The translations under genes were made by a program, and so were the position numbers. DNA of 64,000 bases, taken from contig JBAXKB010000004.1 in NCBI GenBank assembly GCA_037137575.1, positions 268 through 64,267 of the forward strand, written 5' to 3'. Source of the stretch: Actinomycetes bacterium (GTDB lineage: Bacteria > Actinomycetota > Actinomycetes > S36-B12 > UBA5976). Under the pieces are notes generated by a model that did no database searches, had not been told where the DNA came from, and saw only the letters and a program-made list of their open reading frames with translations. The first letter of the stretch is position 1. Each line of letters begins with the position of its first letter. Of this stretch, positions 1 through 64,000 are shown piece after piece.

Positions 1-2181
1 GTTGTTGGTCTTGTTGATGGTCTTCGCCGAATTGCAACTGCAAAACTTGATAATGATTTTCAAATTATCCCCGGTTCGGCTGTCCCATTTTCTGATTTCA
101 TTGAATTTGCAAATCCTGCTGAACTTGATGAGGTTTCTAAAACTTGGTTTGCCGATCCACGCTATTTCAGATTGAACAATTCTGTCTGGATCATGTGGAA
201 TAACGGGCATGTTGACGGAATCAACAAACAGTTCTTGCTGGAAGTTTCAGCCGACGGGACGCGCCCTATCGGCAAAGCTCGAGAGCTTGTATTGACTGGA
301 GCAAGGCGCAAAACCGAGAAGAACTGGAGTTTCTTTGAAAATTCTGACGGAGTTTTTGCAGTTTATTCGGTAACACCACACCGCATTATTAAGGCCGATT
401 TATCTTCACCACTAGAGATTAAATGCCATCTGGTATCCGAAATCGATTGGTCGTCTAAGTATTCGAAGATCTATGGCGCCTTCCGTGGGGGAGCTGGCCC
501 TATCCGGATCGGTGAGAAATTCCTAAATCTTGCACATTCAAGTTACCTAATGCCAGGAGGCCGGGAGTATGTCCCAGCCGTCTATGAATTTGAAGCACAG
601 CATCCATTCAAACCAACTGATGAGCTGGCCACTCCAATTTTCGTCCCGGATGTGAAACACAAAACGCAGGAAGAAACAGAAGATAGTCTCAACCCGGGAA
701 CAAGCCGCGTGGTCTATCCATCAGGCGCGATTGTTCGTGGAGACGACCTGATTTTCAGTGTTGGAATCAATGATCATGAAATGGGGATTTCGCGAACAAG
801 TCTCAGTTCGGTTAAAGCTGCAAGCCAGGGCGTATCACCCCTGCGAGTTACAGCTTATGACTACACATCTGCTTCTCAGCCAGTTAGCCCGAACCTCGAG
901 ATCCCTGTGGCTCCAAGTGTCCCAGTGTTTTGGTGGGATGCAACCGGGCAGGTGATGACGCAACTCAATCGACACAACAAGTTTGTACACGGTAACTTCG
1001 GTGATGAAGCTTCACATGAATTAATTGACCTGCTTGGTCCAATCAAGGCACGTAAGGTGCGCCCCGGTGACGCCAAACTGTTGGCCATTGGTTCCATTTT
1101 GCATCGTATGGCACCTGGTGATTTGGTTTGGGGATCAGGCATCAAGCATCCAGAAGCATTGGATGCAATCCCTGTCTCAGACGTCGAAATCACTGCAGTT
1201 CGTGGGCCCCTTACTTTGGAAGCGTTACAGCGAAATGGCTGGGATACCTCAGGTATTAAAGAGATGTTTGATCCGGGAGTACTTCTAGCCAAGATCTTCG
1301 AAAAGCAGTTAGCAGCCTACGACCGAGCCAAAAACGATGTTTACGGTCCCGTTCGTTTCATCCCGCATTTTCGCGATGAGTTAGTACTGCGCAGAAATTA
1401 TCCAAACCTTGCAACAAGTTTTTTGACTGTCGATTGTCGTCCATTAGATATGTTGAAACGAATGTTGGGCGCCGAAAAAGTTATTTCTTCCTCGCTTCAT
1501 GGGGTTATTTTTGCCGAGAGTTTGGGCATCCCAGCTGTTTGGCTGGCATCGCCCGGTGGTGAAGGAACTTACAAGTTCTCGGATTACTACGCTTCAACAG
1601 ATCGCGCCCACGTAAAAGTCTGCGAAACCGCAGAAGATGCTCTAAGGGCTACACCACCAGAGTTACCCAAAATGGAGTTTGATAAATGGCAAGCGACATT
1701 CCCAGCAGAGAGTATTGCTCGCCTAGCTAACGTGAATCCATTGCCGACAGCGCAACCATTCCCAGACGCTGATACTTCCTCGCTAACAGGTCTGCATTGG
1801 AGTTCCGAGTTTTCGCGTAACTTGGAAGGTCTTTGGCTACTTGGCCATGACGGGGTAATCGGCCTTGCGCCGATACGAGTGCCCGATGACGCGCAGTCAG
1901 TAACTATAAGTATTCGTCCACGTCGCTTGATCCAGAACCCATCTCACCAAAACATTGATCTACACATGGGGGGATGTACTGCCCGCATTCACTGGGCACC
2001 AAACGACATCTCCATTCGCACAGTCACTTTGACCCCTTCGGTCAGTGAATGGGCCGCAGGCGTGCGAATTCATGTTCGTTACGACGGGGTGGAAATGAAA
2101 CGTAAGTTCCTGCGCGGCGCACCGCAACCCACTCGAAACCTTTGCATCAACAAAGTGGAAGTAAACCGGGCCGAAGACTAA
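1..2181 (+). CDS. 5'-truncated multidomain protein containing a polysaccharide pyruvyl transferase-like domain. The N-terminal and C-terminal domains are of unknown function.
   Basis: Frame 1 is open from base 1 with no stop before the listed TTG at 172, so the gene most likely starts upstream of the window. The central region carries the pyruvyl-transferase family signatures 'HGNFGDEASHELIDLLG' and 'SSLHGVIFAESLGIPAVWL'. The N-terminal part ('EKNWSFFENSDGVFAVYSVTPH') resembles glycosylase or glycosyltransferase beta-sheet domains, but I cannot name the family. Confidence 0.6.
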   Translation, partial: VVGLVDGLRRIATAKLDNDFQIIPGSAVPFSDFIEFANPAELDEVSKTWFADPRYFRLNNSVWIMWNNGHVDGINKQFLLEVSADGTRPIGKARELVLTGARRKTEKNWSFFENSDGVFAVYSVTPHRIIKADLSSPLEIKCHLVSEIDWSSKYSKIYGAFRGGAGPIRIGEKFLNLAHSSYLMPGGREYVPAVYEFEAQHPFKPTDELATPIFVPDVKHKTQEETEDSLNPGTSRVVYPSGAIVRGDDLIFSVGINDHEMGISRTSLSSVKAASQGVSPLRVTAYDYTSASQPVSPNLEIPVAPSVPVFWWDATGQVMTQLNRHNKFVHGNFGDEASHELIDLLGPIKARKVRPGDAKLLAIGSILHRMAPGDLVWGSGIKHPEALDAIPVSDVEITAVRGPLTLEALQRNGWDTSGIKEMFDPGVLLAKIFEKQLAAYDRAKNDVYGPVRFIPHFRDELVLRRNYPNLATSFLTVDCRPLDMLKRMLGAEKVISSSLHGVIFAESLGIPAVWLASPGGEGTYKFSDYYASTDRAHVKVCETAEDALRATPPELPKMEFDKWQATFPAESIARLANVNPLPTAQPFPDADTSSLTGLHWSSEFSRNLEGLWLLGHDGVIGLAPIRVPDDAQSVTISIRPRRLIQNPSHQNIDLHMGGCTARIHWAPNDISIRTVTLTPSVSEWAAGVRIHVRYDGVEMKRKFLRGAPQPTRNLCINKVEVNRAED

Positions 2182-2264
2182 GCGTGCTGAACGTATTCAA
2201 GCTACAGTCTGCCCAAATTGCCCGACTCTTACTTGGTTGAACGGTAAATTACTTATATCGAATT

Positions 2265-2975
2265 ATGAATAGGGCGATAATGACAGCGTTTCGCAAGGCA
2301 CAGATCTTTCTGCTATTGATGCTTATGTCACTAACGACAGTTTTTCCAGCCCAGGCTAAAGGAACTAGCGTAAAGGCAAGTACTCCTATTACTTATCGGC
2401 AAATGGAGTTGCTACTTTCTCATGCTGGATATCCGGTTGGCCATGTGGATGGGTATCTAGACAACGACACAAGACGCGCGCTATGTCTGTGGCGTGATTA
2501 CTCGGGCACTAATGTTTCTCGAAAAATGCCATCAATGCGCGAACGCTTTTTGCTTGCAAAAGTCACTCGACCAAAGGTTCCTGCGCGTCTGGTTACTGGG
2601 TTAAACATCAGTCGCACTTGTCAGGCTGTTACTTGGGTTTCGTTTTCAAATTTAAAACAGGCCAGATATGTCAAAGCGATTTATAAAGCATCAACCGGAC
2701 AACCTGGTTTTGAAACTCGTACTGGTTCTTTTCATGTCTACGCTCAAGTTGATAAATGGATGGAGTCAGATCTTTATCCTGGCGCGATGATGTATCGGCC
2801 AAAGTTTTTCTCAGGTGGGCAAGCGTTTCACGGTTCTTGGAATGATTCACTTGTATTACCGTATCCAGCTTCACATGGCTGTGTTCGCATGCTACACAGT
2901 TCTATTGACTACATGTGGAGCCACGGTGTTGGTATAGGAACGAAAGTTTTGGTTTACGGCGACTGGCACGGTTAG
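2265..2975 (+). CDS. L,D-transpeptidase (YkuD domain) with an N-terminal signal/anchor and a peptidoglycan-binding repeat
   Basis: Hydrophobic N-terminus 'IFLLLMLMSLTTVFPAQA'. PG_binding-like 'GYPVGHVDGYLDNDTRRAL'. Catalytic YkuD motif 'HGSWNDSLVLPYPASHGCVRM' (His ... SHGC[VI]R). Confidence 0.85.
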   Translation: MNRAIMTAFRKAQIFLLLMLMSLTTVFPAQAKGTSVKASTPITYRQMELLLSHAGYPVGHVDGYLDNDTRRALCLWRDYSGTNVSRKMPSMRERFLLAKVTRPKVPARLVTGLNISRTCQAVTWVSFSNLKQARYVKAIYKASTGQPGFETRTGSFHVYAQVDKWMESDLYPGAMMYRPKFFSGGQAFHGSWNDSLVLPYPASHGCVRMLHSSIDYMWSHGVGIGTKVLVYGDWHG

Positions 2976-3035
2976 CCGCGGACCTAAGAAAGATTTACTA
3001 TTTCGGTATCTGAGCTACTTTTGATTCCGCCTAAG

Positions 3036-3578
3036 TTACCAATACCTTGGGTATGCCTCGTCGCGGGTGAGGTTGTTGAATAACAAAGCCACAGCCACTA
3101 ATGCAGTTGCGCCAAAAAATGTTGGAAACAATATTGAGTGCCAACCTGGATGAATATTCGTGTACTGGAAACTCAGGTAGACGATTACTGGGTTCGCGCC
3201 TGCGGGCGGGTGTACCAAGCCAGCAAGCATCATGATCGCAATAGAAATGCCTAAAGCAAGTCCGAGGCTCCACCAGTGTGCGCCGAGCAATTTTGTGACA
3301 ATCAGTCCTATTGCGTAACTAAATGTATGCCCAAGTATCACATTTCGTGGCTGCGCAAATGGTGAATCTGGAAAACCGAAGAGCAAAATACAAGTGCCAC
3401 CAAATGAGCCCATGATCAACAGAGCGTTGGGCGAATTTGATCCCGCAGCAATAACACCGATGGCAATAAAAGCACCCAAGGCTGAAAGCAGGATGTGTTT
3501 GGTGGAAGCTCGAGCAGGCATGCTGGTTTGTTGTCCGCGTAGTTTGGTCTTTAGGTTTGCCATTGGGTTGTTTGTCAT
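3036..3578 (-). CDS. HPP family membrane protein
   Basis: Multi-pass hydrophobic protein carrying the family-defining 'VHPPAGANP' motif. Confidence 0.75.
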   Translation of the reverse strand: MTNNPMANLKTKLRGQQTSMPARASTKHILLSALGAFIAIGVIAAGSNSPNALLIMGSFGGTCILLFGFPDSPFAQPRNVILGHTFSYAIGLIVTKLLGAHWWSLGLALGISIAIMMLAGLVHPPAGANPVIVYLSFQYTNIHPGWHSILFPTFFGATALVAVALLFNNLTRDEAYPRYW

Positions 3579-3585
3579 TTGCGAT

Positions 3586-3999
3586 TTATTCCGCAGGAAG
3601 TAATTCTGAAATTAGAACTTCGATGCGTGATTTAATTTCATCTCGAATCGGGCGAACTGCATCAACACCTTGACCCGCTGGGTCTTCTAGTTTCCAATCT
3701 TCGTATCGCTTGCCTGGGAAAATCGGGCAGACATCGCCACAACCCATTGTGATTACAACATCAGAGACTTGGACTGACTCAGTAGTCAGGATTTTTGGCT
3801 GCTCGGCAGAAATATCAATGCCCAGTTCTTGCATCGCAGCAACAACAGATGGGTTGATCGAATTGGCAGGAGCAGAACCAGCAGAAAGCACTTCAATTTT
3901 TCCGCCACTTAGTTCGCGCAAAAAGCCAGCAGCCATTTGAGAGCGGCCCGCGTTGTGCACACATACAAAAAGCACACTTGGTTTTTCAGACATTGCCAT
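3586..3999 (-). CDS. arsC: Arsenate reductase, LMW-PTP/thioredoxin-coupled type
   Basis: P-loop 'VLFVCVHNAGRSQMA' (CX5R) plus downstream 'MGCGDVCP' cysteines typical of thioredoxin-coupled ArsC. Lies 7 nt upstream of the HPP gene on the same strand. Confidence 0.8.
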   Translation of the reverse strand: MAMSEKPSVLFVCVHNAGRSQMAAGFLRELSGGKIEVLSAGSAPANSINPSVVAAMQELGIDISAEQPKILTTESVQVSDVVITMGCGDVCPIFPGKRYEDWKLEDPAGQGVDAVRPIRDEIKSRIEVLISELLPAE

Positions 4000-4116
4000 T
4001 TTCCATTCGCTAGATTTGGGACAAGTTTACTTAACCTCAGTTACCACTTGGTGCCCAAAGGTAGCCAATGCAAAAGTGTTGAGAATCGCCTAGGGTAAAG
4101 GCATAACTTTGCAAGG

Positions 4117-5034
4117 ATGTTCATGACGAATCGACTACAAAATGCGCTGGGCACTAGGTTTCGCCGAATCATTACGAGCGATCCCACTGGTGTCCCACCT
4201 TGGCTTGGCCAGATCTCTGCAGGCGACGATGCTGGTCTTTTCCAGCCAGCTGATGCGCCGTGGGTTGTGCATGGCGACCTCAGCACGTTAATAGGTGGAA
4301 TTCGAGCCCTATTAATACAGGCGCTCCATCCGGGCAGCATGGCGGGCGTTGCTCAGCACTCTCGCTATGAAACCGATCCGTTAGGTCGGCTAGCTGGCAC
4401 AACCAAGTGGCTAACAATTTTGACCTTTGGTGGGATGCACGCAATCGAAGTTGAATCTAGTCGAGTGAATGAAATGCATAAACGCGTTGCTGGATCGTTC
4501 ACTGCCTCCGATGGTTCACAAACGCAGTACCGCGCAACAGATCCGAAACTATTGCAGTGGGTGCATGTCGCATTTACCGATTCGTTCTTACGTACGTTTC
4601 AGATGTATTCACCAGAGCGTCAGCTAGATATTGCTGATGAGTATGTTGAAAAATGGGCGCAGGCCGTAACCTATCTAGGGTTACCTTCTGGGCCAAAATC
4701 TGAAAAACAATTACAAGATGTTATGCATGGCTATTTCGAATCGGGAGAGTTACAAGTTACCGAGCAAACAAAACGAGTTATTGCCTTCATTAAGCGTCCG
4801 CCGCTTTCCCGCACAGCGCTTTTGGTTTACGGATTCTTATTTCAAGCCGCACTGGTTTCTATCCCAAGCCCTTACCAAGAGATGCTGGCGCTTAAGGCTC
4901 GACCAAAGTGGCTGGTCGTCCCCGTTGCAAGGGTACTAATGAAGTTGATGCAGTTGGCGATAGGGTCACACTCACCACTCGAAGAAGCCGCAATTGACCG
5001 TCTGACTCGCATTGGTGCAATCAGTTCTAACTAG
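4117..5034 (+). CDS. DUF2236 / MpaB-like oxygenase family protein
   Basis: The block 'IRALLIQALHPGSMAGVAQHSRYETDPLGRLAGTTKWL' matches the conserved core of the ER-bound oxygenase MpaB / DUF2236 family as I recall it. Confidence 0.6.
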   Translation: MFMTNRLQNALGTRFRRIITSDPTGVPPWLGQISAGDDAGLFQPADAPWVVHGDLSTLIGGIRALLIQALHPGSMAGVAQHSRYETDPLGRLAGTTKWLTILTFGGMHAIEVESSRVNEMHKRVAGSFTASDGSQTQYRATDPKLLQWVHVAFTDSFLRTFQMYSPERQLDIADEYVEKWAQAVTYLGLPSGPKSEKQLQDVMHGYFESGELQVTEQTKRVIAFIKRPPLSRTALLVYGFLFQAALVSIPSPYQEMLALKARPKWLVVPVARVLMKLMQLAIGSHSPLEEAAIDRLTRIGAISSN

Positions 5035-5070
5035 TCGCGAATGTCACAGCGATTGCAACTAAGTATTCAG

Positions 5071-5589
5071 TCACAGCGCTGCATGTTCATGAGCAAGAAG
5101 TTGTTCTTTAAGCGCAACGCCATAACCGTAACCGCCAATCGTGCCGTCAGACTTGATCACGCGATGGCAAGGGACAATTGGTGCAATTAAGTTTGCGGCA
5201 CACGCAGTTGCAGCAGCTCGAACCGCTGACTTACTCGATGTTTTCTGCGCGAGTAAGGCGTAACTCATTGTTTGGCCAGGCTTTATCGAGCGCATCGCTT
5301 TCCAACATTCTTGCCGAAATTTTGTACCAACTTGCTGAACCGATATTTTGTTCAATGCGCCAAGATCGCCGGCTACCCACTGTTCAATTAGGTGAGTTAT
5401 TTCTTTTGGCGCTTTACTCGGCTTTACTTCCGTTAAATCGAGCGTGGCTAACACTCGGCTGATCAAAGTCTCTGTTGGGCCAAATCCACATCCGATAACT
5501 TCGGTGGTGTCCCCAGCAACAGTGAGCAGTGTAATTTTTCCAAAAGGTGACTGGATAACTGAGTAGCTGGATTTCGTAAGGGCCGACAT
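5071..5589 (-). CDS. ogt: Methylated-DNA--protein-cysteine methyltransferase
   Basis: Active-site 'IVPCHRVIKSDGTIGGYGYG' (PCHRV motif). Confidence 0.9.
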   Translation of the reverse strand: MSALTKSSYSVIQSPFGKITLLTVAGDTTEVIGCGFGPTETLISRVLATLDLTEVKPSKAPKEITHLIEQWVAGDLGALNKISVQQVGTKFRQECWKAMRSIKPGQTMSYALLAQKTSSKSAVRAAATACAANLIAPIVPCHRVIKSDGTIGGYGYGVALKEQLLAHEHAAL

Positions 5590-5591
5590 TC

Positions 5592-6746
5592 TTATCTCTG
5601 ACCCTGGAAAATCTTTGCAGTCCGGACGATGGCTTCAGTAATAATCTCTGGGCTTGTTGCAAAGTTGAGTCGCACATGGCCTCGACCTGTTGATCCAAAT
5701 ATTGTGCCCTCGCTGAATGCCACTTTTGCTAACTCAAGGATTTGGGCGGCAGGATTATCTGGTTGGTATGCAGACAGGTCAATCCAGGCTAAGTAGGTCG
5801 CATCCGGAACCCGGTATCTAGCTTCCGGCAGGTTTTCACTTAGTAGTTTGCCCACCAGTTTGCGATTCTCATCTAGCAGTGCCAGGGCACTTGCTAGCCA
5901 GTCTTCGCCTTCGTTGTATGCGGCCACACTGGCCCATGCGCCCAAGAGTGAAGACCCCATAGCGGTGATCTCTGGCAAGGTAGCAATTGTTCGAGCACGT
6001 GAGTCATCAGCAGTAATTATTTGAGCGCATTTCAAACCAGCTAGGTTCCAAGCTTTGCTAGCTGAGGTTACAACTACGCCAGTCCTTCTTGCCTGCTCGT
6101 TAACGCTTAGGTAAGGAGTGAATGATTTAGCGTATACAAGCGGAGAGTGAATTTCGTCGCTTAAAATTAAGACCCCATGTTCATCGGCAAGATCAGCTAA
6201 GTGGGTAAGTTCTAACCTGCTTGGCACATAGCCAACGGGGTTGTGTGGGTTGCAAAGTATGTAAGCCTTGAGTCCATCGGCGAAAGCTTTCTCAAGGCCG
6301 CCAAGATCTAGCGACCAGACTCCTTCGGTGTCGCACAAAAGTGGAATATCAAGCACCTGGCCGGCCGCGGCAGTTATCCAACTCGGCATGTTGTTGTAAT
6401 TGGGACTGCTTAGCCCAATTTGGTCACCGGGGTTTGCGAACTTGCCTAACACTTGGACACTGGCAAGAGCCACATCGGTGCTGAGGAAAAATTGACTTGG
6501 GTCAACCGCCCAATCCCAGTTGCGGGCGGCAAAGTTAGTAAATGCATCGGCAAGTTCCGGGACTATGCTGCTGTAGCCCAAATCGGAGGCATCAATCATC
6601 TCGTGCAATGTTCGCTTTATTGGTTCTGCTACTGGCAGATCCATCTCCGCTACGAATAATGGAAGCACATCTGGCGGGTAAGTGCGCCATTTCTTGCTCC
6701 GGCGCTTATGCAGTGCCTCAAGCGAATCGATGTTTATTTTCTGCAC
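5592..6746 (-). CDS. PLP-dependent class I/II aminotransferase, MalY/PatB-like C-S lyase
   Basis: Contains 'ILCNPHNPVG' and the PLP-lysine region 'TSASKAWNLAGLKCA', both typical of PatB/MalY cystathionine beta-lyase-like enzymes. Confidence 0.8.
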   Translation of the reverse strand: MQKINIDSLEALHKRRSKKWRTYPPDVLPLFVAEMDLPVAEPIKRTLHEMIDASDLGYSSIVPELADAFTNFAARNWDWAVDPSQFFLSTDVALASVQVLGKFANPGDQIGLSSPNYNNMPSWITAAAGQVLDIPLLCDTEGVWSLDLGGLEKAFADGLKAYILCNPHNPVGYVPSRLELTHLADLADEHGVLILSDEIHSPLVYAKSFTPYLSVNEQARRTGVVVTSASKAWNLAGLKCAQIITADDSRARTIATLPEITAMGSSLLGAWASVAAYNEGEDWLASALALLDENRKLVGKLLSENLPEARYRVPDATYLAWIDLSAYQPDNPAAQILELAKVAFSEGTIFGSTGRGHVRLNFATSPEIITEAIVRTAKIFQGQR

Positions 6747-6889
6747 ATATCAACAGTAGCGAGGGGGTTACTACCTTGGTTGGCTCATTGTCTTGAATTC
6801 CTAGGGTTCCTAGGAACAGGTGACCAAACTGGCCGGGCCATAGGAGAGCGGGAATAAATATGTCCCTGACTTGGGTTATGCTTAATGTA

Positions 6890-6910
6890 CTTGAGCCAAT
6901 GCGACTCAGG
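6890..6910. promoter_or_regulatory. HAIR (HspR-associated inverted repeat) operator upstream of dnaK
   Basis: CTTGAGC-N7-ACTCAGG against the consensus CTTGAGT-N7-ACTCAAG. It lies about 80 nt upstream of the dnaK ATG, and hspR is the last gene of the operon. Confidence 0.75.
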
Positions 6911-6988
6911 TTATCTGATACGAACCGTCTCAGATAACTAAAAAGCGCGGTAACTTAAGGTTAAGCCCAATTTGGAGGAAATTACATT

Positions 6989-8806
6989 ATGTCTCGTGCC
7001 GTAGGTATCGATTTAGGAACCACAAACTCAGTGGTTAGCGTTCTAGAAGGTGGCGAAGCTACCGTTATCGCAAACGCAGAAGGTTCACGCACCACACCAA
7101 GTGTCGTGGCGTTCGCAAAAAATGGTGAAGTGCTTGTTGGCGAAGTCGCCAAGCGCCAAGCCGTAACAAACATTGATCGCACGATCCGTTCGGTCAAGCG
7201 TCACATGGGTGACACTTCTTGGGCTATCGACATCGATGGCAAGAAGTACAACGCGCAGGAAATTAGTGCACGTATTTTGCAGAAGTTAAAGCGTGATGCG
7301 GAAGCTTACTTAGGTGAAACAGTAACTGATGCAGTTATTACTGTGCCGGCATACTTCAACGATGCAGAGCGTCAGGCAACTAAAGATGCCGGACAGATTG
7401 CTGGGCTAAATGTTTTGCGTATTGTTAACGAGCCAACAGCTGCAGCACTTGCCTACGGTTTAGATAAGGGCGAGCGCGATCAAACAATTTTGGTGTTTGA
7501 CCTTGGTGGCGGAACTTTCGATGTTTCCTTGCTTGAAATCGGTGAAGGCATTGTTGAAGTTAAAGCAACAAGTGGCGATAACAAACTTGGTGGCGACGAT
7601 TGGGATCAGCACATTGTTGATCACCTAGTCAAGGCATTCAAGAATGCAAACGGAGTTGATCTTTCTACAGACAAAGTTGCATTGCAGCGTCTGCGTGAAG
7701 CGGCAGAAAAAGCCAAGATTGAACTGTCACAGTCGATGTCTGCAAGCATCAATCTTCCGTACATCACCGCATCAGATGCCGGACCACTACACCTTGATGA
7801 AACGCTAACGCGCGCACAGTTCCAGCAGATGACTGCTGACCTTCTTGCCCGCACCAAAGCTCCATTCGCTGCAGTAATAAAAGACGCTGGCATCAAAGTT
7901 GGCGACATAGATCATGTAGTGCTTGTCGGTGGTTCAACCCGTATGCCTGCAGTTACTGATCTAGTTAAAGAGCTAACAGGTGGCAGGGAACCAAATAAGG
8001 GCGTAAACCCTGATGAAGTTGTTGCTGTTGGCGCTGCGTTACAGGCTGGCGTACTTCGTGGTGAAGTCAAAGATGTTCTGTTGCTTGATGTCACCCCATT
8101 AACTCTTGGTATTGAAACCAAGGGTGGCGTGATGGCCAAAATGATTGAACGCAATACAACCATCCCAACCAAGCGCTCTGAAAAGTTCACAACAGCTGAA
8201 GACAACCAGCCATCTGTACTCATCCAGGTATTCCAGGGCGAACGTGAAATGGCTGCTTACAACAAGAAGCTCGGCACTTTCGAACTAACTGGCTTGCCGC
8301 CAGCTCCTCGTGGTGTACCGCAGATTGAAGTGACTTTCGACATTGATGCCAACGGTATTGTCCATGTTTCGGCCAAAGACCTAGGCACCGGTAAAGAACA
8401 GTCAATGACTATTACTGGCGGTTCAGCTTTGTCGAAGGAAGAAATCGATCGCATGATGGCTGATGCTGAAGCACACGCAGCTGAAGATGCAACCCGTCGT
8501 GAAGAAGCTGAAATCTTGAACCAGGCAGACTCGCTTGTATTCACGACTGAGAAGTTCATGGCAGAAAATGACGACAAACTGCCAGACGATGCAAAAGCAA
8601 ATGTGACAGCACCGCTTGAAGAGTTGAAGAAAGCACTTGAAGCCAAAGATTTCGATGCAATCAAGGACGGCATTGAAAAGGTTGCTACTGCTAGCCAGGC
8701 ACTAGGAGCTGCGCTTTACGAAACGCAGCAAACCGAAGAAGTACAGCCTGATGCTGATGACGATGTCGTTGATGCTGAAATCATTGACGAAGAAGACAAA
8801 GCATGA
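6989..8806 (+). CDS. dnaK: Molecular chaperone DnaK (Hsp70)
   Basis: '[11 protein letters not shown]', '[10 protein letters not shown]' and '[12 protein letters not shown]'. Full-length Hsp70 preceded by a GGAGGA RBS. Confidence 0.99.
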
Positions 8807-9351
8807 GCGAGTCTGACGAAGGTATCAAAATTACGGACAACCGTAAGTTAGATCCCGAAACTGGTGAACCTCGAGTCTCGGGTGCTGATGATGCAGCGCC
8901 CGAGACCACACCAGTTGAATTAGAGAACGTAACTGATCCAATTGCTGAATTAACTGCAGATCTGCAGCGCGTACAGGCTGAGTTTTCTAACTACCGCAAA
9001 CGGGTGGAACGCGACCGTGAAGCAGTTCGTGATGCAGTTATTGCAAAGACCCTAAGCGAGTTACTTCCAGTACTTGATGATATCGGTCGTGCTCGAGCAC
9101 ATGGTGAACTCGAAGGTGGATTTAAATCAGTCGGCGAAGCGCTCGAGGCTACTGTTGTTCGCTTGGGGTTAACTCCATTTGGTCAGCCTGGTGATGAATT
9201 CGATCCGATGCGTCATGAAGCGATTGCACACGAACACAGCGCTGATGTGCAAACTTCAACTTGTGTTGCAGTGTTTCAGCCGGGCTATGAATTTGCTGGT
9301 CAAGTAATTCGCGCAGCAATTGTTAGTGTTGCTGATCCAGCGGCCGAGTAA
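8803..9351 (+). CDS. grpE: Nucleotide exchange factor GrpE
   Basis: ATGA overlap with the dnaK stop. '[18 protein letters not shown]' is the typical GrpE helix. Confidence 0.95.
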
Positions 9352-9387
9352 AAGTTAGACAACTTTAATTGCGCTAAGGAGGTGCTT

Positions 9388-10398
9388 ATGAGTACGCAGG
9401 ATTACTTTGAGAAGGACTACTACAAAACTTTAGGCATCGCTAAAACCGCCGACGCAGCGCAAATCAAAAAGGCATATCGCGCCCTAGCCAAAGATTTACA
9501 TCCAGATAAAAATCCAGATGATCCAAAAGCTGAAGATAAATTTAAAGAAGTTTCGCAGGCTTACGAAGTTTTAAGTGATGCTAAGTCGCGCGCCGAGTAC
9601 GACGAAATTCGAACTATGGTCGCAAATGGCGGCGGGCGTCCAGGTGGCTTTGGTGGGCCAAGTGGTTTTGGTGGTCGCGGTGGTCAGAGCATAAATATTG
9701 AAGACCTAATGGGCAACGGTGGTGGCTTTGGTGGGCTTGGCGATGTCTTCGGGGGCATTTTTGGCGGCGGCGGGCGTGCCCCACAACCGGGAACAGATTT
9801 TGAAACCGCCACAACTATCACTTTTGATACGGCGATGCGCGGTGGGGCAGTTTCGGTACGCGGATCCAATGGCTCCATCAATGCCCGAATTCCTGCTGGA
9901 GTAGCCAACGGCGCTCGGATCCGGTTGAAAGGTAAAGGTGGTCCTGGCCAACCGGGCGCACCTAGTGGCGATTTGTATGTGGTGGTTAAAGTGCAGAAAC
10001 ATCCAGTTTTTGGTCACGATGGCAAATCCTTAACGGTTACGGTGCCAATCACAATCACTGAAGCAGCCCTTGGTGGTCAAGTGAAAGTTCCAACACTTGA
10101 TGGCACAACTGTGACTTTGAAGATCACTGCAGGTACCAAGTCGGGAACCAAAGTGCGAGCGCGTGGCAAAGGCGTAACTCACACTGATGGTAAAGCCAGT
10201 GACTTAGTCGTAACTTTAGAAATTGTTACGCCAGCGGAATTAACCGACCAAGCCAAAGCAGCTCTTAGCGCTTTCGCCGAGGCTACAACCGATTTTGATC
10301 CGCGCGCTGATTTAATGAAGCAGGCTGGAATTATTGAGGCTGCACCGAAGTCTGGCCAAAAGTCAGCCGAGAAGAGTACGCAAGCGAGTGCATCATGA
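9388..10398 (+). CDS. dnaJ: J-domain co-chaperone, class B / CbpA-like (no zinc-finger domain)
   Basis: J-domain 'DYYKTLGI...LHPDKNP', a G/F-rich linker, then C-terminal beta-domains. The protein contains no cysteine at all. The ATG at 9388 sits 5 nt after an AAGGAGG RBS. The track start at 9382 (GTG) lies inside that RBS. Confidence 0.9.
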
Positions 10399-10733
10399 GT
10401 GATTACGAAATTCACGAAGATGTACCAGTTTTTGGCATTACTGTTGCCGCACAATTAGCTGGATTGCATGCGCAAACTTTACGACAGTACGACCGCCTCG
10501 GTCTTGTTTCGCCCGATCGCACAGTTGGGCGCAATCGGTTGTACTCGGCAAAAGATATTCTGCGCTTGCGCGAAGTAGCTCGACTTTCTGCAGCAGGTGT
10601 TACCTTGACCGGCATCGTACGCATTATGGATTTGGAACATCAACTTGAGATCGCACTTCGCGAGGTAAGTGAGCTGCGGGCCCAAATCGGCCCATCAACC
10701 GCACTTGTGTTTTGGCGTGAAAATCGCCGTTAG
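10395..10733 (+). CDS. hspR: Heat-shock repressor HspR (MerR family)
   Basis: ATGA overlap with dnaJ. MerR-type HTH '[29 protein letters not shown]'. Position is that of the fourth gene of the actinobacterial dnaK operon. Confidence 0.9.
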
Positions 10734-10773
10734 TGCGCATCGCGAGGTCAGTTTCTACTGGCAAGATAGAACA

Positions 10774-11553
10774 ATGAGCGAAACATTTGTTGGGCGTACC
10801 GCGCTAGTTACGGGAGCAACTTCTGGAATAGGGCGAGCATTTGCTGAAGTGCTGGCACATCGGGGTATGGACCTAGTTATTAGCGGACGTGATTTGGCGC
10901 GGCTTGAATTAGTGGCGCAAGATCTTCGTGAAGAAGCCGGCGCAAATGTTGAAATTCTGGTTGCTGATTTAGCCGACCGAGATCAAATTGATTTGGTGGC
11001 CCAGCGTGCCACTGGCGCCGACATCGCTCTTGTTGTTAACAATGCTGGTTACGGATTAGCATCTGCATTTATTGGCGGAACTCTTACTGAAGAACAGCAA
11101 CTGTTAGATGTGCTAGTCACTGCGGTTATGCGCATTTCACATGCCGCCTTGCCTGGATTAGTTGAACGCGATTTCGGTGGAATTATCAACGTTAGTTCCG
11201 TCGCTGGCTGGCTCTCTAGTGGAACTTACAGCGCGGCTAAATCATATGTAACTACTTTTAGTGAATCACTTGCGATGCAATTGCGTGATAGTGGGGCGCA
11301 TGTGATGGCATTATGTCCTGGCTTCACTCGAACAGAGTTCCAACAGCGAGCCGGCATGAATACTGACACGATTCCTGAATTAATGTGGCTTGATGCTCAC
11401 GATGTTGTGCAGGTTGCCTTAACCGATTTCGCTGCTGCAAAGCCAGTAAGCGTTCCAGGAGTGCAATACAAAACGCTTGGGCTGGTCGCTCAATATTTAC
11501 CCCGACCACTTGTGCGAGTTTTATCAACGCTCGAACGCAAATACCGCGACTAA
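10774..11553 (+). CDS. Short-chain dehydrogenase/reductase (SDR)
   Basis: 'ALVTGATSGIGRA' Rossmann motif, 'NNAG', and the 'YSAAK' catalytic Tyr-x3-Lys. I chose the ATG at 10774. The track start at 10669 overlaps hspR and adds a non-SDR leader. Confidence 0.85.
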   Translation: MSETFVGRTALVTGATSGIGRAFAEVLAHRGMDLVISGRDLARLELVAQDLREEAGANVEILVADLADRDQIDLVAQRATGADIALVVNNAGYGLASAFIGGTLTEEQQLLDVLVTAVMRISHAALPGLVERDFGGIINVSSVAGWLSSGTYSAAKSYVTTFSESLAMQLRDSGAHVMALCPGFTRTEFQQRAGMNTDTIPELMWLDAHDVVQVALTDFAAAKPVSVPGVQYKTLGLVAQYLPRPLVRVLSTLERKYRD

Positions 11554-11631
11554 TTCTGCTAGTTGGATTTAACCTGCGCTGGTTTCATCAAAGATGAATT
11601 GGCCGGATCAGCCACGCCAATTACCCCGTGA

Positions 11632-12054
11632 TTAAGTAAGAAGCTTTTCTAGCGGTTCGCTACTAACTTTCCAACCGCGCAGTTGTGCTTGTCGCGCTGC
11701 ATCGCGTGCGTACTCTGGCGCATCTGAGGTGAGCACGACTGTTACTTCGGCATCGGGCCAGTCTCCGTATTCGCCCCCGATAGTTGGCATCTCTGGGTCT
11801 ACCAGGACATAACCAACCGCAGGGGAGCGAAGCGCTTTTCGACTAAAGCCCAAAGCCGGAGCGTGCACGCTTGCCGGTCCGAAAAATACTAAAACCAGTG
11901 CATCGGCAGTTCCAGCTAATTGCGCAGCAACATGGGTAACCCATCTGGTACCACTTTGTGGTGGGGTAACGACATAAGGCGCAGTCGGCAAGGCAAACGC
12001 GTGGGCATACGGATTCACGTCGGTCAGTGTTGGACAGAAAGCGATTGTTGCCAT
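11632..12054 (-). CDS. Hypothetical protein, divergently oriented to the heliorhodopsin gene
   Basis: 140-aa ORF with normal composition and no competing ORF. I recognise no motif confidently. Confidence 0.5.
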   Translation of the reverse strand: MATIAFCPTLTDVNPYAHAFALPTAPYVVTPPQSGTRWVTHVAAQLAGTADALVLVFFGPASVHAPALGFSRKALRSPAVGYVLVDPEMPTIGGEYGDWPDAEVTVVLTSDAPEYARDAARQAQLRGWKVSSEPLEKLLT

Positions 12055-12152
12055 GTCTCTACTGTGCCATGCCCGAGGATAAAGACGTTTGTTGCCACCG
12101 CCGAAACAGTAATTACCTCAGTAATTGCGTCCGAAGAAACTAAACTCCAAAT

Positions 12153-12917
12153 ATGAATTCAGATACCCAAGCCATCAAAAAATTACGCAGCTTTAACTTA
12201 ATTGCAGGCCTATTTCACTTGGCTCAGTTGATTGCTGTTTTAGCTCTTGCTAATGACTTTGCATTACCAGTGACCGCAAAATACATGTCAGGTCCACCTG
12301 GGACTACTTATGCAGAGCCGGTCACACTTTTTAGTACTAAGGTCGGCTTGGCTGTGGCTATCTTTCTGGCACTTTCGGCTGTTGCGCATTTTGTCGTCAT
12401 TAGTCCGCCCTTCTTCAACCGCTACAGCGATGGATTGTTAGCGAAACACAATTACTTCCGCTGGGTCGAGTACTCAATCAGTTCGTCGGTAATGATTGTG
12501 CTGATTGCAGAGATCTGTGGCATAACCGATGTCACTGCATTACTTGCAATCTTTGGCGTGAATGCATCAATGATTTTGTTTGGCTGGTTGCAGGAAAAAT
12601 ATGAGCAGCCAAAAAATGGCGGTTGGCTTCCATTTATATTCGGATGCATCGCAGGTATTGTGCCTTGGCTTGCGATTGCAATCTATGTGCTTGCGCCAGG
12701 CGCAACAGTTGCAAGCAAGCCACCAACATTTGTGTATGGCATCGTCTTCTCTCTTTTTGTTTTCTTTAACGTTTTTGCAGTTGTTCAGCTCTTGCAATAT
12801 CGCGGTAATGGCCGTTGGGCTAATTACCTAACTGGCGAGCGCACTTACATCGTGCTGAGTTTGGTAGCTAAATCTCTATTGGCTTGGCAAGTTTTCGCTG
12901 GAACCTTGGTTTCATAA
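12153..12917 (+). CDS. Heliorhodopsin (retinal-binding seven-transmembrane protein with inverted topology)
   Basis: Seven hydrophobic segments. A basic N-terminus (KKLR) before TM1 predicts an N-in topology. Lys240 lies in the last helix ('SLVAKSLLAWQ', codon 12870..12872). Glu106 lies in 'FRWVEYSISSS'. His22 ('GLFHLAQ') and His79 ('AVAHFVV') are present. Long blocks ('AVLALANDFALP', 'GPPGTT', 'SSSVMIVLIA', 'ALLAIFGVNASMILFGWLQEKY', 'FGCIAGIVPW', 'YIVLSLVAKS') match the prototype heliorhodopsin 48C12 as I recall it. Confidence 0.9.
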   Translation: MNSDTQAIKKLRSFNLIAGLFHLAQLIAVLALANDFALPVTAKYMSGPPGTTYAEPVTLFSTKVGLAVAIFLALSAVAHFVVISPPFFNRYSDGLLAKHNYFRWVEYSISSSVMIVLIAEICGITDVTALLAIFGVNASMILFGWLQEKYEQPKNGGWLPFIFGCIAGIVPWLAIAIYVLAPGATVASKPPTFVYGIVFSLFVFFNVFAVVQLLQYRGNGRWANYLTGERTYIVLSLVAKSLLAWQVFAGTLVS

Positions 12918-12980
12918 CTTAGATCCTTCGTTTATTAGGGCGGTTACCAAGTCTGCAGCCCTAAACAATAAGGTAGAGCC

Positions 12981-13514
12981 ATGTCAGATCGCGATGCATT
13001 ACGTCAGGAAATTCTCGATAAAGCTGTAGTCCACGGCAAAGTTATTTTGTCCAGTGGGAAAGAAGCTGATTATTATGTTGATCTTCGCCGAGTCACTTTA
13101 GATTCAACTGCGGCGCCACTTGTTGGCAAAGTTATGCTCGACCTACTTGCAGAGCTTGAGTTTGACGCTGTGGGTGGCTTAACGCTTGGCGCAGATCCAG
13201 TTGCCACTGCGATGTTGCATGCTGCGGCTAACCAAGGCCGTAAGTTAGATGCTTTTGTTGTGCGCAAAGCCGAGAAAGCACATGGACTTCAACGCCGTAT
13301 TGAAGGCCCAGATGTTGCTGGTCGCAATGTTGTTGCCGTGGAAGACACCAGCACAACAGGTGGGTCAGTTATGACCGCAGTTGAAGCACTTCGTGAAGCA
13401 GGCGCAAACGTTGTTGCAGTTGCCGTAATAGTTGAACGTGGAGCAGCGCCAATGATTGAAGCCGCCGAGTTGCCTTACTTCGCTGCCTACCAATTGAGCG
13501 ATCTTGGCCTTTAG
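12981..13514 (+). CDS. pyrE: Orotate phosphoribosyltransferase
   Basis: 'SGKEADYYVDLR' and the PRPP-binding loop 'VVAVEDTSTTGGS'. Confidence 0.92.
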   Translation: MSDRDALRQEILDKAVVHGKVILSSGKEADYYVDLRRVTLDSTAAPLVGKVMLDLLAELEFDAVGGLTLGADPVATAMLHAAANQGRKLDAFVVRKAEKAHGLQRRIEGPDVAGRNVVAVEDTSTTGGSVMTAVEALREAGANVVAVAVIVERGAAPMIEAAELPYFAAYQLSDLGL

Positions 13515-13621
13515 CCAATCAATTATCTAATTGTTGGTAATTAAATTAATAATGCCTTTATAGCGGCATGCACTAATTAATGAAAAGTAATTAGAACCGC
13601 ATTAATCAATTATTTTGCTAA

Positions 13622-14302
13622 CTAAAGCAGATTCTGCGCATTATGTTTACGCGCTTTCATAAATTCGAATCCGACTGGAATCAAACTTAAAATCACAATA
13701 CCTAGTGTGAATAATTCAATGTGGCTCTTAATTGTTTCGTTGTGGCCCAGTTTGTAGCCGGCTCCAGTTAGTAGGCCAGCCCAAAGTACGCCACCAATTG
13801 CGCTGTTTACTGCGAATATTCGAAATGGCATACCGGCTATTCCCGCAGTGGCAGTGATTAGTGTGCGAACGATTGGGACGAAGCGAGCCAAGATAATTGC
13901 CCTGGCTCCATGTTTGTCGAAAAAATTGTGGGTTCGTTCCACGTACTCCTGTTTGAAGATCCGTGAATTAGGCCGACGAAATAGTGGTGGGCCCATCTTT
14001 CGGCCGAGCCAGAAGCCAACTAAGTTGCCAACGATTGCAGCGATAGCAATCAAAGCAATTGCCAGCCAGATGTTCACTTTGATCTGTTCGGAGGCAATGA
14101 ACATGCCCGTAATAAATAGCAGCGAATCGCCAGGCAAGATTAAGCCAAGCAAGATTCCGCACTCAGTGAAGATGATTGCTAGCACTGCAATAAATGCCAT
14201 CGACCCCAGTTTTGTCAGCAAATCATCGGGATTTAGCAGACTTGTCTGCACAAACTGGCTATGAACACTGAATAATTGCGCTACAACAGAGGTGGTTTCC
14301 AC
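13622..14302 (-). CDS. DedA/SNARE-associated family membrane protein
   Basis: 'LPGDSLLF' and 'KHGARAIILARFVPIVRTLITATAGIAGMPF' are typical DedA signatures. Confidence 0.85.
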   Translation of the reverse strand: METTSVVAQLFSVHSQFVQTSLLNPDDLLTKLGSMAFIAVLAIIFTECGILLGLILPGDSLLFITGMFIASEQIKVNIWLAIALIAIAAIVGNLVGFWLGRKMGPPLFRRPNSRIFKQEYVERTHNFFDKHGARAIILARFVPIVRTLITATAGIAGMPFRIFAVNSAIGGVLWAGLLTGAGYKLGHNETIKSHIELFTLGIVILSLIPVGFEFMKARKHNAQNLL

Positions 14303-14386
14303 ACTCTGAGCCTACTCGTGACAGAATAGGCAGGCGGGCAGCGTCGCCCACAAGCCCTTCCACAATCCCAAGGAGCCAAGACACGT

Positions 14387-15412
14387 ATGCCTATTGCATC
14401 ACCCGAGGTTTATAACGAAATGCTTGATCGCGCAAAAGCTGGCGCGTTCGCTTACCCTGCAATTAACTGCACATCATCCCAGTCAATCGTCGCCGCAATT
14501 CGTGGTTTCGCTGAAGCAGAATCTGACGGCATCGTTCAGGTTTCTTGGGGCGGCGCGGAATTCGCATCTGGCCAACTAGTTAAGGACATGGTTGCTGGCG
14601 CAGCTTCCCTTGCCGAGTTTGCTCATTCAATCGCCAAGCACTATAACGTGAACATTGCATTGCACACCGACCATTGCCCAGCTGAAAAGCTTGAAGGCTT
14701 CATGCGTCCACTAGTTGCAATTTCAGCAGAGCGCGTGGCTAAAGGCCTTGAGCCGTTATTCCAGTCACACATGTGGGACGGATCAGCCGTAAGTCTTGAA
14801 GAAAACTTAGACATCGCCAATGAGATGTTGGATAAGTGCGTAGCTGCGCGTACCGTCTTGGAAATCGAAATCGGCGTTGTCGGTGGCGAAGAAGATGGTA
14901 TCGAAGCTAAGCACGATGCAAAGCTTTACTCGACCCCAGAAGATGCTTTGGCGATGGTTGAAAAACTTGGTCTTGGCGAACGCGGTCGTTACTTAGTCGC
15001 TGCAACCTTCGGAAATGTTCACGGCGTATACAAGCCGGGCAATGTTGTTTTGACCCCGTCAATTCTAAAAGACCTTCAGGACGCAGTTGCCGCAAAGCAC
15101 CCAGGTAATGACAAGCCACTCGACTTGGTATTCCATGGTGGTTCTGGTTCACTGCTTTCTGAAATCCGTGAATCACTTGATTACGGTGTAATCAAGATGA
15201 ACATCGATACCGATACTCAGTATGCATTTACTCGTCCGATTGTTGATCATTTCTTCAAGAACTACGACGGTGTACTAAAGATTGACGGCGAAGTTGGCAA
15301 CAAGAAGGCGTACGACCCACGTGCCTATGGCAAGTTGGCGGAAGCTGGTATGGCTGCACGCGTAAGCCTTGCTTGCGCAGACCTTCGCTCAACCGGTACC
15401 CGCATTAAATAA
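14387..15412 (+). CDS. fbaA: Class II fructose-bisphosphate aldolase
   Basis: 'AYPAINCTSS', 'ALHTDHC', 'LVFHGGSGS' and 'KMNIDTDTQ'. Confidence 0.95.
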   Translation: MPIASPEVYNEMLDRAKAGAFAYPAINCTSSQSIVAAIRGFAEAESDGIVQVSWGGAEFASGQLVKDMVAGAASLAEFAHSIAKHYNVNIALHTDHCPAEKLEGFMRPLVAISAERVAKGLEPLFQSHMWDGSAVSLEENLDIANEMLDKCVAARTVLEIEIGVVGGEEDGIEAKHDAKLYSTPEDALAMVEKLGLGERGRYLVAATFGNVHGVYKPGNVVLTPSILKDLQDAVAAKHPGNDKPLDLVFHGGSGSLLSEIRESLDYGVIKMNIDTDTQYAFTRPIVDHFFKNYDGVLKIDGEVGNKKAYDPRAYGKLAEAGMAARVSLACADLRSTGTRIK

Positions 15413-15421
15413 CTGAATTTA

Positions 15422-15465
15422 TTGCGCCAGCGCCCACTTCCTTGGGTGCTGGCGCAATTTATTTT
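15422..15465 (+). terminator. Rho-independent terminator after fbaA
   Basis: A 15-bp stem, TTGCGCCAGCGCCCA / TGGGTGCTGGCGCAA, with one G-U pair and a 6-nt loop, followed by TTTATTTT. Confidence 0.8.
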
Positions 15466-15491
15466 CAGGGTAGAAAGGGTAGACTTTAACC

Positions 15492-15593
15492 GTGGTTGAA
15501 AACATTTATACCGGACTACTGGTAGCTACTTCAGTGGCAATTACTTGGTTCGCCGGATACGTAATTTACAAACTTTTCAAGGGTCAGCGCTGA
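15492..15593 (+). CDS. Candidate 33-aa single-pass membrane micro-protein
   Basis: GTG start, sequence VENIYTGLLVATSVAITWFAGYVIYKLFKGQR then stop: one hydrophobic helix plus a basic tail. It is not on the ORF track because it is under 60 aa. Its TGA forms CTGA with a possible CTG start of the downstream gene. The RBS is weak. Confidence 0.35.
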   Translation: MVENIYTGLLVATSVAITWFAGYVIYKLFKGQR

Positions 15594-16114
15594 GCACCGA
15601 AATTCACTACGACGTAAATCCAATTTCCTGGCTCCTTGGTACTTGGGTTGGTTTAGGCGTGGTGCATTTGCCAGGAATGGAACAAAGCGTTCAAGCGGCA
15701 CATGAATTAACTGTGGTCACCGATGGGCAACCATTCCTAACCCACTTATCCCGAATTTGGGAAGTTAACGATAAAGGCGATCGCCTCCAACAACTTACGA
15801 CCGAAACTGGGATTTGGAAACCACTTCCAGATCTACAAGTGGAGTTAACCATCGAAGCGCAAGAAATGATCCGCACATGGGTTGGCGAAGTCAAAGTAAC
15901 TAGCTTGGTCGATGCAAAAATTACGCGCGCACACACCATAATGAATCGTGTTGACTTGCCAATTAGCGAAGCTCATGGAGTCGTTGCGCAGGATATTCGA
16001 ACTTACGGGTTGGACACGATGGGTCGTCTTGGCTGGGTACATGAAGTAGAAACTGCTGAATCACCCTTGCGCTCACAAGCCTCGTTCTTGTTAATGAAAG
16101 CAGGTCAATCATGA
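15545..16114 (+). CDS. FABP-like / nitrobindin-type (DUF1794, THAP4-like) beta-barrel protein
   Basis: The N-terminal signature 'ISWLLGTWVGLGVV' matches the conserved LxGxWxGxG start of the lipocalin-like heme-binding barrel family. The start is uncertain: either TTG at 15545 or CTG at 15590. Confidence 0.6.
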   Translation: MVRRIRNLQTFQGSALSTEIHYDVNPISWLLGTWVGLGVVHLPGMEQSVQAAHELTVVTDGQPFLTHLSRIWEVNDKGDRLQQLTTETGIWKPLPDLQVELTIEAQEMIRTWVGEVKVTSLVDAKITRAHTIMNRVDLPISEAHGVVAQDIRTYGLDTMGRLGWVHEVETAESPLRSQASFLLMKAGQS

Positions 16115-16539
16115 CTCGTGATTGGGATGAAGTTTTGCGCGAGCATGGCTTTCGTATTACCCCACAGCGCCAGTTAGTACTTGAAGCGGTTAACTCACTT
16201 CGCCATGCAACTCCCGAGACTTTGCTTGCGGAAGTGCAAAAAACCGCAGGCGCAGTAAATCTTTCTACTATCTACCGCACTCTTGAAGTCCTGGAACAAG
16301 TCGGCCTTGTTAACCACGCACACATTGGTCACGGCGCACCCACCTACCATTCAGTAGATGAAGATCCACACATCCATTTAGTTTGCGATACGTGTTCGAA
16401 AGTAAATTCAATTCCGGTAAAGGCCGCAGAGTTGTTTGTCCAGTTACTACGCGACCAGGCAGGTTTCGAAACTGATGTCGCCCACGTTTCAGTTCACGGC
16501 CAATGCTCGGACTGCCTCGAGCGAATGAAACTCCTTTAG
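16111..16539 (+). CDS. Fur-family metalloregulator (Fur/Zur/PerR type not resolved)
   Basis: 'FRITPQRQLVLEAV' winged helix, 'HAHIGHGAPTYH', and two CxxC pairs ('VCDTCSKV', 'HGQCSDC'). ATGA overlap with the upstream gene. Confidence 0.85.
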   Translation: MTRDWDEVLREHGFRITPQRQLVLEAVNSLRHATPETLLAEVQKTAGAVNLSTIYRTLEVLEQVGLVNHAHIGHGAPTYHSVDEDPHIHLVCDTCSKVNSIPVKAAELFVQLLRDQAGFETDVAHVSVHGQCSDCLERMKLL

Positions 16540-16596
16540 TTACTGACTGCCAAGCGGTGGGTAACTAGCAACTCCTAATTAGGTGACAATAGAACT

Positions 16597-17574
16597 ATGA
16601 CTGCAATCCCGATGATGGACGATAAAAGTATTGATGCCACTGTGCCTTGGCATTATGGCGATCCCTTTAAAGAACAGCGCAACTTGCTAGCTGGCGTTGG
16701 AAGAGTTGACCTTTCGCATCGAGAAATCATCCGCGTTGCCGGGCCTGATCGTCACGAATGGTTGCACGCACTACTAACTCAACATTTGCTTGAACCTTTC
16801 ACCAGTACACAGGCACTCAGCCTTTCCCCGAATGGTCACATCGAACACGATCTGCATCTAGTCGACGATGGCGTAGCAACTTGGCTGATTATAGAAAGCG
16901 GCAATGCAGAGACTCTCCTTCCTTACTTAAAGAAAATGAAGTTCCGCGCCGACGTTGAAATTGAAAATGTATCGGACACCTTTGCTGTCGTAGGTGCACC
17001 TGGTTGGGTTCAGAGTGTTTATCCAGTTTGGCATTCACCTGCTGCTTATCTGGCTTCTCCTGAACCAGCAGTTGCATATGTTCCGAATCGACCAGCGAGT
17101 TGGCAGGTTAGTGAAATTATTGTCCCGAGCGAGTTACTCGATGACGAACTAGCGGATGAGCGCATTGGAACATGGGCTTGGGAAGCTCACCGAATTCGAG
17201 CAGGCGTGGCCAGATTTGGGTTTGAAACCGACTCTCGCACGATTGCACATGAATTGGGCCTAATCACGCCTGCAGTGCATTTACAAAAAGGTTGCTATCG
17301 AGGGCAGGAAACTGTGGCAAAGGTTTATAACTTAGGAAAGCCACCTCGGCGTTTAGTACAGTTGCAAATCGATGGTTCGACTAATGAGTTACCTGCACTT
17401 GGTACTCCGGTTTTTTCTGAAGGCGTTGAAGTAGGTCGCTTAACTTCAATAACTCAAGACTATGAAAGTGGTCCACTTGGACTCGCAGTTATAAAACGAA
17501 ATGTTCCGCTTGATGCAACATTATTAGTGGGCGAAGTTGCTGCTGCGCAAACACCAATAGTTGTGGCTGACTAA
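16597..17574 (+). CDS. ygfZ: Folate-binding YgfZ/CAF17 family protein (aminomethyltransferase-like)
   Basis: The signature 'KGCYRGQETVAK' (KGCYxGQE) within a GcvT-like fold. Confidence 0.85.
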   Translation: MTAIPMMDDKSIDATVPWHYGDPFKEQRNLLAGVGRVDLSHREIIRVAGPDRHEWLHALLTQHLLEPFTSTQALSLSPNGHIEHDLHLVDDGVATWLIIESGNAETLLPYLKKMKFRADVEIENVSDTFAVVGAPGWVQSVYPVWHSPAAYLASPEPAVAYVPNRPASWQVSEIIVPSELLDDELADERIGTWAWEAHRIRAGVARFGFETDSRTIAHELGLITPAVHLQKGCYRGQETVAKVYNLGKPPRRLVQLQIDGSTNELPALGTPVFSEGVEVGRLTSITQDYESGPLGLAVIKRNVPLDATLLVGEVAAAQTPIVVAD

Positions 17575-18041
17575 ACCTCGAGCAAGATGGTCATTGGCCC
17601 ATCGCAAGTTTGCGTGATTTTCATGTCAGCGCCAAATTTTCCGGTTTCAACCTGTGCACCTAAATCGCGCAATGCTCTAGCCAGTTCGTTAATTATCGGT
17701 TCGGCTTGATCTGCGCGCGCAGCTTGCTGCCAAGTTGGCCGACGACCCTTTGCAGTATCTGCATACAAAGTGAACTGACTTATTAGCAAAATCGGCAAGT
17801 TAGCATCAGAAGCGGCCACCTCATTTTTATCTTCCGTGATTTTGTAGCCAAGTGCAATCAGTTGCTGCGCATCAAAGATTCGTAGCTTCCAGATTTTATC
17901 CGCCAGAATCGCGCATTTTGCGAGGTCGTCATCAACGCTAACCCCCACAAGAACACTTAAGCCAAGGCCAGCAAATTGCCCAACAATCTGTCCGTTTACT
18001 GTGACACTTGCATCATTGACCCGCTGAATTACTGCTCGCAT
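17571..18041 (-). CDS. dtd: D-aminoacyl-tRNA deacylase
   Basis: 'MRAVIQRV' N-terminus and 'SQFTLYADTAKGRRPS'. Confidence 0.92.
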   Translation of the reverse strand: MRAVIQRVNDASVTVNGQIVGQFAGLGLSVLVGVSVDDDLAKCAILADKIWKLRIFDAQQLIALGYKITEDKNEVAASDANLPILLISQFTLYADTAKGRRPTWQQAARADQAEPIINELARALRDLGAQVETGKFGADMKITQTCDGPMTILLEV

Positions 18042-18099
18042 TACTCCATTGTGCTGGATTTATTGGGCAAATTCCTAGCGACCGTGCCACTATGAACTC

Positions 18100-19044
18100 A
18101 TGTCTGTTCCCTTGGCACATGTAATCCGCAGCGGCTTAATCGAAGGCGTGCATTACGGTAGCGCAGTTGTTGTTGATGTTGCCGGCGAAATCATCTGGTC
18201 TGTTGGGGATGTAAAAAAAACCATGTTCCCTCGCTCGGCAAATAAGTTCATGCAAACACTGGCTATGGTGCAGCTAGGTTTGCCTCTTCACGATGAGTTG
18301 TTAGCCGTTGCTTGCGCTTCACATAGTGGGGAAGAATTTCAGATTGCTAGCGTGCGACAAATACTTGTGCAGGCGGGGCTAACTTCACAAAGTTTAAAGT
18401 GTCCAGCAGATTTTCCATTGGATGAATCGGCCCGTAATGACCTAGTTATTCAAGGGGTGAATAAGTCACCTATTTATATGAATTGCAGTGGGAAGCATGC
18501 GGCAATGCTACTTACCTGTGTGCTGAACAAGTGGGACACCGATTCTTACTGCTCCCCAGATCATCCATTGCAGCATGCCTGTAAGCAAGCGATTGAAAAA
18601 TGCACAGGTGTACCGGTAGAAGTCGTTGGAGTAGATGGTTGTGGGGCGCCCACAATGTCAAGCACCTTACTTGGACTTGCCCGCTCGGTTGGGCAGTTCG
18701 CTGGCCCAGCTGCAACCGATGATCAGCGGATAATCGCCAACGCTGTGCGTTTGTATCCCGAGTATGTAGCTGGCACTTGGCGTGATGCAACAAAGCTTAT
18801 GCAAGGGCTACCTGGCGCAATCGCCAAAGACGGAGCCGAAGGTGTTTATGCGATCGGGCTTGGGGATGGGCGAGCATTGGCGCTCAAGATTGACGACGGT
18901 GCTGAACGGGCGCGGATCACAGTGGCAATGTCGATTTTGCGTAATGTTCTTGGTGTCGTTTCCCAAGAAGTTGATCGCACACTCGAGCGCAAAGTGGTAC
19001 TTGGTGGCGGCGTGCCAGTAGGCAAAATTGAGTCGCTTGTCTAA
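18100..19044 (+). CDS. Asparaginase II family protein
   Basis: 'CASHSGEE', 'NCSGKHAAML' and 'DGCGAP' are motifs of the PF06089-type asparaginase. Confidence 0.8.
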   Translation: MSVPLAHVIRSGLIEGVHYGSAVVVDVAGEIIWSVGDVKKTMFPRSANKFMQTLAMVQLGLPLHDELLAVACASHSGEEFQIASVRQILVQAGLTSQSLKCPADFPLDESARNDLVIQGVNKSPIYMNCSGKHAAMLLTCVLNKWDTDSYCSPDHPLQHACKQAIEKCTGVPVEVVGVDGCGAPTMSSTLLGLARSVGQFAGPAATDDQRIIANAVRLYPEYVAGTWRDATKLMQGLPGAIAKDGAEGVYAIGLGDGRALALKIDDGAERARITVAMSILRNVLGVVSQEVDRTLERKVVLGGGVPVGKIESLV

Positions 19045-19152
19045 AAAAAATTACTTAATTTTCACTCGATTCGTAATCTGATGTTCGGCGCCAAGAGGGG
19101 CTTACTGCAGAGTTTTCGACCGTAAGTTATTTAGTTTTCTGGACTTGATGCG

Positions 19153-19881
19153 GTGTGCCTGCAAAGGATTCACGGGCAAAGTCAATACCGTAAAAGGGTG
19201 TCAGGTGTTGTGCATCCAGTAGGTCCAAAGCCTCAAACGGTTTATTGGCGCCGCCGAGCAGTTTTTGCAGTAGTAGTTTTACTAACTCTCTATTTACTTG
19301 GTCGCGCAATTTTTGGCGGAAATAGTTCTACTGGCACTCCGGTGGCTGCGCCATCTAAGTCAGTAGTCCAATCCGCATCTGCTTCTAGTAAGCCGACAAC
19401 ATCGGCAACCCCTTCGGTTTCAGCCACACCAGAAGACATCGTAGATCCAATTACGCAACAGAGTGCTTCGCCAGTTTCGACCAAAGTTGCGCCACCAGGA
19501 ACCTGTGGCGATAGCGAAGTAAGCGTAAAAGTTTCGATTAAGAAAAAGGTCGTAAAAGTCGGTGCCGGCTTAGACATCAACATGTCGGTAAAAAATATTT
19601 CAAAGCATGCGTGTAAGCGCGATGTTGGTTCAGGCGCTAACGAGGTCACAATAATTTCGGGACCTGCTTTAGTTTGGTCAACCGATCATTGCGGGGCCGG
19701 TACCGAGAGCAACTATGTTGATTTAGTTCCTGGTGAAACTTGGTCTGTGCATGTGCTGTGGAATGGCAAACTCTCCGCACCTAATTGTCAGGTTCTGGCG
19801 AACGCGCAGTATGGCGCATATTGGGCACATGCCCGAAACGGCGCAGTTGTTAGCTCTGGTGCAAGATTTGTGATTCAGTAA
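19153..19881 (+). CDS. Membrane-anchored extracellular protein with a Ser/Thr/Pro linker and a 4-Cys beta-rich domain
   Basis: TM anchor 'AVFAVVVLLTLYLLG', low-complexity 'SASASSKPTTSATPSVSATP', then a Cys-containing domain (DUF4232-like, uncertain). The start is uncertain, with several in-frame GTG codons at 19153-19210. Confidence 0.6.
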   Translation: MCLQRIHGQSQYRKRVSGVVHPVGPKPQTVYWRRRAVFAVVVLLTLYLLGRAIFGGNSSTGTPVAAPSKSVVQSASASSKPTTSATPSVSATPEDIVDPITQQSASPVSTKVAPPGTCGDSEVSVKVSIKKKVVKVGAGLDINMSVKNISKHACKRDVGSGANEVTIISGPALVWSTDHCGAGTESNYVDLVPGETWSVHVLWNGKLSAPNCQVLANAQYGAYWAHARNGAVVSSGARFVIQ

Positions 19882-19886
19882 CTGCG

Positions 19887-20978
19887 TTAAACGTAGCGTT
19901 CAAGCAAACTTGATTCGGCTAAACGAGACAAGCTTTCTCGAATTTTTCGCGCTCGCGCCTCGCCAACACCTTCTACATCGCGTAAATCTTCGACAGTTGC
20001 TGCCAAGATTTTTTGCAATCCACCGAAGTGGGTAACTAGTTTGTCAATAACAATTTCTGGAAGCCTTGGTACCTTAGCCATCAGGCGATAGCCACGTGGT
20101 TGAACCGCAAGATCTTGGGAATCAATGTCGCCCGCAAGTCCAATTGCCACTGCAACCTGCCCGAGGTCGAGTAGGCCAGCTGAATCTAGCGCCGAAATCG
20201 CAAGCAATGCTTTCTCGACGGCTTTATTTCGACGAGTAAGGTTCGGGACATAGTCCTGAATAACGAGCCGCTGTTCATCTGCTGTACCTGCAATTAGCTC
20301 GTCGTGCTGCAGCGAAAGCAAACGGCCATCAGTACCAAGCTCAACAACATAACTAGCAATTTCTGCTGCAATGCGCCGCACCATTTCATGACGCTGGGCC
20401 ACAATAGCGACATCACGAATTGTCACGAGGTCTTCAATTTCTAGTGCTGAAAGCGAACCAGCTACTTCATCAAGGCGCTGTTTGTATCGTTCAAGAGTTG
20501 CTAGTGCCTGGTTTGCTCGAGACAAAATTGATGCTGAATCTTCAAGTACATAACGGCGGCCTTCGAGATACAACGCGATGATGTTCATCGACTTACTCAC
20601 GCTGACAACCGGAAGACCGGTTTGGCGGGAAACACGATCTGCCGTGCGGTGACGTGTACCTTGTTCATCGGTAGGAATAGATGGGTCGGGGAGCAATTGC
20701 ACTGCAGCGGCGATGATGCGAGTTGCTTCGCGATCACACAGGACGGCGCCGTCCATTTTTGCTAATTCGCGCAGCCGTGTTGCAGTGAATGCGATTTCAA
20801 CATTAAAGCCACCACTGCTGATTTGATTTACGGTTTTATCTTCGCCAAGCACAATCAGCGCGCCGGTGCTTCCGCGAAGGATTCGCTCTAAGCCATCACG
20901 AAGCGCAGTGCCTGGTGCGACCTGGGCTAAAACGGAACGCAAAATTGCTTCAGTATCGATGGTCTCTTTTGTCGGCAC
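19887..20978 (-). CDS. disA: DNA integrity scanning protein DisA (diadenylate cyclase)
   Basis: DAC-domain 'DGAVL' and 'GTRHRTADR', plus a C-terminal HhH 'LRDVEGVGEARARKIRE'. Immediately downstream of radA, as is usual. Confidence 0.95.
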   Translation of the reverse strand: MPTKETIDTEAILRSVLAQVAPGTALRDGLERILRGSTGALIVLGEDKTVNQISSGGFNVEIAFTATRLRELAKMDGAVLCDREATRIIAAAVQLLPDPSIPTDEQGTRHRTADRVSRQTGLPVVSVSKSMNIIALYLEGRRYVLEDSASILSRANQALATLERYKQRLDEVAGSLSALEIEDLVTIRDVAIVAQRHEMVRRIAAEIASYVVELGTDGRLLSLQHDELIAGTADEQRLVIQDYVPNLTRRNKAVEKALLAISALDSAGLLDLGQVAVAIGLAGDIDSQDLAVQPRGYRLMAKVPRLPEIVIDKLVTHFGGLQKILAATVEDLRDVEGVGEARARKIRESLSRLAESSLLERYV

Positions 20979-21081
20979 AGCAAAATCCTTCTAAAAGCGG
21001 GTGCAACAGAAGTCTAGGGCTGAATCTTAAAAATCAAAATGCCCTATTTGGAGATAATCATCGGATTTCGACACTGAGGGG

Positions 21082-22455
21082 TTAGAGATGGCTGATGGCC
21101 GCAGCTAGATTGGCGACTTCAATCAACTTAAGCCCAGGTACATTGGCGGTTTTACTGGTACCTCTTGGCACAATTGCCGTTGTGAAGCCTAAGCGAGCCG
21201 CTTCGGCAAGACGTTGCGCCAAGCCAGGAACGGGGCGAACATCGCCGCTGAGGGCCACCTCTCCGATAACAACTAGATCATCAGAAAGTGCCTGATCACG
21301 TGCTGCCGATGTCAGGGCAAGGCACATTGCCAGGTCAGCGCCCGGGTCAGAAACTTTTGCACCAGCAACCGTGGCAAGGTAGACATCCTTATCCCATAGC
21401 TTGATTCGAGCTGCCCGCTCGGTAACTGCGGTCAACATTGCTGCGCGGGTATTGTCTAAACCCGTTGTACGGCGAAGTGGATTATTGGACGAACTTGTTG
21501 TGGTTAGCGATTGCACTTCAACTAGTAAAGCCCGACGACCTTCGAGTGTGATTGTGATGCAAGTTCCAGGAATCGCTGCGTCACGATTTGAACGGAACAA
21601 ACTAGATGGGTCGCTCACTTCTTGCAGACCATCGTCTGTTTGTTCAAAACAGGCAACTTCATCCGCTGGTCCGTATCGATTTTTATTTGCTCGAAGTAAG
21701 CGAAGGGGAGTGCTACGGTCACCTTCAAAAGTGAGCACAGTGTCAACAAGATGTTCAAGCGAGCGTGGCCCAGCAACAGAGTTATCACGCGTTGATTGCC
21801 CAATTAGTAGCAGCGGCATACGGCGACCCTTTGCTGCGCGGGTGAGAACTTGAGTTACCTCATGAACTTGGGTAACACCGCCAGCTCTACCATCAAGTTC
21901 CGACGACGCGATTGTTTGAACGCTATCGACAATTAATAGATCAGGGTCAACATCTTCAATGTGGCCCAGCAGAACGGCTAAATCTGTTTCGTCAGCGATT
22001 AGTACGTTAGGTGACATCGCACCAATTCGTCGGGCCCTAATACTAATTTGCTCAGCCGATTCTTCCCCAGAGACATAAAGAACTTTTCGCGGTTTTCCAT
22101 TTCCATCAGCAAATGTATTGGCTGCAGCTAAAAGTAAAGTTGATTTACCTACGCCAGGTTCACCGGCGAGTAGTACGCACTGCCCAGCAACTAGTCCGCC
22201 ACCGAGTACCCGATCGAGTTCGTTTAGTCCAGTGTGTGTGCGCTCGACTTCACCAACTTGAATATGTGAGACCGGCCTAGCAGGTTGAATTGGTGCCACG
22301 CCTTGGGTAGTTGTTTTCAGTCCAGCGCGATTCGTTATCCCACCGGTTTCAACGACAGAACTCCAGGCCTGACATTCGGGACAACGACCAACCCATTTGG
22401 CGCCAGTCCATCCGCATTCGGTGCACTTGAAGGATGCGCGAGGTGTTTTTGCCAT
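21082..22455 (-). CDS. radA: DNA repair protein RadA/Sms
   Basis: N-terminal zinc ribbon 'FKCTECGW...CPECQAW', Walker A 'GEPGVGKST', 'KNRYG', and a Lon-like C-terminus. Confidence 0.97.
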   Translation of the reverse strand: MAKTPRASFKCTECGWTGAKWVGRCPECQAWSSVVETGGITNRAGLKTTTQGVAPIQPARPVSHIQVGEVERTHTGLNELDRVLGGGLVAGQCVLLAGEPGVGKSTLLLAAANTFADGNGKPRKVLYVSGEESAEQISIRARRIGAMSPNVLIADETDLAVLLGHIEDVDPDLLIVDSVQTIASSELDGRAGGVTQVHEVTQVLTRAAKGRRMPLLLIGQSTRDNSVAGPRSLEHLVDTVLTFEGDRSTPLRLLRANKNRYGPADEVACFEQTDDGLQEVSDPSSLFRSNRDAAIPGTCITITLEGRRALLVEVQSLTTTSSSNNPLRRTTGLDNTRAAMLTAVTERAARIKLWDKDVYLATVAGAKVSDPGADLAMCLALTSAARDQALSDDLVVIGEVALSGDVRPVPGLAQRLAEAARLGFTTAIVPRGTSKTANVPGLKLIEVANLAAAISHL

Positions 22456-22502
22456 GTGCCTAGATTACGACTTCAGTACGACAAGCGTGCGGCGACTGTT
22501 AA

Positions 22503-23297
22503 TTATGTGCGCGGTTCTGGTTTTGGATCAGCAGGATGCACAGCGAGAATCTTGAGTAACTTGCGGTCTCCGGTATTGCGAGCCGCAGCTAAGGTAACTT
22601 CGCGCGCGGCACAGTGTTGTTTCAAAATTTCGTAGGCTTTAGCGCCCATCAAGGTAATTAGTTCAAATTCGTATGATTGGTAAACCGCTTTACTGGCAAC
22701 GTGGGCTTCAGTTGCCGTGCTGCAATACCAATCCAAATCTTTGCCACCAGCGCCCCAACCACGACGGTTGTATTCACCAATTACGACTACATCAATGTTT
22801 GTGCCATCGCCACGATCTTGTTCTTCAAAAGTTCGACGAATCGGAAGTTGCCAACAAACCCAAGGCTTTGTCTCAACTGGGTTCTTGCCTTCCTTCAGGG
22901 CCAGGATGTGTAGTGCACATCCATCGCCACCTTCAAAGCCACCTCGATTATGGAAAATACAGGCACCATTGAATGCTCGGGTTTTTTTCTCGCCGTCGTC
23001 ATCGCGTTCCATGAAGCCGTTTGTCCGGCCTTCTTCGTAGTTCTGCCAAATGTCAGGAGTGAGTTGCTTGGCGAAAGTTCGGGTCTTTTTCTCATCATCT
23101 TTGTCGGCCATGTGTGCGCCATATGTACAACAGCCAACATCAGGGCTGTCCTTATCGATACCTTTGCAACCTTGGCCCCAAATGCAGGTCCAACGACTCG
23201 TCAACCAGGTGAGGTCGCATCTAAAAATATTGGTTTCATCTTCTGGGTCGGGGAACTCAACCCAATGACGTGGAAAATCAAGTTTCTTTTCTGGCAC
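22503..23297 (-). CDS. Conserved Cys-rich hypothetical protein
   Basis: 264-aa ORF 47 nt downstream of radA on the same strand. Multiple Cys clusters are present ('CIWGQGCKGI', 'VGCCTYGAH', 'GACIFHN', 'GDGCALH'). I cannot assign a family name confidently. Confidence 0.6.
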   Translation of the reverse strand: MPEKKLDFPRHWVEFPDPEDETNIFRCDLTWLTSRWTCIWGQGCKGIDKDSPDVGCCTYGAHMADKDDEKKTRTFAKQLTPDIWQNYEEGRTNGFMERDDDGEKKTRAFNGACIFHNRGGFEGGDGCALHILALKEGKNPVETKPWVCWQLPIRRTFEEQDRGDGTNIDVVVIGEYNRRGWGAGGKDLDWYCSTATEAHVASKAVYQSYEFELITLMGAKAYEILKQHCAAREVTLAAARNTGDRKLLKILAVHPADPKPEPRT

Positions 23298-23372
23298 AGG
23301 GTGAGCCTATCTGAAATTCGTTGCTGCTACACATAAAGTAAGAATAGAAAATTATTTCGGGGAGTAGCCACG

Positions 23373-24302
23373 ATGTTGCGCAAAGTTGTGCAGTCCGTAT
23401 TAACAAACGCACGAGTGCAGTCTTTGGTTGAAACATCCTCGGTCGGTGAAGCTACAGCAGCACAATTTATTGCGGGCTCTCATGTAAATGATGCAGTCGA
23501 TGCGGTGCGGGCGCTTAAAGATGCTGGACTCCTTGCTACTGTCGAACGATTATTAGAGCCTGCTGCAGATGAGACTGATGCACGGTCCAATGCCTTGAGT
23601 TACATTGACTGCATCCGATCGCTAGCCGGCGCAGGGCTAGGCCATGATTTAGATATCACAATTCAACTCAGCACAATTGGGCTGGCACTTCCTAACGGTG
23701 AAGTGATTGCAACTGAAAATTTGAGCAAGATTTGCCAGGACGCCCAAGATGCACAGATGTCTGTAACCATCGGGATGGAACAACTAAGTGATGTGCCAAC
23801 AACATTGCGTGTTGCACACACGCTGAGCGAGCGGTTCACAAACATCGGGATCACATTGCAGTCTTCTTTGCTCCGTAGTGAGCAGGATGCTGCGGTGTTT
23901 GCCGCAAGTGGCGCACGGGTTCGGCTTTGCAAGGGCGCATTCACGAAAGATCCCGATCATGCATATGTAGATCAACCTGAAATTGATAAAGCATTTGTGC
24001 GGGAAATGCGAACTTTGCTACGTTCGCCTGCTTACGTGATGATTGCGACGCATGATCCACGTTTACTGCAAATTGGCCAAGCACTTGCGCTTAGGTCAGG
24101 TCGCACTAAGGATTCGTTCGAGTTCCAAATGTATTTGGGCGTGCGCAAAGATGAGCAGCAACGATTAGTTGGATTAAACCACCGCGTACGAATCCATGTC
24201 CCGTTCGGTGAACAGTGGTATCCAGTTGTAGCCGATCGGCTTGTTCGCCAACCAAAATCAATTGGCACCGCATTTGGTTCGCTAATCCGTCGTAAGTCCT
24301 AG
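23373..24302 (+). CDS. Proline dehydrogenase (monofunctional PutA-like)
   Basis: 'VRLCKGAF', 'IATHD' and 'FEFQMYLGVR' resemble PRODH TIM-barrel motifs. Adjacent to proC. Confidence 0.8.
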   Translation: MLRKVVQSVLTNARVQSLVETSSVGEATAAQFIAGSHVNDAVDAVRALKDAGLLATVERLLEPAADETDARSNALSYIDCIRSLAGAGLGHDLDITIQLSTIGLALPNGEVIATENLSKICQDAQDAQMSVTIGMEQLSDVPTTLRVAHTLSERFTNIGITLQSSLLRSEQDAAVFAASGARVRLCKGAFTKDPDHAYVDQPEIDKAFVREMRTLLRSPAYVMIATHDPRLLQIGQALALRSGRTKDSFEFQMYLGVRKDEQQRLVGLNHRVRIHVPFGEQWYPVVADRLVRQPKSIGTAFGSLIRRKS

Positions 24303-24337
24303 GCTTACGTTAGAACTACCGCGAAAGGTTTGGCGAA

Positions 24338-25141
24338 ATGAAAATTGCACTTATTGGCGCTGGAGTAATGGGTGAGTCCTTACTCGCTGGCATTTTGCGC
24401 TCTGGAGTAATGCCAGCTGATATCAACATTGCTGAAATTCGTGAAGCGCGATCAGCAGAATTAACCGAGAGGTATGGCGTAACTTGTAGCGATTCACATT
24501 CTGCAGTTGCCGATGCAGATACCGTTTTGTTGGTCGTTAAGCCACAAGATATCGCGGGTGTCCTAGCCGACATCTCACCAGCACTGGCGCCAAATACTTT
24601 AATTATTTCGTTAGCTGCCGGCATAACGACTGCTTCGATGGAAGCTAATTTGCCTGCTGGTCAACCTGTTGCTCGAGTTATGCCAAATACTCCATCGCTA
24701 GTGGATCAAGGTATGGCTGGCATTAGTGCTGGCACAAGTTGTTCGGATGTGCACTTGGAACGTGCTGTTGCATTAATGAACAGTGTTGGACAGTCAGTAG
24801 TAATTCCAGAAGACCTGCAAGACTCATTGACTGCTGTATCAGGTTCAGGTCCGGCTTACATTTTTTATGTCATTGAATCTATGGTTGCCGCCGCAGTTGA
24901 GCTTGGCCTAACTCGCGAAATGGCAACAGAACTTGTTGTACAAACAGTGTTTGGCGCGGCAACTTTAATTAAGCACACCGGCGATGAAGCGCAAACTTTG
25001 CGCGAGCGCGTCAGTTCGCCGAATGGAGTCACCGTTGCGGCCATAAATTCATTAGATGAGCAAGGCGTGCGCGAGGCATTTAAGGTCGCTATGTTGTCTG
25101 CAAAAAAGCGTTCTAGAGAACTTGGCCAACCAACTTCTTAA
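24338..25141 (+). CDS. proC: Pyrroline-5-carboxylate reductase
   Basis: 'IALIGAGVMGESL' Rossmann motif, 'VRVMPNTP', 'GSGPAY' and 'VSSPNGVT'. Confidence 0.95.
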   Translation: MKIALIGAGVMGESLLAGILRSGVMPADINIAEIREARSAELTERYGVTCSDSHSAVADADTVLLVVKPQDIAGVLADISPALAPNTLIISLAAGITTASMEANLPAGQPVARVMPNTPSLVDQGMAGISAGTSCSDVHLERAVALMNSVGQSVVIPEDLQDSLTAVSGSGPAYIFYVIESMVAAAVELGLTREMATELVVQTVFGAATLIKHTGDEAQTLRERVSSPNGVTVAAINSLDEQGVREAFKVAMLSAKKRSRELGQPTS

Positions 25142-25279
25142 TTACATCGATGTAACTATCTAAAATCGGTTTCACGTCTATCCCGTCAGCCACTATGGTT
25201 GGGTTTTACTTGAAATAAATGTGAGTCCACCCCAGAGGGGTTGCTGGTGGTGGCTCGCACCAAGAATTAAGGAAGCAAT

Positions 25280-25486
25280 GTGAATCCAGTAAATGACCGG
25301 CCACTGTCGGAAGTTAGATTTTTAACCATTGCTGAAGTTGCAAGCGCGATGCGCGTATCAAAAATGACGGTTTATCGTTTAGTCCATAGTGGCGAACTTC
25401 CAGCTGTTCGGGTTGGTCGATCGTTTCGGGTACCTGAGCAAGCAGTTCATTCATACCTACAGGATTCATTCGTAGAAGCTGGCTAA
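25280..25486 (+). CDS. Small excisionase-family HTH DNA-binding protein (Rv0500A-like)
   Basis: 'LTIAEVASAMRVSKMTVYRLVHSGELPAVRVGRSFRV' is a MerR/Xis-type HTH. It has the conserved actinobacterial position between proC and bS22. Confidence 0.8.
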   Translation: MNPVNDRPLSEVRFLTIAEVASAMRVSKMTVYRLVHSGELPAVRVGRSFRVPEQAVHSYLQDSFVEAG

Positions 25487-25566
25487 CTGCAGGCTGATGT
25501 GCAATACCAGCAGGTAAATGCGTAGAATTCTATCCGTCAACAAAAACAACTTATGAAGGTGGTCGT

Positions 25567-25659
25567 GTGGGCTCCGTTATTAAGAAGCGCCGCAAGAGAA
25601 TGGCGAAGAAAAAGCATCGCAAGATGTTAAAGAAGACGCGTTCAAAGCGTCGTAAGTAA
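25567..25659 (+). CDS. 30S ribosomal protein bS22 (30 aa, extremely basic)
   Basis: GTG start preceded by a GAAGGTGG RBS. Translation is MGSVIKKRRKRMAKKKHRKMLKKTRSKRRK, which closely matches the mycobacterial Rv0500B/bS22 sequence as I recall it. It is too short for the ORF track. Confidence 0.85.
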   Translation: MGSVIKKRRKRMAKKKHRKMLKKTRSKRRK

Positions 25660-25661
25660 CT

Positions 25662-26549
25662 CTAAGAATCTTTTGATCGGGAGCGGCGCATGGCAGCAAC
25701 TGCCATGCCTGCTCCCGCTCCTATTAGGGCCAAAGCTGTTGTTGCGGCTGGAACGGCATAACGCTTCACTAGGTGCTCGCGTCTGAAGTCGTGGATAGGC
25801 CAAGAATGAGTTTGCGCTAACTCTCTTAATTGCGCGTCTGGGTTAACAGCAGTTGGATGACCGACACTTGTTAATAGTGGAATGTCATTGTGCGAATCTG
25901 AATAAGCGAAGCTACGCGCTAAATCTAGGTTGTGTGATTTTGCTAGGTCGATTACTGCCTGTGCTTTTTGCGGACCATGCATCGGTTCACTTTTCAAATT
26001 TCCGGTGTATTTGCCATCAATAATTTCGCTGACAGTTGCAACAGCTCCGGTTAGCCCCAACTTGGTTGCGATAACTTGTGCTAGTTCAATTGGCGCTGCC
26101 GATACTAGCCAGACTTGATGTCCAGCCGCTCGATGCGCATGTGCCAATTGCACTGTGCCTGGCCAAACTTTGTCTTCCATGATGTCGTCGTAGATTTCTT
26201 CAGCTAAAGTTGCAAGTTCTTCTACGCTGCGATCGCGGACAAATGACAAGGCATTTTCGGTGACTTTGGCCATGTCAGTGAGATTTTCTTTGCCAGAAAT
26301 TAGGAATTTGCCTTGCGTGATTGCGTAGTCTGCAAGGTCTCTTGGGGTGAGGATTCCGCGAGCAAATAAACCGCGAGCCAAATGGTAGATGCTAGCGCCG
26401 CGCATGATGGTGTTATCGACATCAAAGAAGGCCGCAATTTGGGCGCCAGAGAGATTCTGAGCAGGCAACTCACTATCGGGCTCTTGGGCTATCTGATTCA
26501 CGTCTCTCAGCGTACTCTTGCCTTGTAGGCAACTATGCGGCCAGAGCAA
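25662..26549 (-). CDS. HAD-IB family hydrolase (SerB-like phosphatase)
   Basis: 'FFDVDNTIMRG' (DxD motif I), 'LVSAAP' and 'YSDSHNDIPLL'. There is a C-terminal TM tail. An alternative GTG start lies at 26501. Confidence 0.8.
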   Translation of the reverse strand: MLWPHSCLQGKSTLRDVNQIAQEPDSELPAQNLSGAQIAAFFDVDNTIMRGASIYHLARGLFARGILTPRDLADYAITQGKFLISGKENLTDMAKVTENALSFVRDRSVEELATLAEEIYDDIMEDKVWPGTVQLAHAHRAAGHQVWLVSAAPIELAQVIATKLGLTGAVATVSEIIDGKYTGNLKSEPMHGPQKAQAVIDLAKSHNLDLARSFAYSDSHNDIPLLTSVGHPTAVNPDAQLRELAQTHSWPIHDFRREHLVKRYAVPAATTALALIGAGAGMAVAAMRRSRSKDS

Positions 26550-26566
26550 GTGCCGCCAGGAGATGT

Positions 26567-26803
26567 ATGGCGAATTTGGTGCAGATCATTGGCAAACCTG
26601 ACTGCCACTTATGTGAGCAGGCACAAGTTGTCGTGACTCGCGTTTGTTCGGATTTAGGTGTGCTTTGGGAGTTTGTCTCGATTTTTGACCAGCCAAATCT
26701 GGCTGATCAGTACGCCGAATTTATCCCGGTGATAATGATTGATGGAAAAGTTCACGATCAATTTGGGGTCAATGAAACCCGACTTCGCACTGCACTATCT
26801 TGA
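26567..26803 (+). CDS. Glutaredoxin-like small thiol-disulfide protein (DUF836 type)
   Basis: 78 aa with a 'KPDCHLCEQA' CxxC and 'IPVIMIDGK'. Confidence 0.75.
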   Translation: MANLVQIIGKPDCHLCEQAQVVVTRVCSDLGVLWEFVSIFDQPNLADQYAEFIPVIMIDGKVHDQFGVNETRLRTALS

Positions 26804-26978
26804 CTGGGCCGAAAACCGCGAATTAGTGGGCTTTTTGGCATAGCCAAGTTTTTAACACTTTTTAGACCTTAATTTTGCCAAATCGCATACCACGAATATG
26901 CCCTCAAGCGCCAATTTTGCCCCTAGGGAAAATGTGCCTAATGTGAGTGCCATAACCTACGCGCGGAAGTTGGTTTCT

Positions 26979-27683
26979 ATGCCAGTGTCAGAGTCGCCTC
27001 GAGCGTCGACGCATTTGCGTTCAGGTATTCCTGAAGCCACTGTGACTCGACTCCCGATGTACCATCGCGCACTTGTTGCGATGGCAGCGCGCGGCACTGA
27101 ATTAGTTTCATCCGAAGAACTTGCAACAGCCAGTGGCGTATCTAGTGCAAAACTTCGCAAAGATTTATCTTTCTTAGGTTCCTATGGAACTCGCGGCGTT
27201 GGCTATGACGCAAACTTTCTGCTGTATCAAATTGCGCGTGCACTTGGTTTAACTCAAGAGTGGGCAGTTGTAATCGTTGGTGTTGGAAATCTGGGGCACG
27301 CACTTGCGGGCTACCCAGGTTTCGCATCACGCGGGTTCCACGTAGTTGGATTATTTGATACCGATCCGAACCGAATTGGTGAAACAGTTGTTGTCGGTGG
27401 CGTAGATGTGACAGTTGCAGACATCAAGACTCTGCCTTCAGTCATGCAAAAGACTGGCGCATCGATTGGCGTGATTGCAACGCCTGAGAGCGCAGCCCAA
27501 AGTGTTAGCGATCTACTTGTCCGCCATGGCGTGACAAGTATTTTAAATTTCGCACCTGTCCTGCTGGACGTTCCCCAAGGTGTAGACGTGCGACGAGTGG
27601 ATTTAGCAACTGAGTTGCAAATTCTCGCGTTTCACGAACAACGCAAGGCTGAAGTGGCCTTGGGAAGCAGCAATGCTGGCTAG
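26979..27683 (+). CDS. rex: Redox-sensing transcriptional repressor Rex
   Basis: 'IPEATVTRLPMYHRAL' winged helix and 'VVIVGVGNLGHALAGY' NADH-binding Rossmann motif. I chose the ATG at 26979, with GGAAG 10 nt upstream. The track start at 26898 is also possible. Confidence 0.9.
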   Translation: MPVSESPRASTHLRSGIPEATVTRLPMYHRALVAMAARGTELVSSEELATASGVSSAKLRKDLSFLGSYGTRGVGYDANFLLYQIARALGLTQEWAVVIVGVGNLGHALAGYPGFASRGFHVVGLFDTDPNRIGETVVVGGVDVTVADIKTLPSVMQKTGASIGVIATPESAAQSVSDLLVRHGVTSILNFAPVLLDVPQGVDVRRVDLATELQILAFHEQRKAEVALGSSNAG

Positions 27684-27731
27684 TCCAATGATGAATGAGG
27701 CAGGTACAACAATGAGTCAGGTAGGTGCGTA

Positions 27732-29318
27732 ATGCCATCCACCCAACCAATAGCAACATCCGGTGTTGCATTTGTCGTAGCAGGTCCAGGTGAAAGTGAC
27801 CTATTAACGGTTCGGGCACTTCGCCTGCTCCAAACTGCTGATGTGATTATCACCGACAGCGAAGTCGTAGCGTTAGCTCAAGAAGTCGCCCAAGGCGAAA
27901 TTCTGATTGCGCTAGATAACGTAGGTGCACCGCTATCACTGGCGGCACGGACAAAAGCAGTAGTAGATACTCGTAAGTCTGGTAAATCAGTCGTGCGATT
28001 ACTCTCTGGTGACCCGGTTATTGATGGCCGCCTTGCGATGGAAACTGCCGCGGTTGCAAAAGCTGGCTATGTATTTGAAGTCGCTGCAGGTGTTTCACCT
28101 CTTACTGCCATTCCCGCACATGTTGGCTTCTCGTTAACTAGCGGTCGCACTCGCGAAGTGCGCATTATTGACGCTGATTCGCCAACCGTTGACTGGACTA
28201 CTCACACTGATCCAACAATTACATTGGTCGTTCACAACGCTGCAGATCGTGCCAATGAAGTTTCTAAGGCATTGGTGAAAGCGGGCCGCGACCCACAGAC
28301 ACCGGTAGCAATTGTTCGTGATGGTGCCACCATTGAACAGCGCTCTTTGCATTCAACGTTAGAAGGACTTCCAGCGGCAATGAAGTTGGCAAAGCATTCT
28401 GGCGCTGGACTAGTAATTATCGGCGAGTCAGCCGCAGAGCGCACTCCTTGGTTTGAAAGCCGGGCACTTCATGGCTGGAAAGTTCTTGTTCCTCGCACGA
28501 AGGATTCAACTGAAAATTTGCAAGAAATGTTGCACACACTAGGCGCAGTTCCATTCGAAGTACCAACGATGTCGGTTGAGCCACCGCGCACACCACAACA
28601 GATGGAACGCGCAATTCATGGTCTGGTATCCGGCCGGTTCGAATGGGCTATTTTCACGAGCGTTAATGCCGTGCGCGCAATCCGCGAGCGCTTTGAAGAG
28701 ATTGGCTTAGATGCTCGTTCACTTTCGGGTATCCGCATTGCAGCCATCGGCGCTGACACTGTTGCTGCATTGGTAGCGATGGGTGTGCGACCAGACCTAG
28801 TTCCAGATGGCGATCAAACCTCAGCAGCATTGCTTGATGTGTGGCCAGAATTTGATCTGATCACCGATCCGATTAACCGTATTTTCTTGCCGCGCGCTGA
28901 CCTAGCCACTGAAACACTAGTTGCTGGCCTAACTGCGCTTGGTTGGGAAGTTGAAGATGTTACTGCTTACCGAACCGTGCGAGCTGCGCCACCACACGTT
29001 AGTACTCGTGAAGCGATTAAAAGCGGTGGCTTTGATGCAGTTGTGTTTACTTCAAGTAGCACCGTGCGCAACTTAGTCGGCATCGCTGGTAAACCACATG
29101 CCGCCAGCGTTATCGCCTGCATCGGTCCGGCAACTGCCAAGACCGCACAAGAACATGGACTTCGGGTTGACGTGTTGCCAGAAGAGCCAACCATGACAGC
29201 ATTGGTACAAGCACTTGCTGCACACGGTGTGGTGCTGCGTGATGAGGCAGCGCAAGCTGGCGCGGTTGCGTGGCGTCCGTCGCGCAAGCGGTCGGCATCT
29301 CGTCGACGCGCTACCTGA
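27732..29318 (+). CDS. hemD: Fusion of a tetrapyrrole (uroporphyrin-III C-) methylase-like domain and uroporphyrinogen-III synthase
   Basis: The N-terminal half has 'VVAGPGESDLLTVRALRLLQTADVIITD' (the GPGD..LT motif of CobA/SUMT). The C-terminal half is HemD-like ('VLVPR', 'FTSVNAV', 'FTSSSTV'). The architecture is the same as actinobacterial hemD (Rv0511-like). Confidence 0.8.
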   Translation: MPSTQPIATSGVAFVVAGPGESDLLTVRALRLLQTADVIITDSEVVALAQEVAQGEILIALDNVGAPLSLAARTKAVVDTRKSGKSVVRLLSGDPVIDGRLAMETAAVAKAGYVFEVAAGVSPLTAIPAHVGFSLTSGRTREVRIIDADSPTVDWTTHTDPTITLVVHNAADRANEVSKALVKAGRDPQTPVAIVRDGATIEQRSLHSTLEGLPAAMKLAKHSGAGLVIIGESAAERTPWFESRALHGWKVLVPRTKDSTENLQEMLHTLGAVPFEVPTMSVEPPRTPQQMERAIHGLVSGRFEWAIFTSVNAVRAIRERFEEIGLDARSLSGIRIAAIGADTVAALVAMGVRPDLVPDGDQTSAALLDVWPEFDLITDPINRIFLPRADLATETLVAGLTALGWEVEDVTAYRTVRAAPPHVSTREAIKSGGFDAVVFTSSSTVRNLVGIAGKPHAASVIACIGPATAKTAQEHGLRVDVLPEEPTMTALVQALAAHGVVLRDEAAQAGAVAWRPSRKRSASRRRAT

Positions 29319-29334
29319 TTATTAGGAGTAAGCC

Positions 29335-29979
29335 ATGAGTGATGAACTAACTATTGTTCATCTGCTACGCCATGGTGAAGTTCACAATCCGGATAAAATT
29401 CTTTACGGACGTTTGCCAGGATATTTTCTTTCTGACTTAGGTAAAGAGATGGCAGAGCGCGCCGCATCAGTTTTAGTTAGCCGAGATATCGCTGCGGTCA
29501 TTTCTTCGCCATTGGAACGCGCCCAACAGACAGCGATGCCGATTGCGGCTGCGCATAAGTTAGAAATCGGCACCGATCCAAACCTGATTGAAGCTGCAAA
29601 TATTTTTGAAGGCCAGCGAGTAGCAGTTGGCGATGGCGCATTGCGTGATCCGAAGTCTTGGCGGCATCTCTACAACCCAGTGCGCCCATCTTGGGGTGAG
29701 CCGTACAAAGAGCTTGCGAGCCGCATGCAACAAGCAGTTGTCGATGCTCGTGCTCTAGCTCGTGGTCGTGAAGTAGTACTAGTAAGCCACCAACTGCCTA
29801 TCTGGATTGCGCGAATGGCATTTGAAGGACGTCGCTTCGCACACGATCCACGTAAGCGTCAATGCAGCTTGGCTTCCCTTACATCATTAACCTTTATCGG
29901 AGATCAACTCTGCGCAATTGTTTACACCGAGCCATCAATTGACTTGGTCGAAAAAGCTAGCAAAATTGCGGGTGCTTAG
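29335..29979 (+). CDS. Histidine phosphatase family protein
   Basis: 'VHLLRHGEVHN' RHG motif and 'SSPLERAQQTA'. Confidence 0.85.
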   Translation: MSDELTIVHLLRHGEVHNPDKILYGRLPGYFLSDLGKEMAERAASVLVSRDIAAVISSPLERAQQTAMPIAAAHKLEIGTDPNLIEAANIFEGQRVAVGDGALRDPKSWRHLYNPVRPSWGEPYKELASRMQQAVVDARALARGREVVLVSHQLPIWIARMAFEGRRFAHDPRKRQCSLASLTSLTFIGDQLCAIVYTEPSIDLVEKASKIAGA

Positions 29980-29980
29980 T

Positions 29981-30547
29981 ATGTTGCGACGAGTCATCGG
30001 CGCGCTGCTTGCGCTTTTTTTCCTGACAGCTTGTTCGCAAACTTCGGTTAATAGTTCAGGTGACACAAGTTATGTAGCTGGCGATGGTTCGACAATTTAT
30101 CTTTTACCTAAAGACCGCGGGGAAGTCGTTAAGCTTTCGGGGCGCACACTAGATGAAACCAATTTGTCGACACAGACATGGCTGGGCCAAGTGGTTGTGG
30201 TGAACATGTGGGCATCTTGGTGTGGACCTTGTCGCAGCGAAGCAACTGCCCTAGCAAACTCTTACAAAGAACTTCATCCTTTTAAAGTTCAGTTTGTTGG
30301 GTTGAATACCCGTGATGGGTTGGCTGCTGCTCGGGCATTCAATAACCGTTTCCCAACTGGATACCCTTCGATTCAAGATCAAGATGGGCAGCTAATTTTG
30401 CAGTTTGGCAATTTAGGTCCGGCAGCTACGCCTTCGACCATCGTGTTGGATCGCCAAGGTCGTATCGCGGCGCGCATATTGGGCCCAATCACCCAGGCGC
30501 AACTTCGTGGCATTGTCAATGCAGTTATTGAGGATAAAGCATCATGA
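29981..30547 (+). CDS. TlpA/ResA-like thiol:disulfide oxidoreductase lipoprotein
   Basis: The lipobox 'FFLTAC' follows the signal peptide. Thioredoxin motif 'WASWCGPCRSE'. The ATG at 29981 immediately follows the upstream stop. The track start at 29918 overlaps the previous gene. Confidence 0.85.
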   Translation: MLRRVIGALLALFFLTACSQTSVNSSGDTSYVAGDGSTIYLLPKDRGEVVKLSGRTLDETNLSTQTWLGQVVVVNMWASWCGPCRSEATALANSYKELHPFKVQFVGLNTRDGLAAARAFNNRFPTGYPSIQDQDGQLILQFGNLGPAATPSTIVLDRQGRIAARILGPITQAQLRGIVNAVIEDKAS

Positions 30548-31299
30548 TTCACGCGGATGTCGCCGGAACAGTAACTTCGGGCTCACTGGTATTAGCTTTG
30601 CCGTTAGCGTTCGCAGCTGGTCTAATTTCATTTCTTTCGCCATGCGTTTTACCCTTGGTGCCCGGTTATTTGTCTTTCATGACAGGTGTTGCAGGCGCGC
30701 GAGCAAATGGCCAAGCGCCAAAGCGGAGTCGGGCATTACTGGGAACCTTACTTTTTGTTGCTGGCTACTCAGTGATCTTCATTTCCTTTGGCGCCCTTTT
30801 TGGCGGGCTGGGACAAACTTTACTTTTGCATCAACGATTAATTCAGTCGGTCATGGGAGTTGTAGTTATTGTTCTTGGACTCGGCTTCTTAGGCGTTATC
30901 CCGGCATTACAGCGCGAAGTGCGCTTACATCATCGACCAACGGGAACTCTAGTCGGCGCATTTCTTCTCGGAGCAGTTTTTGCAATCGGGTGGACCCCAT
31001 GTATCGGCCCAACTTTGGCTGCGGTGCAAGGAATGGCCTTACAAGAAGCTAGCGCAGTCCGAGGCGCAATTTTGAGTGCGGTGTACTGCCTTGGTTTGGG
31101 TTTACCGTTTGTAATCATCGGGCTGCTGATGGAAAAAGGTGTTCGTGCAATCAAAGTTTTGCGCACGCACTCCCGATTGATAATGCACATTGGTGGCGTA
31201 CTGCTGATCATTGTCGGATTACTTTTGGTAACTGGGTATTGGAATACCGTAAATATTTGGCTGCGAAGTTTGCTGCCTGTGTGGGCGGTGCCGTTTTAA
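30544..31299 (+). CDS. ccdA: Cytochrome c biogenesis thiol transporter CcdA
   Basis: 'FLSPCVLPLVPGYLS' and 'GWTPCIGP' are the two conserved Cys motifs. ATGA overlap with the upstream gene. Confidence 0.92.
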   Translation: MIHADVAGTVTSGSLVLALPLAFAAGLISFLSPCVLPLVPGYLSFMTGVAGARANGQAPKRSRALLGTLLFVAGYSVIFISFGALFGGLGQTLLLHQRLIQSVMGVVVIVLGLGFLGVIPALQREVRLHHRPTGTLVGAFLLGAVFAIGWTPCIGPTLAAVQGMALQEASAVRGAILSAVYCLGLGLPFVIIGLLMEKGVRAIKVLRTHSRLIMHIGGVLLIIVGLLLVTGYWNTVNIWLRSLLPVWAVPF

Positions 31300-32804
31300 T
31301 GCTGAGTTTTACTGCGTGGTTACGTTGGTTATGGCGTCAACTGACAAGTATGCGCATTGCGCTATTTCTGCTATTCCTTTTGGCATTAGCCAGCGTGCCG
31401 GGTTCAATTTTTCCGCAGCGCGGAACAGCGCCAGCCAGAGTTAGCCAGTACCTACGCGATAACCCAAAGTCTGGGCTGATTTTAGATCGCTTGCACATGT
31501 TCGATGTTTTTGCTTCACCTTGGTTTGCTGCTATCTATCTACTTCTATTTATTTCGCTTGCTGGTTGCGTCATTCCACGCTTATTCGAGTATTGGAAAGA
31601 ATTACGCAGCGAGCCACCTGCTGCGCCAAAAAATCTAAGTCGTCTTGGTGTTTACCAAACTTGGCACAGCGAGGTATCTGCAGAGCTGGCCCTGCCGGAC
31701 ACATCCTCGAGTTGGGCCAAAAACGGTTGGCGTGTTCGAACCGCAGCAGACCATGTTTCTGCTGAGCGCGGTTATGCCCGAGAATTTGGGAATCTGCTAT
31801 TTCACTTTGCGCTGCTTGGCTTATTGGTGGCGGTAGGAGTGGGAAGCTCATATGGATTCCGCGGCACAGTAATTGTCCGTGAAGGTTATGGTTTTGCAAA
31901 CAATGTAACTCAATACGACAGTTTCACACCGGGTAGAGCATATTCGGTAAACGAATTAGCGCCATTTTCATTTTCATTAATAAAGTTCCATGCTTCTTAT
32001 CAAGTTGGTGGAATGCAATCAGGAGCAGCTCGCGAATTTCATGCTGATGTTTCGGTTAAGTCATCGCCAACTGCATCGTCCAAGAAAGTACGCATCGAAG
32101 TTAATGAGCCGCTAAGAGTTTCTGGCGTGACTGTTTACTTGGTTGGGCATGGTTACTCGCCGGAATTCACGGTGCGCGATTCAAAGGGCGATGTGGTTTG
32201 GAAAGATGCAGCCATATTTTTGCCGCAAGATGCAAACTTCACCTCAAACGGCGTAGTCAAAGCGCCCGATAGTGTTCCACAACTTGGGCTGCAGGGTTAC
32301 TTCTTGCCAACAGTCACGTCTGATTTCAGCATGGGACCGCGCTCTATTTTCCCGGCCGCAGATGATCCAAAGGTCTACCTGAGTGCTTGGCAGGGTGACC
32401 TGGGCTTAGATAACGGAATTCCACAAAGTGTCTATCAATTAGATACCACAAAGATGAAACGAATTGGCACAGAAGAGTTAGCCCCTGGCCAGAAATGGGT
32501 TTTGCCCAAAGGTCAGGGAACCGTGGAATTTACGGGCTTCAGGCAGTGGGCTGCTTTTTCACTAGCGCATGATCCTGGCAAAGGCTGGGCGCTGTTATTC
32601 GCCATCTTGGCAATTGCTGGCCTAACAATGTCACTACTAATTCCACGCCGTCGAGTTTGGCTGCGGATTACAGAATCGCAAGACGGGGGTAACCTGTATG
32701 AAGTTGGTGGGTTAGCGAAAACTCAAGCGCCGGGGCTACCAGCAGATGTAGCAAAACTTGCCCAACTCGCACTTGAAATTGCACCGGAGGTAACTCGTGA
32801 TTAA
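31299..32804 (+). CDS. resB: Cytochrome c biogenesis protein ResB/Ccs1
   Basis: TAATG overlap with ccdA. 'LTSMRIALFLLFLLALASVPGSIFPQ' is the typical ResB N-terminus, followed by a large extracytoplasmic domain and a C-terminal TM. Confidence 0.9.
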   Translation: MLSFTAWLRWLWRQLTSMRIALFLLFLLALASVPGSIFPQRGTAPARVSQYLRDNPKSGLILDRLHMFDVFASPWFAAIYLLLFISLAGCVIPRLFEYWKELRSEPPAAPKNLSRLGVYQTWHSEVSAELALPDTSSSWAKNGWRVRTAADHVSAERGYAREFGNLLFHFALLGLLVAVGVGSSYGFRGTVIVREGYGFANNVTQYDSFTPGRAYSVNELAPFSFSLIKFHASYQVGGMQSGAAREFHADVSVKSSPTASSKKVRIEVNEPLRVSGVTVYLVGHGYSPEFTVRDSKGDVVWKDAAIFLPQDANFTSNGVVKAPDSVPQLGLQGYFLPTVTSDFSMGPRSIFPAADDPKVYLSAWQGDLGLDNGIPQSVYQLDTTKMKRIGTEELAPGQKWVLPKGQGTVEFTGFRQWAAFSLAHDPGKGWALLFAILAIAGLTMSLLIPRRRVWLRITESQDGGNLYEVGGLAKTQAPGLPADVAKLAQLALEIAPEVTRD

Positions 32805-33804
32805 TGAATCACTAGCACACACCAGTAACATCCTTGTCTACGCAGCCATGACCGGCTTTGTGGTGGCAATGGTTGCTTTTGCAATATCGCTTTCCAAGAG
32901 TCGACGCATTGAGTCACTTGAAGATTCTGTTGCCCGCACTAATTCAATTTCACCAGCCGCCCGCCTGGGTGGAACTGCCACATTGGAGCAGGCAACTGTT
33001 TCTACTGCGTTAACTGATGGTGATGAACGAGGCGCGGGTCGACGCGCAGGTAACATCGGTATGTCGCTCACTTGGCTTTCCACACTTTTGCTAGGTGCGT
33101 CAATTTTGTGTCGTGGTATTTCTGCTCACCGTTTGCCTTGGGGAAATATGTACGAATTTTCCCTTGCTGCCGGTTTCGCAATTGCAATCTCTTATTGTGT
33201 GCTTTCAGTAAAGCGCGATTTACGTTGGCTTGGCCTATTCATCGTTGTACCAGTGCTTCTTGATTTAGGTATCGCTACAACGGTTCTCTACACCGATAGT
33301 GAAGACTTAGTGCCAGCTCTTCATTCGTACTGGCTAGCAATCCATGTAACTGCTGCAACTGTTTGTGTTGGCGCTTTTTCAGTGGGCGCGGCGCTTTCTG
33401 CGCTGTACTTAGTTGCCGAGCGCGCTGAATCTCGAATTCTGGCCGGTCTTGAAGTCGGGCGCACAGGCGCTTTAGCAAAACGGCTACCTTCGGCAGATCG
33501 CCTCGATTTGATGGCTTATAGAATCCATGCTTTTATGTTCCCGCTTTGGACTTTCGCAGTAATTTCTGGCGCGATCTGGGCTGAAGCCGCCTGGGGTCGT
33601 TATTGGGGCTGGGATCCAAAAGAAACTTGGGCCTTCATTACTTGGGTAATTTATGCGGCGTACTTGCACGCGCGAGTAACTGTTGGCTGGCGCGGTCGCA
33701 AAGCTGCCTACATCGCACTTGCTGGTATTTCGGCGATTCTCGTGAACTACTTCGTGGTTAACATTTTGATCCCAGGTTTACATTCGTATTCTGGCGTTAA
33801 ATAA
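32797..33804 (+). CDS. ccsA: Cytochrome c assembly protein CcsA/ResC
   Basis: Trp-rich heme-handling motif 'WGRYWGWDPKETWAFITW'. GTG start 6 nt after GGAGG, overlapping the resB end. Confidence 0.92.
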   Translation: MINESLAHTSNILVYAAMTGFVVAMVAFAISLSKSRRIESLEDSVARTNSISPAARLGGTATLEQATVSTALTDGDERGAGRRAGNIGMSLTWLSTLLLGASILCRGISAHRLPWGNMYEFSLAAGFAIAISYCVLSVKRDLRWLGLFIVVPVLLDLGIATTVLYTDSEDLVPALHSYWLAIHVTAATVCVGAFSVGAALSALYLVAERAESRILAGLEVGRTGALAKRLPSADRLDLMAYRIHAFMFPLWTFAVISGAIWAEAAWGRYWGWDPKETWAFITWVIYAAYLHARVTVGWRGRKAAYIALAGISAILVNYFVVNILIPGLHSYSGVK

Positions 33805-33867
33805 GCCATCAGCCTGAACAAAATTTTGGTTAGCCACACAAATCAAATCTGACTTTAGACTTAACTT

Positions 33868-34110
33868 ATGAAACCAACTCTGATCTACACACTTTCCCGA
33901 CTTGCCCTGCTTGGACTTTGTCTGGGTCTTGGTTACTTGGCCAGCTTGCGCGGTGTCATCTTGTTGCTCGCAGCGTTTTTGGGATCAGGCTTATTGTCGT
34001 TTGTACTTTTAACAAAGCAGCGCACAGCGATGGGTGAAAAAATTGGGACAGCGTTATCTGCTGTGAACCAAAAAATTGAGGCAAATACGGGTAAGGAAGA
34101 TATCGATTAA
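33868..34110 (+). CDS. Small two-TM membrane protein (DUF4229-like)
   Basis: 80 aa with two hydrophobic helices and an acidic tail. It is convergent with menA and overlaps it by 4 nt. Confidence 0.55.
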   Translation: MKPTLIYTLSRLALLGLCLGLGYLASLRGVILLLAAFLGSGLLSFVLLTKQRTAMGEKIGTALSAVNQKIEANTGKEDID

Positions 34111-34988
34111 GAATTTGCTATTGCAAAACTAAGGATCAAGGAAAATACGAATAGGGTTTTTCCAGTTCCAGCTAAAACTGGAATCAGTGCCTTGCCTTGT
34201 GCGCCACTACGAATCACTTTGATTGGTTCAACCGCAATGAATCCAGCACTTACTGCTACCCAAGCAAGCGTTGGTCCCTTTTCAATAAGCGACATGGCGA
34301 TAGAAATTCCAATTCCGGCCATAACTGTAAGCACAAAAAGTGCGCGAGTTTTTGCATCACCTAAGCGCACAGCCAGTGTTTTTTTACCAGCAACAATATC
34401 GCTTGGAATATCTCGAACATTGTTGGCCAGCAAAATTGCAGTTGAAAGTAATCCGCATGAAACGCCGCCCAAAACAGATAGCACAGAAATATTCCCTGTT
34501 TGGCTGGCGCTAGTGCCAATCACTGCGACCAATCCAAAGTAAGTGAAGACAAAGACTTCGCCAAGGCCCAAGTAACCGTATGGCTTCGAGCCACCCGTAT
34601 AAAACCATGCGGCCAACATTGCCGACAGACCAACTGGTAGCAGAATCCAAAGTCCGCTGGCTGCAGCCATAATCAGTCCAGCTATTCCAGCAACTGTGAA
34701 ACTTAAAAATGCAGCTCGCTTTACTGCAGAAGGAGTTGCTAGTTTCTGCCCGACAAGGCGCACCGGACCAACTCGCACATCATCAGTGCCTCTTATTCCG
34801 TCGCTGTAATCATTAGCAAAGTTAACCCCGATTTGTAGCGCTAAGGCCACAACCAACGCACATAAGGCAATACCAATGCGAGCACTTCCGGCAAAGTCAG
34901 CGATTGCGGTACCGACAAGTACCGGCGCAATTGCCGCTGGCAGTGTGCGAGGACGTGTACCTGCGATCCATTGCGATCTCGTTGCCAT
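34107..34988 (-). CDS. menA: 1,4-dihydroxy-2-naphthoate polyprenyltransferase
   Basis: UbiA-family motifs 'NFANDYSDGIRG' and 'NNVRDIPSD' in a polytopic membrane protein. Confidence 0.92.
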   Translation of the reverse strand: MATRSQWIAGTRPRTLPAAIAPVLVGTAIADFAGSARIGIALCALVVALALQIGVNFANDYSDGIRGTDDVRVGPVRLVGQKLATPSAVKRAAFLSFTVAGIAGLIMAAASGLWILLPVGLSAMLAAWFYTGGSKPYGYLGLGEVFVFTYFGLVAVIGTSASQTGNISVLSVLGGVSCGLLSTAILLANNVRDIPSDIVAGKKTLAVRLGDAKTRALFVLTVMAGIGISIAMSLIEKGPTLAWVAVSAGFIAVEPIKVIRSGAQGKALIPVLAGTGKTLFVFSLILSFAIANS

Positions 34989-34999
34989 GATTTCCTTGT

Positions 35000-36310
35000 C
35001 TAGCTTGCGCCAGGATGATTAAGTTGACCATCCGAGATTTCTTGATTTGCTTGGAGTCTTAAGCCAAGGCGATCAATCTTTCCACTATCGAGCATAGGCA
35101 ACTGGTCCACAAATGAAACAGTGCGGGGAGTGGCAGCCCGACCAATTCGCTGAGCGACTGCTTCTTGAATTTCACGTCGCAACTTGTTTTTAGATTCTGC
35201 GGTGTGGGTTTCATTGTTGCGCAACACTACGTACGCCACAGGCAAAGAACCCCATAGCGGGTCAGTTACATCGATAACTGCCACTTCATCAATATTTGGG
35301 TGATGTCGAATAGCTGCTTCAACCGCAGAAAGTGCAACGTTAACACCACCCACTGTGACTATGTCATCAAGACGACCAAGTATGTGAATCAAACCGGCTG
35401 GGTCAATTGCCCCAACATCGTGAGTAATGAATCGGTTATCTACAAATGAAACCCCATCCAAGTCTGGGCGTAACCGGTAGCCAGAAGCGAGTACTGAACC
35501 TGCAATACTGATGCGTCCTGGTTGTGCATCTTGCTCTGAAGCAATAGATACCTGCACCCCATTTAGTGGCATGCCATCGAAAACACATCCACCGCAAGTT
35601 TCACTCATGCCATAAGAGACTGAAACTTTGATTCCGAGTTGTCGCAATTTTTCCAAGAGTGGTTGGGGAGTTGCTGCTGCGCCGCTCAACACTAAGTCGT
35701 AAGCCTGAAGTGCTTCGATTCCAACTTTGCCTGAATCGATGAGCCGGGAAATTTGTGTTGGCACCAAACTCACCATCAGCGGACGTCCATCAGCTTGTGA
35801 ACTTCGAACCGCGCTTTGGGTAGTTGCCCAAAAAGTTGGCGCACTAAATTGCCGAGCGCCACCAATCGAGGGATCAAGCACGATGGGACTGTTATTGAAG
35901 TGGGAACGCACAAGGACCATCAGTCCAGCAATTCGATGTATTGGCATGGCAAGAACCCAACGGGAGTCTGTGCCAAATCTTTGACCGAAGGCAGTAGCCG
36001 AAGCATGTAGAGCTGTGCGTGAAAGTAGTGTGCCGCGCGGAGTCCCAGTTGAACCAGAGGTTGAACAGACAATAGCTATTTCATCAGATTCAATTAGAAA
36101 ATCGGGATCGTCAGCGCGAATTACCGACTTGATTGTCGAGGCAACACTTTCTGGCTCAGTTGGAATAGGCGCAATTGCTGGTCCGGTTCCGTCCAAGGCT
36201 CGACGAAGTGCTGGCTGGATTTGCATAAGCCCGCCCGCGCCTGGCGAAATCAGGACAGATGCAAGCATCTGCCTGCTTGCCTGATTGGCGAATGTGTCAG
36301 AAGTGCTCAT
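35000..36310 (-). CDS. menE: O-succinylbenzoate-CoA ligase
   Basis: Adenylate-forming motifs 'CSTSGSTGTPRG', 'YGMSET' and 'GKIDR'. I prefer the ATG at 36310 (MSTSDTF...). The track start at 36436 would overlap menB divergently. Confidence 0.85.
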   Translation of the reverse strand: MSTSDTFANQASRQMLASVLISPGAGGLMQIQPALRRALDGTGPAIAPIPTEPESVASTIKSVIRADDPDFLIESDEIAIVCSTSGSTGTPRGTLLSRTALHASATAFGQRFGTDSRWVLAMPIHRIAGLMVLVRSHFNNSPIVLDPSIGGARQFSAPTFWATTQSAVRSSQADGRPLMVSLVPTQISRLIDSGKVGIEALQAYDLVLSGAAATPQPLLEKLRQLGIKVSVSYGMSETCGGCVFDGMPLNGVQVSIASEQDAQPGRISIAGSVLASGYRLRPDLDGVSFVDNRFITHDVGAIDPAGLIHILGRLDDIVTVGGVNVALSAVEAAIRHHPNIDEVAVIDVTDPLWGSLPVAYVVLRNNETHTAESKNKLRREIQEAVAQRIGRAATPRTVSFVDQLPMLDSGKIDRLGLRLQANQEISDGQLNHPGAS

Positions 36311-36357
36311 TGAGACTAGCCTAGAGCGAGACGCAACTAAAGATTTCAAGGTATGCC

Positions 36358-37290
36358 ATGGATACACGTAATCAATACCCATTAGAGCCGATTGCCCCTG
36401 CTGGTAGCCCTGCTTTAACTGACCCAGCGCACTCATCCATGATTCCTGCTTGTGAGTGGGAAAGCATTGGCGAGTTCTCGGATATCAAACTTGAACTGGC
36501 AACGGATGAAGCAGCGGGCATAGCCAAAATAACAATTAATCGGCCAGAAAAACGAAATGCATTTCGCCCGCAAACTGTGACCGAATTACTACACGCATTC
36601 GAAATCGTTCGAGACCATCCAAGAGTCGGTGTGGTTATTTTGACAGGCCAAGGTGATTTAGCATTCTGCAGTGGTGGCGATCAGAGTATTCGCGGTGACG
36701 ACGGTTACATCGGTGACGACTCTGTTGCACAAGCGGGCGTAGGCCGACTAAATATCTTGGATCTGCAAATTGCCATTAGGCGGATTCCAAAGCCAGTTAT
36801 TGCAATGGTCGCTGGTTACGCAATTGGTGGTGGCCACGTCCTACATGTTGTTTGCGATTTAACGATTGCTGCAAGTAATGCTCGCTTTGGTCAGACAGGT
36901 CCAAAAGTTGGCTCATTTGATGGCGGATACGGATCTGGTTTATTAGCTAAACACATTGGTCAGAAACGCTCGCGTGAAGTTTGGTATTTATGTCGTCAGT
37001 ATGGATCTGCACAAGCGTACGACTGGGGTCTAGTAAACCAAGTCGTTCCAATTGAGGATCTTGAACTTGAGACTGTGATTTGGGCGAATGAAATACTTTC
37101 AATGTCCCCGCTTGCACTTCGTATGCTTAAGGCAAGCCATAATGCAGTTGATGATGGCTTAGCAGGCGTGCAGCAACTAGCAGGCGATGCGACACTGTTG
37201 TTCTACATGAGCGAAGAAGCGCAAGAAGGTCGTAACGCATTCAAGGAAAAGCGCGAGCCAGACTTCAACCGTTTCCCCAAACGCCCTTAA
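36358..37290 (+). CDS. menB: 1,4-dihydroxy-2-naphthoyl-CoA synthase
   Basis: Crotonase fold '[12 protein letters not shown]', 'FCSGGDQ', '[18 protein letters not shown]' and '[14 protein letters not shown]'. The start is uncertain, with an alternative ATG at 36439. Confidence 0.92.
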
Positions 37291-37308
37291 CCTGAAGGCA
37301 CATCTGTA

Positions 37309-38349
37309 ATGTCGATTGAAGTTTTGGCCGATGAAGCTTTGGCATTTTCTGTGCCACTTGCAATGGCGTTTCGGTCGACGCAAAATCGAGAAGGTTTAGT
37401 TTTTCAAGGCCCAAGTGGCTGGGGTGAATTCGCGCCATTTCCTGAATACGACGATGCGATTGCCGGTCGCTGGCTGGCCGGCGCTCTCGAAATGGCATTT
37501 GGGAAATTGCCAAAACTGGTTCGCAATCAAGTGCCAGTAAATGCCATAGTTCCGGCTACTGACGAAATGACGGCCTACGAAATAGTAGAACGCGCAGTTA
37601 CGCGCAGCGGCATCTCTACAGTCAAAGTTAAAGTAGCCCAAGCGGGGCAGTCGTTAGCTGATGATGTTGCTCGAGTTCGCGCGGTTAGAAGTGCCCTATC
37701 GAGTAATGGAATCGCCAATGGAAAAATCCGACTTGATGCCAACGGTGGCTGGTCACTTGAGCGTGCCCAAAAAGATTTGAACATTTTGGCAGACGCAGCC
37801 AATGGACTCGATTATGTTGAGCAACCGTGTGCAGATTTGAGTGACTTAAAACAATTACGTGCACGTACTGATGTTCTCATCGCAGTTGATGAGGGCCTAC
37901 GTTTAGCATCCGAGTTTGATGTTTTAGCTATTCGAGATGCCGCTGATATTTTAATTGTTAAATCACTTCCGCTTGGTGGGGTTGTTCAGGCTCTGCGCTT
38001 GATCGATCGCATCGGTCTTGCGCTTGTCGTCAGTGGGAGTATGGACACTTCAGTGGGTTTAGCTAGTTCATTATTTTTAGCTGGCAGCGTCACGGAACTT
38101 TATGGTGCTTGTGGGGTGGGAACTGGTCCGCTACTGGCTTTGGATTTAGTACACACCACAAAATTGGCACACAATGGAGTCATGGATGTTGAGCGCACAA
38201 ATCCAGATTTGGATTGTTTAGCGGTTGCGCACGCATTAACGTCGAAGCAACAGCAATCTAGTTGGCGCACTCGTATGGTTAATGCTTGGTACGCAAGTGC
38301 CCAAGACTTAGTTTCGCCAGAAGTTAAGCATGCGGTGCTGGCATGCTAG
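37309..38349 (+). CDS. menC: O-succinylbenzoate synthase (enolase superfamily)
   Basis: 'KVKV', 'RLDANGGW', 'YVEQP' and 'DE' metal-ligand spacing. Located between menB and menD. Confidence 0.85.
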   Translation: MSIEVLADEALAFSVPLAMAFRSTQNREGLVFQGPSGWGEFAPFPEYDDAIAGRWLAGALEMAFGKLPKLVRNQVPVNAIVPATDEMTAYEIVERAVTRSGISTVKVKVAQAGQSLADDVARVRAVRSALSSNGIANGKIRLDANGGWSLERAQKDLNILADAANGLDYVEQPCADLSDLKQLRARTDVLIAVDEGLRLASEFDVLAIRDAADILIVKSLPLGGVVQALRLIDRIGLALVVSGSMDTSVGLASSLFLAGSVTELYGACGVGTGPLLALDLVHTTKLAHNGVMDVERTNPDLDCLAVAHALTSKQQQSSWRTRMVNAWYASAQDLVSPEVKHAVLAC

Positions 38350-39983
38350 ACAAATCCACCTCGGTAGCACGCGCTGTAGTTAGCACTTTAATTAACCAAG
38401 GCGTGCAGCATGTTGTAGTTGCACCTGGTTCGCGTAGTGCGCCGCTTGCCATAGCATTCATGCAAGCTGAAGCAGCTGGACTAATCAAGGTTCATGTGCG
38501 CATTGACGAGCGTGATGCCGGTTTTCTTGCACTAGGGCTAGCAAAAGCGAGTGGGAATCTTGTGCCAATAGTTGTGACATCTGGCAGCGCAGTTGCAAAT
38601 CTTTTACCTGCTGTTGTTGAGGCTTACCAGTCTGGTGTTTCACTTTTAGTGTTGAGCGCTGATCGACCAATTGTTGCGCGAGGCAAGAGCGCTCCCCAAA
38701 CGATTGCCCAGTCAAACATCTTCAGTTCATTTGCAAAAGCCAATTACGACTCAGATTGTGATTCATTTTCTACCGCAACATTTGCTGAACTTATTAAACT
38801 TTCGGGCGCAACACATCGCGGACCAATACATGTCAACATCCAATTTGAAATGCCACTTGTACCAACGGCTGAAAATGTTGCTTGGACACCTGAGTATTCG
38901 AAAGTCGATTTGCTAGTCAGTCAGGAGTCACAGGGCAAACTCTTTGACCTGCCCACACGTGGTGTCATTGTCGCTGGTGACATTGTTGATATCGCGCAGG
39001 CTCGTGAAGTTGGAAACCTTGCGCAGGCGTTGGGCTGGCCAATTATTGCTGAACCATCAGCAAATCTGCATTCTGAATTGAATACGCTGGCTCATGGTGT
39101 TTTAGTTGTGGCAAGTAATTCAATGCCAACTCCCGAATGCGTTTTGACGGTAGGAACGGTTGGGCTTTCACGGCCGATTTTGAATCTGCTTAAAGTAACC
39201 CCGAAACACATTGCGGTCCATTTTTCCGGCAATGGTCCGGATTTACCAGATCCTGTTCAAAGTGCCAGTGAAGTATTACCTGCGCTGCCTGTTGCAGAAA
39301 GTGAAGTCGATAGGCAGTGGCTGACATCCTGGCAACAAGCTGATTCGCTGATTAGCGAAGTGGTTTCGCGCAACTTGCAAGGACAAACTCTTAGTGGCCC
39401 ATCTGCGGCGCTGCAAGTTTGGAATCATGCCAAGGACTCAGACCAACTTATGGTTGCCGCATCTTGGCCAGTTCGCCACCTTGAAGCTTTCGCGCCCAAG
39501 CGAACGGGACTGCGAGTTTTTGGTAACCGTGGGGCAAATGGCATTGATGGCTTAATCTCAACGGCTTGGGGGATCGCAGATGCGATGTCTGGGCGCACCT
39601 ATCTCTTAATCGGTGATGTGGCTTTTCTACATGACATCGGCGGATTGAATGTCGGGGCAGGCACCGAGCAACCTAATCTCACCGTAGTTGTGTTAGACAA
39701 CGATGGCGGTGGAATTTTTAGCCAGCTTGAACAGGGTAGAGCCGAATTCGAACCATACTTTGAAAAGGTATTTGGTACTCCACACGGCAAAGATCTTTGG
39801 CAGATTGCTGAGAGTTTTGGTTTTGCAACAACTCGAGTAACAACGCAAAAGGAATTAGAAAGTGCTTTGCAGCGCACTGCTTCGATACCTGGTGTCCACA
39901 TCGTAATCTGCCTTACGGGGGAGCGAGCGTTAGAAAATACTCTCATTCAGCGCATAAACAGCGAAATAGGGCAAGCACTTTAA
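38343..39983 (+). CDS. menD: SEPHCHC synthase (ThDP-dependent)
   Basis: 'VVAPGSRSAPL', 'DERDAGFLALG' and the ThDP motif 'GDVAFLHDIGGL...NDGGGIF'. Confidence 0.93.
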   Translation: MLDKSTSVARAVVSTLINQGVQHVVVAPGSRSAPLAIAFMQAEAAGLIKVHVRIDERDAGFLALGLAKASGNLVPIVVTSGSAVANLLPAVVEAYQSGVSLLVLSADRPIVARGKSAPQTIAQSNIFSSFAKANYDSDCDSFSTATFAELIKLSGATHRGPIHVNIQFEMPLVPTAENVAWTPEYSKVDLLVSQESQGKLFDLPTRGVIVAGDIVDIAQAREVGNLAQALGWPIIAEPSANLHSELNTLAHGVLVVASNSMPTPECVLTVGTVGLSRPILNLLKVTPKHIAVHFSGNGPDLPDPVQSASEVLPALPVAESEVDRQWLTSWQQADSLISEVVSRNLQGQTLSGPSAALQVWNHAKDSDQLMVAASWPVRHLEAFAPKRTGLRVFGNRGANGIDGLISTAWGIADAMSGRTYLLIGDVAFLHDIGGLNVGAGTEQPNLTVVVLDNDGGGIFSQLEQGRAEFEPYFEKVFGTPHGKDLWQIAESFGFATTRVTTQKELESALQRTASIPGVHIVICLTGERALENTLIQRINSEIGQAL

Positions 39984-40066
39984 ACTTATGCGTAGGCGGG
40001 GAATCCGTCGTATTGTTTTCACAACGGATGTTTAATCAAAGAGCATCGTTACCGAAAGGGAATATC

Positions 40067-40285
40067 ATGACCAATCCAGAGGATGCAACCATAACTGTAA
40101 AAGCTAATGGTTCACTACAGGTTAAGGGCGCCACGATTATTGGTGCTGATGGTGTTGTGATTAGTACCGAAGAGGCTGTTTTCTTATGTCGATGTGGGCA
40201 TTCGCAGAATAAGCCATTCTGTGATGGCGGCCATCGCGCAGCTGGCTTTGAAGATTCTGGTTGCCACGAACCTACAAGTTCATAA
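40067..40285 (+). CDS. CDGSH-type iron-sulfur domain protein
   Basis: 'LCRCGHSQNKPFCDGGHR' is the C-x-C-x2-(S/T)-x3-P-x-C-D-G-(S/A/T)-H signature. The ATG at 40067 is preceded by GAAAGGG. The track start at 40013 adds an unlikely leader. Confidence 0.85.
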   Translation: MTNPEDATITVKANGSLQVKGATIIGADGVVISTEEAVFLCRCGHSQNKPFCDGGHRAAGFEDSGCHEPTSS

Positions 40286-40372
40286 TTTTTTATTCGGAAA
40301 ATTTTTAGTTTCCTGACTCCTGTCGGATGCAAGGTGTAGCGTTTAAATACCAAAGCAGAAACTGAGAATCCC

Positions 40373-41233
40373 ATGTCTAAGTCATTACGCGTAGAAGTAA
40401 TCCAGCCTGAAGGCGCTTCATTGCCCCCGCGTGTTTCTTACTCGCAACTGTCTAAGTACAACCAATGTGGGCTTCGCTACTACTTCAGCTACTTAGCTAG
40501 CTGGTCCGAGCCACAGACTTCTGCGCTTGTTGGCGGAAATATCGCGCACGATGTAATCGAGCGTTTGTATCGCCTCCCAAACGAAGAGCGCACTCTGGAC
40601 AGAGCGCTTGAGTTATTGCGTGAACACGGTCCGCGCATGCTAAAGGCGCCTGATTACGCAAAGTTTGCCAGTGACAACGCAATGAAAGCCAATGTTAAAG
40701 AAGCAGTCGAGAATCTTTTCAAATTAGAAACCCCAAGCGAGCTTGTAGTTGAGCCAGAACACCTTGAGATGGAACTTGAAGTTGAAATCGATGGCGTTAA
40801 ATTTTTTGGCAAAGTCGATCGATTTACGGTAGATGGTGTTAATCGAGTAACTGACTACAAAACGGGGAAAAATCCTGGCAGATATGTTGATGACAAACTA
40901 AAGCAGCCTTACCTATACGCACTTGCATTCAAGATGCAGCATGACATTGATGTTGATGAAGTTGAACTTATTTTTCTCAATGCAAAACACATTGAGAAAC
41001 GACCTGTTGATTTTGCGATAGCTGAGGCTATGGGAGTATCGCTGGTAAGAATGCGAGCTGAGAGCGAACTTTCGGTCAGCGCCTCAGCATGGGATGCAAG
41101 ACCTGGAAAACTTTGTTCATATTGTGTTTTCGAAGCTGTTTGCCCCGCGGTGACTCCTAATTCAGCAAAACCTGGTTCGATTGAAAGCGACAATGCCTTG
41201 ATCCAGTTGGGTTTAACTCGTCGGGCCCATTAA
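40373..41233 (+). CDS. PD-(D/E)XK nuclease family protein (RecB/Cas4-like with a C-terminal Cys cluster)
   Basis: 'GNIAHDVIE', 'GKVDRF...VTDYKTG' (D...D/E-x-K core) and the C-terminal 'CSYCVFEAVCP'. Confidence 0.75.
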   Translation: MSKSLRVEVIQPEGASLPPRVSYSQLSKYNQCGLRYYFSYLASWSEPQTSALVGGNIAHDVIERLYRLPNEERTLDRALELLREHGPRMLKAPDYAKFASDNAMKANVKEAVENLFKLETPSELVVEPEHLEMELEVEIDGVKFFGKVDRFTVDGVNRVTDYKTGKNPGRYVDDKLKQPYLYALAFKMQHDIDVDEVELIFLNAKHIEKRPVDFAIAEAMGVSLVRMRAESELSVSASAWDARPGKLCSYCVFEAVCPAVTPNSAKPGSIESDNALIQLGLTRRAH

Positions 41234-41248
41234 CCGCGCATTGCTAGT

Positions 41249-41689
41249 GTGCCGGCCCGTAGTAACTACACTTGGAAGATGCGCAACTCTCGTTACCGTT
41301 ACTCACGTTTAGTCATGATTGTTGGTGCTATTACTTTCGGTATCAATGCAATTTGGCTATTGACATCGCCGCGAGGATTCTCCAAATACATTGGTTTTGA
41401 GACTGCCGATACAAACACTTGGGGATTTCAGATGCTCGGCGTAATTCTCGTTGCGTTAGCTGTGCACATGTCCGCGACTTCGAGGCAAGTTCCGGATGCG
41501 GTTTTCCGTCGGGCTGCAATTGTGATGATTTTTGTTTCACTAGGTTTGTCTTATTTGACTTACAACGCTCCGGGCCAGCACACAACGGGACGAATGATTT
41601 TTGTTGCTATCGGTGCATTATTTGCCCTGCTGTATGCAGTGACATTGCCAATTAAAAGTATTGGTATTTTGGAAGAAGAACCTAAGTAA
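41249..41689 (+). CDS. Hypothetical four-TM membrane protein
   Basis: Hydrophobic segments 'LVMIVGAITFGINAIWLL', 'MLGVILVALAV', 'AAIVMIFVSLGL' and 'MIFVAIGALFALLY'. No motif recognised, and the start is uncertain. Confidence 0.5.
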   Translation: MPARSNYTWKMRNSRYRYSRLVMIVGAITFGINAIWLLTSPRGFSKYIGFETADTNTWGFQMLGVILVALAVHMSATSRQVPDAVFRRAAIVMIFVSLGLSYLTYNAPGQHTTGRMIFVAIGALFALLYAVTLPIKSIGILEEEPK

Positions 41690-41697
41690 TTTCCCGA

Positions 41698-42960
41698 TTA
41701 GATTAAAGCGCTACGCATAGCGTTGAACTTTGCATTTGATTCAGCAATTTCGAGTTCACTTGTTGAACCGGCCACTATTCCACATCCTGCATAAAGGCGA
41801 AGTTGAGTCCTGTTTGTGCCTTCGATAGCGGCGCAGCGAAGCGCGATACCAAATTCGCCATCGCCATTGTGAGTGAACCAACCTACTGGCCCGGAGTAAC
41901 GACCACGCTCGATAACCTCGAGATCATTGATTGCACCTAGCGCACGTTCAGTTGGCGTGCCGCATACTGCTGCAGTTGGGTGCAAGGATGCGGCCAACGC
42001 AAGTGCGGATACATTTTCCGCAAGTTCACCAGTTATGTCAGTGGCAAGGTGTTGCACATTGGCTAGCTGCAAAATAAATGGCGCATCTGGAACCACTAAG
42101 TCGGTGCAGTGCTGCGCGAGTGCAGATTGCACTGACCTGACTGCGTATTCGTGTTCTTCTTGATCTTTGCCAGAGTCTAGAAGCGATGCAGCCAAGGCAT
42201 CGTCTCGGCCCAGGTTTGAACTTCGGCGAACAGTGCCAGCAAGCACTCGACTAGTTACTTGCTTGCCACCTCGACGAATTAGTAGTTCAGGCGTAGCGCC
42301 AACTAAACCATCAACGCTAAACGCCCAGCAATCAGGGAACTCGCTATTAAGTCGTTGTAACAGTGCGCCAACATGAAGTGGAATGTCTAGTTGCGCCACA
42401 ATGTCGCGGGCCAAAACTACTTTGTCGAGCTCGCCGCTATTTATTCGCTCGATTGCTTGCTCAACACTTTCTTGCCAAGCTTCAACAGATTGTGTTCCGG
42501 GTAACCAAGTAATTGATTCAACGGGTATTTGCTCTGGAGTTATTTTTTCTATTCGTGCTAGTGCTTCACGCAGCAGATGATCTAAGTCATTTTTATGAGC
42601 AACAACCGTAATTGTGGTTTTGCCATCTGTTCGTTGTACACAAATTTGTGGCACAACTACCACAGAAAGACCTGGCTCTGCAGCGAAAGCAAACGAGGCG
42701 AATGCCAGGGCACTATCGCCAGAAGTCTGTTCACACCAGTTACTCCACCAGCGCTGCGCGCGGCTAAACCGCTCTGCGCCAGTGAATTCAGCGCGTGCGG
42801 TGGTGCCCCAGCCGACAATGCCTGTGTGGTTATCTGCAGTTCCGCGCACCCAAGCGTGCCCACCATCGGCAGGAAGTAGCTGTAGCAAGTTTGGAATGTC
42901 AGCAATCAGGACACTTCGTACGTAGTAACTAGAGTCAGGAGCCAAAGCTAGTGATGTCAT
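41698..42960 (-). CDS. menF: Isochorismate synthase
   Basis: Chorismate-binding motifs 'LHPTAAVCGTP', 'RGRYSGPVGW' and 'IALRCA...AGCGIVAGS'. Confidence 0.9.
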   Translation of the reverse strand: MTSLALAPDSSYYVRSVLIADIPNLLQLLPADGGHAWVRGTADNHTGIVGWGTTARAEFTGAERFSRAQRWWSNWCEQTSGDSALAFASFAFAAEPGLSVVVVPQICVQRTDGKTTITVVAHKNDLDHLLREALARIEKITPEQIPVESITWLPGTQSVEAWQESVEQAIERINSGELDKVVLARDIVAQLDIPLHVGALLQRLNSEFPDCWAFSVDGLVGATPELLIRRGGKQVTSRVLAGTVRRSSNLGRDDALAASLLDSGKDQEEHEYAVRSVQSALAQHCTDLVVPDAPFILQLANVQHLATDITGELAENVSALALAASLHPTAAVCGTPTERALGAINDLEVIERGRYSGPVGWFTHNGDGEFGIALRCAAIEGTNRTQLRLYAGCGIVAGSTSELEIAESNAKFNAMRSALI

Positions 42961-43054
42961 AACCCCCTTAGCGTAAAGCCAATCAGGTTCGCTGGCATCA
43001 GGGCGGGGTTGAACCGATTTTTCGCACCACAGTATTTAATGACAGACTAGACGC

Positions 43055-43753
43055 ATGTCACGTGCTCACTTGAACAAAGACCCCGATGAAGTAGCGGCAA
43101 TGTTTGATGCCGTCGCCAAACGCTACGACGTGACTAACGATGTACTTTCCTTCGGACAGACCCGCACTTGGCGCAAAGCAGTGGTTGCTTCAATCAATCC
43201 GCAGCCAGGTGAGAAGATTCTAGATTTAGCCGCTGGCACAGGCACGAGCACTCAGCCGTTTTATCTTGCTGGCGCAGATCCTGTTGCTTGTGATTTCAGC
43301 CAAGGCATGATTGAAGTGGGTCGCAACCGGTTCCCGCATCTAACTTTTGTGCAAGGCGATGCCTTGGATTTACCCTTTGCTGACAACACTTTTGATGCAG
43401 TTACCATCTCGTTTGGTCTGCGAAATGTAAACGATGTTGATTTGGCCCTGCGCGAGTTATATCGAGTTACCAAACCATCAGGGCGCCTAGTAATTTGCGA
43501 GTTCAGCTCGCCAACTTGGGCGCCAATGCGCACGGTTTACTTGGAATATTTGATGAAAGCATTGCCAGGGGTGGCCACCAGGGTCTCGAGTAACCCAGAT
43601 GCGTACGTTTATTTGGCCGAATCTATTCGAGCGTGGCCAAACCAACCAGAATTAGCCGAGCAAATCATGAAGGCGCGTTGGCAAGATTGTGCCTGGCGCA
43701 ACCTAACTGGTGGCATCGTGGCTCTTCACCGAGCAGTCAAGTCAGCTGAGTAA
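43055..43753 (+). CDS. menG: Demethylmenaquinone methyltransferase
   Basis: UbiE/MenG '[18 protein letters not shown]', the SAM motif 'ILDLAAGTG' and 'SFGLRNV'. Confidence 0.92.
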
Positions 43754-43835
43754 GTGGTCGCAAAAGTTGTACCCCTTGTTGCCCGCATCCCGCATTGGTG
43801 AAGATGTGCTGCGTTCGCTAAACTAGACACCGACC

Positions 43836-43853
43836 TAGTGAAAATTTTCACAA
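43836..43853. promoter_or_regulatory. Rex operator (ROP) upstream of nuoA
   Basis: TAGTGAA-AATT-TTCACAA against the consensus TTGTGAA-N4-TTCACAA, with one mismatch. It lies about 100 nt upstream of the nuoA GTG, and rex is encoded in the same window. Confidence 0.7.
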
Positions 43854-43955
43854 ACGCACAAAGTTGTGTATTTGCCTGAACTTTTCCATCTCGATTCTGC
43901 TGTGATTAGCACAGCAAACCGTGCGTAACTCGAACGCGAAAGAGGGTGCAACCAA

Positions 43956-44324
43956 GTGGGACAAGGCGCGATTTACCTACCCATTCTGTTTTTAGGTCTG
44001 TTGGCTTTTGGCTTTGCTGCATTTTCGGTAGTGGCCGCCACATTTACTGGACCAAAACGATACAACCGAGCAAAAGTTGAAGCTTACGAATGTGGCATTC
44101 AACCAACTCCGCAACCTGAAGGTGGCGGCCGGTTCCCGGTGAAGTATTACTTAACTGCAATGTTGTTCATTATTTTTGATATTGAAATTGTTTTCCTTTA
44201 CCCATGGGCTGTCACGTGTGACAAACTTGGAGTTTTTGGGTTGGCCGAAATGGTGTTATTTATTGTCACAGTGTTAGCTGCGTACGCATTTGTTTGGCGT
44301 CGCGGCGGCCTCGAGTGGGATTAG
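43956..44324 (+). CDS. nuoA: NADH-quinone oxidoreductase subunit A
   Basis: 'YECGI' and 'FIIFDIEIVFLYPWA'. GTG start preceded by a GAGGG RBS. Confidence 0.95.
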   Translation: MGQGAIYLPILFLGLLAFGFAAFSVVAATFTGPKRYNRAKVEAYECGIQPTPQPEGGGRFPVKYYLTAMLFIIFDIEIVFLYPWAVTCDKLGVFGLAEMVLFIVTVLAAYAFVWRRGGLEWD

Positions 44325-44339
44325 TTAGGTGCACGAGTA

Positions 44340-44894
44340 ATGGGTATTGAAGAAAAATTACCAAGTGGAGTTCTACTCACAACTGTTGAAGGCTTAGCTG
44401 GATACGCACGTAAAAACTCGCTGTGGCCAGCAACCTTTGGACTAGCATGCTGCGCGATTGAAATGATGGCATCCGGTGCTGGCCGCTACGACTTAGCGCG
44501 GTTCGGTATGGAAGTTTTTCGAGCTTCACCACGCCAGGCTGACTTGATGATTGTGGCCGGTCGCGTAAGCCAAAAGATGGCGCCAATTGTTCGCCAGATC
44601 TACGATCAGATGGCAGCACCTAAATGGGTTTTGGCCATGGGGGCTTGCTCATCATCAGGCGGAATGTTCAATAACTACGCCATTATTCAGGGGGTAGATC
44701 ACATTGTGCCTGTTGACATCTACTTGCCAGGTTGCCCACCGAGACCAGAGATGCTGATCGATGCATTGCTGAAACTGCATGATCAAATTTCAGAGACAAA
44801 ACTTGGAACAAACCGCAAACGTCAGCTAGAAGATCTTGAGAATGCAGCGCTTATCGCAACCCCAACTATCGATCAGGTTGGGCTAATGCGATGA
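44340..44894 (+). CDS. nuoB: NADH-quinone oxidoreductase subunit B
   Basis: '[11 protein letters not shown]', 'MGACSSSGG' and 'LPGCPPRPE' (N2 cluster ligands). Confidence 0.97.
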
Positions 44895-45586
44895 ATGACG
44901 ATGTAGTAAAAGCGGGGTTGCCCCTACTTCAGGTAACCACTGTTCGCGAGGGCATGTTTGGCGCGAGTGGGTCGGGTGACACTTCAGGTTTCGGCGGTTT
45001 GGTTTCCGTAGTTCCAGTTCCAGTTGCATCTGCGCAACCGTTCGGAAATTACTTTGACGAAATTTATGCAGAGCTAGTTGCCGCGCTTCCACTTTTCAAG
45101 TCGTCAGCCGAAAAAGCATTCGACAAAATTGTTGTAGCGCATGACGAGATGACGATTTATGTTCACCCAACTGAACTTCTTGCCGTTGCTCGCACCTTGC
45201 GCGACGAACCAGGTCTTCGGTTCGAATTGTGCCTAGGCGTGAGCGGAGTTCACTACCCAAATCAAACTGGTGCTGAACTTCACGCGGTCTACCACTTCCG
45301 GTCGATCACACACAACCGCCGTGTTCGCTTAGAGGTTGTCGCTGCAGATTCACACCCGCACATTCCATCAATTGTTTCTATTTATCCAACGAACGATTGG
45401 CACGAGCGCGAAACCTTCGATTTCTTTGGCATCATCTTCGATGGCCATCCACACTTAACTCGCATTCAAATGCCAGACGATTGGCAAGGTCATCCGCAGC
45501 GTAAGGATTACCCACTTGGTGGAATTCCGGTTGAGTACAAAGGCGCAACAGTGCCAGCTCCAGATGAGCGGAGGTCATACAACTAA
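44891..45586 (+). CDS. nuoC: NADH-quinone oxidoreductase subunit C
   Basis: '[23 protein letters not shown]'. ATGA overlap with nuoB. Confidence 0.95.
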
Positions 45587-46905
45587 TGACTGATACATAC
45601 GCAGCGTCATACGACACAACTGAAGGTCGCGTCTTCACCGTTATGGGCCAAGACTGGGACACCATTACTGGTAACGCAGCTGGCGAAACCGAACGTATCG
45701 TGGTCAACATGGGTCCGCAACACCCATCAACTCACGGTGTGCTTCGCTTGATTCTGGAAATTGAAGGCGAAACCGTAACCGAAGCCCGATGTGGCATTGG
45801 TTATTTGCACACGGGCATTGAAAAGAACATGGAGTACCGACACTGGACTCAGGGCGTAACTTTTGTTACCCGCATGGACTACTTAAGCCCATTTTTTAAC
45901 GAAACTGCCTACTGCTTAGGCGTGGAAAAACTGCTCGGTATCACTGATCAAATTCCCGAACGCGCAAATGTAATTCGCGTGATGATGATGGAACTGAACC
46001 GAGTCTCGTCACACCTTGTTGCGTTGGCTACCGGCGGTATGGAACTAGGCGCATTAACGGCCATGATTTTTGGTTTCCGTGAACGCGAATCAGTTCTTGA
46101 CCTTTTTGAACTAGTAACTGGCCTTCGCATGAATAGTGCATACATTCGCCCCGGCGGTGTTGCCCAAGATTTGCCAGCTGGAGCTGAAGAAAAGATTCGC
46201 GAAACTATCAAGGCATTGCCGCGTCGTTTTAAAGACACCGCAGACATGTTGGTTGGCAACTCCATTTGGATGGGCCGCACTTCAGGTGTGGGCATTCTTG
46301 ACCTGGCTGGCTGTATGGCGCTTGGTGCAACAGGTCCGATTCTGCGTGCTACTGGATTGCCAGCAGACTTGCGTAAATCTGACCCATACTGCGGTTACGA
46401 AAATTACGAATTTGATGTCATCACTAAGGACACTTCAGATGCTTATGGCCGGTTCTTGATTCGTTTGGAAGAAATGGAACAGTCACTGAACATCGTTGAT
46501 CAGTGTCTTGATCGCTTAGCGCCGGGTCCAGTAATGGTGGAAGACAAAAAGATTGCTTGGCCGGCTCAGCTTTCAATCGGCAGCGATGGTCAAGGCAACT
46601 CTCTCGATCACATCCGCCACATCATGGGCGAAAGTATGGAAGCACTAATCCATCACTTCAAACTTGTAACTGAAGGATTCAACGTGCCAGCCGGTCAGGC
46701 TTATGTTGCCGTTGAATCACCACGTGGCGAACTTGGTGTGCATGTTGTTTCAGACGGTGGCACTCGTCCTTACCGCGTGCATTACCGCGATCCGTCATTT
46801 ACAAACTTGCAGGCAACTGCAGCGATGTGCGAAGGCTCGCAAATTGCTGACGTGATTGCGGCTGTTGCGTCAATCGACCCTGTCATGGGGGGAGTGGATC
46901 GCTAA
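45586..46905 (+). CDS. nuoD: NADH-quinone oxidoreductase subunit D
   Basis: '[15 protein letters not shown]', 'GYLHTGIEK' and '[11 protein letters not shown]'. Confidence 0.97.
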
Positions 46906-47553
46906 ATGTCACTAACCGAAGATACCCGAACTAAAGCGCGCGAAATCATTGCTCGCTATCCACATGCACGTTCAGCGCTGCTACCGATGCTGCACCTAGT
47001 GCAGGCGCAAGAAGGTTATGTAAGCGCCGATGGCATTGCACTTTGTGCTGAAGAACTGGCACTAACTACTGCTGAAGTTTCAGCAGTAGCGACTTTCTAC
47101 ACGATGTACCACAAGAAGCCAGTTGGCGAGTATCACATCGGTGTTTGCATCAACCCAGGTTGTGGCATTCTCGGTGGCGATGCGATTTGGTCAACTCTTT
47201 GCAGTCGCCTCGGTATTAGCAACGACGAAGTAACTGATGATGGCAAGATTTCGCTTGAGCGCATTGAATGCCAAGCAGCTTGCACTCATGCACCAGTAAT
47301 GACCGCTAACTGGGAATTCCTGGACAATATGACGCCAGAATCTGCTGTTGATGTTGTTGAAAAACTGCGTTCTGGCCAAGAAGTTCACAGCACGCGCGGA
47401 CCAAAGATTCCAACTTTCAAAGAAAACGAATTAGTTCTTGCCGGATTTGACGATGGCTTAGCTGGCGAGGGCGTACAGGCTGACGAGTACATGCTTGCTG
47501 GTTTGAATCGAGCTAAAGAATTAGGCCAAAGCGCGCCGGAGGTAAAGGCATGA
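46906..47553 (+). CDS. nuoE: NADH-quinone oxidoreductase subunit E
   Basis: 2Fe-2S ligands in 'GVCINPGC' and 'ECQAAC'. Confidence 0.95.
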   Translation: MSLTEDTRTKAREIIARYPHARSALLPMLHLVQAQEGYVSADGIALCAEELALTTAEVSAVATFYTMYHKKPVGEYHIGVCINPGCGILGGDAIWSTLCSRLGISNDEVTDDGKISLERIECQAACTHAPVMTANWEFLDNMTPESAVDVVEKLRSGQEVHSTRGPKIPTFKENELVLAGFDDGLAGEGVQADEYMLAGLNRAKELGQSAPEVKA

Positions 47554-48851
47554 CATTAACTCCAGTTCTATCCGCACATTGGGATGACGCAGATTCGTAC
47601 ACAATTTCGGGTTACATGCGCCACGGTGGATACACCGCATTTAAAAAAGCATTAACCACAGACCCTGATGAAATCATTTCGTTAGTTAAAGACTCAGGCT
47701 TACGGGGTCGCGGTGGCGCAGGTTTCCCAACTGGTTTGAAGTGGAGTTTTGTTCCACAAAACGATGGCAAGCCGCACTACTTAGTTATCAACGCCGACGA
47801 GTCTGAGCCAGGTGCTTGTAAAGATATTCCGTTGATGATGGCGAATCCACACTCGTTAATCGAAGGCATGATTATCGCGGCATTTGCAATGCGCGCAAAC
47901 CACGCTTTCATTTACATTCGTGGTGAAGTGCCACATGTTTTCCGCCGCGTAAACGCCGCAATTCGTGAGGCTTACACCGCTGGGTACCTTGGCAAGAACA
48001 TCATGGGCTCCGGATTTGATCTTGAAGTTGTGCTTCATGCTGGAGCGGGAGCATACATTTGTGGTGAAGAAACCGCGCTACTTGATTCACTTGAAGGCCG
48101 CCGTGGACAACCCCGTTTGAAGCCACCGTTTCCTGCAGTTGCCGGGCTTTATTCATCGCCATCATGCGTGAACAATGTTGAGACCATCGCAAACATTCCT
48201 TACATCTTTAACAACGGTGTCGATTGGTTCCGATCATTTGGCACCGAAAAATCACCAGGATTCAAGTTATTCGCAGTTTCGGGTCATGTGAATCGCCCTG
48301 GTATTTACGAGGCTCCGCTGGGTATCACTATGCGCGAACTTTTGGAACACGCAGGTGGCGTTCGTGCTGGACACAGTGTGAAGTTCTGGTTGCCAGGTGG
48401 CTCATCAGTACCGATGCTTACCCCTGAACATTTAGACACTCCACTGACTTACGAAGACATCGCTGCCGCAGGTTCAATGCTTGGCACTGGAACTCCGATG
48501 GTGTTCGACAACACAACATCAGTTGTGCGAGCAGTTACCGGCTGGCTTGCTTTCTACAAGCACGAATCATGTGGCAAGTGCACGCCATGTCGTGAAGGTA
48601 CTTACTGGATCAGCGATGTTTTGCATCGCCTTGAAGAAGGTCATGGAACCGAAGCAGACCTAGAAACTCTGGTTGAATTGTGTGCACAGATTGCTGGTCG
48701 ATCATTTTGCGCACTTGGTGACGCAGCAGCAACGCCGTTCCCCGCAGCGCTTAAGTATTTCCGCGATGAATTTGTGCAGGCAACTACAACGCCAGCTAAC
48801 GAGTCTTACGATCCAACCGCTGCCACCGTTTTCGCAGGAGCAAGCCGATGA
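47550..48851 (+). CDS. nuoF: NADH-quinone oxidoreductase subunit F
   Basis: '[16 protein letters not shown]' (FMN/NADH site), '[10 protein letters not shown]' and '[12 protein letters not shown]'. Confidence 0.97.
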
Positions 48852-51073
48852 CTGTTACAACTTCCACTGTCACTTGCACTGTTGACGGGGTAACTGTTGA
48901 AGTACCTGCTGGCACGCTAATCATTCGTGTGGCCGAAATGCTTGGCACCGCAATTCCACGTTTCTGTGATCACCCACTTCTAGACACAGTGGCAGCTTGT
49001 CGCATGTGCCTAGTTGAAATTGAAGGTCAGCCAAAGCCACAGCCATCTTGTGCGATTCCAGTAACCGAAGGCATGGTTGTCAAAACTCAGCACACCAGCG
49101 AAGTTGCCGCAGCTGCGCAGGCTGGCGTGATGGAGTTCTTGCTGATTAACCATCCACTTGATTGCCCGGTGTGTGACAAGGGTGGCGAATGTCCGCTACA
49201 GAATCAGGCAATGACAAGTGGTCGTAGCGAGACTCGATTCACTGGCGTAAAACGCACATTCCCGAAGCCAATCAATGTCAGCGCCCAGGTTCTTCTAGAC
49301 CGCGAACGTTGCGTTTCATGCGCGCGCTGTACTCGCTTTGCTGATCAAATTGCTGGCGATCCGTTCATTGAACTTCTAGAGCGTGGGGCAAAACAGCAGG
49401 TTGGCATCTCCGAAGATCAGCCGTTCGATTCTTACTTCTCTGGTAACACAATCCAGATTTGCCCGGTAGGCGCATTAACAAGTGCGAAGTACCGATTCCG
49501 TTCCCGTCCATTCGATTTAGTTAGCACTCCAACTGCTTGTGAACACTGCGCAAGTGGTTGTGCGCTTCGCACCGACGTGCGTCGCGGCACTGTTATGCGT
49601 CGCTTGGCGTGGGATGCTCCGGAAGTTAATGAAGAGTGGAACTGCGACAAGGGTCGCTTTGCCTTCCCTTACTTAACCCAAGCGCGAATCACGACTCCAC
49701 TTGTTCGCGACGAAGATGGAAATCTTGTTCCAGCATCTTGGCCAGAAGCAATTCGTGTTGCCGCAGCCGGCTTAGCTAAAACTGGCGCACAAACCGGTGT
49801 TCTTACTGGTGGCCGTTTAACTAATGAAGATGCTGGCGCATACGCAGCATTTGCGCGCGGAGTGCTTGGCACAAACGATGTAGATTTCCGCGCTCGCGCA
49901 GTGAGCGATGAAGAGACCGCGTTTTTGGCAAATCATGTTGCTGGACGCGGCTTGGATGTCACTTATGCCGATCTAGAAGCAGCGCCAGCGGTGTTATTGG
50001 TTGAGTTTGAACCGGAAGACGAGTCACCGATTGTTTTCTTGCGCCTTCGTAAAGCAGCGCGTACTCGGGGAACAAAGGTTTATTCGGTAGCACCGTATGC
50101 AACTACCGGCTTGGGCAAAGTTGGTGGCACGTTAATTGCAACTGCGCCACATGCAACTCCATCCGCCGTTGCTGGTTCAGCCAAATTAGTAGCCGAATCA
50201 GGCAGCGTTATTTTGGTCGGCGAACGCGCGGCCTCCACACCAGGACTACTTACTGCAGTTGCCGAGTTAGCAACAGCGACAGGTGCTCGCATCGGTTGGA
50301 TTCCTCGTCGCGCCGGCGATCGTGGCGCACTTGATGCTGGTCTGTTGCCAATTAATGGGCGCAATACTGAAGACATCATCGATGCAGTTGGCTCAGACAT
50401 TTCGGGCCTAGTAATCGCTGGCGTCGCAAGTGAAGATTTGATGGCGGACCTCGAAGGCGCAATTGAGCGCGCTGAGTTTGTTGTCTCACTTGAAACCCGG
50501 CACACCGATGTAACGGCAATTGCTGATGTAGTTTTCCCAGTGGCCACTGTGGTTGAAAAAGCTGGAACATTACGCAACTGGGAAGGTCGCGATCGCAGTT
50601 TCACCGCTGTGGCGCCTAAACAAGGTGTCATTAGTGACGCTGCGGTTCTTGGCGAAATCGCACAGGAACTGGGCGTTCAACTTTCGGTTACTGAAAACTT
50701 TTGGGCAACTGCTGATAAGCCGGCACTTTCTGGCGCAGCTGTGGGCGCACCAGTTCTTGAATCTGGCCAGGCTGAACTAAGTTCTTGGCGCCACTTGTTA
50801 GATAAGGGCACATTGCAAGATGGCGAGCCTTACTTAGCAGCCACTTCGCGTGTTGCTGTCATTCGGGTAAGTGCTGCCACTGCAAAGTCTCTTAGCTTGG
50901 TCGATGGGGAATTCGCAACTGTAGATTGCTCTGGAGTAACAGCAAGTGCGCGAGTCATCTTCACCCACGACATGGTTGATGGGGTTGTCTGGATGCCGGG
51001 AAATAGCGAAGGCACTTCACTAAATCTGCCGTCTGGCTTAGTCGTAACTGTTACCGCTGGAGGTCAATCGTGA
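48848..51073 (+). CDS. nuoG: NADH-quinone oxidoreductase subunit G
   Basis: 'PRFCDHP', 'CRMCLVE', '[17 protein letters not shown]' and '[10 protein letters not shown]'. Confidence 0.97.
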
Positions 51074-52404
51074 CATCGCTAGTTCGTGTGGGCCAAAGCG
51101 CAACTACCACTCAGTTTGGCACTGATCCGATTCTGATTATCTTGCTAAAGGTTGTCGGTATTTTCGCAATCATGGTGGTAATGACTCTTATGACGATTTG
51201 GGCTGAGCGTCGCGTGGTTGGTCGTATGCAGATGCGTATCGGTCCAAACCGAGTTGGTCCGTTTGGTTTACTGCAATCGCTGATGGATGGCATCAAACTT
51301 GCGCTCAAGGAAGAAATTATTCCCAAGACCGCTCACCTGGCCGTTTACTGCATCGCTCCAGTTATTTCAGCAACGACCGCGTTCTTAACATTCGCAGTTA
51401 TCCCACTTGGGCCAACAGTTTCCATGTTCGGACATCAAACACCGTTGCAGCTAACTGATTTCCCGGTTTCAGTTCTGTACGTGCTAGCGATTGCATCGAT
51501 AGGTATTTACGGAATCGTGCTTGCCGGTTGGGCATCTGGATCAACTTATCCACTACTTGGTGGTCTGCGTTCAAGTGCTCAGATGATTAGTTACGAAATT
51601 GCGATGGGCTTGTCCTTCGTGGCAGTGTTCCTCTACGCATCTTCGATGTCTACTTCGGTGATCGTAGAAAGTCAGCAGCATGTCTGGTACGGCGTTTTGC
51701 TATTGCCATCATTTGCGATTTATACGATTGCAATGGTTGGCGAAACTAACCGCGCACCATTTGACCTTCCAGAAGCTGAAGGTGAACTAGTTGGTGGTTT
51801 CCATACCGAGTACTCGTCACTCAAGTTCGCGCTATTCTTCCTAGCTGAGTACGTGAACATGGTGACGGTTTCAGCGATGGCAACCACATTGTTCCTTGGC
51901 GGCTGGCGCGCACCATGGCCAATTTCAGTTTGGTCTGGGGCAAACCAAGGCTGGTGGCCACTGCTTTGGTTCTTTGGAAAAATCTTCGCGTTCCTATTCG
52001 TTTTCATCTGGCTCCGCGGCACACTTCCACGCATGCGATACGACCAGTTCATGAAGTTCGGTTGGAAAGTTTTAATTCCAGTTTCAATTGTGTGGATTGT
52101 CATCGTGGCAACCGCTCGCGAATTACGCAATGCAAACATGCTAGATACGCGCATGCTGTTGTTCATTGCTAGCTCAGTGCTATTTGTTGGCGTAGTTATT
52201 TCGTACTACCTAGAAATTCGTGCCAAGAAGCGTGATTCGGTAATCGAGCACGAGCAGCGCCAACGCGAAGCCCGTGGTTTTGATCCATTTGAAGGTGGGT
52301 TCCCAGTTCCACCACTACCCGGGCAGAGCGCTCAACCATCTCGCTTGAGTTCAATAAAGGTCGCCCAAACACAAGATCCAGTAGCGCAAGTGGAAGGTCA
52401 GTAA
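51070..52404 (+). CDS. nuoH: NADH-quinone oxidoreductase subunit H
   Basis: '[25 protein letters not shown]' and '[25 protein letters not shown]'. GTGA overlap with nuoG. It has a long hydrophilic C-terminal tail. Confidence 0.96.
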
Positions 52405-52943
52405 TGCCACAGTTACCACAAGTGATTCGCGGATTTAGTGTCACGTTTTTCGCAATGTTCAAGAAAGTCACAACTGAGCAGTATCCAGAAGAGCGCGACA
52501 TCTACCCACCGAAGCCACGCTTTCATGGTCGTCACCAACTAAACCGTCATCCTGATGGTCTAGAAAAATGTATTGGCTGTGAACTTTGTGCTTGGGCTTG
52601 TCCTGCCGATGCCATTTTGGTTGAAGGCGCTGACAACACTGAAGAAGAGCGATTCTCGCCAGGCGAACGCTATGGCCGCATTTATCAAATCAACTATTTG
52701 CGTTGCATTTTGTGCGGGCTTTGCATCGAAGCTTGTCCGACGCGCGCGCTAACCATGACCAATGAATACGAGCTTGCCGATAATTCCCGCGAAAAACTCA
52801 TCTATGAAAAGGCTGACTTACTAGCGCCACTTTTGCCAGGTATGGAAGCTGCTCCGCATGAAATGGCAGTTGGCGCTACAGATACGGATTACTACCTTGG
52901 CAATGTGACTGGGGTAAATCAGCTAAAGGCGGTGACTGAGTAA
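52404..52943 (+). CDS. nuoI: NADH-quinone oxidoreductase subunit I
   Basis: Two CxxCxxCxxxCP motifs: '[12 protein letters not shown]' and '[12 protein letters not shown]'. Confidence 0.96.
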
Positions 52944-53668
52944 TGACTGGTGAAGTTGTAATTTTTTGGGTTACCGCAATTTTTTCGGTAGCCGGGGCAG
53001 TTGGCATGGTCATTTCACGCAAGGCAGTCCATAGCGCTCTATGGGTTGCCTTCACCATGATCAATCTTGCGGTGCTCTACTTCAGTCTCGGTGGCGCTTT
53101 TCTGGGCACAACCCAAATTGTTGTTTATACCGGTGCGGTAATGATGCTGTTCCTGTTCGTTTTGATGATTGTTGGTGTTGACTCATCAGATTCATTGATC
53201 GAAACCATCAAAGGGCAGCGGATTGTGGGCACTATTTTTGCATTTGCAATGGGCGCTCTTCTAACTTCAGCGATTACCACAACTGGCTTCTCAGCCGCTG
53301 CTGGTGTTGCTGGCGCCAATGAGGCAAGCGGTGGAAACATCGAGGGTTTGGCTCAACTAATTTTCGGCCGCTACTTACTTGCCTTTGAGGTAACTTCCGC
53401 ACTTTTGATTACTGCCGCACTTGGCGCAATGGTTTTGGCGCACAATGAACGCTGGACACCACGTAAAACTCAAGCGCAGTTGCAGCGCGAGCGCACACTT
53501 GCGGGTCATCCAACACCAATGCCAAGTCCCGGCGTGTTGGCGCTACATAACTCAGTTGATACCCCTGCTCTGTTGCCAGATGGTTCACCTTCGCAAGAGT
53601 CTTTGCCACGAATTTTCAAGTCGGTTCAACATCCTGATGATTCAACAAACAACGAGGTGACTTCATGA
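52943..53668 (+). CDS. nuoJ: NADH-quinone oxidoreductase subunit J
   Basis: Position in the operon, polytopic character, '[15 protein letters not shown]' and '[15 protein letters not shown]'. Confidence 0.92.
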
Positions 53669-53964
53669 ACCCGAACAACTATTTAGTTCTTGCCGGCATC
53701 TTGTTCACAATCGGCGCTTTTGGTGTGTTAGTTCGCCGCAACGCAATCATTGTTTTCATGAGTGTTGAAATGATGCTCAACGCTGCAAACCTGGCTTTTG
53801 TCGCGGCCTCACATATCACGGGAACTCTTGATGGCCAGGCGGCAGCTTTTTTCGTAATGGTTGTCGCTGCGGCTGAAGTCGTGGTTGGGCTTGCCATCAT
53901 TGTTGTGATTTTCCGTACCCGTCGCTCAGCTTCAATTGATGAAGCAAGTCTGTTGAAGTACTAG
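53665..53964 (+). CDS. nuoK: NADH-quinone oxidoreductase subunit K
   Basis: 99 aa with three TM helices: '[14 protein letters not shown]' and '[11 protein letters not shown]'. Confidence 0.95.
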
Positions 53965-53974
53965 GGGATTATTG

Positions 53975-55834
53975 ATGATTTCTGCACTCATTGGCTTGCC
54001 ATTATTTGGCGCGGCTTTACTGTTGCTCGGTGGCCGCCGGACAAATGCTTGGGGCCATTACTTCGCGGTCGCAATGTCGTCATCAGCATTTATCGTTGGT
54101 GTCACCCAGTTCATTGCGCTGCTTGGTAAGCCAGCAGAAGAGCGAAGCATTGATACAAAACTTTTTGATTGGATTTCAGTTGGCACGTTCCATGTGCCAT
54201 TTGGCTTACATTTGGATCAACTTTCAATGGTTTTCGTGCTACTTATTACTGGCGTTGGTTCGCTAATTCATGTTTACTCAATCGGTTACATGGCGCACGA
54301 TGAAAACCGCCGCCGATTCTTTGGTTACCTAAACCTTTTCGTAGCGGCGATGTTGCTGCTAGTTCTCGCCGATAATTACTTGCTGTTGTACGTAGGTTGG
54401 GAAGGCGTTGGTTTAGCCTCGTACCTACTTATCAGCTTCTACCAACACAAGCCATCTGCAGCAGTTGCTGGCAAGAAAGCATTCGTAGTCAATCGCGTTG
54501 GCGATGTTGGCTTGTCTGTTGCCATCATGTTGATGTTCGTTACTTTCAAAGATGTGACATTTAGCGGTGTTACTGCACATGCGCAGCATGCATCAGGGCA
54601 CAGCTTGACCCTCATCGGCTTGGCGCTGTTGCTAGCCGCTTGTGGAAAGAGTGCTCAGTTCCCATTGCAATCTTGGTTACTCGATGCGATGGAAGGCCCT
54701 ACTCCGGTATCGGCTCTGATTCACGCGGCAACCATGGTTACCGCCGGTGTTTATTTAATTGTTCGCGCACATGCGATCTTCGATCTTTCTGAAACTGCGC
54801 GCACTGCTGTCGTGGTTATCGGTGCAATCACACTATTGCTCGGTGCATTCATTGGTACTGCCAAAGACGACATTAAAAAAGGTCTGGCTGGTTCAACCAT
54901 GAGCCAGATCGGTTACATGATTTTGGCTGCTGGTCTAGGCCCAGTTGGTTATGTATTCGCTATCTTCCACTTGTTAACCCACGGCATGTTCAAAGCCGGA
55001 TTATTCCTTGGCGCTGGTTCAGTGATGCATGGTATGGAAGATGATGTAAACATGCGCAACTACGGCGCACTTCGTGGGGCCATGAAAATCACTTACATCT
55101 CATTTGGACTTGGTTTTCTAGCGATCATCGGTATTCCACCGTTCGCTGGTTTCTGGAGTAAGGATGAAATTATTCATGCTGCATTCTCACAGAACCTAGT
55201 TGTTGGCTTGGCTACTTTGTTAGGTGCGGGAGTTACCGCGTTCTACATGACCCGAATGATGGCCATGACATTCTTTGGTGAATCTCGTTGGAAGAAAGGT
55301 GTTCATCCACACGAGTCACCACTTGTTATGACTGCGCCAATGATTATTTTGGCCATTGGTTCAGTATTTGGCGGCTTGGCGCTTAAGTTCCTAGGCGACA
55401 TCGAGTTGTGGCTTGAGCCAGTTGTTGGAGTCGCAGCGCCAAAAGATCCGGCATCTAACGCTGTGTTAATTCCAGTCACACTTACCGTTGTGCTACTCGG
55501 CGCAGGATATGGCTGGCTTAAGTACGCCAAGACTCCAGTACCTGCACTGGCCCCAGAAAATGTTTCGTTACTAACCCGCGCAGCTCGCGCAGATGTATAT
55601 GGTGATGCATTGAACGAGGCGGTATTCATGCGCCCTGGTCAGTACCTGACTCGCGCGCTTGTTTGGTTTGATTCACGAGCGGTCGATGGCCTGGTCGGTG
55701 GCTTGAGCGCAACTGTCGGCGGCCTATCTGCTCGATTGCGCCGCACCCAAAATGGGCTTGTTCGTTCGTACGCGTTAACTATGGTTGGCGGCGCTGTCTT
55801 GATTGCTTTAGTTCTACTCTTAGTGAGGCTCTAA
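53975..55834 (+). CDS. nuoL: NADH-quinone oxidoreductase subunit L
   Basis: Antiporter-like '[15 protein letters not shown]', '[32 protein letters not shown]' and the long lateral helix region. The ATG at 53975 is 7 nt after AGGGG. A TTG at 53972 is one codon upstream. Confidence 0.95.
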
Positions 55835-55836
55835 CT

Positions 55837-57342
55837 ATGTTGTTAACCGGTTTGATGCTAACGCCGCTAGTTGGTGCGATTGCAGTTTTTGCGCTACCAG
55901 CCTCACGTACTTTGTTGGCAAAACAGATTGCCTTGTTTTTTGCAACTATCACCACAGCAGGCGCTGTTTATGTTGGCATTTCGCTCGATCCAAATGTTAA
56001 AGGGATGCAGTTCACCGAAAGTCATGCGTGGATTCCAACTTTCAGCATCAATTGGGCGCTTGGCGTAGACGGAATCGCAGCTGTTCTTATTGTGATGGCT
56101 ACGATTTTGGTGCCACTAGTAATCATCGCTAGTTGGAACGATGTTGAGCGTATTGGTCGCGGAACTGTAAAAGGTTACTTTGGCTTAATCCTGCTTCTTG
56201 AAACTTTTATGATCGGTGTTTTTGCTGCGACCGACTTGTTCTTGTTCTATGTGTTCTTTGAGGCCATGTTGATTCCGGTTTATTTCCTAATCGGTCGTTT
56301 TGGTGGGCCACAGCGCGCATATGCTGCGATGAAATTCTTGCTCTATTCACTTGTGGGTGGGCTGTTCATGTTGGCATCGCTCATCGGCTTGTTCATTGTT
56401 TCCATGCGAACCAGTGCCACGGGCGGAAGTTTTGATTTCCAAACTTTAGTTGATTTGAACATTGATCCAGCCACACAAAAAATGTTGTTCCTTGGCTTCT
56501 TCTTTGCATTCGCAGTTAAAGCTCCGATGGTGCCGTTCCATACTTGGTTGCCAGATGCTGCAGCGGAATCAACCCCAGGAACTGCAACCTTGCTTGTTGG
56601 GGTGCTAGACAAAGTTGGCACTTTTGGCATGCTGCACTTCTTGTTGCCGATTTTCCCTGATGCAAGCAAGTTCTACGCTCCAGTGATTATCACGCTTGCA
56701 GTGATCAGCATCTTCTACGGCGCATTGCTGGCCATTGGGCAGACCGACATGATGCGCCTCGTAGCTTTCTCTTCAATTTCCCACTTCGGCTTTATCGTGC
56801 TCGGTATTTTCGTATTCACATCACAAGGTCTATCTGGTTCAACTTTCTATATGGTGAATCACGGTTTCTCAACCGGCGCGTTGTTCTTGGTGGTGGGGTT
56901 CTTAGCAAGCCGCCGCGGCTCATCATTGATCGCTGACTTTGGTGGCGTGACTCGAGTAGCCCCAATTCTTTCCGGTGTTATTTTGCTCGCTGGCTTGTCC
57001 TCGCTTGCGCTTCCAGGTATGTCTAGTTTCGTCTCGGAGTTCCTAGTTCTGTTAGGAACATTTAGCGTGTATCAGTGGGTAGCAGTGGTTGCCACGACCG
57101 GCATTGTGTTGGCGGCGTTCTACATTCTTTGGATGTATCAGCGCGTAGTAACCGGCGAGCCATCCCAAGAAGTGCGCGACACGGTTACCGAAATTTCTAC
57201 TCGTGAATTGGTCGCTATTGCGCCAATCATTGCGTTAATCATTTTGCTTGGGGTGTTCCCTCAGACAGCCTTGCGAATAATCAATCCAGCGGTGCAACAA
57301 GTATCGAATGTCTTGGAATCGGGTAATGGGGGTCAAGGATAA
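55837..57342 (+). CDS. nuoM: NADH-quinone oxidoreductase subunit M
   Basis: 'FEAMLIPVYFLIG' and 'KAPMVPFHTWLPDAAAESTPGTA'. Confidence 0.95.
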   Translation: MLLTGLMLTPLVGAIAVFALPASRTLLAKQIALFFATITTAGAVYVGISLDPNVKGMQFTESHAWIPTFSINWALGVDGIAAVLIVMATILVPLVIIASWNDVERIGRGTVKGYFGLILLLETFMIGVFAATDLFLFYVFFEAMLIPVYFLIGRFGGPQRAYAAMKFLLYSLVGGLFMLASLIGLFIVSMRTSATGGSFDFQTLVDLNIDPATQKMLFLGFFFAFAVKAPMVPFHTWLPDAAAESTPGTATLLVGVLDKVGTFGMLHFLLPIFPDASKFYAPVIITLAVISIFYGALLAIGQTDMMRLVAFSSISHFGFIVLGIFVFTSQGLSGSTFYMVNHGFSTGALFLVVGFLASRRGSSLIADFGGVTRVAPILSGVILLAGLSSLALPGMSSFVSEFLVLLGTFSVYQWVAVVATTGIVLAAFYILWMYQRVVTGEPSQEVRDTVTEISTRELVAIAPIIALIILLGVFPQTALRIINPAVQQVSNVLESGNGGQG

Positions 57343-58910
57343 TGACACCGACTATAGAGTACGGCGCGCTTGCACCAATCAGCATCGTGATGTCCGCTGG
57401 AGTGATTTCCATTTTGCTTGAAGCGTTCTTACCTCGCACTACCCGCAGGCCGGTACAGCTGGTGCTGGTATTTTCAACTTTGGCACTTGCCTTGTTTTAT
57501 GCACTTCTTAATTCGTTAAGTGGCAAAGCAGGCTCCGCTATGGGTCAAGGCGGACAGTTGCGCGGACTGCGCCAACTGGTTTCCTCCGGTTCAGTAGCAA
57601 TTGATGGCCCTGGCCTATTTCTCCAGGTAACTATTTTGCTAGTCGCTGTAGTTGGCGCGCTGCTTATTGCTGAACGCGGCATTGATCCGCAGGGTGATGC
57701 ATTCGCTGCTCGCGCATCTGCCCTTCCTGGCAGTGAAGACGAGCGTCAATTTACCAACCAAGGTTGGTTGCAGACCGAAATCTGGCCACTGTTCTTATTC
57801 GCAGTCGGCGGCATGCTGTTGTTCCCGGTATCTAACGACCTGCTGACTATGTTTGTGGCACTTGAAGTTCTGTCGCTGCCGTTGTACTTACTAGCAAGTA
57901 TGGCGCGCCGACGTCGCTTGCTCAGCCAAGAAGCAGCCCTGAAGTATTTCGTTCTAGGCGCATTCTCCAGTGCATTCTTCCTATTTGGGGCAGCACTTAT
58001 CTATGCGGCAACTGGCACGCTGACTTTCGGAGAAATTTCTACCGCATTGGGCAATTCATCACACGATGCAATTGTGTTGGCTGGTGTCGGTCTGATTGCA
58101 GTTGGCTTGTTATTTAAAGTGGGCGCAGTGCCATTTCATCAGTGGACTCCAGATGTTTATCAGGGCGCACCAACCCCATTGGTTGCTTTCATGGCAGCCG
58201 CTACAAAAGTGGCAGCGTTTGGCGCACTTCTTCGCATCTTCTACGTAGCATTTGGCACTCTGCGTTGGGATTGGCGACCAATGATGTGGGCTGTGGCTAT
58301 CGTGACCATGTTGCTCGGCTCGTTATTGGCGGTAACGCAGACTGACATCAAGCGCATGCTTGCTTATTCGTCTGTGGCACATTCTGGTTTCATTCTTCTT
58401 GGCGTCATTGCCGCTTCGCAGGCAGGATTAGCTACTTCGCTGTTCTACTTATTTGCGTATTCATTTACCACACTTGGCTCATTCGCCATTGTGTCGTTGG
58501 TGCGCGATCCATCTGGCGAGGCAACACACCTATCTAGTTGGGCTGGCCTAGGCAAGAAGTCACCTTTGGTGGCTGGGATTTTTGCGTTGTTCCTGCTCTC
58601 ACTAGCTGGCATTCCGCTAACTAGTGGTTTCACCGCAAAGTTTGCCGTGTTTGGCGCAGCTATTGAAGGCGGAGCAACACCGCTTGTGATTACCGCTGTT
58701 ATCTCGAGCGCGATTGCTGCTTTCTTCTACGCGCGCGTCATAGTTTTGATGTTCTTCTCGGAAGGCAAAGCAGACGATGTCGCCGTTGTCGTGCCCAGTG
58801 CATTCACCAAGATTGCTATTGCTATTAGTGTCGCCGTCACCTTGCTATTGGGCATCCTGCCTGAACAAGTTCTCGAAGCGGTCACTAATGCCGGTTTGTT
58901 CGTACGATAG
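57342..58910 (+). CDS. nuoN: NADH-quinone oxidoreductase subunit N
   Basis: 'ALEVLSLPLYLL' and 'KVGAVPFHQWTPDVYQGAPTP'. TAATG overlap with nuoM. Confidence 0.95.
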   Translation: MTPTIEYGALAPISIVMSAGVISILLEAFLPRTTRRPVQLVLVFSTLALALFYALLNSLSGKAGSAMGQGGQLRGLRQLVSSGSVAIDGPGLFLQVTILLVAVVGALLIAERGIDPQGDAFAARASALPGSEDERQFTNQGWLQTEIWPLFLFAVGGMLLFPVSNDLLTMFVALEVLSLPLYLLASMARRRRLLSQEAALKYFVLGAFSSAFFLFGAALIYAATGTLTFGEISTALGNSSHDAIVLAGVGLIAVGLLFKVGAVPFHQWTPDVYQGAPTPLVAFMAAATKVAAFGALLRIFYVAFGTLRWDWRPMMWAVAIVTMLLGSLLAVTQTDIKRMLAYSSVAHSGFILLGVIAASQAGLATSLFYLFAYSFTTLGSFAIVSLVRDPSGEATHLSSWAGLGKKSPLVAGIFALFLLSLAGIPLTSGFTAKFAVFGAAIEGGATPLVITAVISSAIAAFFYARVIVLMFFSEGKADDVAVVVPSAFTKIAIAISVAVTLLLGILPEQVLEAVTNAGLFVR

Positions 58911-58936
58911 GAATTGGCACCCGCCAACGATGTAAT

Positions 58937-59911
58937 GTGACTGTTTTCCCAGAAGAGCTAGCAACACTTGAGGCAGATTTGTCTGTCCGACTAGTTGCCG
59001 TGGAAGATTTGTTACGCAGCGAAATTGCCAGTGATTATGCCTTGGCAGACATCACGGCTCGTCACTTAGTTGAAGCCGGCGGAAAGCGATTTCGCCCACT
59101 ACTTGTGCTGCTAGCTGCGCAATTTGGTAATCCAGATTCACCGGGCGTTATTCCTGCTGCGGTTGTCGTTGAACTTACCCATCTAGCGACGCTGTATCAC
59201 GACGATGTTATGGACGAAGCAGACGTTCGACGCGGCGCACAGTCAGCTAATAGTCGTTGGGGTAATACAGTTGCAATTTTGAGTGGGGATTTCTTATTCG
59301 CCCGGTCCTCAAAAATTCTGGCAGATTTAGGGCCAGAGGCAGTACGTGTGCAAGCACAAACGTTCGAACGTTTAGTCGTTGGCCAACTTCGCGAAAGTGT
59401 TGGACCGCAAGCCGGCGAAAACGCCGTTGCTCATCACCTGCAGGTTTTGGCGGATAAGACTGGCTCGCTTATTGCAGCTGCTGGTCGTTATGGCGCCATG
59501 ATGAGTGGGGTAGACGCAGAAACAACCGATGCAATTGCCGAGTTTGGCGAATGTGTCGGCGTAGTTTTCCAACTTAGCGATGACTTATTAGATATTGAAT
59601 CTGAAGTTTCAGGCAAAACACCGGGCACTGATTTGCGAGAAGGCATTAAAACTTTGCCCGCGCTCTTGGCTTTGCAGGATGAAACCACCACACAGGAATT
59701 ACGCGATTTGTTATCGCGCCCGTTGCCTAATGATGCCGACCATCTACGGGCGCTAACTTTACTGCGCGAGCATCCTGCAATGCGTGCTGCCCGCGATGTC
59801 TTGAATGAGTGGGCAGATCGGGCCCGCGACCTGTTACAGAAACTGCCAGACACGCAGGCTCGCTCGGCCCTGAATGTGCTCATTGACAACGTGAGTGATC
59901 GAAAAATCTAG
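58937..59911 (+). CDS. Polyprenyl diphosphate synthase (GrcC1/HepT-like, for the menaquinone side chain)
   Basis: First and second Asp-rich motifs, 'LYHDDVMDEAD' and 'QLSDDLLD', plus 'GKRFRP'. Confidence 0.9.
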   Translation: MTVFPEELATLEADLSVRLVAVEDLLRSEIASDYALADITARHLVEAGGKRFRPLLVLLAAQFGNPDSPGVIPAAVVVELTHLATLYHDDVMDEADVRRGAQSANSRWGNTVAILSGDFLFARSSKILADLGPEAVRVQAQTFERLVVGQLRESVGPQAGENAVAHHLQVLADKTGSLIAAAGRYGAMMSGVDAETTDAIAEFGECVGVVFQLSDDLLDIESEVSGKTPGTDLREGIKTLPALLALQDETTTQELRDLLSRPLPNDADHLRALTLLREHPAMRAARDVLNEWADRARDLLQKLPDTQARSALNVLIDNVSDRKI

Positions 59912-60043
59912 GTAATTCGGGCTTTTTCGCCTCTTCTAGGTAAAGAAATAGCCAAGATTTAGCCAAATCCCATTTTTCCACTAGAAATTGCCCAGTTTGC
60001 CCGCCACAATGAAGTTAAGAGTTTTTCGGCTTTAGGAGCAGGT

Positions 60044-61093
60044 ATGCGTAAGTTAGCAAAAATGATGATTGCACTAGTTGCAGTTTGGTCATTGATGTTT
60101 GTGGGCACAAGTCCGGCCTCAGCGAATAATACCTCGAAGCCAACCAAGAGTTCATCAGTCAGTTCCACTCACAAAGCGGACAAGACTAAGAAGAAAGATA
60201 AAAAGACCAAAAAGACAAAGAAGGCTAAAAAAGCTGGCAAGAAAGCTAAGAAGGCTAAAAAAGTTGGCAAGAAAGGCAAACGCGTAGCAAATTTCGCGCC
60301 AGTTGCCGAACCGACTCCAACAGATGCGCCGCTGTGCGATCCCGATGTTGATGTCTGCGACCCAGTTGTTGATCCAGACCCGACACCATATTGCTCGGTA
60401 GTTAGGGTCGGAGATGTTGATGTCTGCGAACCAATTTGTGACCCAGCAGTTGATGTATGTGATCCACCGTGCGATCCGATGATCGACAAGCTCTGCCAAC
60501 CAATTGATCCAACTTGTGATCCTGCAGTAGATGTTTGGTGTGAAATTGTTGTTGATCCAACTTGCGACTCAACAGTTGATTCTTGTGACCCGGTTGTTGA
60601 CCCGATCGATCCGATTGTTGACCCATACCCAACTTGGGACTTCAACTCTGCAGCTTGGACCACCTACTATGACAGTCTTGCCAAAGCAAATACTGATTAC
60701 ACAGATTTTGTTGCAGCTGCCCAAGCCGAATTCAATGCATCAACATCAGATGCAAGAGCAGCGCTTGATGAAGCATATGCATCTGCAACAACTTTTGCTG
60801 AGATAGTCAAAGCAAAAACCGAATTCCGACTAGCTACTGAAGTTCAGCAAGCGAAACTTAATGCCGTACTCGCTGATGCAAACGAAGCATTTGCATATCT
60901 TTCCAACAAGGCTTACGACCAATTGGTCGCTGATGGTGGATTGACTGTGTTTAAGTGTGGCGATCGTGATGGCGACGATGTAGATGTAAAAACCCATGTT
61001 GATCCTATGCCGCCTGCGCCAGGCGAGACTGGCGCACCAGTTCCACCGAAGGATGGAAAGCGCCATAAGGACCATAAGAAGCGTGGACATTAA
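60044..61093 (+). CDS. Secreted low-complexity protein with a poly-Lys block, a Cys-Asp-Pro repeat block and an Ala-rich helical C-terminal domain
   Basis: Signal peptide 'MRKLAKMMIALVAVWSLMFVGTSPASA'. Poly-Lys block 'KADKTKKKDKKTKKTKKAKKAGKKAKKAKKVGKKGK'. Twelve Cys lie in the 'CDPxVDVCDP'-type repeats. AGGAGCAGG RBS upstream and a terminator downstream. Confidence 0.8.
   Translation: MRKLAKMMIALVAVWSLMFVGTSPASANNTSKPTKSSSVSSTHKADKTKKKDKKTKKTKKAKKAGKKAKKAKKVGKKGKRVANFAPVAEPTPTDAPLCDPDVDVCDPVVDPDPTPYCSVVRVGDVDVCEPICDPAVDVCDPPCDPMIDKLCQPIDPTCDPAVDVWCEIVVDPTCDSTVDSCDPVVDPIDPIVDPYPTWDFNSAAWTTYYDSLAKANTDYTDFVAAAQAEFNASTSDARAALDEAYASATTFAEIVKAKTEFRLATEVQQAKLNAVLADANEAFAYLSNKAYDQLVADGGLTVFKCGDRDGDDVDVKTHVDPMPPAPGETGAPVPPKDGKRHKDHKKRGH
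60218..60277 (+). repeat. Tandem 30-bp duplication inside the Lys-rich coding block
   Basis: The units 60218..60247 and 60248..60277 are identical at 27 of 30 positions. They encode KKAKKAGKKA and KKAKKVGKKG. Confidence 0.85.
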
Positions 61094-61110
61094 TCCAAGA
61101 AATTGACTTG

Positions 61111-61145
61111 CTGTGGGCCTGGGTTTTTCCCGGCCCACAGTTTTT
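61111..61145 (+). terminator. Rho-independent terminator
   Basis: A perfect 9-bp stem, CTGTGGGCC / GGCCCACAG, with a 12-nt loop, followed by TTTTT. Confidence 0.8.
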
Positions 61146-61239
61146 CCGTGAACGTAGGTGCGGGCTGGCTGTGCAAATTTTCGCAGGGTAAACCTAAACA
61201 GGTGGAACTTCCCAGCTAGTTATCGCCTAAAGTCGTAGT

Positions 61240-61638
61240 GTGATGCAAACTCCCGCAACTAAGCCCCATATTTTGGAATTGGGTCTGGCTTGCTGTGCGC
61301 TCGAGGCTTCCTCAGTGGATTTACTAGAGGCTGCGGCATCACTTGTTGATGTGACTCAACTCGAAAAATTTAGCTCTCACATTCTGGTAATTGCCGGTAC
61401 GGTAACCCATGCGCTAGCGCCGACGGTAAAACACGCATACGAGCAGTTAGCCGAACCTAAAGTTGTTATTGCCTTTGGAGTTTGTGCCATTAGCGGCGGG
61501 CCTTACTGGGACTCATACAGCGTCTTAAATGGTGCTGGCCAACTATTGCCAGTCGATCTGATGGTTCCTGGCTGTCCGCCTGCGCCAGAAGATCTGGCTG
61601 CGGCTCTGGGTGAAGCACTGAGGTTGATTAAGCCATGA
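61240..61638 (+). CDS. NuoB-like [4Fe-4S] subunit paralog, N-terminally short
   Basis: 'LGLACCALEA', 'FGVCAISGG' and 'VPGCPPAPEDL' conserve all four Cys that ligate cluster N2. It is collinear with NuoB at 44340..44894 but lacks about 30 N-terminal residues. Confidence 0.8.
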   Translation: MMQTPATKPHILELGLACCALEASSVDLLEAAASLVDVTQLEKFSSHILVIAGTVTHALAPTVKHAYEQLAEPKVVIAFGVCAISGGPYWDSYSVLNGAGQLLPVDLMVPGCPPAPEDLAAALGEALRLIKP

Positions 61639-62123
61639 TTAATTACCCAGGTGCAACTCGCTTCGAAGCGCGCCACGATGCTAGCTGGCTGTGGATTACT
61701 GCGGACAGTTGGCTCGACTGCGCCAGCTGGTTAAAAGCGCGCAAGTTCGTTAGATGCGAGTGGCTCACTGCAGTTCACTTAGCCGAAGATCAATTTCAAG
61801 TGACTTTGTGTGTGAGCGATTCTTTGGCTAACGAAAAAGTGCTTGTCGTGACTCAAGTTGACCAAGAGATTGAATCACTTGAGCAGATTTACCCAGTTGT
61901 GCAATTTCACGAACGTGAAGTTCGCCAGATGCTGGGGCTTAATTTTAAAAATGCCACAGATGAAAGTCCGGCTTTCAGCGCAGATTTCGCTGGGCACCCA
62001 TTACGCCGCGACTTTGCCTTAACCGAACGCACGGAACACGAGTGGCCAGGGCAAGTAGACCCAGAGAAGCAAACTAAGCGCCGGCCAGCACTTGCCCCGG
62101 GTGTGCGTCAGGAGTGGTTGTAA
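61635..62123 (+). CDS. NuoC-like (30 kDa subunit family) paralog
   Basis: ATGA overlap with the upstream gene. 'IYPVVQFHEREVRQMLGLNF' and 'FAGHPLRRDFAL' parallel '[20 protein letters not shown]' and '[12 protein letters not shown]' of NuoC. Confidence 0.75.
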   Translation: MINYPGATRFEARHDASWLWITADSWLDCASWLKARKFVRCEWLTAVHLAEDQFQVTLCVSDSLANEKVLVVTQVDQEIESLEQIYPVVQFHEREVRQMLGLNFKNATDESPAFSADFAGHPLRRDFALTERTEHEWPGQVDPEKQTKRRPALAPGVRQEWL

Positions 62124-62524
62124 TGAGTGGGCCACATGAATCAATCGCTCTGCATCCGCAGAGCTGCACTTCGTGCATGTTGTGTGTGCGCGAATGCCCA
62201 GACTGGTGCATAACAGTGGAAGCTCACTCAGAGCCAGATGCTGATGCGCCGCAGTACAGTAATGCCCGGCGCCCAGCCATGAAGAATGTTTTAGATTCGT
62301 TTGAGATCGATTTCAGTCACTGCATGTGGTGCGGTATCTGTATCGATGTGTGCCCGTTTGATGCTTTGCATTGGTCGGCGCAACCACTAGCTGCTAGCAC
62401 GCAGCGCGACGGATTAATTTATCCAATCGAGCGACTTATCGAAAATTTACCCTTAGCTAAAAGACCAGATGGAAGCGCTGCACCACAAATTGACGAACCA
62501 CCAAGTGGTCGGCGCAAAAAGTAA
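62114..62524 (+). CDS. NuoI-like 2x[4Fe-4S] ferredoxin paralog
   Basis: 'CTSCMLCVRECP' and 'CMWCGICIDVCP'. It overlaps the upstream gene by 10 nt. Confidence 0.8.
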   Translation: MVVMSGPHESIALHPQSCTSCMLCVRECPDWCITVEAHSEPDADAPQYSNARRPAMKNVLDSFEIDFSHCMWCGICIDVCPFDALHWSAQPLAASTQRDGLIYPIERLIENLPLAKRPDGSAAPQIDEPPSGRRKK

Positions 62525-62531
62525 CTTCGGC

Positions 62532-63023
62532 TTAGCGGTAGTTGGTGAATTGAACTGCGAAATCTAAGTCGGCATCTTTTAAGAGTGCCTGTACTTCTTG
62601 CAAATCATCGCGACTCTTGCTAGTAACCCGAAGTTCTTCGCCCATAATCTGGGTCTTGATACTCTTTGGGCCTTCATCGCGAATTAGTTTGCCGATCTTC
62701 TTGGCTTGCTCCTGATTGATGCCAGCCAAAAAGTCGCCGTTGATTTTGTATTCCTTGCCCGAAAGGCGAGGGTCTGTTGATTTCAGAGATTTAAGACTTA
62801 CGCCCCGCTTAACTAACTTGTCGCGAAGTACTTCGAGCGCTGCTTTAACTTTTTCCTCAGTTGATGAAGTTATTTCAACACCAAGCTCGCCTTTCCACTC
62901 AATCGTGGTGTCAGTTCCTTTGAAGTCAAAGCGAGTAGCTAGTTCTTTTTGTGCCTGATTTAAGGCATTATCTGCCTCTTGGCGATCTACTTTGCTAACG
63001 ATATCGAAACTGGAATCAGCCAT
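62532..63023 (-). CDS. yajQ: YajQ family (UPF0234) nucleotide-binding protein
   Basis: '[33 protein letters not shown]' and the C-terminal '[12 protein letters not shown]' are typical of YajQ. Confidence 0.9.
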
Positions 63024-63138
63024 TTTTACCTCACCTGGAATTACTTATTAAGTGTCAGAATACCGTTTCGGGTGAGGGCGATTGGCAGTAAGGGGCTATG
63101 TGTCGGTATTCTCGTTGAGTTGCCAATTTTGGTAGCGT

Positions 63139-63222
63139 GGCAGGTTGCCCGAGCGGCCAATGGGAGCGGACTGTAAATCCGTCGCGCAAGCTACAGTGGT
63201 TCGAATCCACTACCTGCCACCA
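63139..63222 (+). tRNA. tRNA-Tyr (anticodon GTA) with a long variable arm and an encoded CCA
   Basis: Acceptor stem GGCAGGT / ACCTGCC, anticodon loop CT-GTA-AA, long variable arm, T-arm GGTTCGAATCC, discriminator A, then CCA. Confidence 0.9.
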
Positions 63223-63296
63223 CTTTGTTTTGAGCAATCGCTTATTCAATCTCGAACCTCTGGTTCCTGGCAAAATTCTCAGGTACGCTCAAAGAA

Positions 63297-64000
63297 ATGT
63301 TTACCCCAGCTAAATCCAATTCGCCGTTCGCTTTTGTAAAAACAGGAACGGACCATAACGTGGTGCGGTCCAAAGTCGGTTTACTGGTATTCGCTCTTGT
63401 TGCCCTATTCGGGTTACTTAACCCAACCACTATTCATGCAAGTGAAGTATCAGTCGTGATTAATGAAGTTGACTGCCATGGCAACGATTGGGTTGAGTTG
63501 TTCAACCGCGGCTCTAACGCGGTCGATATATCAGAATGGATTTTGACGGACAAAAAATTTTCCACCAAGAATCTTTTACACCTTTATAAATTCCCAACAG
63601 GCACATCACTAGCAAGTCATGCGCATTTAATTGTGCAACAAACTGGGGTAGGGGATCTGCAATTACCTTTTGGAATCAGTTGCGCCAAAGGTGGAATAGT
63701 GCGGTTGGGCCAACCTATTTCACCAACATCAATCACACTGATTGACGAATTGGCTGTGCCGATTGTGCCAGTACACACTACTTATGGCCGAGCGATTGAC
63801 GGATCGAACACTAAAGAGTTCACACTGCCGACTAAGCGCACCAAGAATAAGACTGCCCTGCCGATAATGCTTGGCGCGCAAAGCAAAATTTGCGCCAAGA
63901 AGAAGTCCTGTGTCATTTCGCTACGGGCAACTCAGACGACAAAGTTTCAGTTAGTTAAGAAACCCCCTGGCGTGAGTATTAGCTCAAAAGGGAAATTAAC
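63297..64000 (+). CDS. Secreted lamin-tail-domain (LTD) protein, 3'-truncated by the window edge
   Basis: Open frame from the ATG at 63297 (alternative GTG at 63360) to base 64000 without a stop, which is why it is absent from the ORF track. Signal/anchor 'VGLLVFALVALFGLL'. The LTD signature is 'VVINEVDCHGNDWVELFNRGSNAVDISEWILTD'. Confidence 0.7.
   Translation, partial: MFTPAKSNSPFAFVKTGTDHNVVRSKVGLLVFALVALFGLLNPTTIHASEVSVVINEVDCHGNDWVELFNRGSNAVDISEWILTDKKFSTKNLLHLYKFPTGTSLASHAHLIVQQTGVGDLQLPFGISCAKGGIVRLGQPISPTSITLIDELAVPIVPVHTTYGRAIDGSNTKEFTLPTKRTKNKTALPIMLGAQSKICAKKKSCVISLRATQTTKFQLVKKPPGVSISSKGKL

Follow-up and report, generated by a model that had tools for sequence, protein, structure and literature searches.

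The function of heliorhodopsins is debated, and neighbouring genes have been the chief source of hypotheses about it. The output of subfamily 1 is itself disputed, its members having been regarded as sensors, as enzymes or as carotenoid-assisted light harvesters. The prototype of this subfamily is 48C12 (PDB 6SU3, 6SU4, 6UH3 and 9LJJ), which was found on an actinobacterial fosmid from Lake Kinneret. It was observed that 48C12 does not transport ions and has a photocycle lasting seconds (PMC7049168), and the residues of its cavity, hydrophobic barrier, E149 region and polar clusters were used to define subfamily 1 (Kovalev et al. 2020, PMC7049168). Other studies revealed that heliorhodopsins regulate a partner protein, namely glutamine synthetase (PMC9529153), an ABC transporter (PMC11109279) or a photolyase (PMC9769723). 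The first of these cases concerns AbHeR, from Actinobacteria bacterium IMCC26103, which likewise belongs to subfamily 1 and has a freshwater actinobacterial host; its gene lies directly downstream of the glutamine synthetase gene and forms one operon with it and with NAD synthetase (PMC9529153).

Here, a stretch of 64,000 nucleotides from an uncultured Actinomycetes bacterium, designated the window, was analysed in its full length, and all coordinates given below refer to it. An earlier note on this DNA had proposed that a 254-aa ORF encoded a heliorhodopsin with K240, E106, H22 and H79 as key residues, and both the ORF and the four codons were recovered at the following positions.

12153..12917, + strand: coding sequence of a subfamily 1 (48C12-like) heliorhodopsin, an ORF of 254 aa with an ATG start (Pfam, PDB, dN/dS)
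12216..12218, + strand: codon CAC of His22, corresponding to H23 of 48C12 and assigned to the Schiff-base cavity (alignment; role from PMC7049168)
12387..12389, + strand: codon CAT of His79, corresponding to H80 of 48C12 and assigned to the Schiff-base cavity (alignment; role from PMC7049168)
12468..12470, + strand: codon GAG of Glu106, predicted Schiff-base counterion, corresponding to E107 of 48C12 (alignment; role from PMC7049168)
12870..12872, + strand: codon AAA of Lys240, predicted retinal Schiff-base lysine, aligned with K241 of 48C12

The heliorhodopsin profile of Pfam (PF18761) matched the translated ORF from end to end (profile positions 1-242 of 242; 338.9 bits against a cut-off of 26.7; E = 1.9e-101), whereas the type-1 rhodopsin profile (PF01036) reached 16.3 bits, below its cut-off of 24.6 bits. 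In the PDB, the protein matched 48C12 (6su3/6uh3/9ljj) with an E-value of ~4e-113, residues 6-253 corresponding to residues 7-254 of the chain, which agrees with the offset of -1 put forward in the earlier note. The alignment was gap-free, with 171 of 248 positions identical (69%) and 77 substitutions; the statement that long blocks are nearly identical to 48C12 is thus fair for an ungapped match of this extent, but somewhat generous. All hallmark residues of heliorhodopsins were present (the lysine of helix 7, the glutamate counterion of helix 3 and a serine four residues before the lysine), and K240, E106 and S236, which align with K241, E107 and S237 of 48C12, were invariant in an alignment of 20 relatives. 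The protein included the motifs 'KKLR' (residues 9-12), 'FRWVEYSISSS' and 'SLVAKSLLAWQ'.

Considering the functional positions compiled from PMC7049168, PMC9529153 and a preprint (bioRxiv 10.1101/2025.11.27.691015), 43 of the 43 examined were the same as in 48C12, covering the Schiff-base lysine, counterion, histidine pair, cavity, hydrophobic barrier, polar clusters and fenestration. In 48C12 numbering, from which one is subtracted for the window protein, the conserved positions comprised the subfamily 1 cavity residues (H23, H80, N101, Y108, N16, E230, R104 and Y92), the hydrophobic barrier (L12, L96 and L227), the E149 region (E149, Q216, Y226, W105 and Q213) together with the polar clusters, and the subfamily discriminators I142, A168, P172, L202 and Q213 (PMC9529153).

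Seven hydrophobic segments were recognised in Kyte-Doolittle profiles, and seven long helices with an AB beta-hairpin in an AF2 model of low confidence (pLDDT 55, built on a shallow alignment of 20 sequences), in line with the seven helices previously counted. This model was used solely for helix boundaries, the stronger evidence being the 69% ungapped match to a crystal structure. Lysines and arginines numbered 11 on the predicted cytoplasmic side (N-terminus, BC, DE and FG loops) and three outside (AB, CD and EF loops and C-terminus), and the computed alignment to 48C12, whose orientation in the crystal structure is known, agreed with an inverted topology. These data fit a predicted cytoplasmic N-terminus, as had been proposed from the 'KKLR' cluster, and an external C-terminus. 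Type-1 rhodopsins such as bacteriorhodopsin and actinorhodopsin (PF01036) also have seven helices and a retinal lysine in the last one, but the window protein carries Ser236 rather than Asp at the Lys-4 position, lacks the RYxDW motif and has the opposite orientation as predicted from charges; together with the score below the cut-off, these features place it outside the type-1 family, whose hallmarks the earlier note had likewise described as absent. Judged on its sequence, the ORF at 12153..12917 is a bona fide subfamily 1 (48C12-like) heliorhodopsin gene, because of the full-length profile match, the 69% ungapped identity, the conserved functional residues, the 11 to 3 distribution of positive charges and the sub-threshold type-1 score.

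The resemblance to 48C12 extends to a similar length class, a long AB loop and a freshwater actinobacterial host. A monoderm host was indicated by the actinobacterial synteny dnaK-grpE-dnaJ-hspR and by the nearest relatives of its DnaK, which were found in Actinomycetes MAGs. However, the substitutions relative to 48C12 cluster in loops (10 of 20 positions in the BC loop, five of eight at the N-terminus and eight of 15 in the EF loop, against 20% in helices). Since these differences are concentrated in loops, including the cytoplasmic BC loop, the partner specificity of 48C12 would not be transferable. The two proteins also belonged to separate clades in a neighbour-joining tree, and their contexts differ: the closest scanned relative of 48C12 (L053) has a glutamine synthetase gene upstream, whereas the window gene lies between u140 and pyrE, described below. 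The same holds for the comparison with AbHeR. The operon arrangement of the latter was not found around the window gene, and Pfam annotation returned no gene with a Gln-synt or NAD_synthase domain within the 64-kb window, while a panB / NAD-synthase / GS / HeR arrangement was found in other loci (e.g., L011, L014, L019, L023, L040, L044, L060 and L063). Moreover, the loop-3 lysines with an important part in the binding of glutamine synthetase by AbHeR (K216, K217 and K220) would correspond to Arg217, Gly218 and Arg221 in the window protein, as mapped by numbering offsets of -2/-1. Despite these differences, the AbHeR mode, in which cytoplasmic loops touch a soluble enzyme, might be the best available model for signalling by the window protein.

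The gene order was dnaK-grpE-dnaJ-hspR-SDR, u140 (opposite strand), the heliorhodopsin gene and pyrE, dedA (opposite strand), fba, a nitrobindin-like gene and fur, so that the housekeeping character attributed to this neighbourhood was right. The coordinates also agreed with the 63-nt spacer to pyrE (12918..12980) and the divergent 140-aa ORF reported before, the latter being separated from the heliorhodopsin gene by 98 nt.

11632..12054, - strand: u140, a divergent gene for a soluble protein of 140 aa with a predicted minimal alpha/beta-hydrolase-like fold (AF2 pLDDT 86)
12981..13514, + strand: pyrE, of the orotate phosphoribosyltransferase (OPRTase) type, 177 aa (Pfam Pribosyltran; named by size, family and context)

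A fold search with u140 returned weak matches to carboxylesterase folds (best E of 0.025), and no Pfam family matched the protein. Its relatives amounted to 97 close clusters, all labelled hypothetical, and 143 remote representatives, for which Pfam gave no family and one faint Ser_hydrolase match below threshold. In every locus in which the 3' flank was covered, u140 was convergent with SDR-hspR-dnaJ-grpE-dnaK, regardless of the presence of a heliorhodopsin gene. A small minus-strand ORF placed between SDR and the heliorhodopsin gene in three other loci (L024, L052 and L065; cluster c26) was considered as a distant u140 and rejected, its best BLAST E-value being 0.14; a wider SDR / small ORF / heliorhodopsin module would have followed had it been a homologue.

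The earlier note had suggested tabulating whether pyrE or the divergent ORF co-occurs specifically with heliorhodopsin genes, and the outcome was negative. The context formed by u140, pyrE and heliorhodopsin was shared by only three of the best 80 heliorhodopsin loci in GTDB species genomes, and in 38 of 48 informative loci carrying u140 no heliorhodopsin gene stood beside it. In many related genomes, including very close relatives, u140 and pyrE adjoin each other 34-123 nt apart with no heliorhodopsin gene between them (L087-L092, L099/L100, L103/L104, L107, L111, L113-L115, L123, L132, L134, L145, L149 and L155). Hence, u140 and pyrE are backbone neighbours and not heliorhodopsin-specific ones, and the heliorhodopsin gene is a dispensable accessory insert between them.

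All heliorhodopsins found at the pyrE site formed a single clade in the neighbour-joining tree, and in all ten loci of this clade the gene lies on the same strand as pyrE with a spacer of 59-156 nt. The identical protein was encoded on 21 lake-metagenome contigs from several lakes with the same gene order. Three or more lineages that branch among carriers lacked the gene at this site (L100, L115 and L155): L100 and L115 fell within heliorhodopsin-bearing clades of the backbone (bootstrap 94 and 84-100), and u140 of L155 showed 96.6% nucleotide identity to that of the heliorhodopsin-bearing L095. Such absence from the site could mean that the gene has moved elsewhere instead of having disappeared, since several of the contigs without the gene are short. 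Where present at the pyrE site, heliorhodopsins are under strong purifying selection, with dN/dS values of 0.020 and 0.046 between the window gene and its orthologues (dS of ~1.0-1.4), similar to those of hspR and SDR.

The intergenic regions flanking the heliorhodopsin gene contained the following elements.

12059..12071, + strand: 13-nt element CTACTGTGCCATG beside the u140 start codon, invariant in the orthologue alignment
12107..12130, + strand: 12-nt tandem repeat CAGTAATTACCT/CAGTAATTGCGT with the palindrome AATTAC-N4-GTAATT, 23-46 nt before the heliorhodopsin ATG
12141..12146, + strand: TAAACT, putative -10 hexamer of a promoter belonging to the heliorhodopsin gene, with 6 nt between its end and the ATG (leaderless signature)
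12935..12964, + strand: weak inverted repeat TTAGGGC-N16-GCCCTAA in the spacer to pyrE (fold z-score -0.97)
12969..12974, + strand: TAAGGT, putative -10 hexamer of a separate leaderless promoter for pyrE, with 6 nt between its end and the ATG of that gene

As the earlier note had pointed out, no Shine-Dalgarno sequence was found upstream of the heliorhodopsin ATG. This is explained by the leaderless signature, composed of TANNNT, 6 nt and ATG, and corresponds to the usual actinobacterial leaderless-mRNA arrangement rather than to an oddity. The signature, detected by a dedicated script separate from the sigma-70 scan, was over-represented at the gene starts of the window (eight of 69, compared with a background frequency of 0.68%; P = 2.5e-8) and was common to the heliorhodopsin gene, pyrE and six more genes; the sigma-70 consensus scan gave nothing near the heliorhodopsin start above shuffle expectation. 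In the hexamer, T87, A88 and T92 were invariant across five orthologues, and orthologues carry TAAACT, TAGACT or TAATTT at +6 or +7. A promoter of its own thus probably drives the heliorhodopsin gene and yields a leaderless mRNA, the start sites here being deduced from the motif. The tandem repeat, partly conserved in L095 and L098, may represent an operator over the -35 region or a chance match. The element beside u140 was retained in loci without heliorhodopsin and occurred as a single copy in the window; it had no Rfam match, and an Rfam scan of the whole window returned tRNA-Tyr alone.

The leaderless signature was shared by pyrE, which therefore probably has its own promoter of this type; in loci with and without heliorhodopsin alike, a hexamer TAGGCT or TAGGGT was kept 6 nt ahead of the pyrE ATG. 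The inverted repeat in the spacer was rejected as a terminator, its z-score not being significant and a T-tract being absent. As no terminator-like site was found in this spacer, co-transcription of the heliorhodopsin gene and pyrE by read-through is possible.

Regarding the supply of chromophore, Pfam annotation of the 64 kb detected no crt, blh, retinal or carotenoid gene, as previously claimed for crt and blh. The sole isoprenoid genes of the window were a polyprenyl synthase (58937..59911) and a UbiA-family, menA-like prenyltransferase (34107..34988), which stand among menaquinone and nuo genes. The source of retinal would have to be genes in another part of the genome or the surroundings of the cell. 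The fenestration and carotenoid-site residues F161, C165, G168, F205, N206 and A209 match F162, C166, G169, F206, N207 and A210 of 48C12, a set taken from the preprint (bioRxiv 10.1101/2025.11.27.691015), and the conserved lateral fenestration would permit the binding of an external carotenoid.

By homology to 48C12, all-trans retinal would be linked to Lys240 in a protonated Schiff base whose counterion is Glu106, and Ser75, Ser110 and Ser236 would stabilise the Schiff-base centre. A water-filled cavity lined by His22, His79, Asn100, Tyr107, Glu229 and Arg103 would temporarily take up the Schiff-base proton. Because every pocket residue examined is identical to that of 48C12, green absorption near 550 nm, a photocycle lasting seconds and no net ion transport would be expected. 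The protein would then act as a slow light sensor or regulator whose cytoplasmic loops act on a soluble or membrane partner not encoded next door, after the model of the pairs with glutamine synthetase, a photolyase or an ABC transporter in other lineages, and its gene would have been passed on by vertical descent in a single clade of uncultured freshwater Actinomycetes, going missing from the site in nested lineages. A slow, non-pumping light sensor with its partner elsewhere is most likely, although the mechanism is extrapolated from a homologue that shares 69% identity, and a probability of roughly 60% was assigned to the whole account, in which this sensor is encoded by an accessory insert with its own leaderless promoter and receives retinal from elsewhere.

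It is unlikely that the protein serves instead in light harvesting, as a xanthophyll-binding two-antenna rhodopsin, or in catalysis, as a light-dependent enzyme binding small planar anions, an activity reportedly proposed for the 48C12 subfamily. Conservation of all Schiff-base cavity residues and of all fenestration and carotenoid-site residues is in favour of such roles, and a window devoid of carotenoid genes is compatible with an external supply. However, carotenoid binding by heliorhodopsins rests, in the accessible part of that preprint, on sequence analysis, AlphaFold3 and docking (bioRxiv 10.1101/2025.11.27.691015), and enzymatic activity of 48C12 was not demonstrated in PMC7049168. 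An antenna by itself gives no output and is hence compatible with a sensor, and repeated absence in close relatives is no less consistent with an accessory sensor than with a core energy system.

Less probable still is a functional pair with pyrE, in which both genes would be co-transcribed and the light-activated heliorhodopsin would bind OPRTase or u140 and tune pyrimidine synthesis, as AbHeR does with glutamine synthetase. The constant strand and short spacer throughout the ten loci of the clade would suit this arrangement, as would a window spacer in which neither a terminator-like site nor a significant hairpin was found. Heliorhodopsins that regulate the product of a neighbouring gene are already on record (PMC9529153, PMC11109279), and the pyrE context lies outside the ten neighbour groups of PMC11109279; a literature search found no paper linking heliorhodopsin with orotate phosphoribosyltransferase, nor any linking it with leaderless transcripts. 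Against such a pair, u140 and pyrE adjoin without heliorhodopsin in close, nested relatives as well as in outgroups, pyrE lies nearby in only three of the best 80 related heliorhodopsin loci, and the TANNNT+6 signature of pyrE is kept whether heliorhodopsin is present or not. Furthermore, PyrE was ~94% identical to the window protein in the heliorhodopsin-less L100 and the heliorhodopsin-bearing L102 alike, so that no partner-specific divergence is visible. Even more doubtful is the proposal that in this clade heliorhodopsin came to serve as a light-operated switch of nucleotide metabolism, read through with pyrE and binding OPRTase or u140; if true, heliorhodopsin-enzyme pairs would gain a new class, outside the ten neighbour groups so far described. 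The shared strand, the lack of a terminator and the adjacency conserved in the clade would allow this, but the u140/pyrE pair predates the heliorhodopsin gene, pyrE keeps its own signature and the repeated absences came with no visible change in PyrE. Finally, that the gene is a decaying or functionless relic in the course of being lost, as its absence from the site in three or more nested lineages might suggest, is scarcely credible given an intact, full-length reading frame with all functional residues kept, an identical protein on 21 contigs from several lakes and dN/dS values of 0.02-0.05 at dS of ~1.0-1.4, which contradict decay.

The window heliorhodopsin, most likely a slow, non-pumping light sensor, departs little from the best-studied member of its family and offers little that is new by itself. 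What is new here is its surroundings, namely the u140/pyrE backbone, the site-specific clade and the leaderless signatures. The locus shows that hypotheses based on neighbours can mislead, as the tandem of heliorhodopsin and pyrE corresponds to an accessory gene placed between two older housekeeping genes that each have a promoter signature of their own; because this gene is a dispensable, probably separately transcribed insert, its neighbours tell little of heliorhodopsin function. At the same time, close lake Actinomycetes that differ at one site by one gene constitute a natural experiment, as in L095, which carries the heliorhodopsin gene, and L155, which lacks it, with a second pair at this site formed by L146 (with) and L115 (without). 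Such presence/absence pairs may help to reveal the genes or traits that accompany heliorhodopsin.

Direct reading of the DNA confirmed the heliorhodopsin gene (HeR) at the position given in an earlier note, together with the codons of four residues named there:

12153..12917, + strand, HeR open reading frame with an ATG start, 254 aa
12216..12218, + strand, His22 codon CAC
12387..12389, + strand, His79 codon CAT
12468..12470, + strand, Glu106 codon GAG
12870..12872, + strand, Lys240 codon AAA

The Pfam profile PF18761 matched the HeR protein over all of its positions (242/242; 338.9 bits, E=1.9e-101), and the type-1 rhodopsin Pfam model scored 16.3 bits, below its cut-off. The closest solved structures were three depositions of 48C12, the prototype of heliorhodopsin subfamily 1 (E about 4e-113). 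Since HeR residues 6-253 aligned without gaps to 48C12 chain residues 7-254, the numbering offset of -1 proposed in that note was correct, and its family assignment was upheld by the full-length profile match and this alignment. The two proteins were 69% identical (171/248), and functionally important positions, compiled from Kovalev et al. 2020 (PMC7049168), Cho et al. 2022 (PMC9529153) and a 2025 lateral-fenestration preprint, were the same in both (43/43). These included the Schiff-base lysine, the Glu counterion and the serines that stabilise it, the His pair together with further residues of the cavity, as well as the hydrophobic barrier, the Glu149 region, polar clusters, subfamily-1 discriminators and six fenestration residues. 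The 77 differences were found mainly in loops: half of the positions differed in the cytoplasmic BC loop, compared with 20% in the helices. With loop boundaries drawn from predicted helices, Lys and Arg residues numbered 11 on the side predicted to be cytoplasmic, as against 3 outside, which fits the cytoplasmic N-terminus typical of the family and anticipated for this protein. The 48C12 match, the functional-residue identity and the family profile together identify HeR, as judged from its sequence, as an orthodox member of subfamily 1. An identical protein was found on 21 lake-metagenome contigs with unchanged gene order; relatives number in the thousands, and those listed at 68-94% identity came from freshwater actinobacterial MAGs. 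The nearest DnaK relatives bear the label 'Actinomycetes bacterium'. The family, the subfamily, a crystal structure at 69% identity and the exact sequence in public metagenomes are already known.

By homology with 48C12, the model for the mechanism (PMC7049168), HeR would be a green-absorbing protein in which Lys240 binds all-trans retinal and Glu106 serves as the counterion. The Schiff-base proton would then move temporarily into a cavity on the cytoplasmic side, which His22 and His79 line, and return over seconds, with no net ion transport. The best-supported output of actinobacterial heliorhodopsins is the light-dependent regulation of a partner via cytoplasmic loops, which was shown for glutamine synthetase (PMC9529153) and an ABC transporter (PMC11109279); regulation of photolyase is reported as well in the available portion of PMC9769723. 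It is proposed with moderate confidence that HeR would be a light-dependent regulator of a partner protein encoded elsewhere. A primary role as a carotenoid antenna or as an enzyme would agree with the conservation of all fenestration residues, but it is considered unlikely, the basis for carotenoid binding in the accessible text of the preprint being sequence analysis, modelling and docking only.

On the + strand, dnaK, grpE, dnaJ, hspR and an SDR oxidoreductase gene precede u140, a divergent 140-aa open reading frame at 11632..12054 on the - strand, which is followed by HeR and pyrE (orotate phosphoribosyltransferase type) on the + strand, dedA on the - strand, and then fba, a nitrobindin-like gene, fur, a GcvT-like gene and more genes. 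HeR lies 98 nt from u140 and, as described before along with the divergent frame, 63 nt from pyrE. Elsewhere, the window carries a complete nuo operon and genes for proline metabolism, cytochrome c maturation and the synthesis of menaquinone. Genes for carotenoid or retinal synthesis, type-1 rhodopsins and glutamine synthetase were all missing from it, in agreement with the absence of crt and blh reported from first inspection, and its only isoprenoid genes were the following:

34107..34988, UbiA-family prenyltransferase (menA-like)
58937..59911, polyprenyl synthase, just after nuoN

The nuoA-N operon spans 43956..58910; next come this polyprenyl synthase and a protein of 349 aa with no family assignment, and 61240..62524 then holds a small additional group of genes (nuoB-like, nuoC-like and ferredoxin-like).

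A specific co-occurrence of pyrE or the divergent frame with HeR, raised in the earlier note, was not sustained by surveys from either side. Among the best 80 heliorhodopsin loci, taken from one genome per GTDB species, the SDR/u140/HeR/pyrE arrangement was present in three (L007, L008 and L009), and the remaining 77 showed assorted recurring contexts. Across 48 informative loci, the 5′ side of u140 faced HeR and pyrE in 10, pyrE directly in 14 and other genes, such as groEL, in 24, so that 38 of the 48 lacked HeR; the direct u140-pyrE spacer measured 34-123 nt over all loci examined. From these two surveys, u140 and pyrE emerge as a divergent pair that predates HeR, which lies between them in only some lineages. 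This context is absent from the neighbour groups published so far, and the evidence indicates that it is incidental. A functional pairing of heliorhodopsin with PyrE, two genes adjacent on the same strand here, is very improbable.

The recurring contexts included panB/NAD synthase/glutamine synthetase, the published type of AbHeR (the glutamine-synthetase-regulating heliorhodopsin of Actinobacteria bacterium IMCC26103), and a spermidine-synthase-like protein. In seven loci (L016, L018, L021, L022, L032, L038, L078), the end of a UbiA prenyltransferase-alpha/beta hydrolase fusion of ~570 aa overlaps the heliorhodopsin start by 4 nt, which suggests translational coupling; a peptidase S51 often comes after. 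In related genomes (L036, L047, L051, L062, L081, L083), heliorhodopsin (~6001..6738) stands between a zinc alcohol dehydrogenase and a pair made up of a SodX-like S26/S24 peptidase and a nickel superoxide dismutase, which fits published hints of an oxidative-stress link. A photolyase-related protein (Pfam DPRP) adjoins heliorhodopsin, or lies one gene off, in several other related genomes (L037, L048, L059, L075, L080, L082, L086). In two distant MAGs (L010 and L012), a heliorhodopsin at 76% identity lies amid low-identity homologues of asparaginase II, nitrobindin-like, GcvT-like and fur genes; since their counterparts in the window lie 2.6-6 kb downstream of HeR, one chromosomal region may host heliorhodopsin in differing arrangements.

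The lack of a Shine-Dalgarno-like sequence upstream of HeR, already remarked upon, was seen again. The hallmark of actinobacterial leaderless mRNAs is a -10 element, TANNNT, located some 6-7 nt upstream of the start codon. This arrangement would explain the missing signal: the HeR ATG is preceded by TAAACT and exactly 6 nt, and the pyrE start by TAAGGT and 6 nt. The hexamer with 6-nt spacing occurred at 8 of the 69 predicted gene starts of the window, compared with 0.68% of positions in the background (P=2.5e-8), suggesting that leaderless mRNAs would be common in the genome:

6746 (-), 12153, 12981, 14302 (-), 22455 (-), 23297 (-), 33868 and 61240, gene starts preceded by TANNNT and 6 nt

Hexamer and spacing are conserved upstream of HeR in orthologues, and upstream of pyrE in loci both with and without HeR. 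Because each start is preceded by the motif, HeR and pyrE probably have their own promoters. Read-through from HeR into pyrE may also occur, since the spacer holds no terminator-like site, and the predicted fold of its inverted repeat does not stand out from that of shuffled sequence (z -0.97). Adjoining the u140 start codon, a 13-nt element, CTACTGTGCCATG (12059..12071), is identical in five orthologues and almost unchanged in HeR-less loci, within a spacer that otherwise varies; the element had no second copy in the window and no Rfam match. A tandem 12-nt repeat, CAGTAATTACCT/CAGTAATTGCGT (12107..12130), contains a 6-4-6 palindrome and is found 23-46 nt ahead of the HeR ATG. Partly conserved in the HeR-bearing loci L095 and L098, this repeat may serve as an operator, or the match may be due to chance.

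The u140 family is small, has no Pfam domain and counts ~143 remote representatives. A confident AF2 model (pLDDT 86, pTM 0.84) shows a conserved, predicted soluble protein with a minimal alpha/beta-hydrolase-like fold; matches to carboxylesterases were weak (best E 0.025), and invariant residues include H41, S71, D86, D98, W99 and D101. In a survey of 60 metagenome loci, with look-ups of three family members, u140 was convergent with the SDR-hspR-dnaJ-grpE-dnaK block in every locus covering that flank. One HeR-less lineage (L090..L092) carries a DUF6186 gene and a family-less 198-aa frame between u140 and SDR, so the flanks of u140 tolerate insertions on both sides.

In a neighbour-joining tree, heliorhodopsins at the u140-pyrE site formed a single clade, and 48C12 fell outside it, beside a locus with an upstream glutamine synthetase. 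In a backbone tree of concatenated u140, PyrE and SDR proteins, the HeR-less locus L100 was nested among the window, L007 and L098 (bootstrap 94), the HeR-less L115 was paired with the HeR-bearing L146 (bootstrap 84) within a clade of bootstrap 100, and a grouping of the carriers alone as monophyletic received 0% support. The HeR-less L155 (ENA GROS21-1 scaffold_2, 527 kb) was 96.6% identical in nucleotides to L095 in the u140 region and about 90% identical in pyrE, which hints that L155 may be a mosaic produced by recombination. The simplest reading is one acquisition at the site and vertical descent, followed by at least three absences, some of which may have arisen through recombination that replaced the allele, given the likeness between the empty 84-nt spacers of L100 and L155. 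Where kept, HeR shows dN/dS values of 0.020 and 0.046 at dS about 1.0-1.4, like hspR and SDR; such strong purifying selection contradicts the scarcely credible view of a functionless remnant; HeR is an accessory gene and is not decaying. L155, L100 and L115 are very close relatives of L095, the window and L146, respectively, and differ from them in HeR presence at the site. The most useful outcome is that near-identical lineages differing in the presence or absence of HeR could be used to find the features that co-vary with it.

Follow-up and report, generated by a model that had tools for sequence, protein, structure and literature searches.

The trio of coupled genes B', C' and I' detected in a stretch of 64,000 nucleotides of an Actinomycetes genome (in the following, the window) is orthologous to B2, C2 and I2 of the actinobacterial nuo2 operon, an assignment made with high confidence from trees, sequence signatures and chromosomal position. 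It very probably encodes a functional Fe-S protein. The overall best explanation, towards which we lean slightly, is that this nuo2-derived B2-C2-I2 set would act as a soluble electron-transfer module. A published description of the three-gene B-C-I form was not found. The analysis covers 64 kb of this genome and up to 20 kb flanking each related locus.

The three open reading frames lie on the forward strand where the initial annotation had placed them: B' at 61240-61638 (132 aa), C' at 61635-62123 (162 aa) and I' from 62114 or 62123 to 62524 (136 or 133 aa, depending on the choice of the start codon). The ATGA overlap at 61635, formed by the stop of B' and the start of C', is real. The 10-nt overlap described for C' and I' (62114..62123) depends on a GTG start at 62114. 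Here, the ATG at 62123 is the likelier start, since orthologs open with M(S/T)GPHESIALHP and a length of 133 aa is found in close relatives; the overlap is then reduced to one base (TAATG) and the coupling stays tight. An apparent lack of I' in one related locus (L004) was traced to a gene-calling omission, as an intact ORF with a GTG start is present there.

The gene upstream of the trio (60044-61093) is followed on the same strand by an intrinsic terminator (61111..61145), which was found by a scan (stem at 61120-61137) as well as by eye. It reads CTGTGGGCC-T-GGG / CCC-GGCCCACAG, then T5, with a stem of 12 bp and one bulge, and isolates the trio from upstream transcription. Directly upstream of B', a forward-strand leader is conserved (ATCGCCTAAAGTCGTAGTGTG, 61222..61242), which contains a -10-like TAAAGT (61228-61233) six nucleotides 5' of the GTG start. 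This leader is invariant in the window and in the loci L065, L007 and L001, whereas the remaining intergenic sequence has diverged. It is present in one copy in the window, with zero expected by chance, and is confined to loci of this sub-lineage. No sigma-70 consensus promoter was found 5' of B', and the TAnnnT-type -10 in the conserved leader appears to be the better promoter candidate. The leader is probably the trio's own promoter and would give rise to a leaderless mRNA. Except for tRNA-Tyr, a comparison with Rfam for known RNA elements in the leader yielded nothing.

Downstream, the convergent yajQ gene (DUF520; 62532..63023, reverse strand; PF04461, 192 bits) begins 7 nt past the I' stop and lies outside the module. 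It directly follows I' in 44 of the 53 trio loci and thus marks a conserved downstream boundary. The canonical nuoA-N operon (43956..58910, forward strand) is located 2.3 kb from the trio, and the order in the window is nuoN, polyprenyl synthase gene, further genes, trio, yajQ. All genes for NuoD, NuoH and antiporter-like subunits in the window are the canonical nuoA-N copies; the sole NuoD is encoded at 45586-46905, only one set of membrane subunits is present and I' runs straight into yajQ. Within the 64-kb window, the terminator, the convergent neighbour and the overall picture of a self-contained unit without NuoD, membrane arm and NADH module, all proposed by the initial annotation, were borne out.

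The proposal that the trio consists of NuoB/C/I-family paralogs is supported by Pfam domains above the cut-offs: PF01058 (Oxidored_q6) in B' with 76 bits (cut-off 27), PF00329 (Complex1_30kDa) in C' with 72 bits (cut-off 22.5) and 4Fe-4S dicluster (Fer4) families in I'. The curated NCBIfam cut-offs are not reached by B' for NuoB (109.9 vs 116 for PRK06411; 107.6 vs 142.7 for TIGR01957), by C' for NuoC (58.5 vs 122.45) or by I' for its best match NuoI (57.1 vs 113.05; 61.1 vs 163). Identities to the canonical NuoB, NuoC and NuoI of the window are 39%, 24% and 30%, respectively. AF2 models of C' (pLDDT 87) and I' (pLDDT 88.5) have as Foldseek top matches NuoC/NDUFS3 (TM about 0.7) and the mycobacterial NuoI chain 8e9i_I, respectively, the latter together with further NuoI/TYKY/NdhI chains. 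The best PDB matches of B' are complex I NuoB chains; as these score 77-87 bits and HycG, MbhJ and MbsJ only 53-59 bits, an origin from group-4 hydrogenases was rejected. Likewise, I' was considered as PorD/KorD, the delta-type ferredoxin of 2-oxoacid:ferredoxin oxidoreductases (OFORs), and this was discarded because the PorD_KorD score (42.4 bits) is below the cut-off of 60 and both fold and tree lead to NuoI/I2.

The Fe-S motifs listed earlier are all present, namely LACCALE, GVCAISGG and PGCPP in B' and two full CxxCxxCxxxCP motifs in I'. The [4Fe-4S] ligands of B' are C18, C19, C82 and C112, including the tandem CC, and are invariant in 43 of 43 loci; they align with C45, C46, C111 and C140 of Nqo6. 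In I', all nine cysteines are invariant (39/39 loci), comprising eight cluster ligands and the additional Cys of CPDWC, which is not a canonical cluster ligand.

The phylogenetic comparison with NuoB/C/I that had been suggested places B' with B2 and I' with I2, and both groups are split from canonical NuoB and NuoI, respectively, in 200 of 200 bootstraps. In a concatenated B+C+I tree, nuo2-type and canonical sequences are separated with 100% support; monophyly of the trio itself has 72% support, with long branches. Shared derived characters of trio and nuo2 are GTVT and GGPYWDSY in the B subunits and CPDWC, an NVLDxF insertion and CPFDALFWS in the I subunits. The chromosomal slot of nuo2 lies after nuoA-N and the polyprenyl synthase gene and is flanked by a divergent korBA on its upstream side and by M48 and/or yajQ on its downstream side. 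The trio occupies this slot, and in the window all of its features except korBA are found. The membrane genes A2, H2, J2, K2, L2, M2 and N2 of nuo2 are not part of the trio operon.

Among the metagenome loci, nuo2 operons with NuoD, nuo2 operons without NuoD and trios were all found, where some NuoD-less loci remain counted under a NuoD status that is not visible. The NuoD-containing loci with 11 genes (L080, L112, L122, L132, L133, L137 and L142) are basal relatives of the trio, and L142 clusters with NuoD-less operons in the concatenated tree. These architectures suggest a stepwise reduction. The nuo2 operon would have started as an 11-subunit set (A2-B2-C2-D2-H2-I2-J2-K2-L2-M2-N2) without NuoEFG. 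NuoD would then have been lost in Actinomycetes, and at the same stage C2 would have gained a conserved C-terminal extension. Finally, all seven membrane-subunit genes would have been deleted on the branch from which Nanopelagicales, Motilibacter and their relatives descend, with B-C-I left behind in the slot. To our knowledge, NuoD and NuoB jointly form the catalytic pocket in all characterised complex I and hydrogenase relatives. The more general claim of an invariable pairing of NuoB homologs with NuoD, and of NuoD-less sets as undescribed, was too strong: a NuoD-less nuo2 operon of Streptomyces is found in the literature (PMC8388888, PMC9239103), and an NDH lacking nuoDEF has been reported for Marinimicrobia (PMC6143742).

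Instead of being deleted, NuoD2 and the membrane subunits A2/H2/J2-N2 could have their genes at another place in the genome; the trio would then assemble with them as one part of a split second complex. Such a distribution has a precedent, as a Streptomyces nuoD2 was reported at a separate locus (PMC8388888), and our view spans 64 kb here and no more than 20 kb at each related locus. However, in every nuo2 locus seen, B2, C2 and I2 form one contiguous stretch with the membrane genes, and the position of yajQ or M48 right after I' in trio loci looks like a clean deletion. In addition, Nanopelagicales genomes are small, and the segments of B' and I' that face the membrane arm are lost. We consider a split complex to be very unlikely.

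The survey of other actinobacterial loci for a B-C-I trio, which had been proposed together with the calculation of dN/dS across orthologs, revealed 53 trio loci with intact and tightly coupled ORFs, among which the identity of C' spans 41-99%. The dN/dS values are 0.024 for I', 0.048 for B' and 0.142 for C', as compared to 0.018-0.045 for yajQ, nuoN, nuoI and nuoM, and indicate purifying selection. The possibility of a decaying relic of a second nuo operon was therefore right in one part only. The trio does go back to a larger operon that lost genes, with orthology to B2/C2/I2 at 100% bootstrap support and the same slot, and C' evolves faster than the neighbouring genes, as would suit pseudogenes in the making. 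On the other hand, dN/dS between 0.02 and 0.14, invariance of all cluster ligands (within 4 and 9 invariant cysteines in B' and I'), intact ORFs and a conserved leader do not fit decay, and a non-functional relic is effectively refuted. Since the trio is kept intact under strong selection in dozens of freshwater species, it is probably a free-standing electron-transfer module.

About 30 N-terminal residues had been noted as missing from B'; compared with canonical NuoB, the alignment shows B' to lack about 19 residues at the N-terminus and about 32 at the C-terminus, and the loop after the tandem CC is replaced. The quinone-cavity loop motif R.D..R.G...PRQAD and both terminal segments are kept in canonical NuoB and in B2 of nuo2 and are gone from B', with losses that are graded with the divergence from nuo2. 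In Nqo6, the loop 55-75 is part of the wall of the Q cavity and touches NuoH (PMC7434922), and in NDUFS7 the N- and C-terminal regions are amphipathic helices in contact with membrane lipids (PMC8762328). The replaced block after the CC is about 60% conserved within Nanopelagicales and may therefore contact something. I' lacks the N-terminal segment that precedes the first cluster motif in canonical NuoI (...TxQYPE...PRFHG) and is retained in I2 of nuo2 (...TxQYP...PRSRG). Its C-terminal end PPSGRRKK is specific for the lineage.

These losses argue against docking to a membrane arm and bear on the idea that under some conditions B', C' and I' take over the positions of NuoB, NuoC and NuoI in canonical complex I, together with its NuoD and membrane arm, for example in a hybrid enzyme that accepts electrons from ferredoxin instead of NADH. 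As a NuoD of its own is missing from both nuo2 and the trio, use of the canonical one is conceivable; in B', all ligands are intact, among them the tandem CC that characterises cluster N2, and the canonical nuo operon is only 2.3 kb away. A 'hybrid machinery' was suggested for nuo and nuo2 of Streptomyces (PMC9239103). Nevertheless, B2 and I2 of NuoD-less nuo2 operons, encoded beside membrane subunits, keep all the segments which B' and I' have lost, and once the membrane arm had been deleted, a graded loss would be expected upon release from this interface. The proximity to nuoA-N is common to all three architectures and represents ancestral synteny. A swap into the canonical complex I, put forward earlier, is thus disfavoured, and we regard it as unlikely.

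C' carries a C-terminal tail with the extension RRxxxPGVxxxW (residues ~136-162, EWPGQVDPEKQTKRRPALAPGVRQEWL; 62040..62120, forward strand). W137, P138, G139, P155, G156 and W161 are invariant in 81 family members, and the basic terminus KRRP is conserved. The tail is common to C' of the trio and to proteins named 'NuoC' in Streptosporangium, Catenulispora and Streptomyces. It is absent in 10 of 10 NuoD-containing operons and present in NuoD-less nuo2 operons and trios; the extension of C2 (RRxxxPPGVxxxW) occurs only in NuoD-less forms. No counterpart was found in solved NuoC chains, and the tail does not fold by itself in AF2, where its confidence is low (52-68). A leftover NuoD fragment was rejected as its origin because a blastp-short comparison with eight NuoD/NuoD2 sequences returned no more than scattered chance matches of 4-10 residues and because in most NuoD-less operons the ORFs of C2 and H2 abut or overlap (an exception is L070 with a gap of ~1.3 kb). 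C-like proteins of 400-500 aa, which were inspected as possible fusions, are Streptomyces C2 with disordered tails and no extra domain.

For the function of the trio, a soluble three-cluster electron-transfer module was the best fit among the three readings offered by the initial annotation, and on the sequence features described here we give it a little more than an even chance. No hydrophobic segment was found in the trio proteins. We infer that B', C' and I', still made and needed, would assemble into a heterotrimer that is soluble in vivo, in which the two [4Fe-4S] clusters of I' and the single one of B' would form a line of three. C' with its tail would serve as a structural clamp and replace contacts once made by NuoD. 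The module would take in low-potential electrons and pass them on, like a large dedicated ferredoxin, and I' may work like a ferredoxin. The ancestral and still frequent partner would probably be the adjacent two-subunit OFOR KorAB without a ferredoxin domain of its own, which in the lineage of the window is no longer adjacent; these assumptions include the direction of electron flow. Two-subunit OFORs are devoid of the ferredoxin domain (PMC5020499).

A divergent korA is located upstream of 15 of 33 assessable trio loci, 5 of 6 NuoD-less loci and 0 of 7 NuoD-containing loci, which are not independent counts, since all lineages concerned are related Actinomycetes. In most loci of the Nanopelagicales type (18 of 33 assessable loci), korAB is missing from this position. 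The 64-kb window contains neither korAB nor any other OFOR; two ORFs of 605 and 338 aa at 6989-10398, initially suspected to be KorAB, are DnaK and DnaJ. Selection on the trio is equally strong where korAB is not adjacent. The trio therefore does not depend on KorAB as a neighbour, KorAB may not act as its partner here, and the adjacency could be simply inherited synteny. The assignment of KorAB as partner of the module, drawn from gene neighbourhood, remains tentative, with rather less than an even chance.

The strong conservation and the lack of a conserved enzymatic neighbour in most Nanopelagicales loci would also suit a non-catalytic Fe-S role, as redox or iron sensor, cluster carrier or assembly factor. 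The ninth invariant Cys of I' points in the same direction, the basic termini PPSGRRKK (I') and KRRP (C') could bind a partner or nucleic acid, and the trio is convergently paired, 7 nt apart, with the gene of the nucleotide-binding YajQ. However, the folds and the ligand geometry of an electron-transfer chain are kept in all three proteins, no DNA-binding or sensor domain was detected by Pfam and NCBIfam profiles, and adjacency to yajQ also occurs in the full nuo2 region and in M48-containing variants, and so looks like plain synteny. We consider such a role unlikely and prefer electron transfer.

Taken together, actinobacterial complex-I-type sets have dispensed with NuoD and, in a sub-lineage, also with the membrane arm, while B, C and I were kept under selection that matches the one acting on core respiratory genes. 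The reduction series from 11 to 10 to 3 genes indicates which parts of the connecting module are able to stand alone, and the C2 tail is a concrete candidate for compensating the loss of NuoD. As a more far-reaching and rather doubtful possibility, the NuoD-independent B-C-I set may be an autonomous soluble multi-subunit 'ferredoxin', in which the C2 tail evolved to replace the contacts to NuoD, and the wire would have outlived the pumping arm, carrying electrons between soluble enzymes, for example from KorAB. If true, it would follow that the NuoD-less nuo2 of Streptomyces, with its 10 subunits, is an enzyme of the complex I type that manages without NuoD, the subunit regarded as essential for reducing quinone. 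This provides a testable hypothesis for the long-unexplained nuo2 of Streptomyces, whose function has been described as unclear (PMC9239103), and for the electron acceptor of actinobacterial KorAB. In Motilibacter rhizosphaerae, a cultured species, korAB adjoins the trio, which makes experiments feasible. Since the trio is found in very abundant freshwater bacteria, these findings bear on their metabolic models, which at present annotate the genes as duplicate NuoB, NuoC and NuoI.

Compared to known systems, the closest one is the nuo2 operon of Streptomyces (SCO4599-4608; nuoA2-B2-(C2)-H2-I2-J2-K2-L2-M2-N2). Its B2, C2 and I2 are orthologous to the trio, with common signatures and the C2 tail; NuoD and NuoEFG are both absent as well, and korAB upstream and M48 downstream match the slot of the trio. 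In contrast, the trio is devoid of all seven membrane subunits, its proteins are shorter (132, 162 and 133 aa vs 165-289, 180-504 and 176-570 aa), and B' and I' have lost the segments facing membrane arm and quinone cavity. With canonical NuoB, NuoC and NuoI (Nqo6/5/9; PSST/30 kDa/TYKY), the trio shares the Pfam families, the folds and the cluster ligands, that is the N2-type CC...C...C of B and two CxxCxxCxxxCP of I, and complex I chains are its nearest solved relatives. It differs from this connecting module by the absence of NuoD and NuoH, by identities of 24-39% and scores under the NCBIfam cut-offs, and by the family-specific C-terminal extension of C'. The NuoD-containing nuo2 is identical in gene content to the 11-subunit enzymes without NuoEFG, the cyanobacterial NDH-1 and the archaeal Fpo. 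These are membrane-bound quinone-reducing proton pumps with NuoD, whereas NuoD and the membrane arm are both missing from the trio. In such 11-subunit enzymes, ferredoxin-type donors deliver electrons at the NuoI side, which fits the linkage to korAB. Group-4 [NiFe] hydrogenases, Mbh, Mbx and FHL possess homologous B-, C- and I-type subunits, but the trio has no large subunit and its matches to hydrogenase-related NCBIfam models are marginal. Finally, the 'nNDH' of Marinimicrobia (PMC6143742) resembles the trio in being, by its description, a second non-canonical nuo set without NuoD, and differs from it in belonging to another phylum and in having kept the membrane subunits.

The trio comprises three forward-strand genes, designated B′, C′ and I′ after the complex I subunits NuoB, NuoC and NuoI. 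B′ (132 aa, 61240-61638) matches the Pfam family Oxidored_q6 with 76 bits, C′ (162 aa, 61635-62123) matches Complex1_30kDa with 72 bits, and the ferredoxin-like I′ matches 4Fe-4S dicluster families. I′ can be read from 62114 to 62524 (136 aa) or from an ATG at 62123 (133 aa); judged by the TAATG overlap and the match to orthologs, the ATG is most likely the genuine start. The best NCBIfam models are NuoB, NuoC and NuoI, with all scores below the curated cut-offs. Since identity to the NuoB, NuoC and NuoI of the window's canonical operon is only 39%, 24% and 30%, respectively, the three proteins are divergent paralogs and not duplicates. No hydrophobic segment was found in B′, C′ or I′.

The initial annotation had described an ATGA overlap, an upstream terminator (61111-61145) and a convergent yajQ gene, all of which were recovered; the terminator bounds the unit upstream, and yajQ follows 7 nt past the last trio stop. 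These two convergent stops (62524-62532) have no terminator between them, so that the transcripts must overlap or terminate inside each other, an arrangement kept in 44 of 53 trio loci. The reported lack of NuoD and membrane partners also holds, as the window has no NuoD, NuoH or antiporter-like gene outside the canonical nuoA-N operon (43956-58910). The NuoB-like protein had been described as about 30 N-terminal residues short; B′ is in fact short at both ends, by about 19 N-terminal and 32 C-terminal residues.

MAGs of freshwater Nanopelagicales or Actinomycetota account for all 34 loci (L007-L040) in which a scan of GTDB species genomes detected the C′ family. The C′ orthologs form a coherent family of 148-164 aa with identities down to 45%, and in every one of these loci the trio is intact, tightly coupled and at the same position, in the order nuoA-N, polyprenyl synthase, one or two variable genes, B′-C′-I′ and convergent yajQ. 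Weaker C′ matches in other phyla were rejected as trio members, being ordinary NuoC genes within full nuo operons. I′ seemed to be missing once, in L004 (GCA_026392515.1, 10438-10842), where the public gene call omits it because of its GTG start and its overlap with the preceding gene; surveys that start from called proteins will count too few trios. A typical Nanopelagicales-type nuo-trio locus is also carried by L029 (CAMBGF010000031.1), a GTDB record with the title 'MAG: Bifidobacterium breve', whose organism label is almost certainly wrong.

B′ keeps its four cysteines without exception across 43 loci, as does I′ across 39 loci for its eight cluster ligands and a ninth cysteine in CPDWC. 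Pairwise dN/dS has a median of 0.024 for I′, 0.048 for B′ and 0.142 for C′, and in the same genome pairs yajQ, nuoN, nuoI, nuoM and the polyprenyl synthase gene range from 0.018 to 0.045. The intact coupled reading frames, the invariant cysteines and the low dN/dS exclude the earlier suggestion of a decaying relic.

Homologs of I′ reach well beyond Nanopelagicales (465 matches). In Motilibacter rhizosphaerae and two MAG contigs, the trio lies divergent beside a two-subunit 2-oxoacid:ferredoxin oxidoreductase (korAB; alpha subunit with POR and POR_N domains, beta subunit with TPP_enzyme_C), with an M48 peptidase gene and yajQ downstream; eight Nanopelagicales-type loci keep korBA in the same divergent position. 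In an exhaustive profile search, C′ grades into a far larger family (307 representatives at E <= 1e-10), which includes Streptomyces proteins annotated as NuoC that have in common a distinctive C-terminal tail, WPGxxEP...RRxxxPPGVxxxW. We compared contexts from three orders, represented by Streptomyces, Streptosporangium and Catenulispora. In the first two, korB-korA is divergent upstream, followed by nuoA2-B2-C2-H2-I2-J2-K2-L2-M2-N2, and in Streptomyces an M48 peptidase gene follows the operon. The Catenulispora operon has the same content, but its locus lacks korAB and carries M48 downstream in the opposite orientation. None of the three loci contains NuoD or NuoEFG. This D-less operon is the 'nuo2' operon, whose function has been described as unclear in Streptomyces (PMC9239103) and for which a Streptomyces nuoD2 was reported at a separate locus (PMC8388888).

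Neighbour-joining trees on short alignments placed B′ with B2 and I′ with I2, apart from the canonical subunits, in 200 of 200 bootstraps, and a concatenated B+C+I tree (367 columns) gave 100% support for the split between nuo2-type and canonical proteins. Derived characters are common to B′ and B2 (GTVT, GGPYWDSY) and to I′ and I2 (CPDWC, a three-residue insertion, CPFDALFWS). On these trees and shared characters, the trio is a nuo2 operon from which all seven membrane-subunit genes have been removed. The ninth cysteine of I′ (C29 of the 133-aa form) sits just past the first cluster motif and never varies among I′ and I2 proteins; canonical NuoI has CPADA at the position of CPDWC. Streptomyces and Catenulispora C2 and I2 carry very long low-complexity C-terminal extensions rich in Pro, Ala, Gly and Arg (L062 10001-10960; L064 11598-13310; P0229, P0231), the longest C2 comprising 504 aa and the longest I2 570 aa; no such extensions are found in the trio versions.

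A metagenome scan added 80 further loci with the I′/I2 family, among them L065, whose I′ is 100% identical to that of the window. Three architectures can be distinguished: D-plus nuo2 operons (A2-B2-C2-D2-H2-I2-J2-K2-L2-M2-N2) with a genuine full-length NuoD, often straight after canonical nuoN; D-less operons with the same content minus D2; and trios with B-C-I only (53 loci in all). A divergent upstream korA was found in none of seven assessable D-plus operons, five of six strictly classified D-less operons and 15 of 33 assessable trios, counts that are drawn from related lineages and hence are not independent observations. Six D-plus operons stand at the base of the concatenated tree, and one (L142) clusters with the D-less operons. 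The trios come out as a single group at 72% support, although long branches may inflate this apparent monophyly. These architectures would represent a three-step reduction series, from D-plus through D-less to the trio. Complete 11-gene second nuo operons without E, F and G occur in L080, L112, L122, L123, L132, L133, L137 (6080-10366) and L142, several of them immediately behind canonical nuoN on contigs of freshwater and marine metagenomes. L137 and the window's twin contig L065 stem from one metagenome.

Loss of NuoD is accompanied by a change in C2. Where C2 is followed by nuoD (ten operons, without exception), it ends in ...PWPGIVDVExMPG plus an acidic stretch (in L142 ...PWPGAKEPGE) and lacks the RRxxxPPGVxxxW extension, which is present in nearly all D-less and trio forms. 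The extension has no similarity to NuoD and no counterpart in solved NuoC chains, and in most D-less operons the C2 reading frame abuts or overlaps that of H2. AlphaFold2 modelled the NuoC core of C′ confidently and the extension with low confidence (52-68), as would be expected of a stretch that needs a partner in order to fold. We infer that contacts once made by NuoD have passed to the extension.

Residues 14-124 of B′ map to 41-152 of Thermus Nqo6, in which loops 55-70 and R66-V75 line the quinone cavity and touch the NuoH TM5-6 loop (PMC7434922). NDUFS7, the NuoB homolog, has amphipathic helices at both termini that interact with membrane lipids where the quinone tunnel opens (PMC8762328). 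B2 of D-plus and D-less operons alike retains the preceding WGRRYSLW segment, the whole [29 protein letters not shown] block and the C-terminal helix. These elements are lost by degrees in trios, with remnants in L117 and L102, which are closest to nuo2, and none in the window's B′; the cluster-binding core is untouched in all trios. Similarly, I2 retains a canonical-like N-terminal ...TxQYP...PRSRG segment and I′ begins just ahead of the first cluster motif. This is the pattern that release from the NuoH/NuoA interface would produce. It had also been proposed that the trio swaps into the canonical complex I; the loss of the membrane-facing segments of B′ and I′ argues against its seating on the canonical membrane arm.

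The trio would preserve the connecting module's chain of clusters, with two [4Fe-4S] clusters on I′ and one on B′, and C′ plausibly clamps I′ and B′ together. The folds of C′ and I′ are those of NuoC and NuoI, and among solved structures B′ comes closest to complex I NuoB chains, not to hydrogenase small subunits. On this sequence-based evidence the trio is most likely a soluble three-cluster electron-transfer module, the reading now favoured among those offered initially. The best candidate for its partner would be a KorAB-type oxidoreductase, because korAB is a conserved neighbour, in divergent orientation, of both D-less nuo2 and many trios, and because the enzyme needs a low-potential acceptor and belongs to the two-subunit class, in which an internal ferredoxin domain is absent (PMC5020499). 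However, korAB is absent from the 64-kb window and not adjacent in most Nanopelagicales-type loci, where the trio is under equally strong selection (I′ dN/dS 0.024 versus 0.028), and the adjacency may be inherited synteny. In such loci, either korAB has moved elsewhere in the genome or the trio serves another partner.

Upstream of the trio, 21 nt ending in the B′ GTG start (61222-61242, forward strand) are invariant in the window, L065, L007 and L001, the remaining intergenic DNA having diverged. This motif occurs once in the window and otherwise only in loci of its sub-lineage, and no Rfam family matched the leader. It contains TAAAGT six nt before the GTG, a spacing that would suit an actinobacterial -10 element driving a leaderless mRNA. 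The preceding gene (60044-61093, forward strand) occupies the slot held by korAB or EamA in relatives. Its 349-aa product combines a signal peptide with a lysine-rich stretch and numerous Cys-Asp-Pro repeats (CDPxVDVCDP...); it has no Pfam family, and its homologs (46-66% identity) are found only in the closest loci (L001, L007, L065). Elsewhere on the forward strand of the window are a heliorhodopsin gene (12153-12917; PF18761, 339 bits) and a Rex-type redox-sensing repressor gene (26898-27683; Put_DNA-bind_N and CoA_binding), the latter upstream of the block of heme, cytochrome c biogenesis, men and nuo genes. Heliorhodopsin together with the men, nuo and cytochrome c biogenesis genes fits a freshwater actinobacterium.

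In the literature searchable here, we found no published description of the three-gene form, of the series from D-plus through D-less to trio, of the correlation between C2 tail and NuoD loss, or of the graded loss of membrane-facing segments. The D-less Streptomyces nuo2 cluster is on record, without a function and with C2 unrecognised (PMC8388888, PMC9239103), a 2026 synteny survey groups nuoA/B/C and korA/korB into a single conserved region (PMC13118837), and a non-canonical NDH without nuoDEF has been mentioned for Marinimicrobia (PMC6143742).
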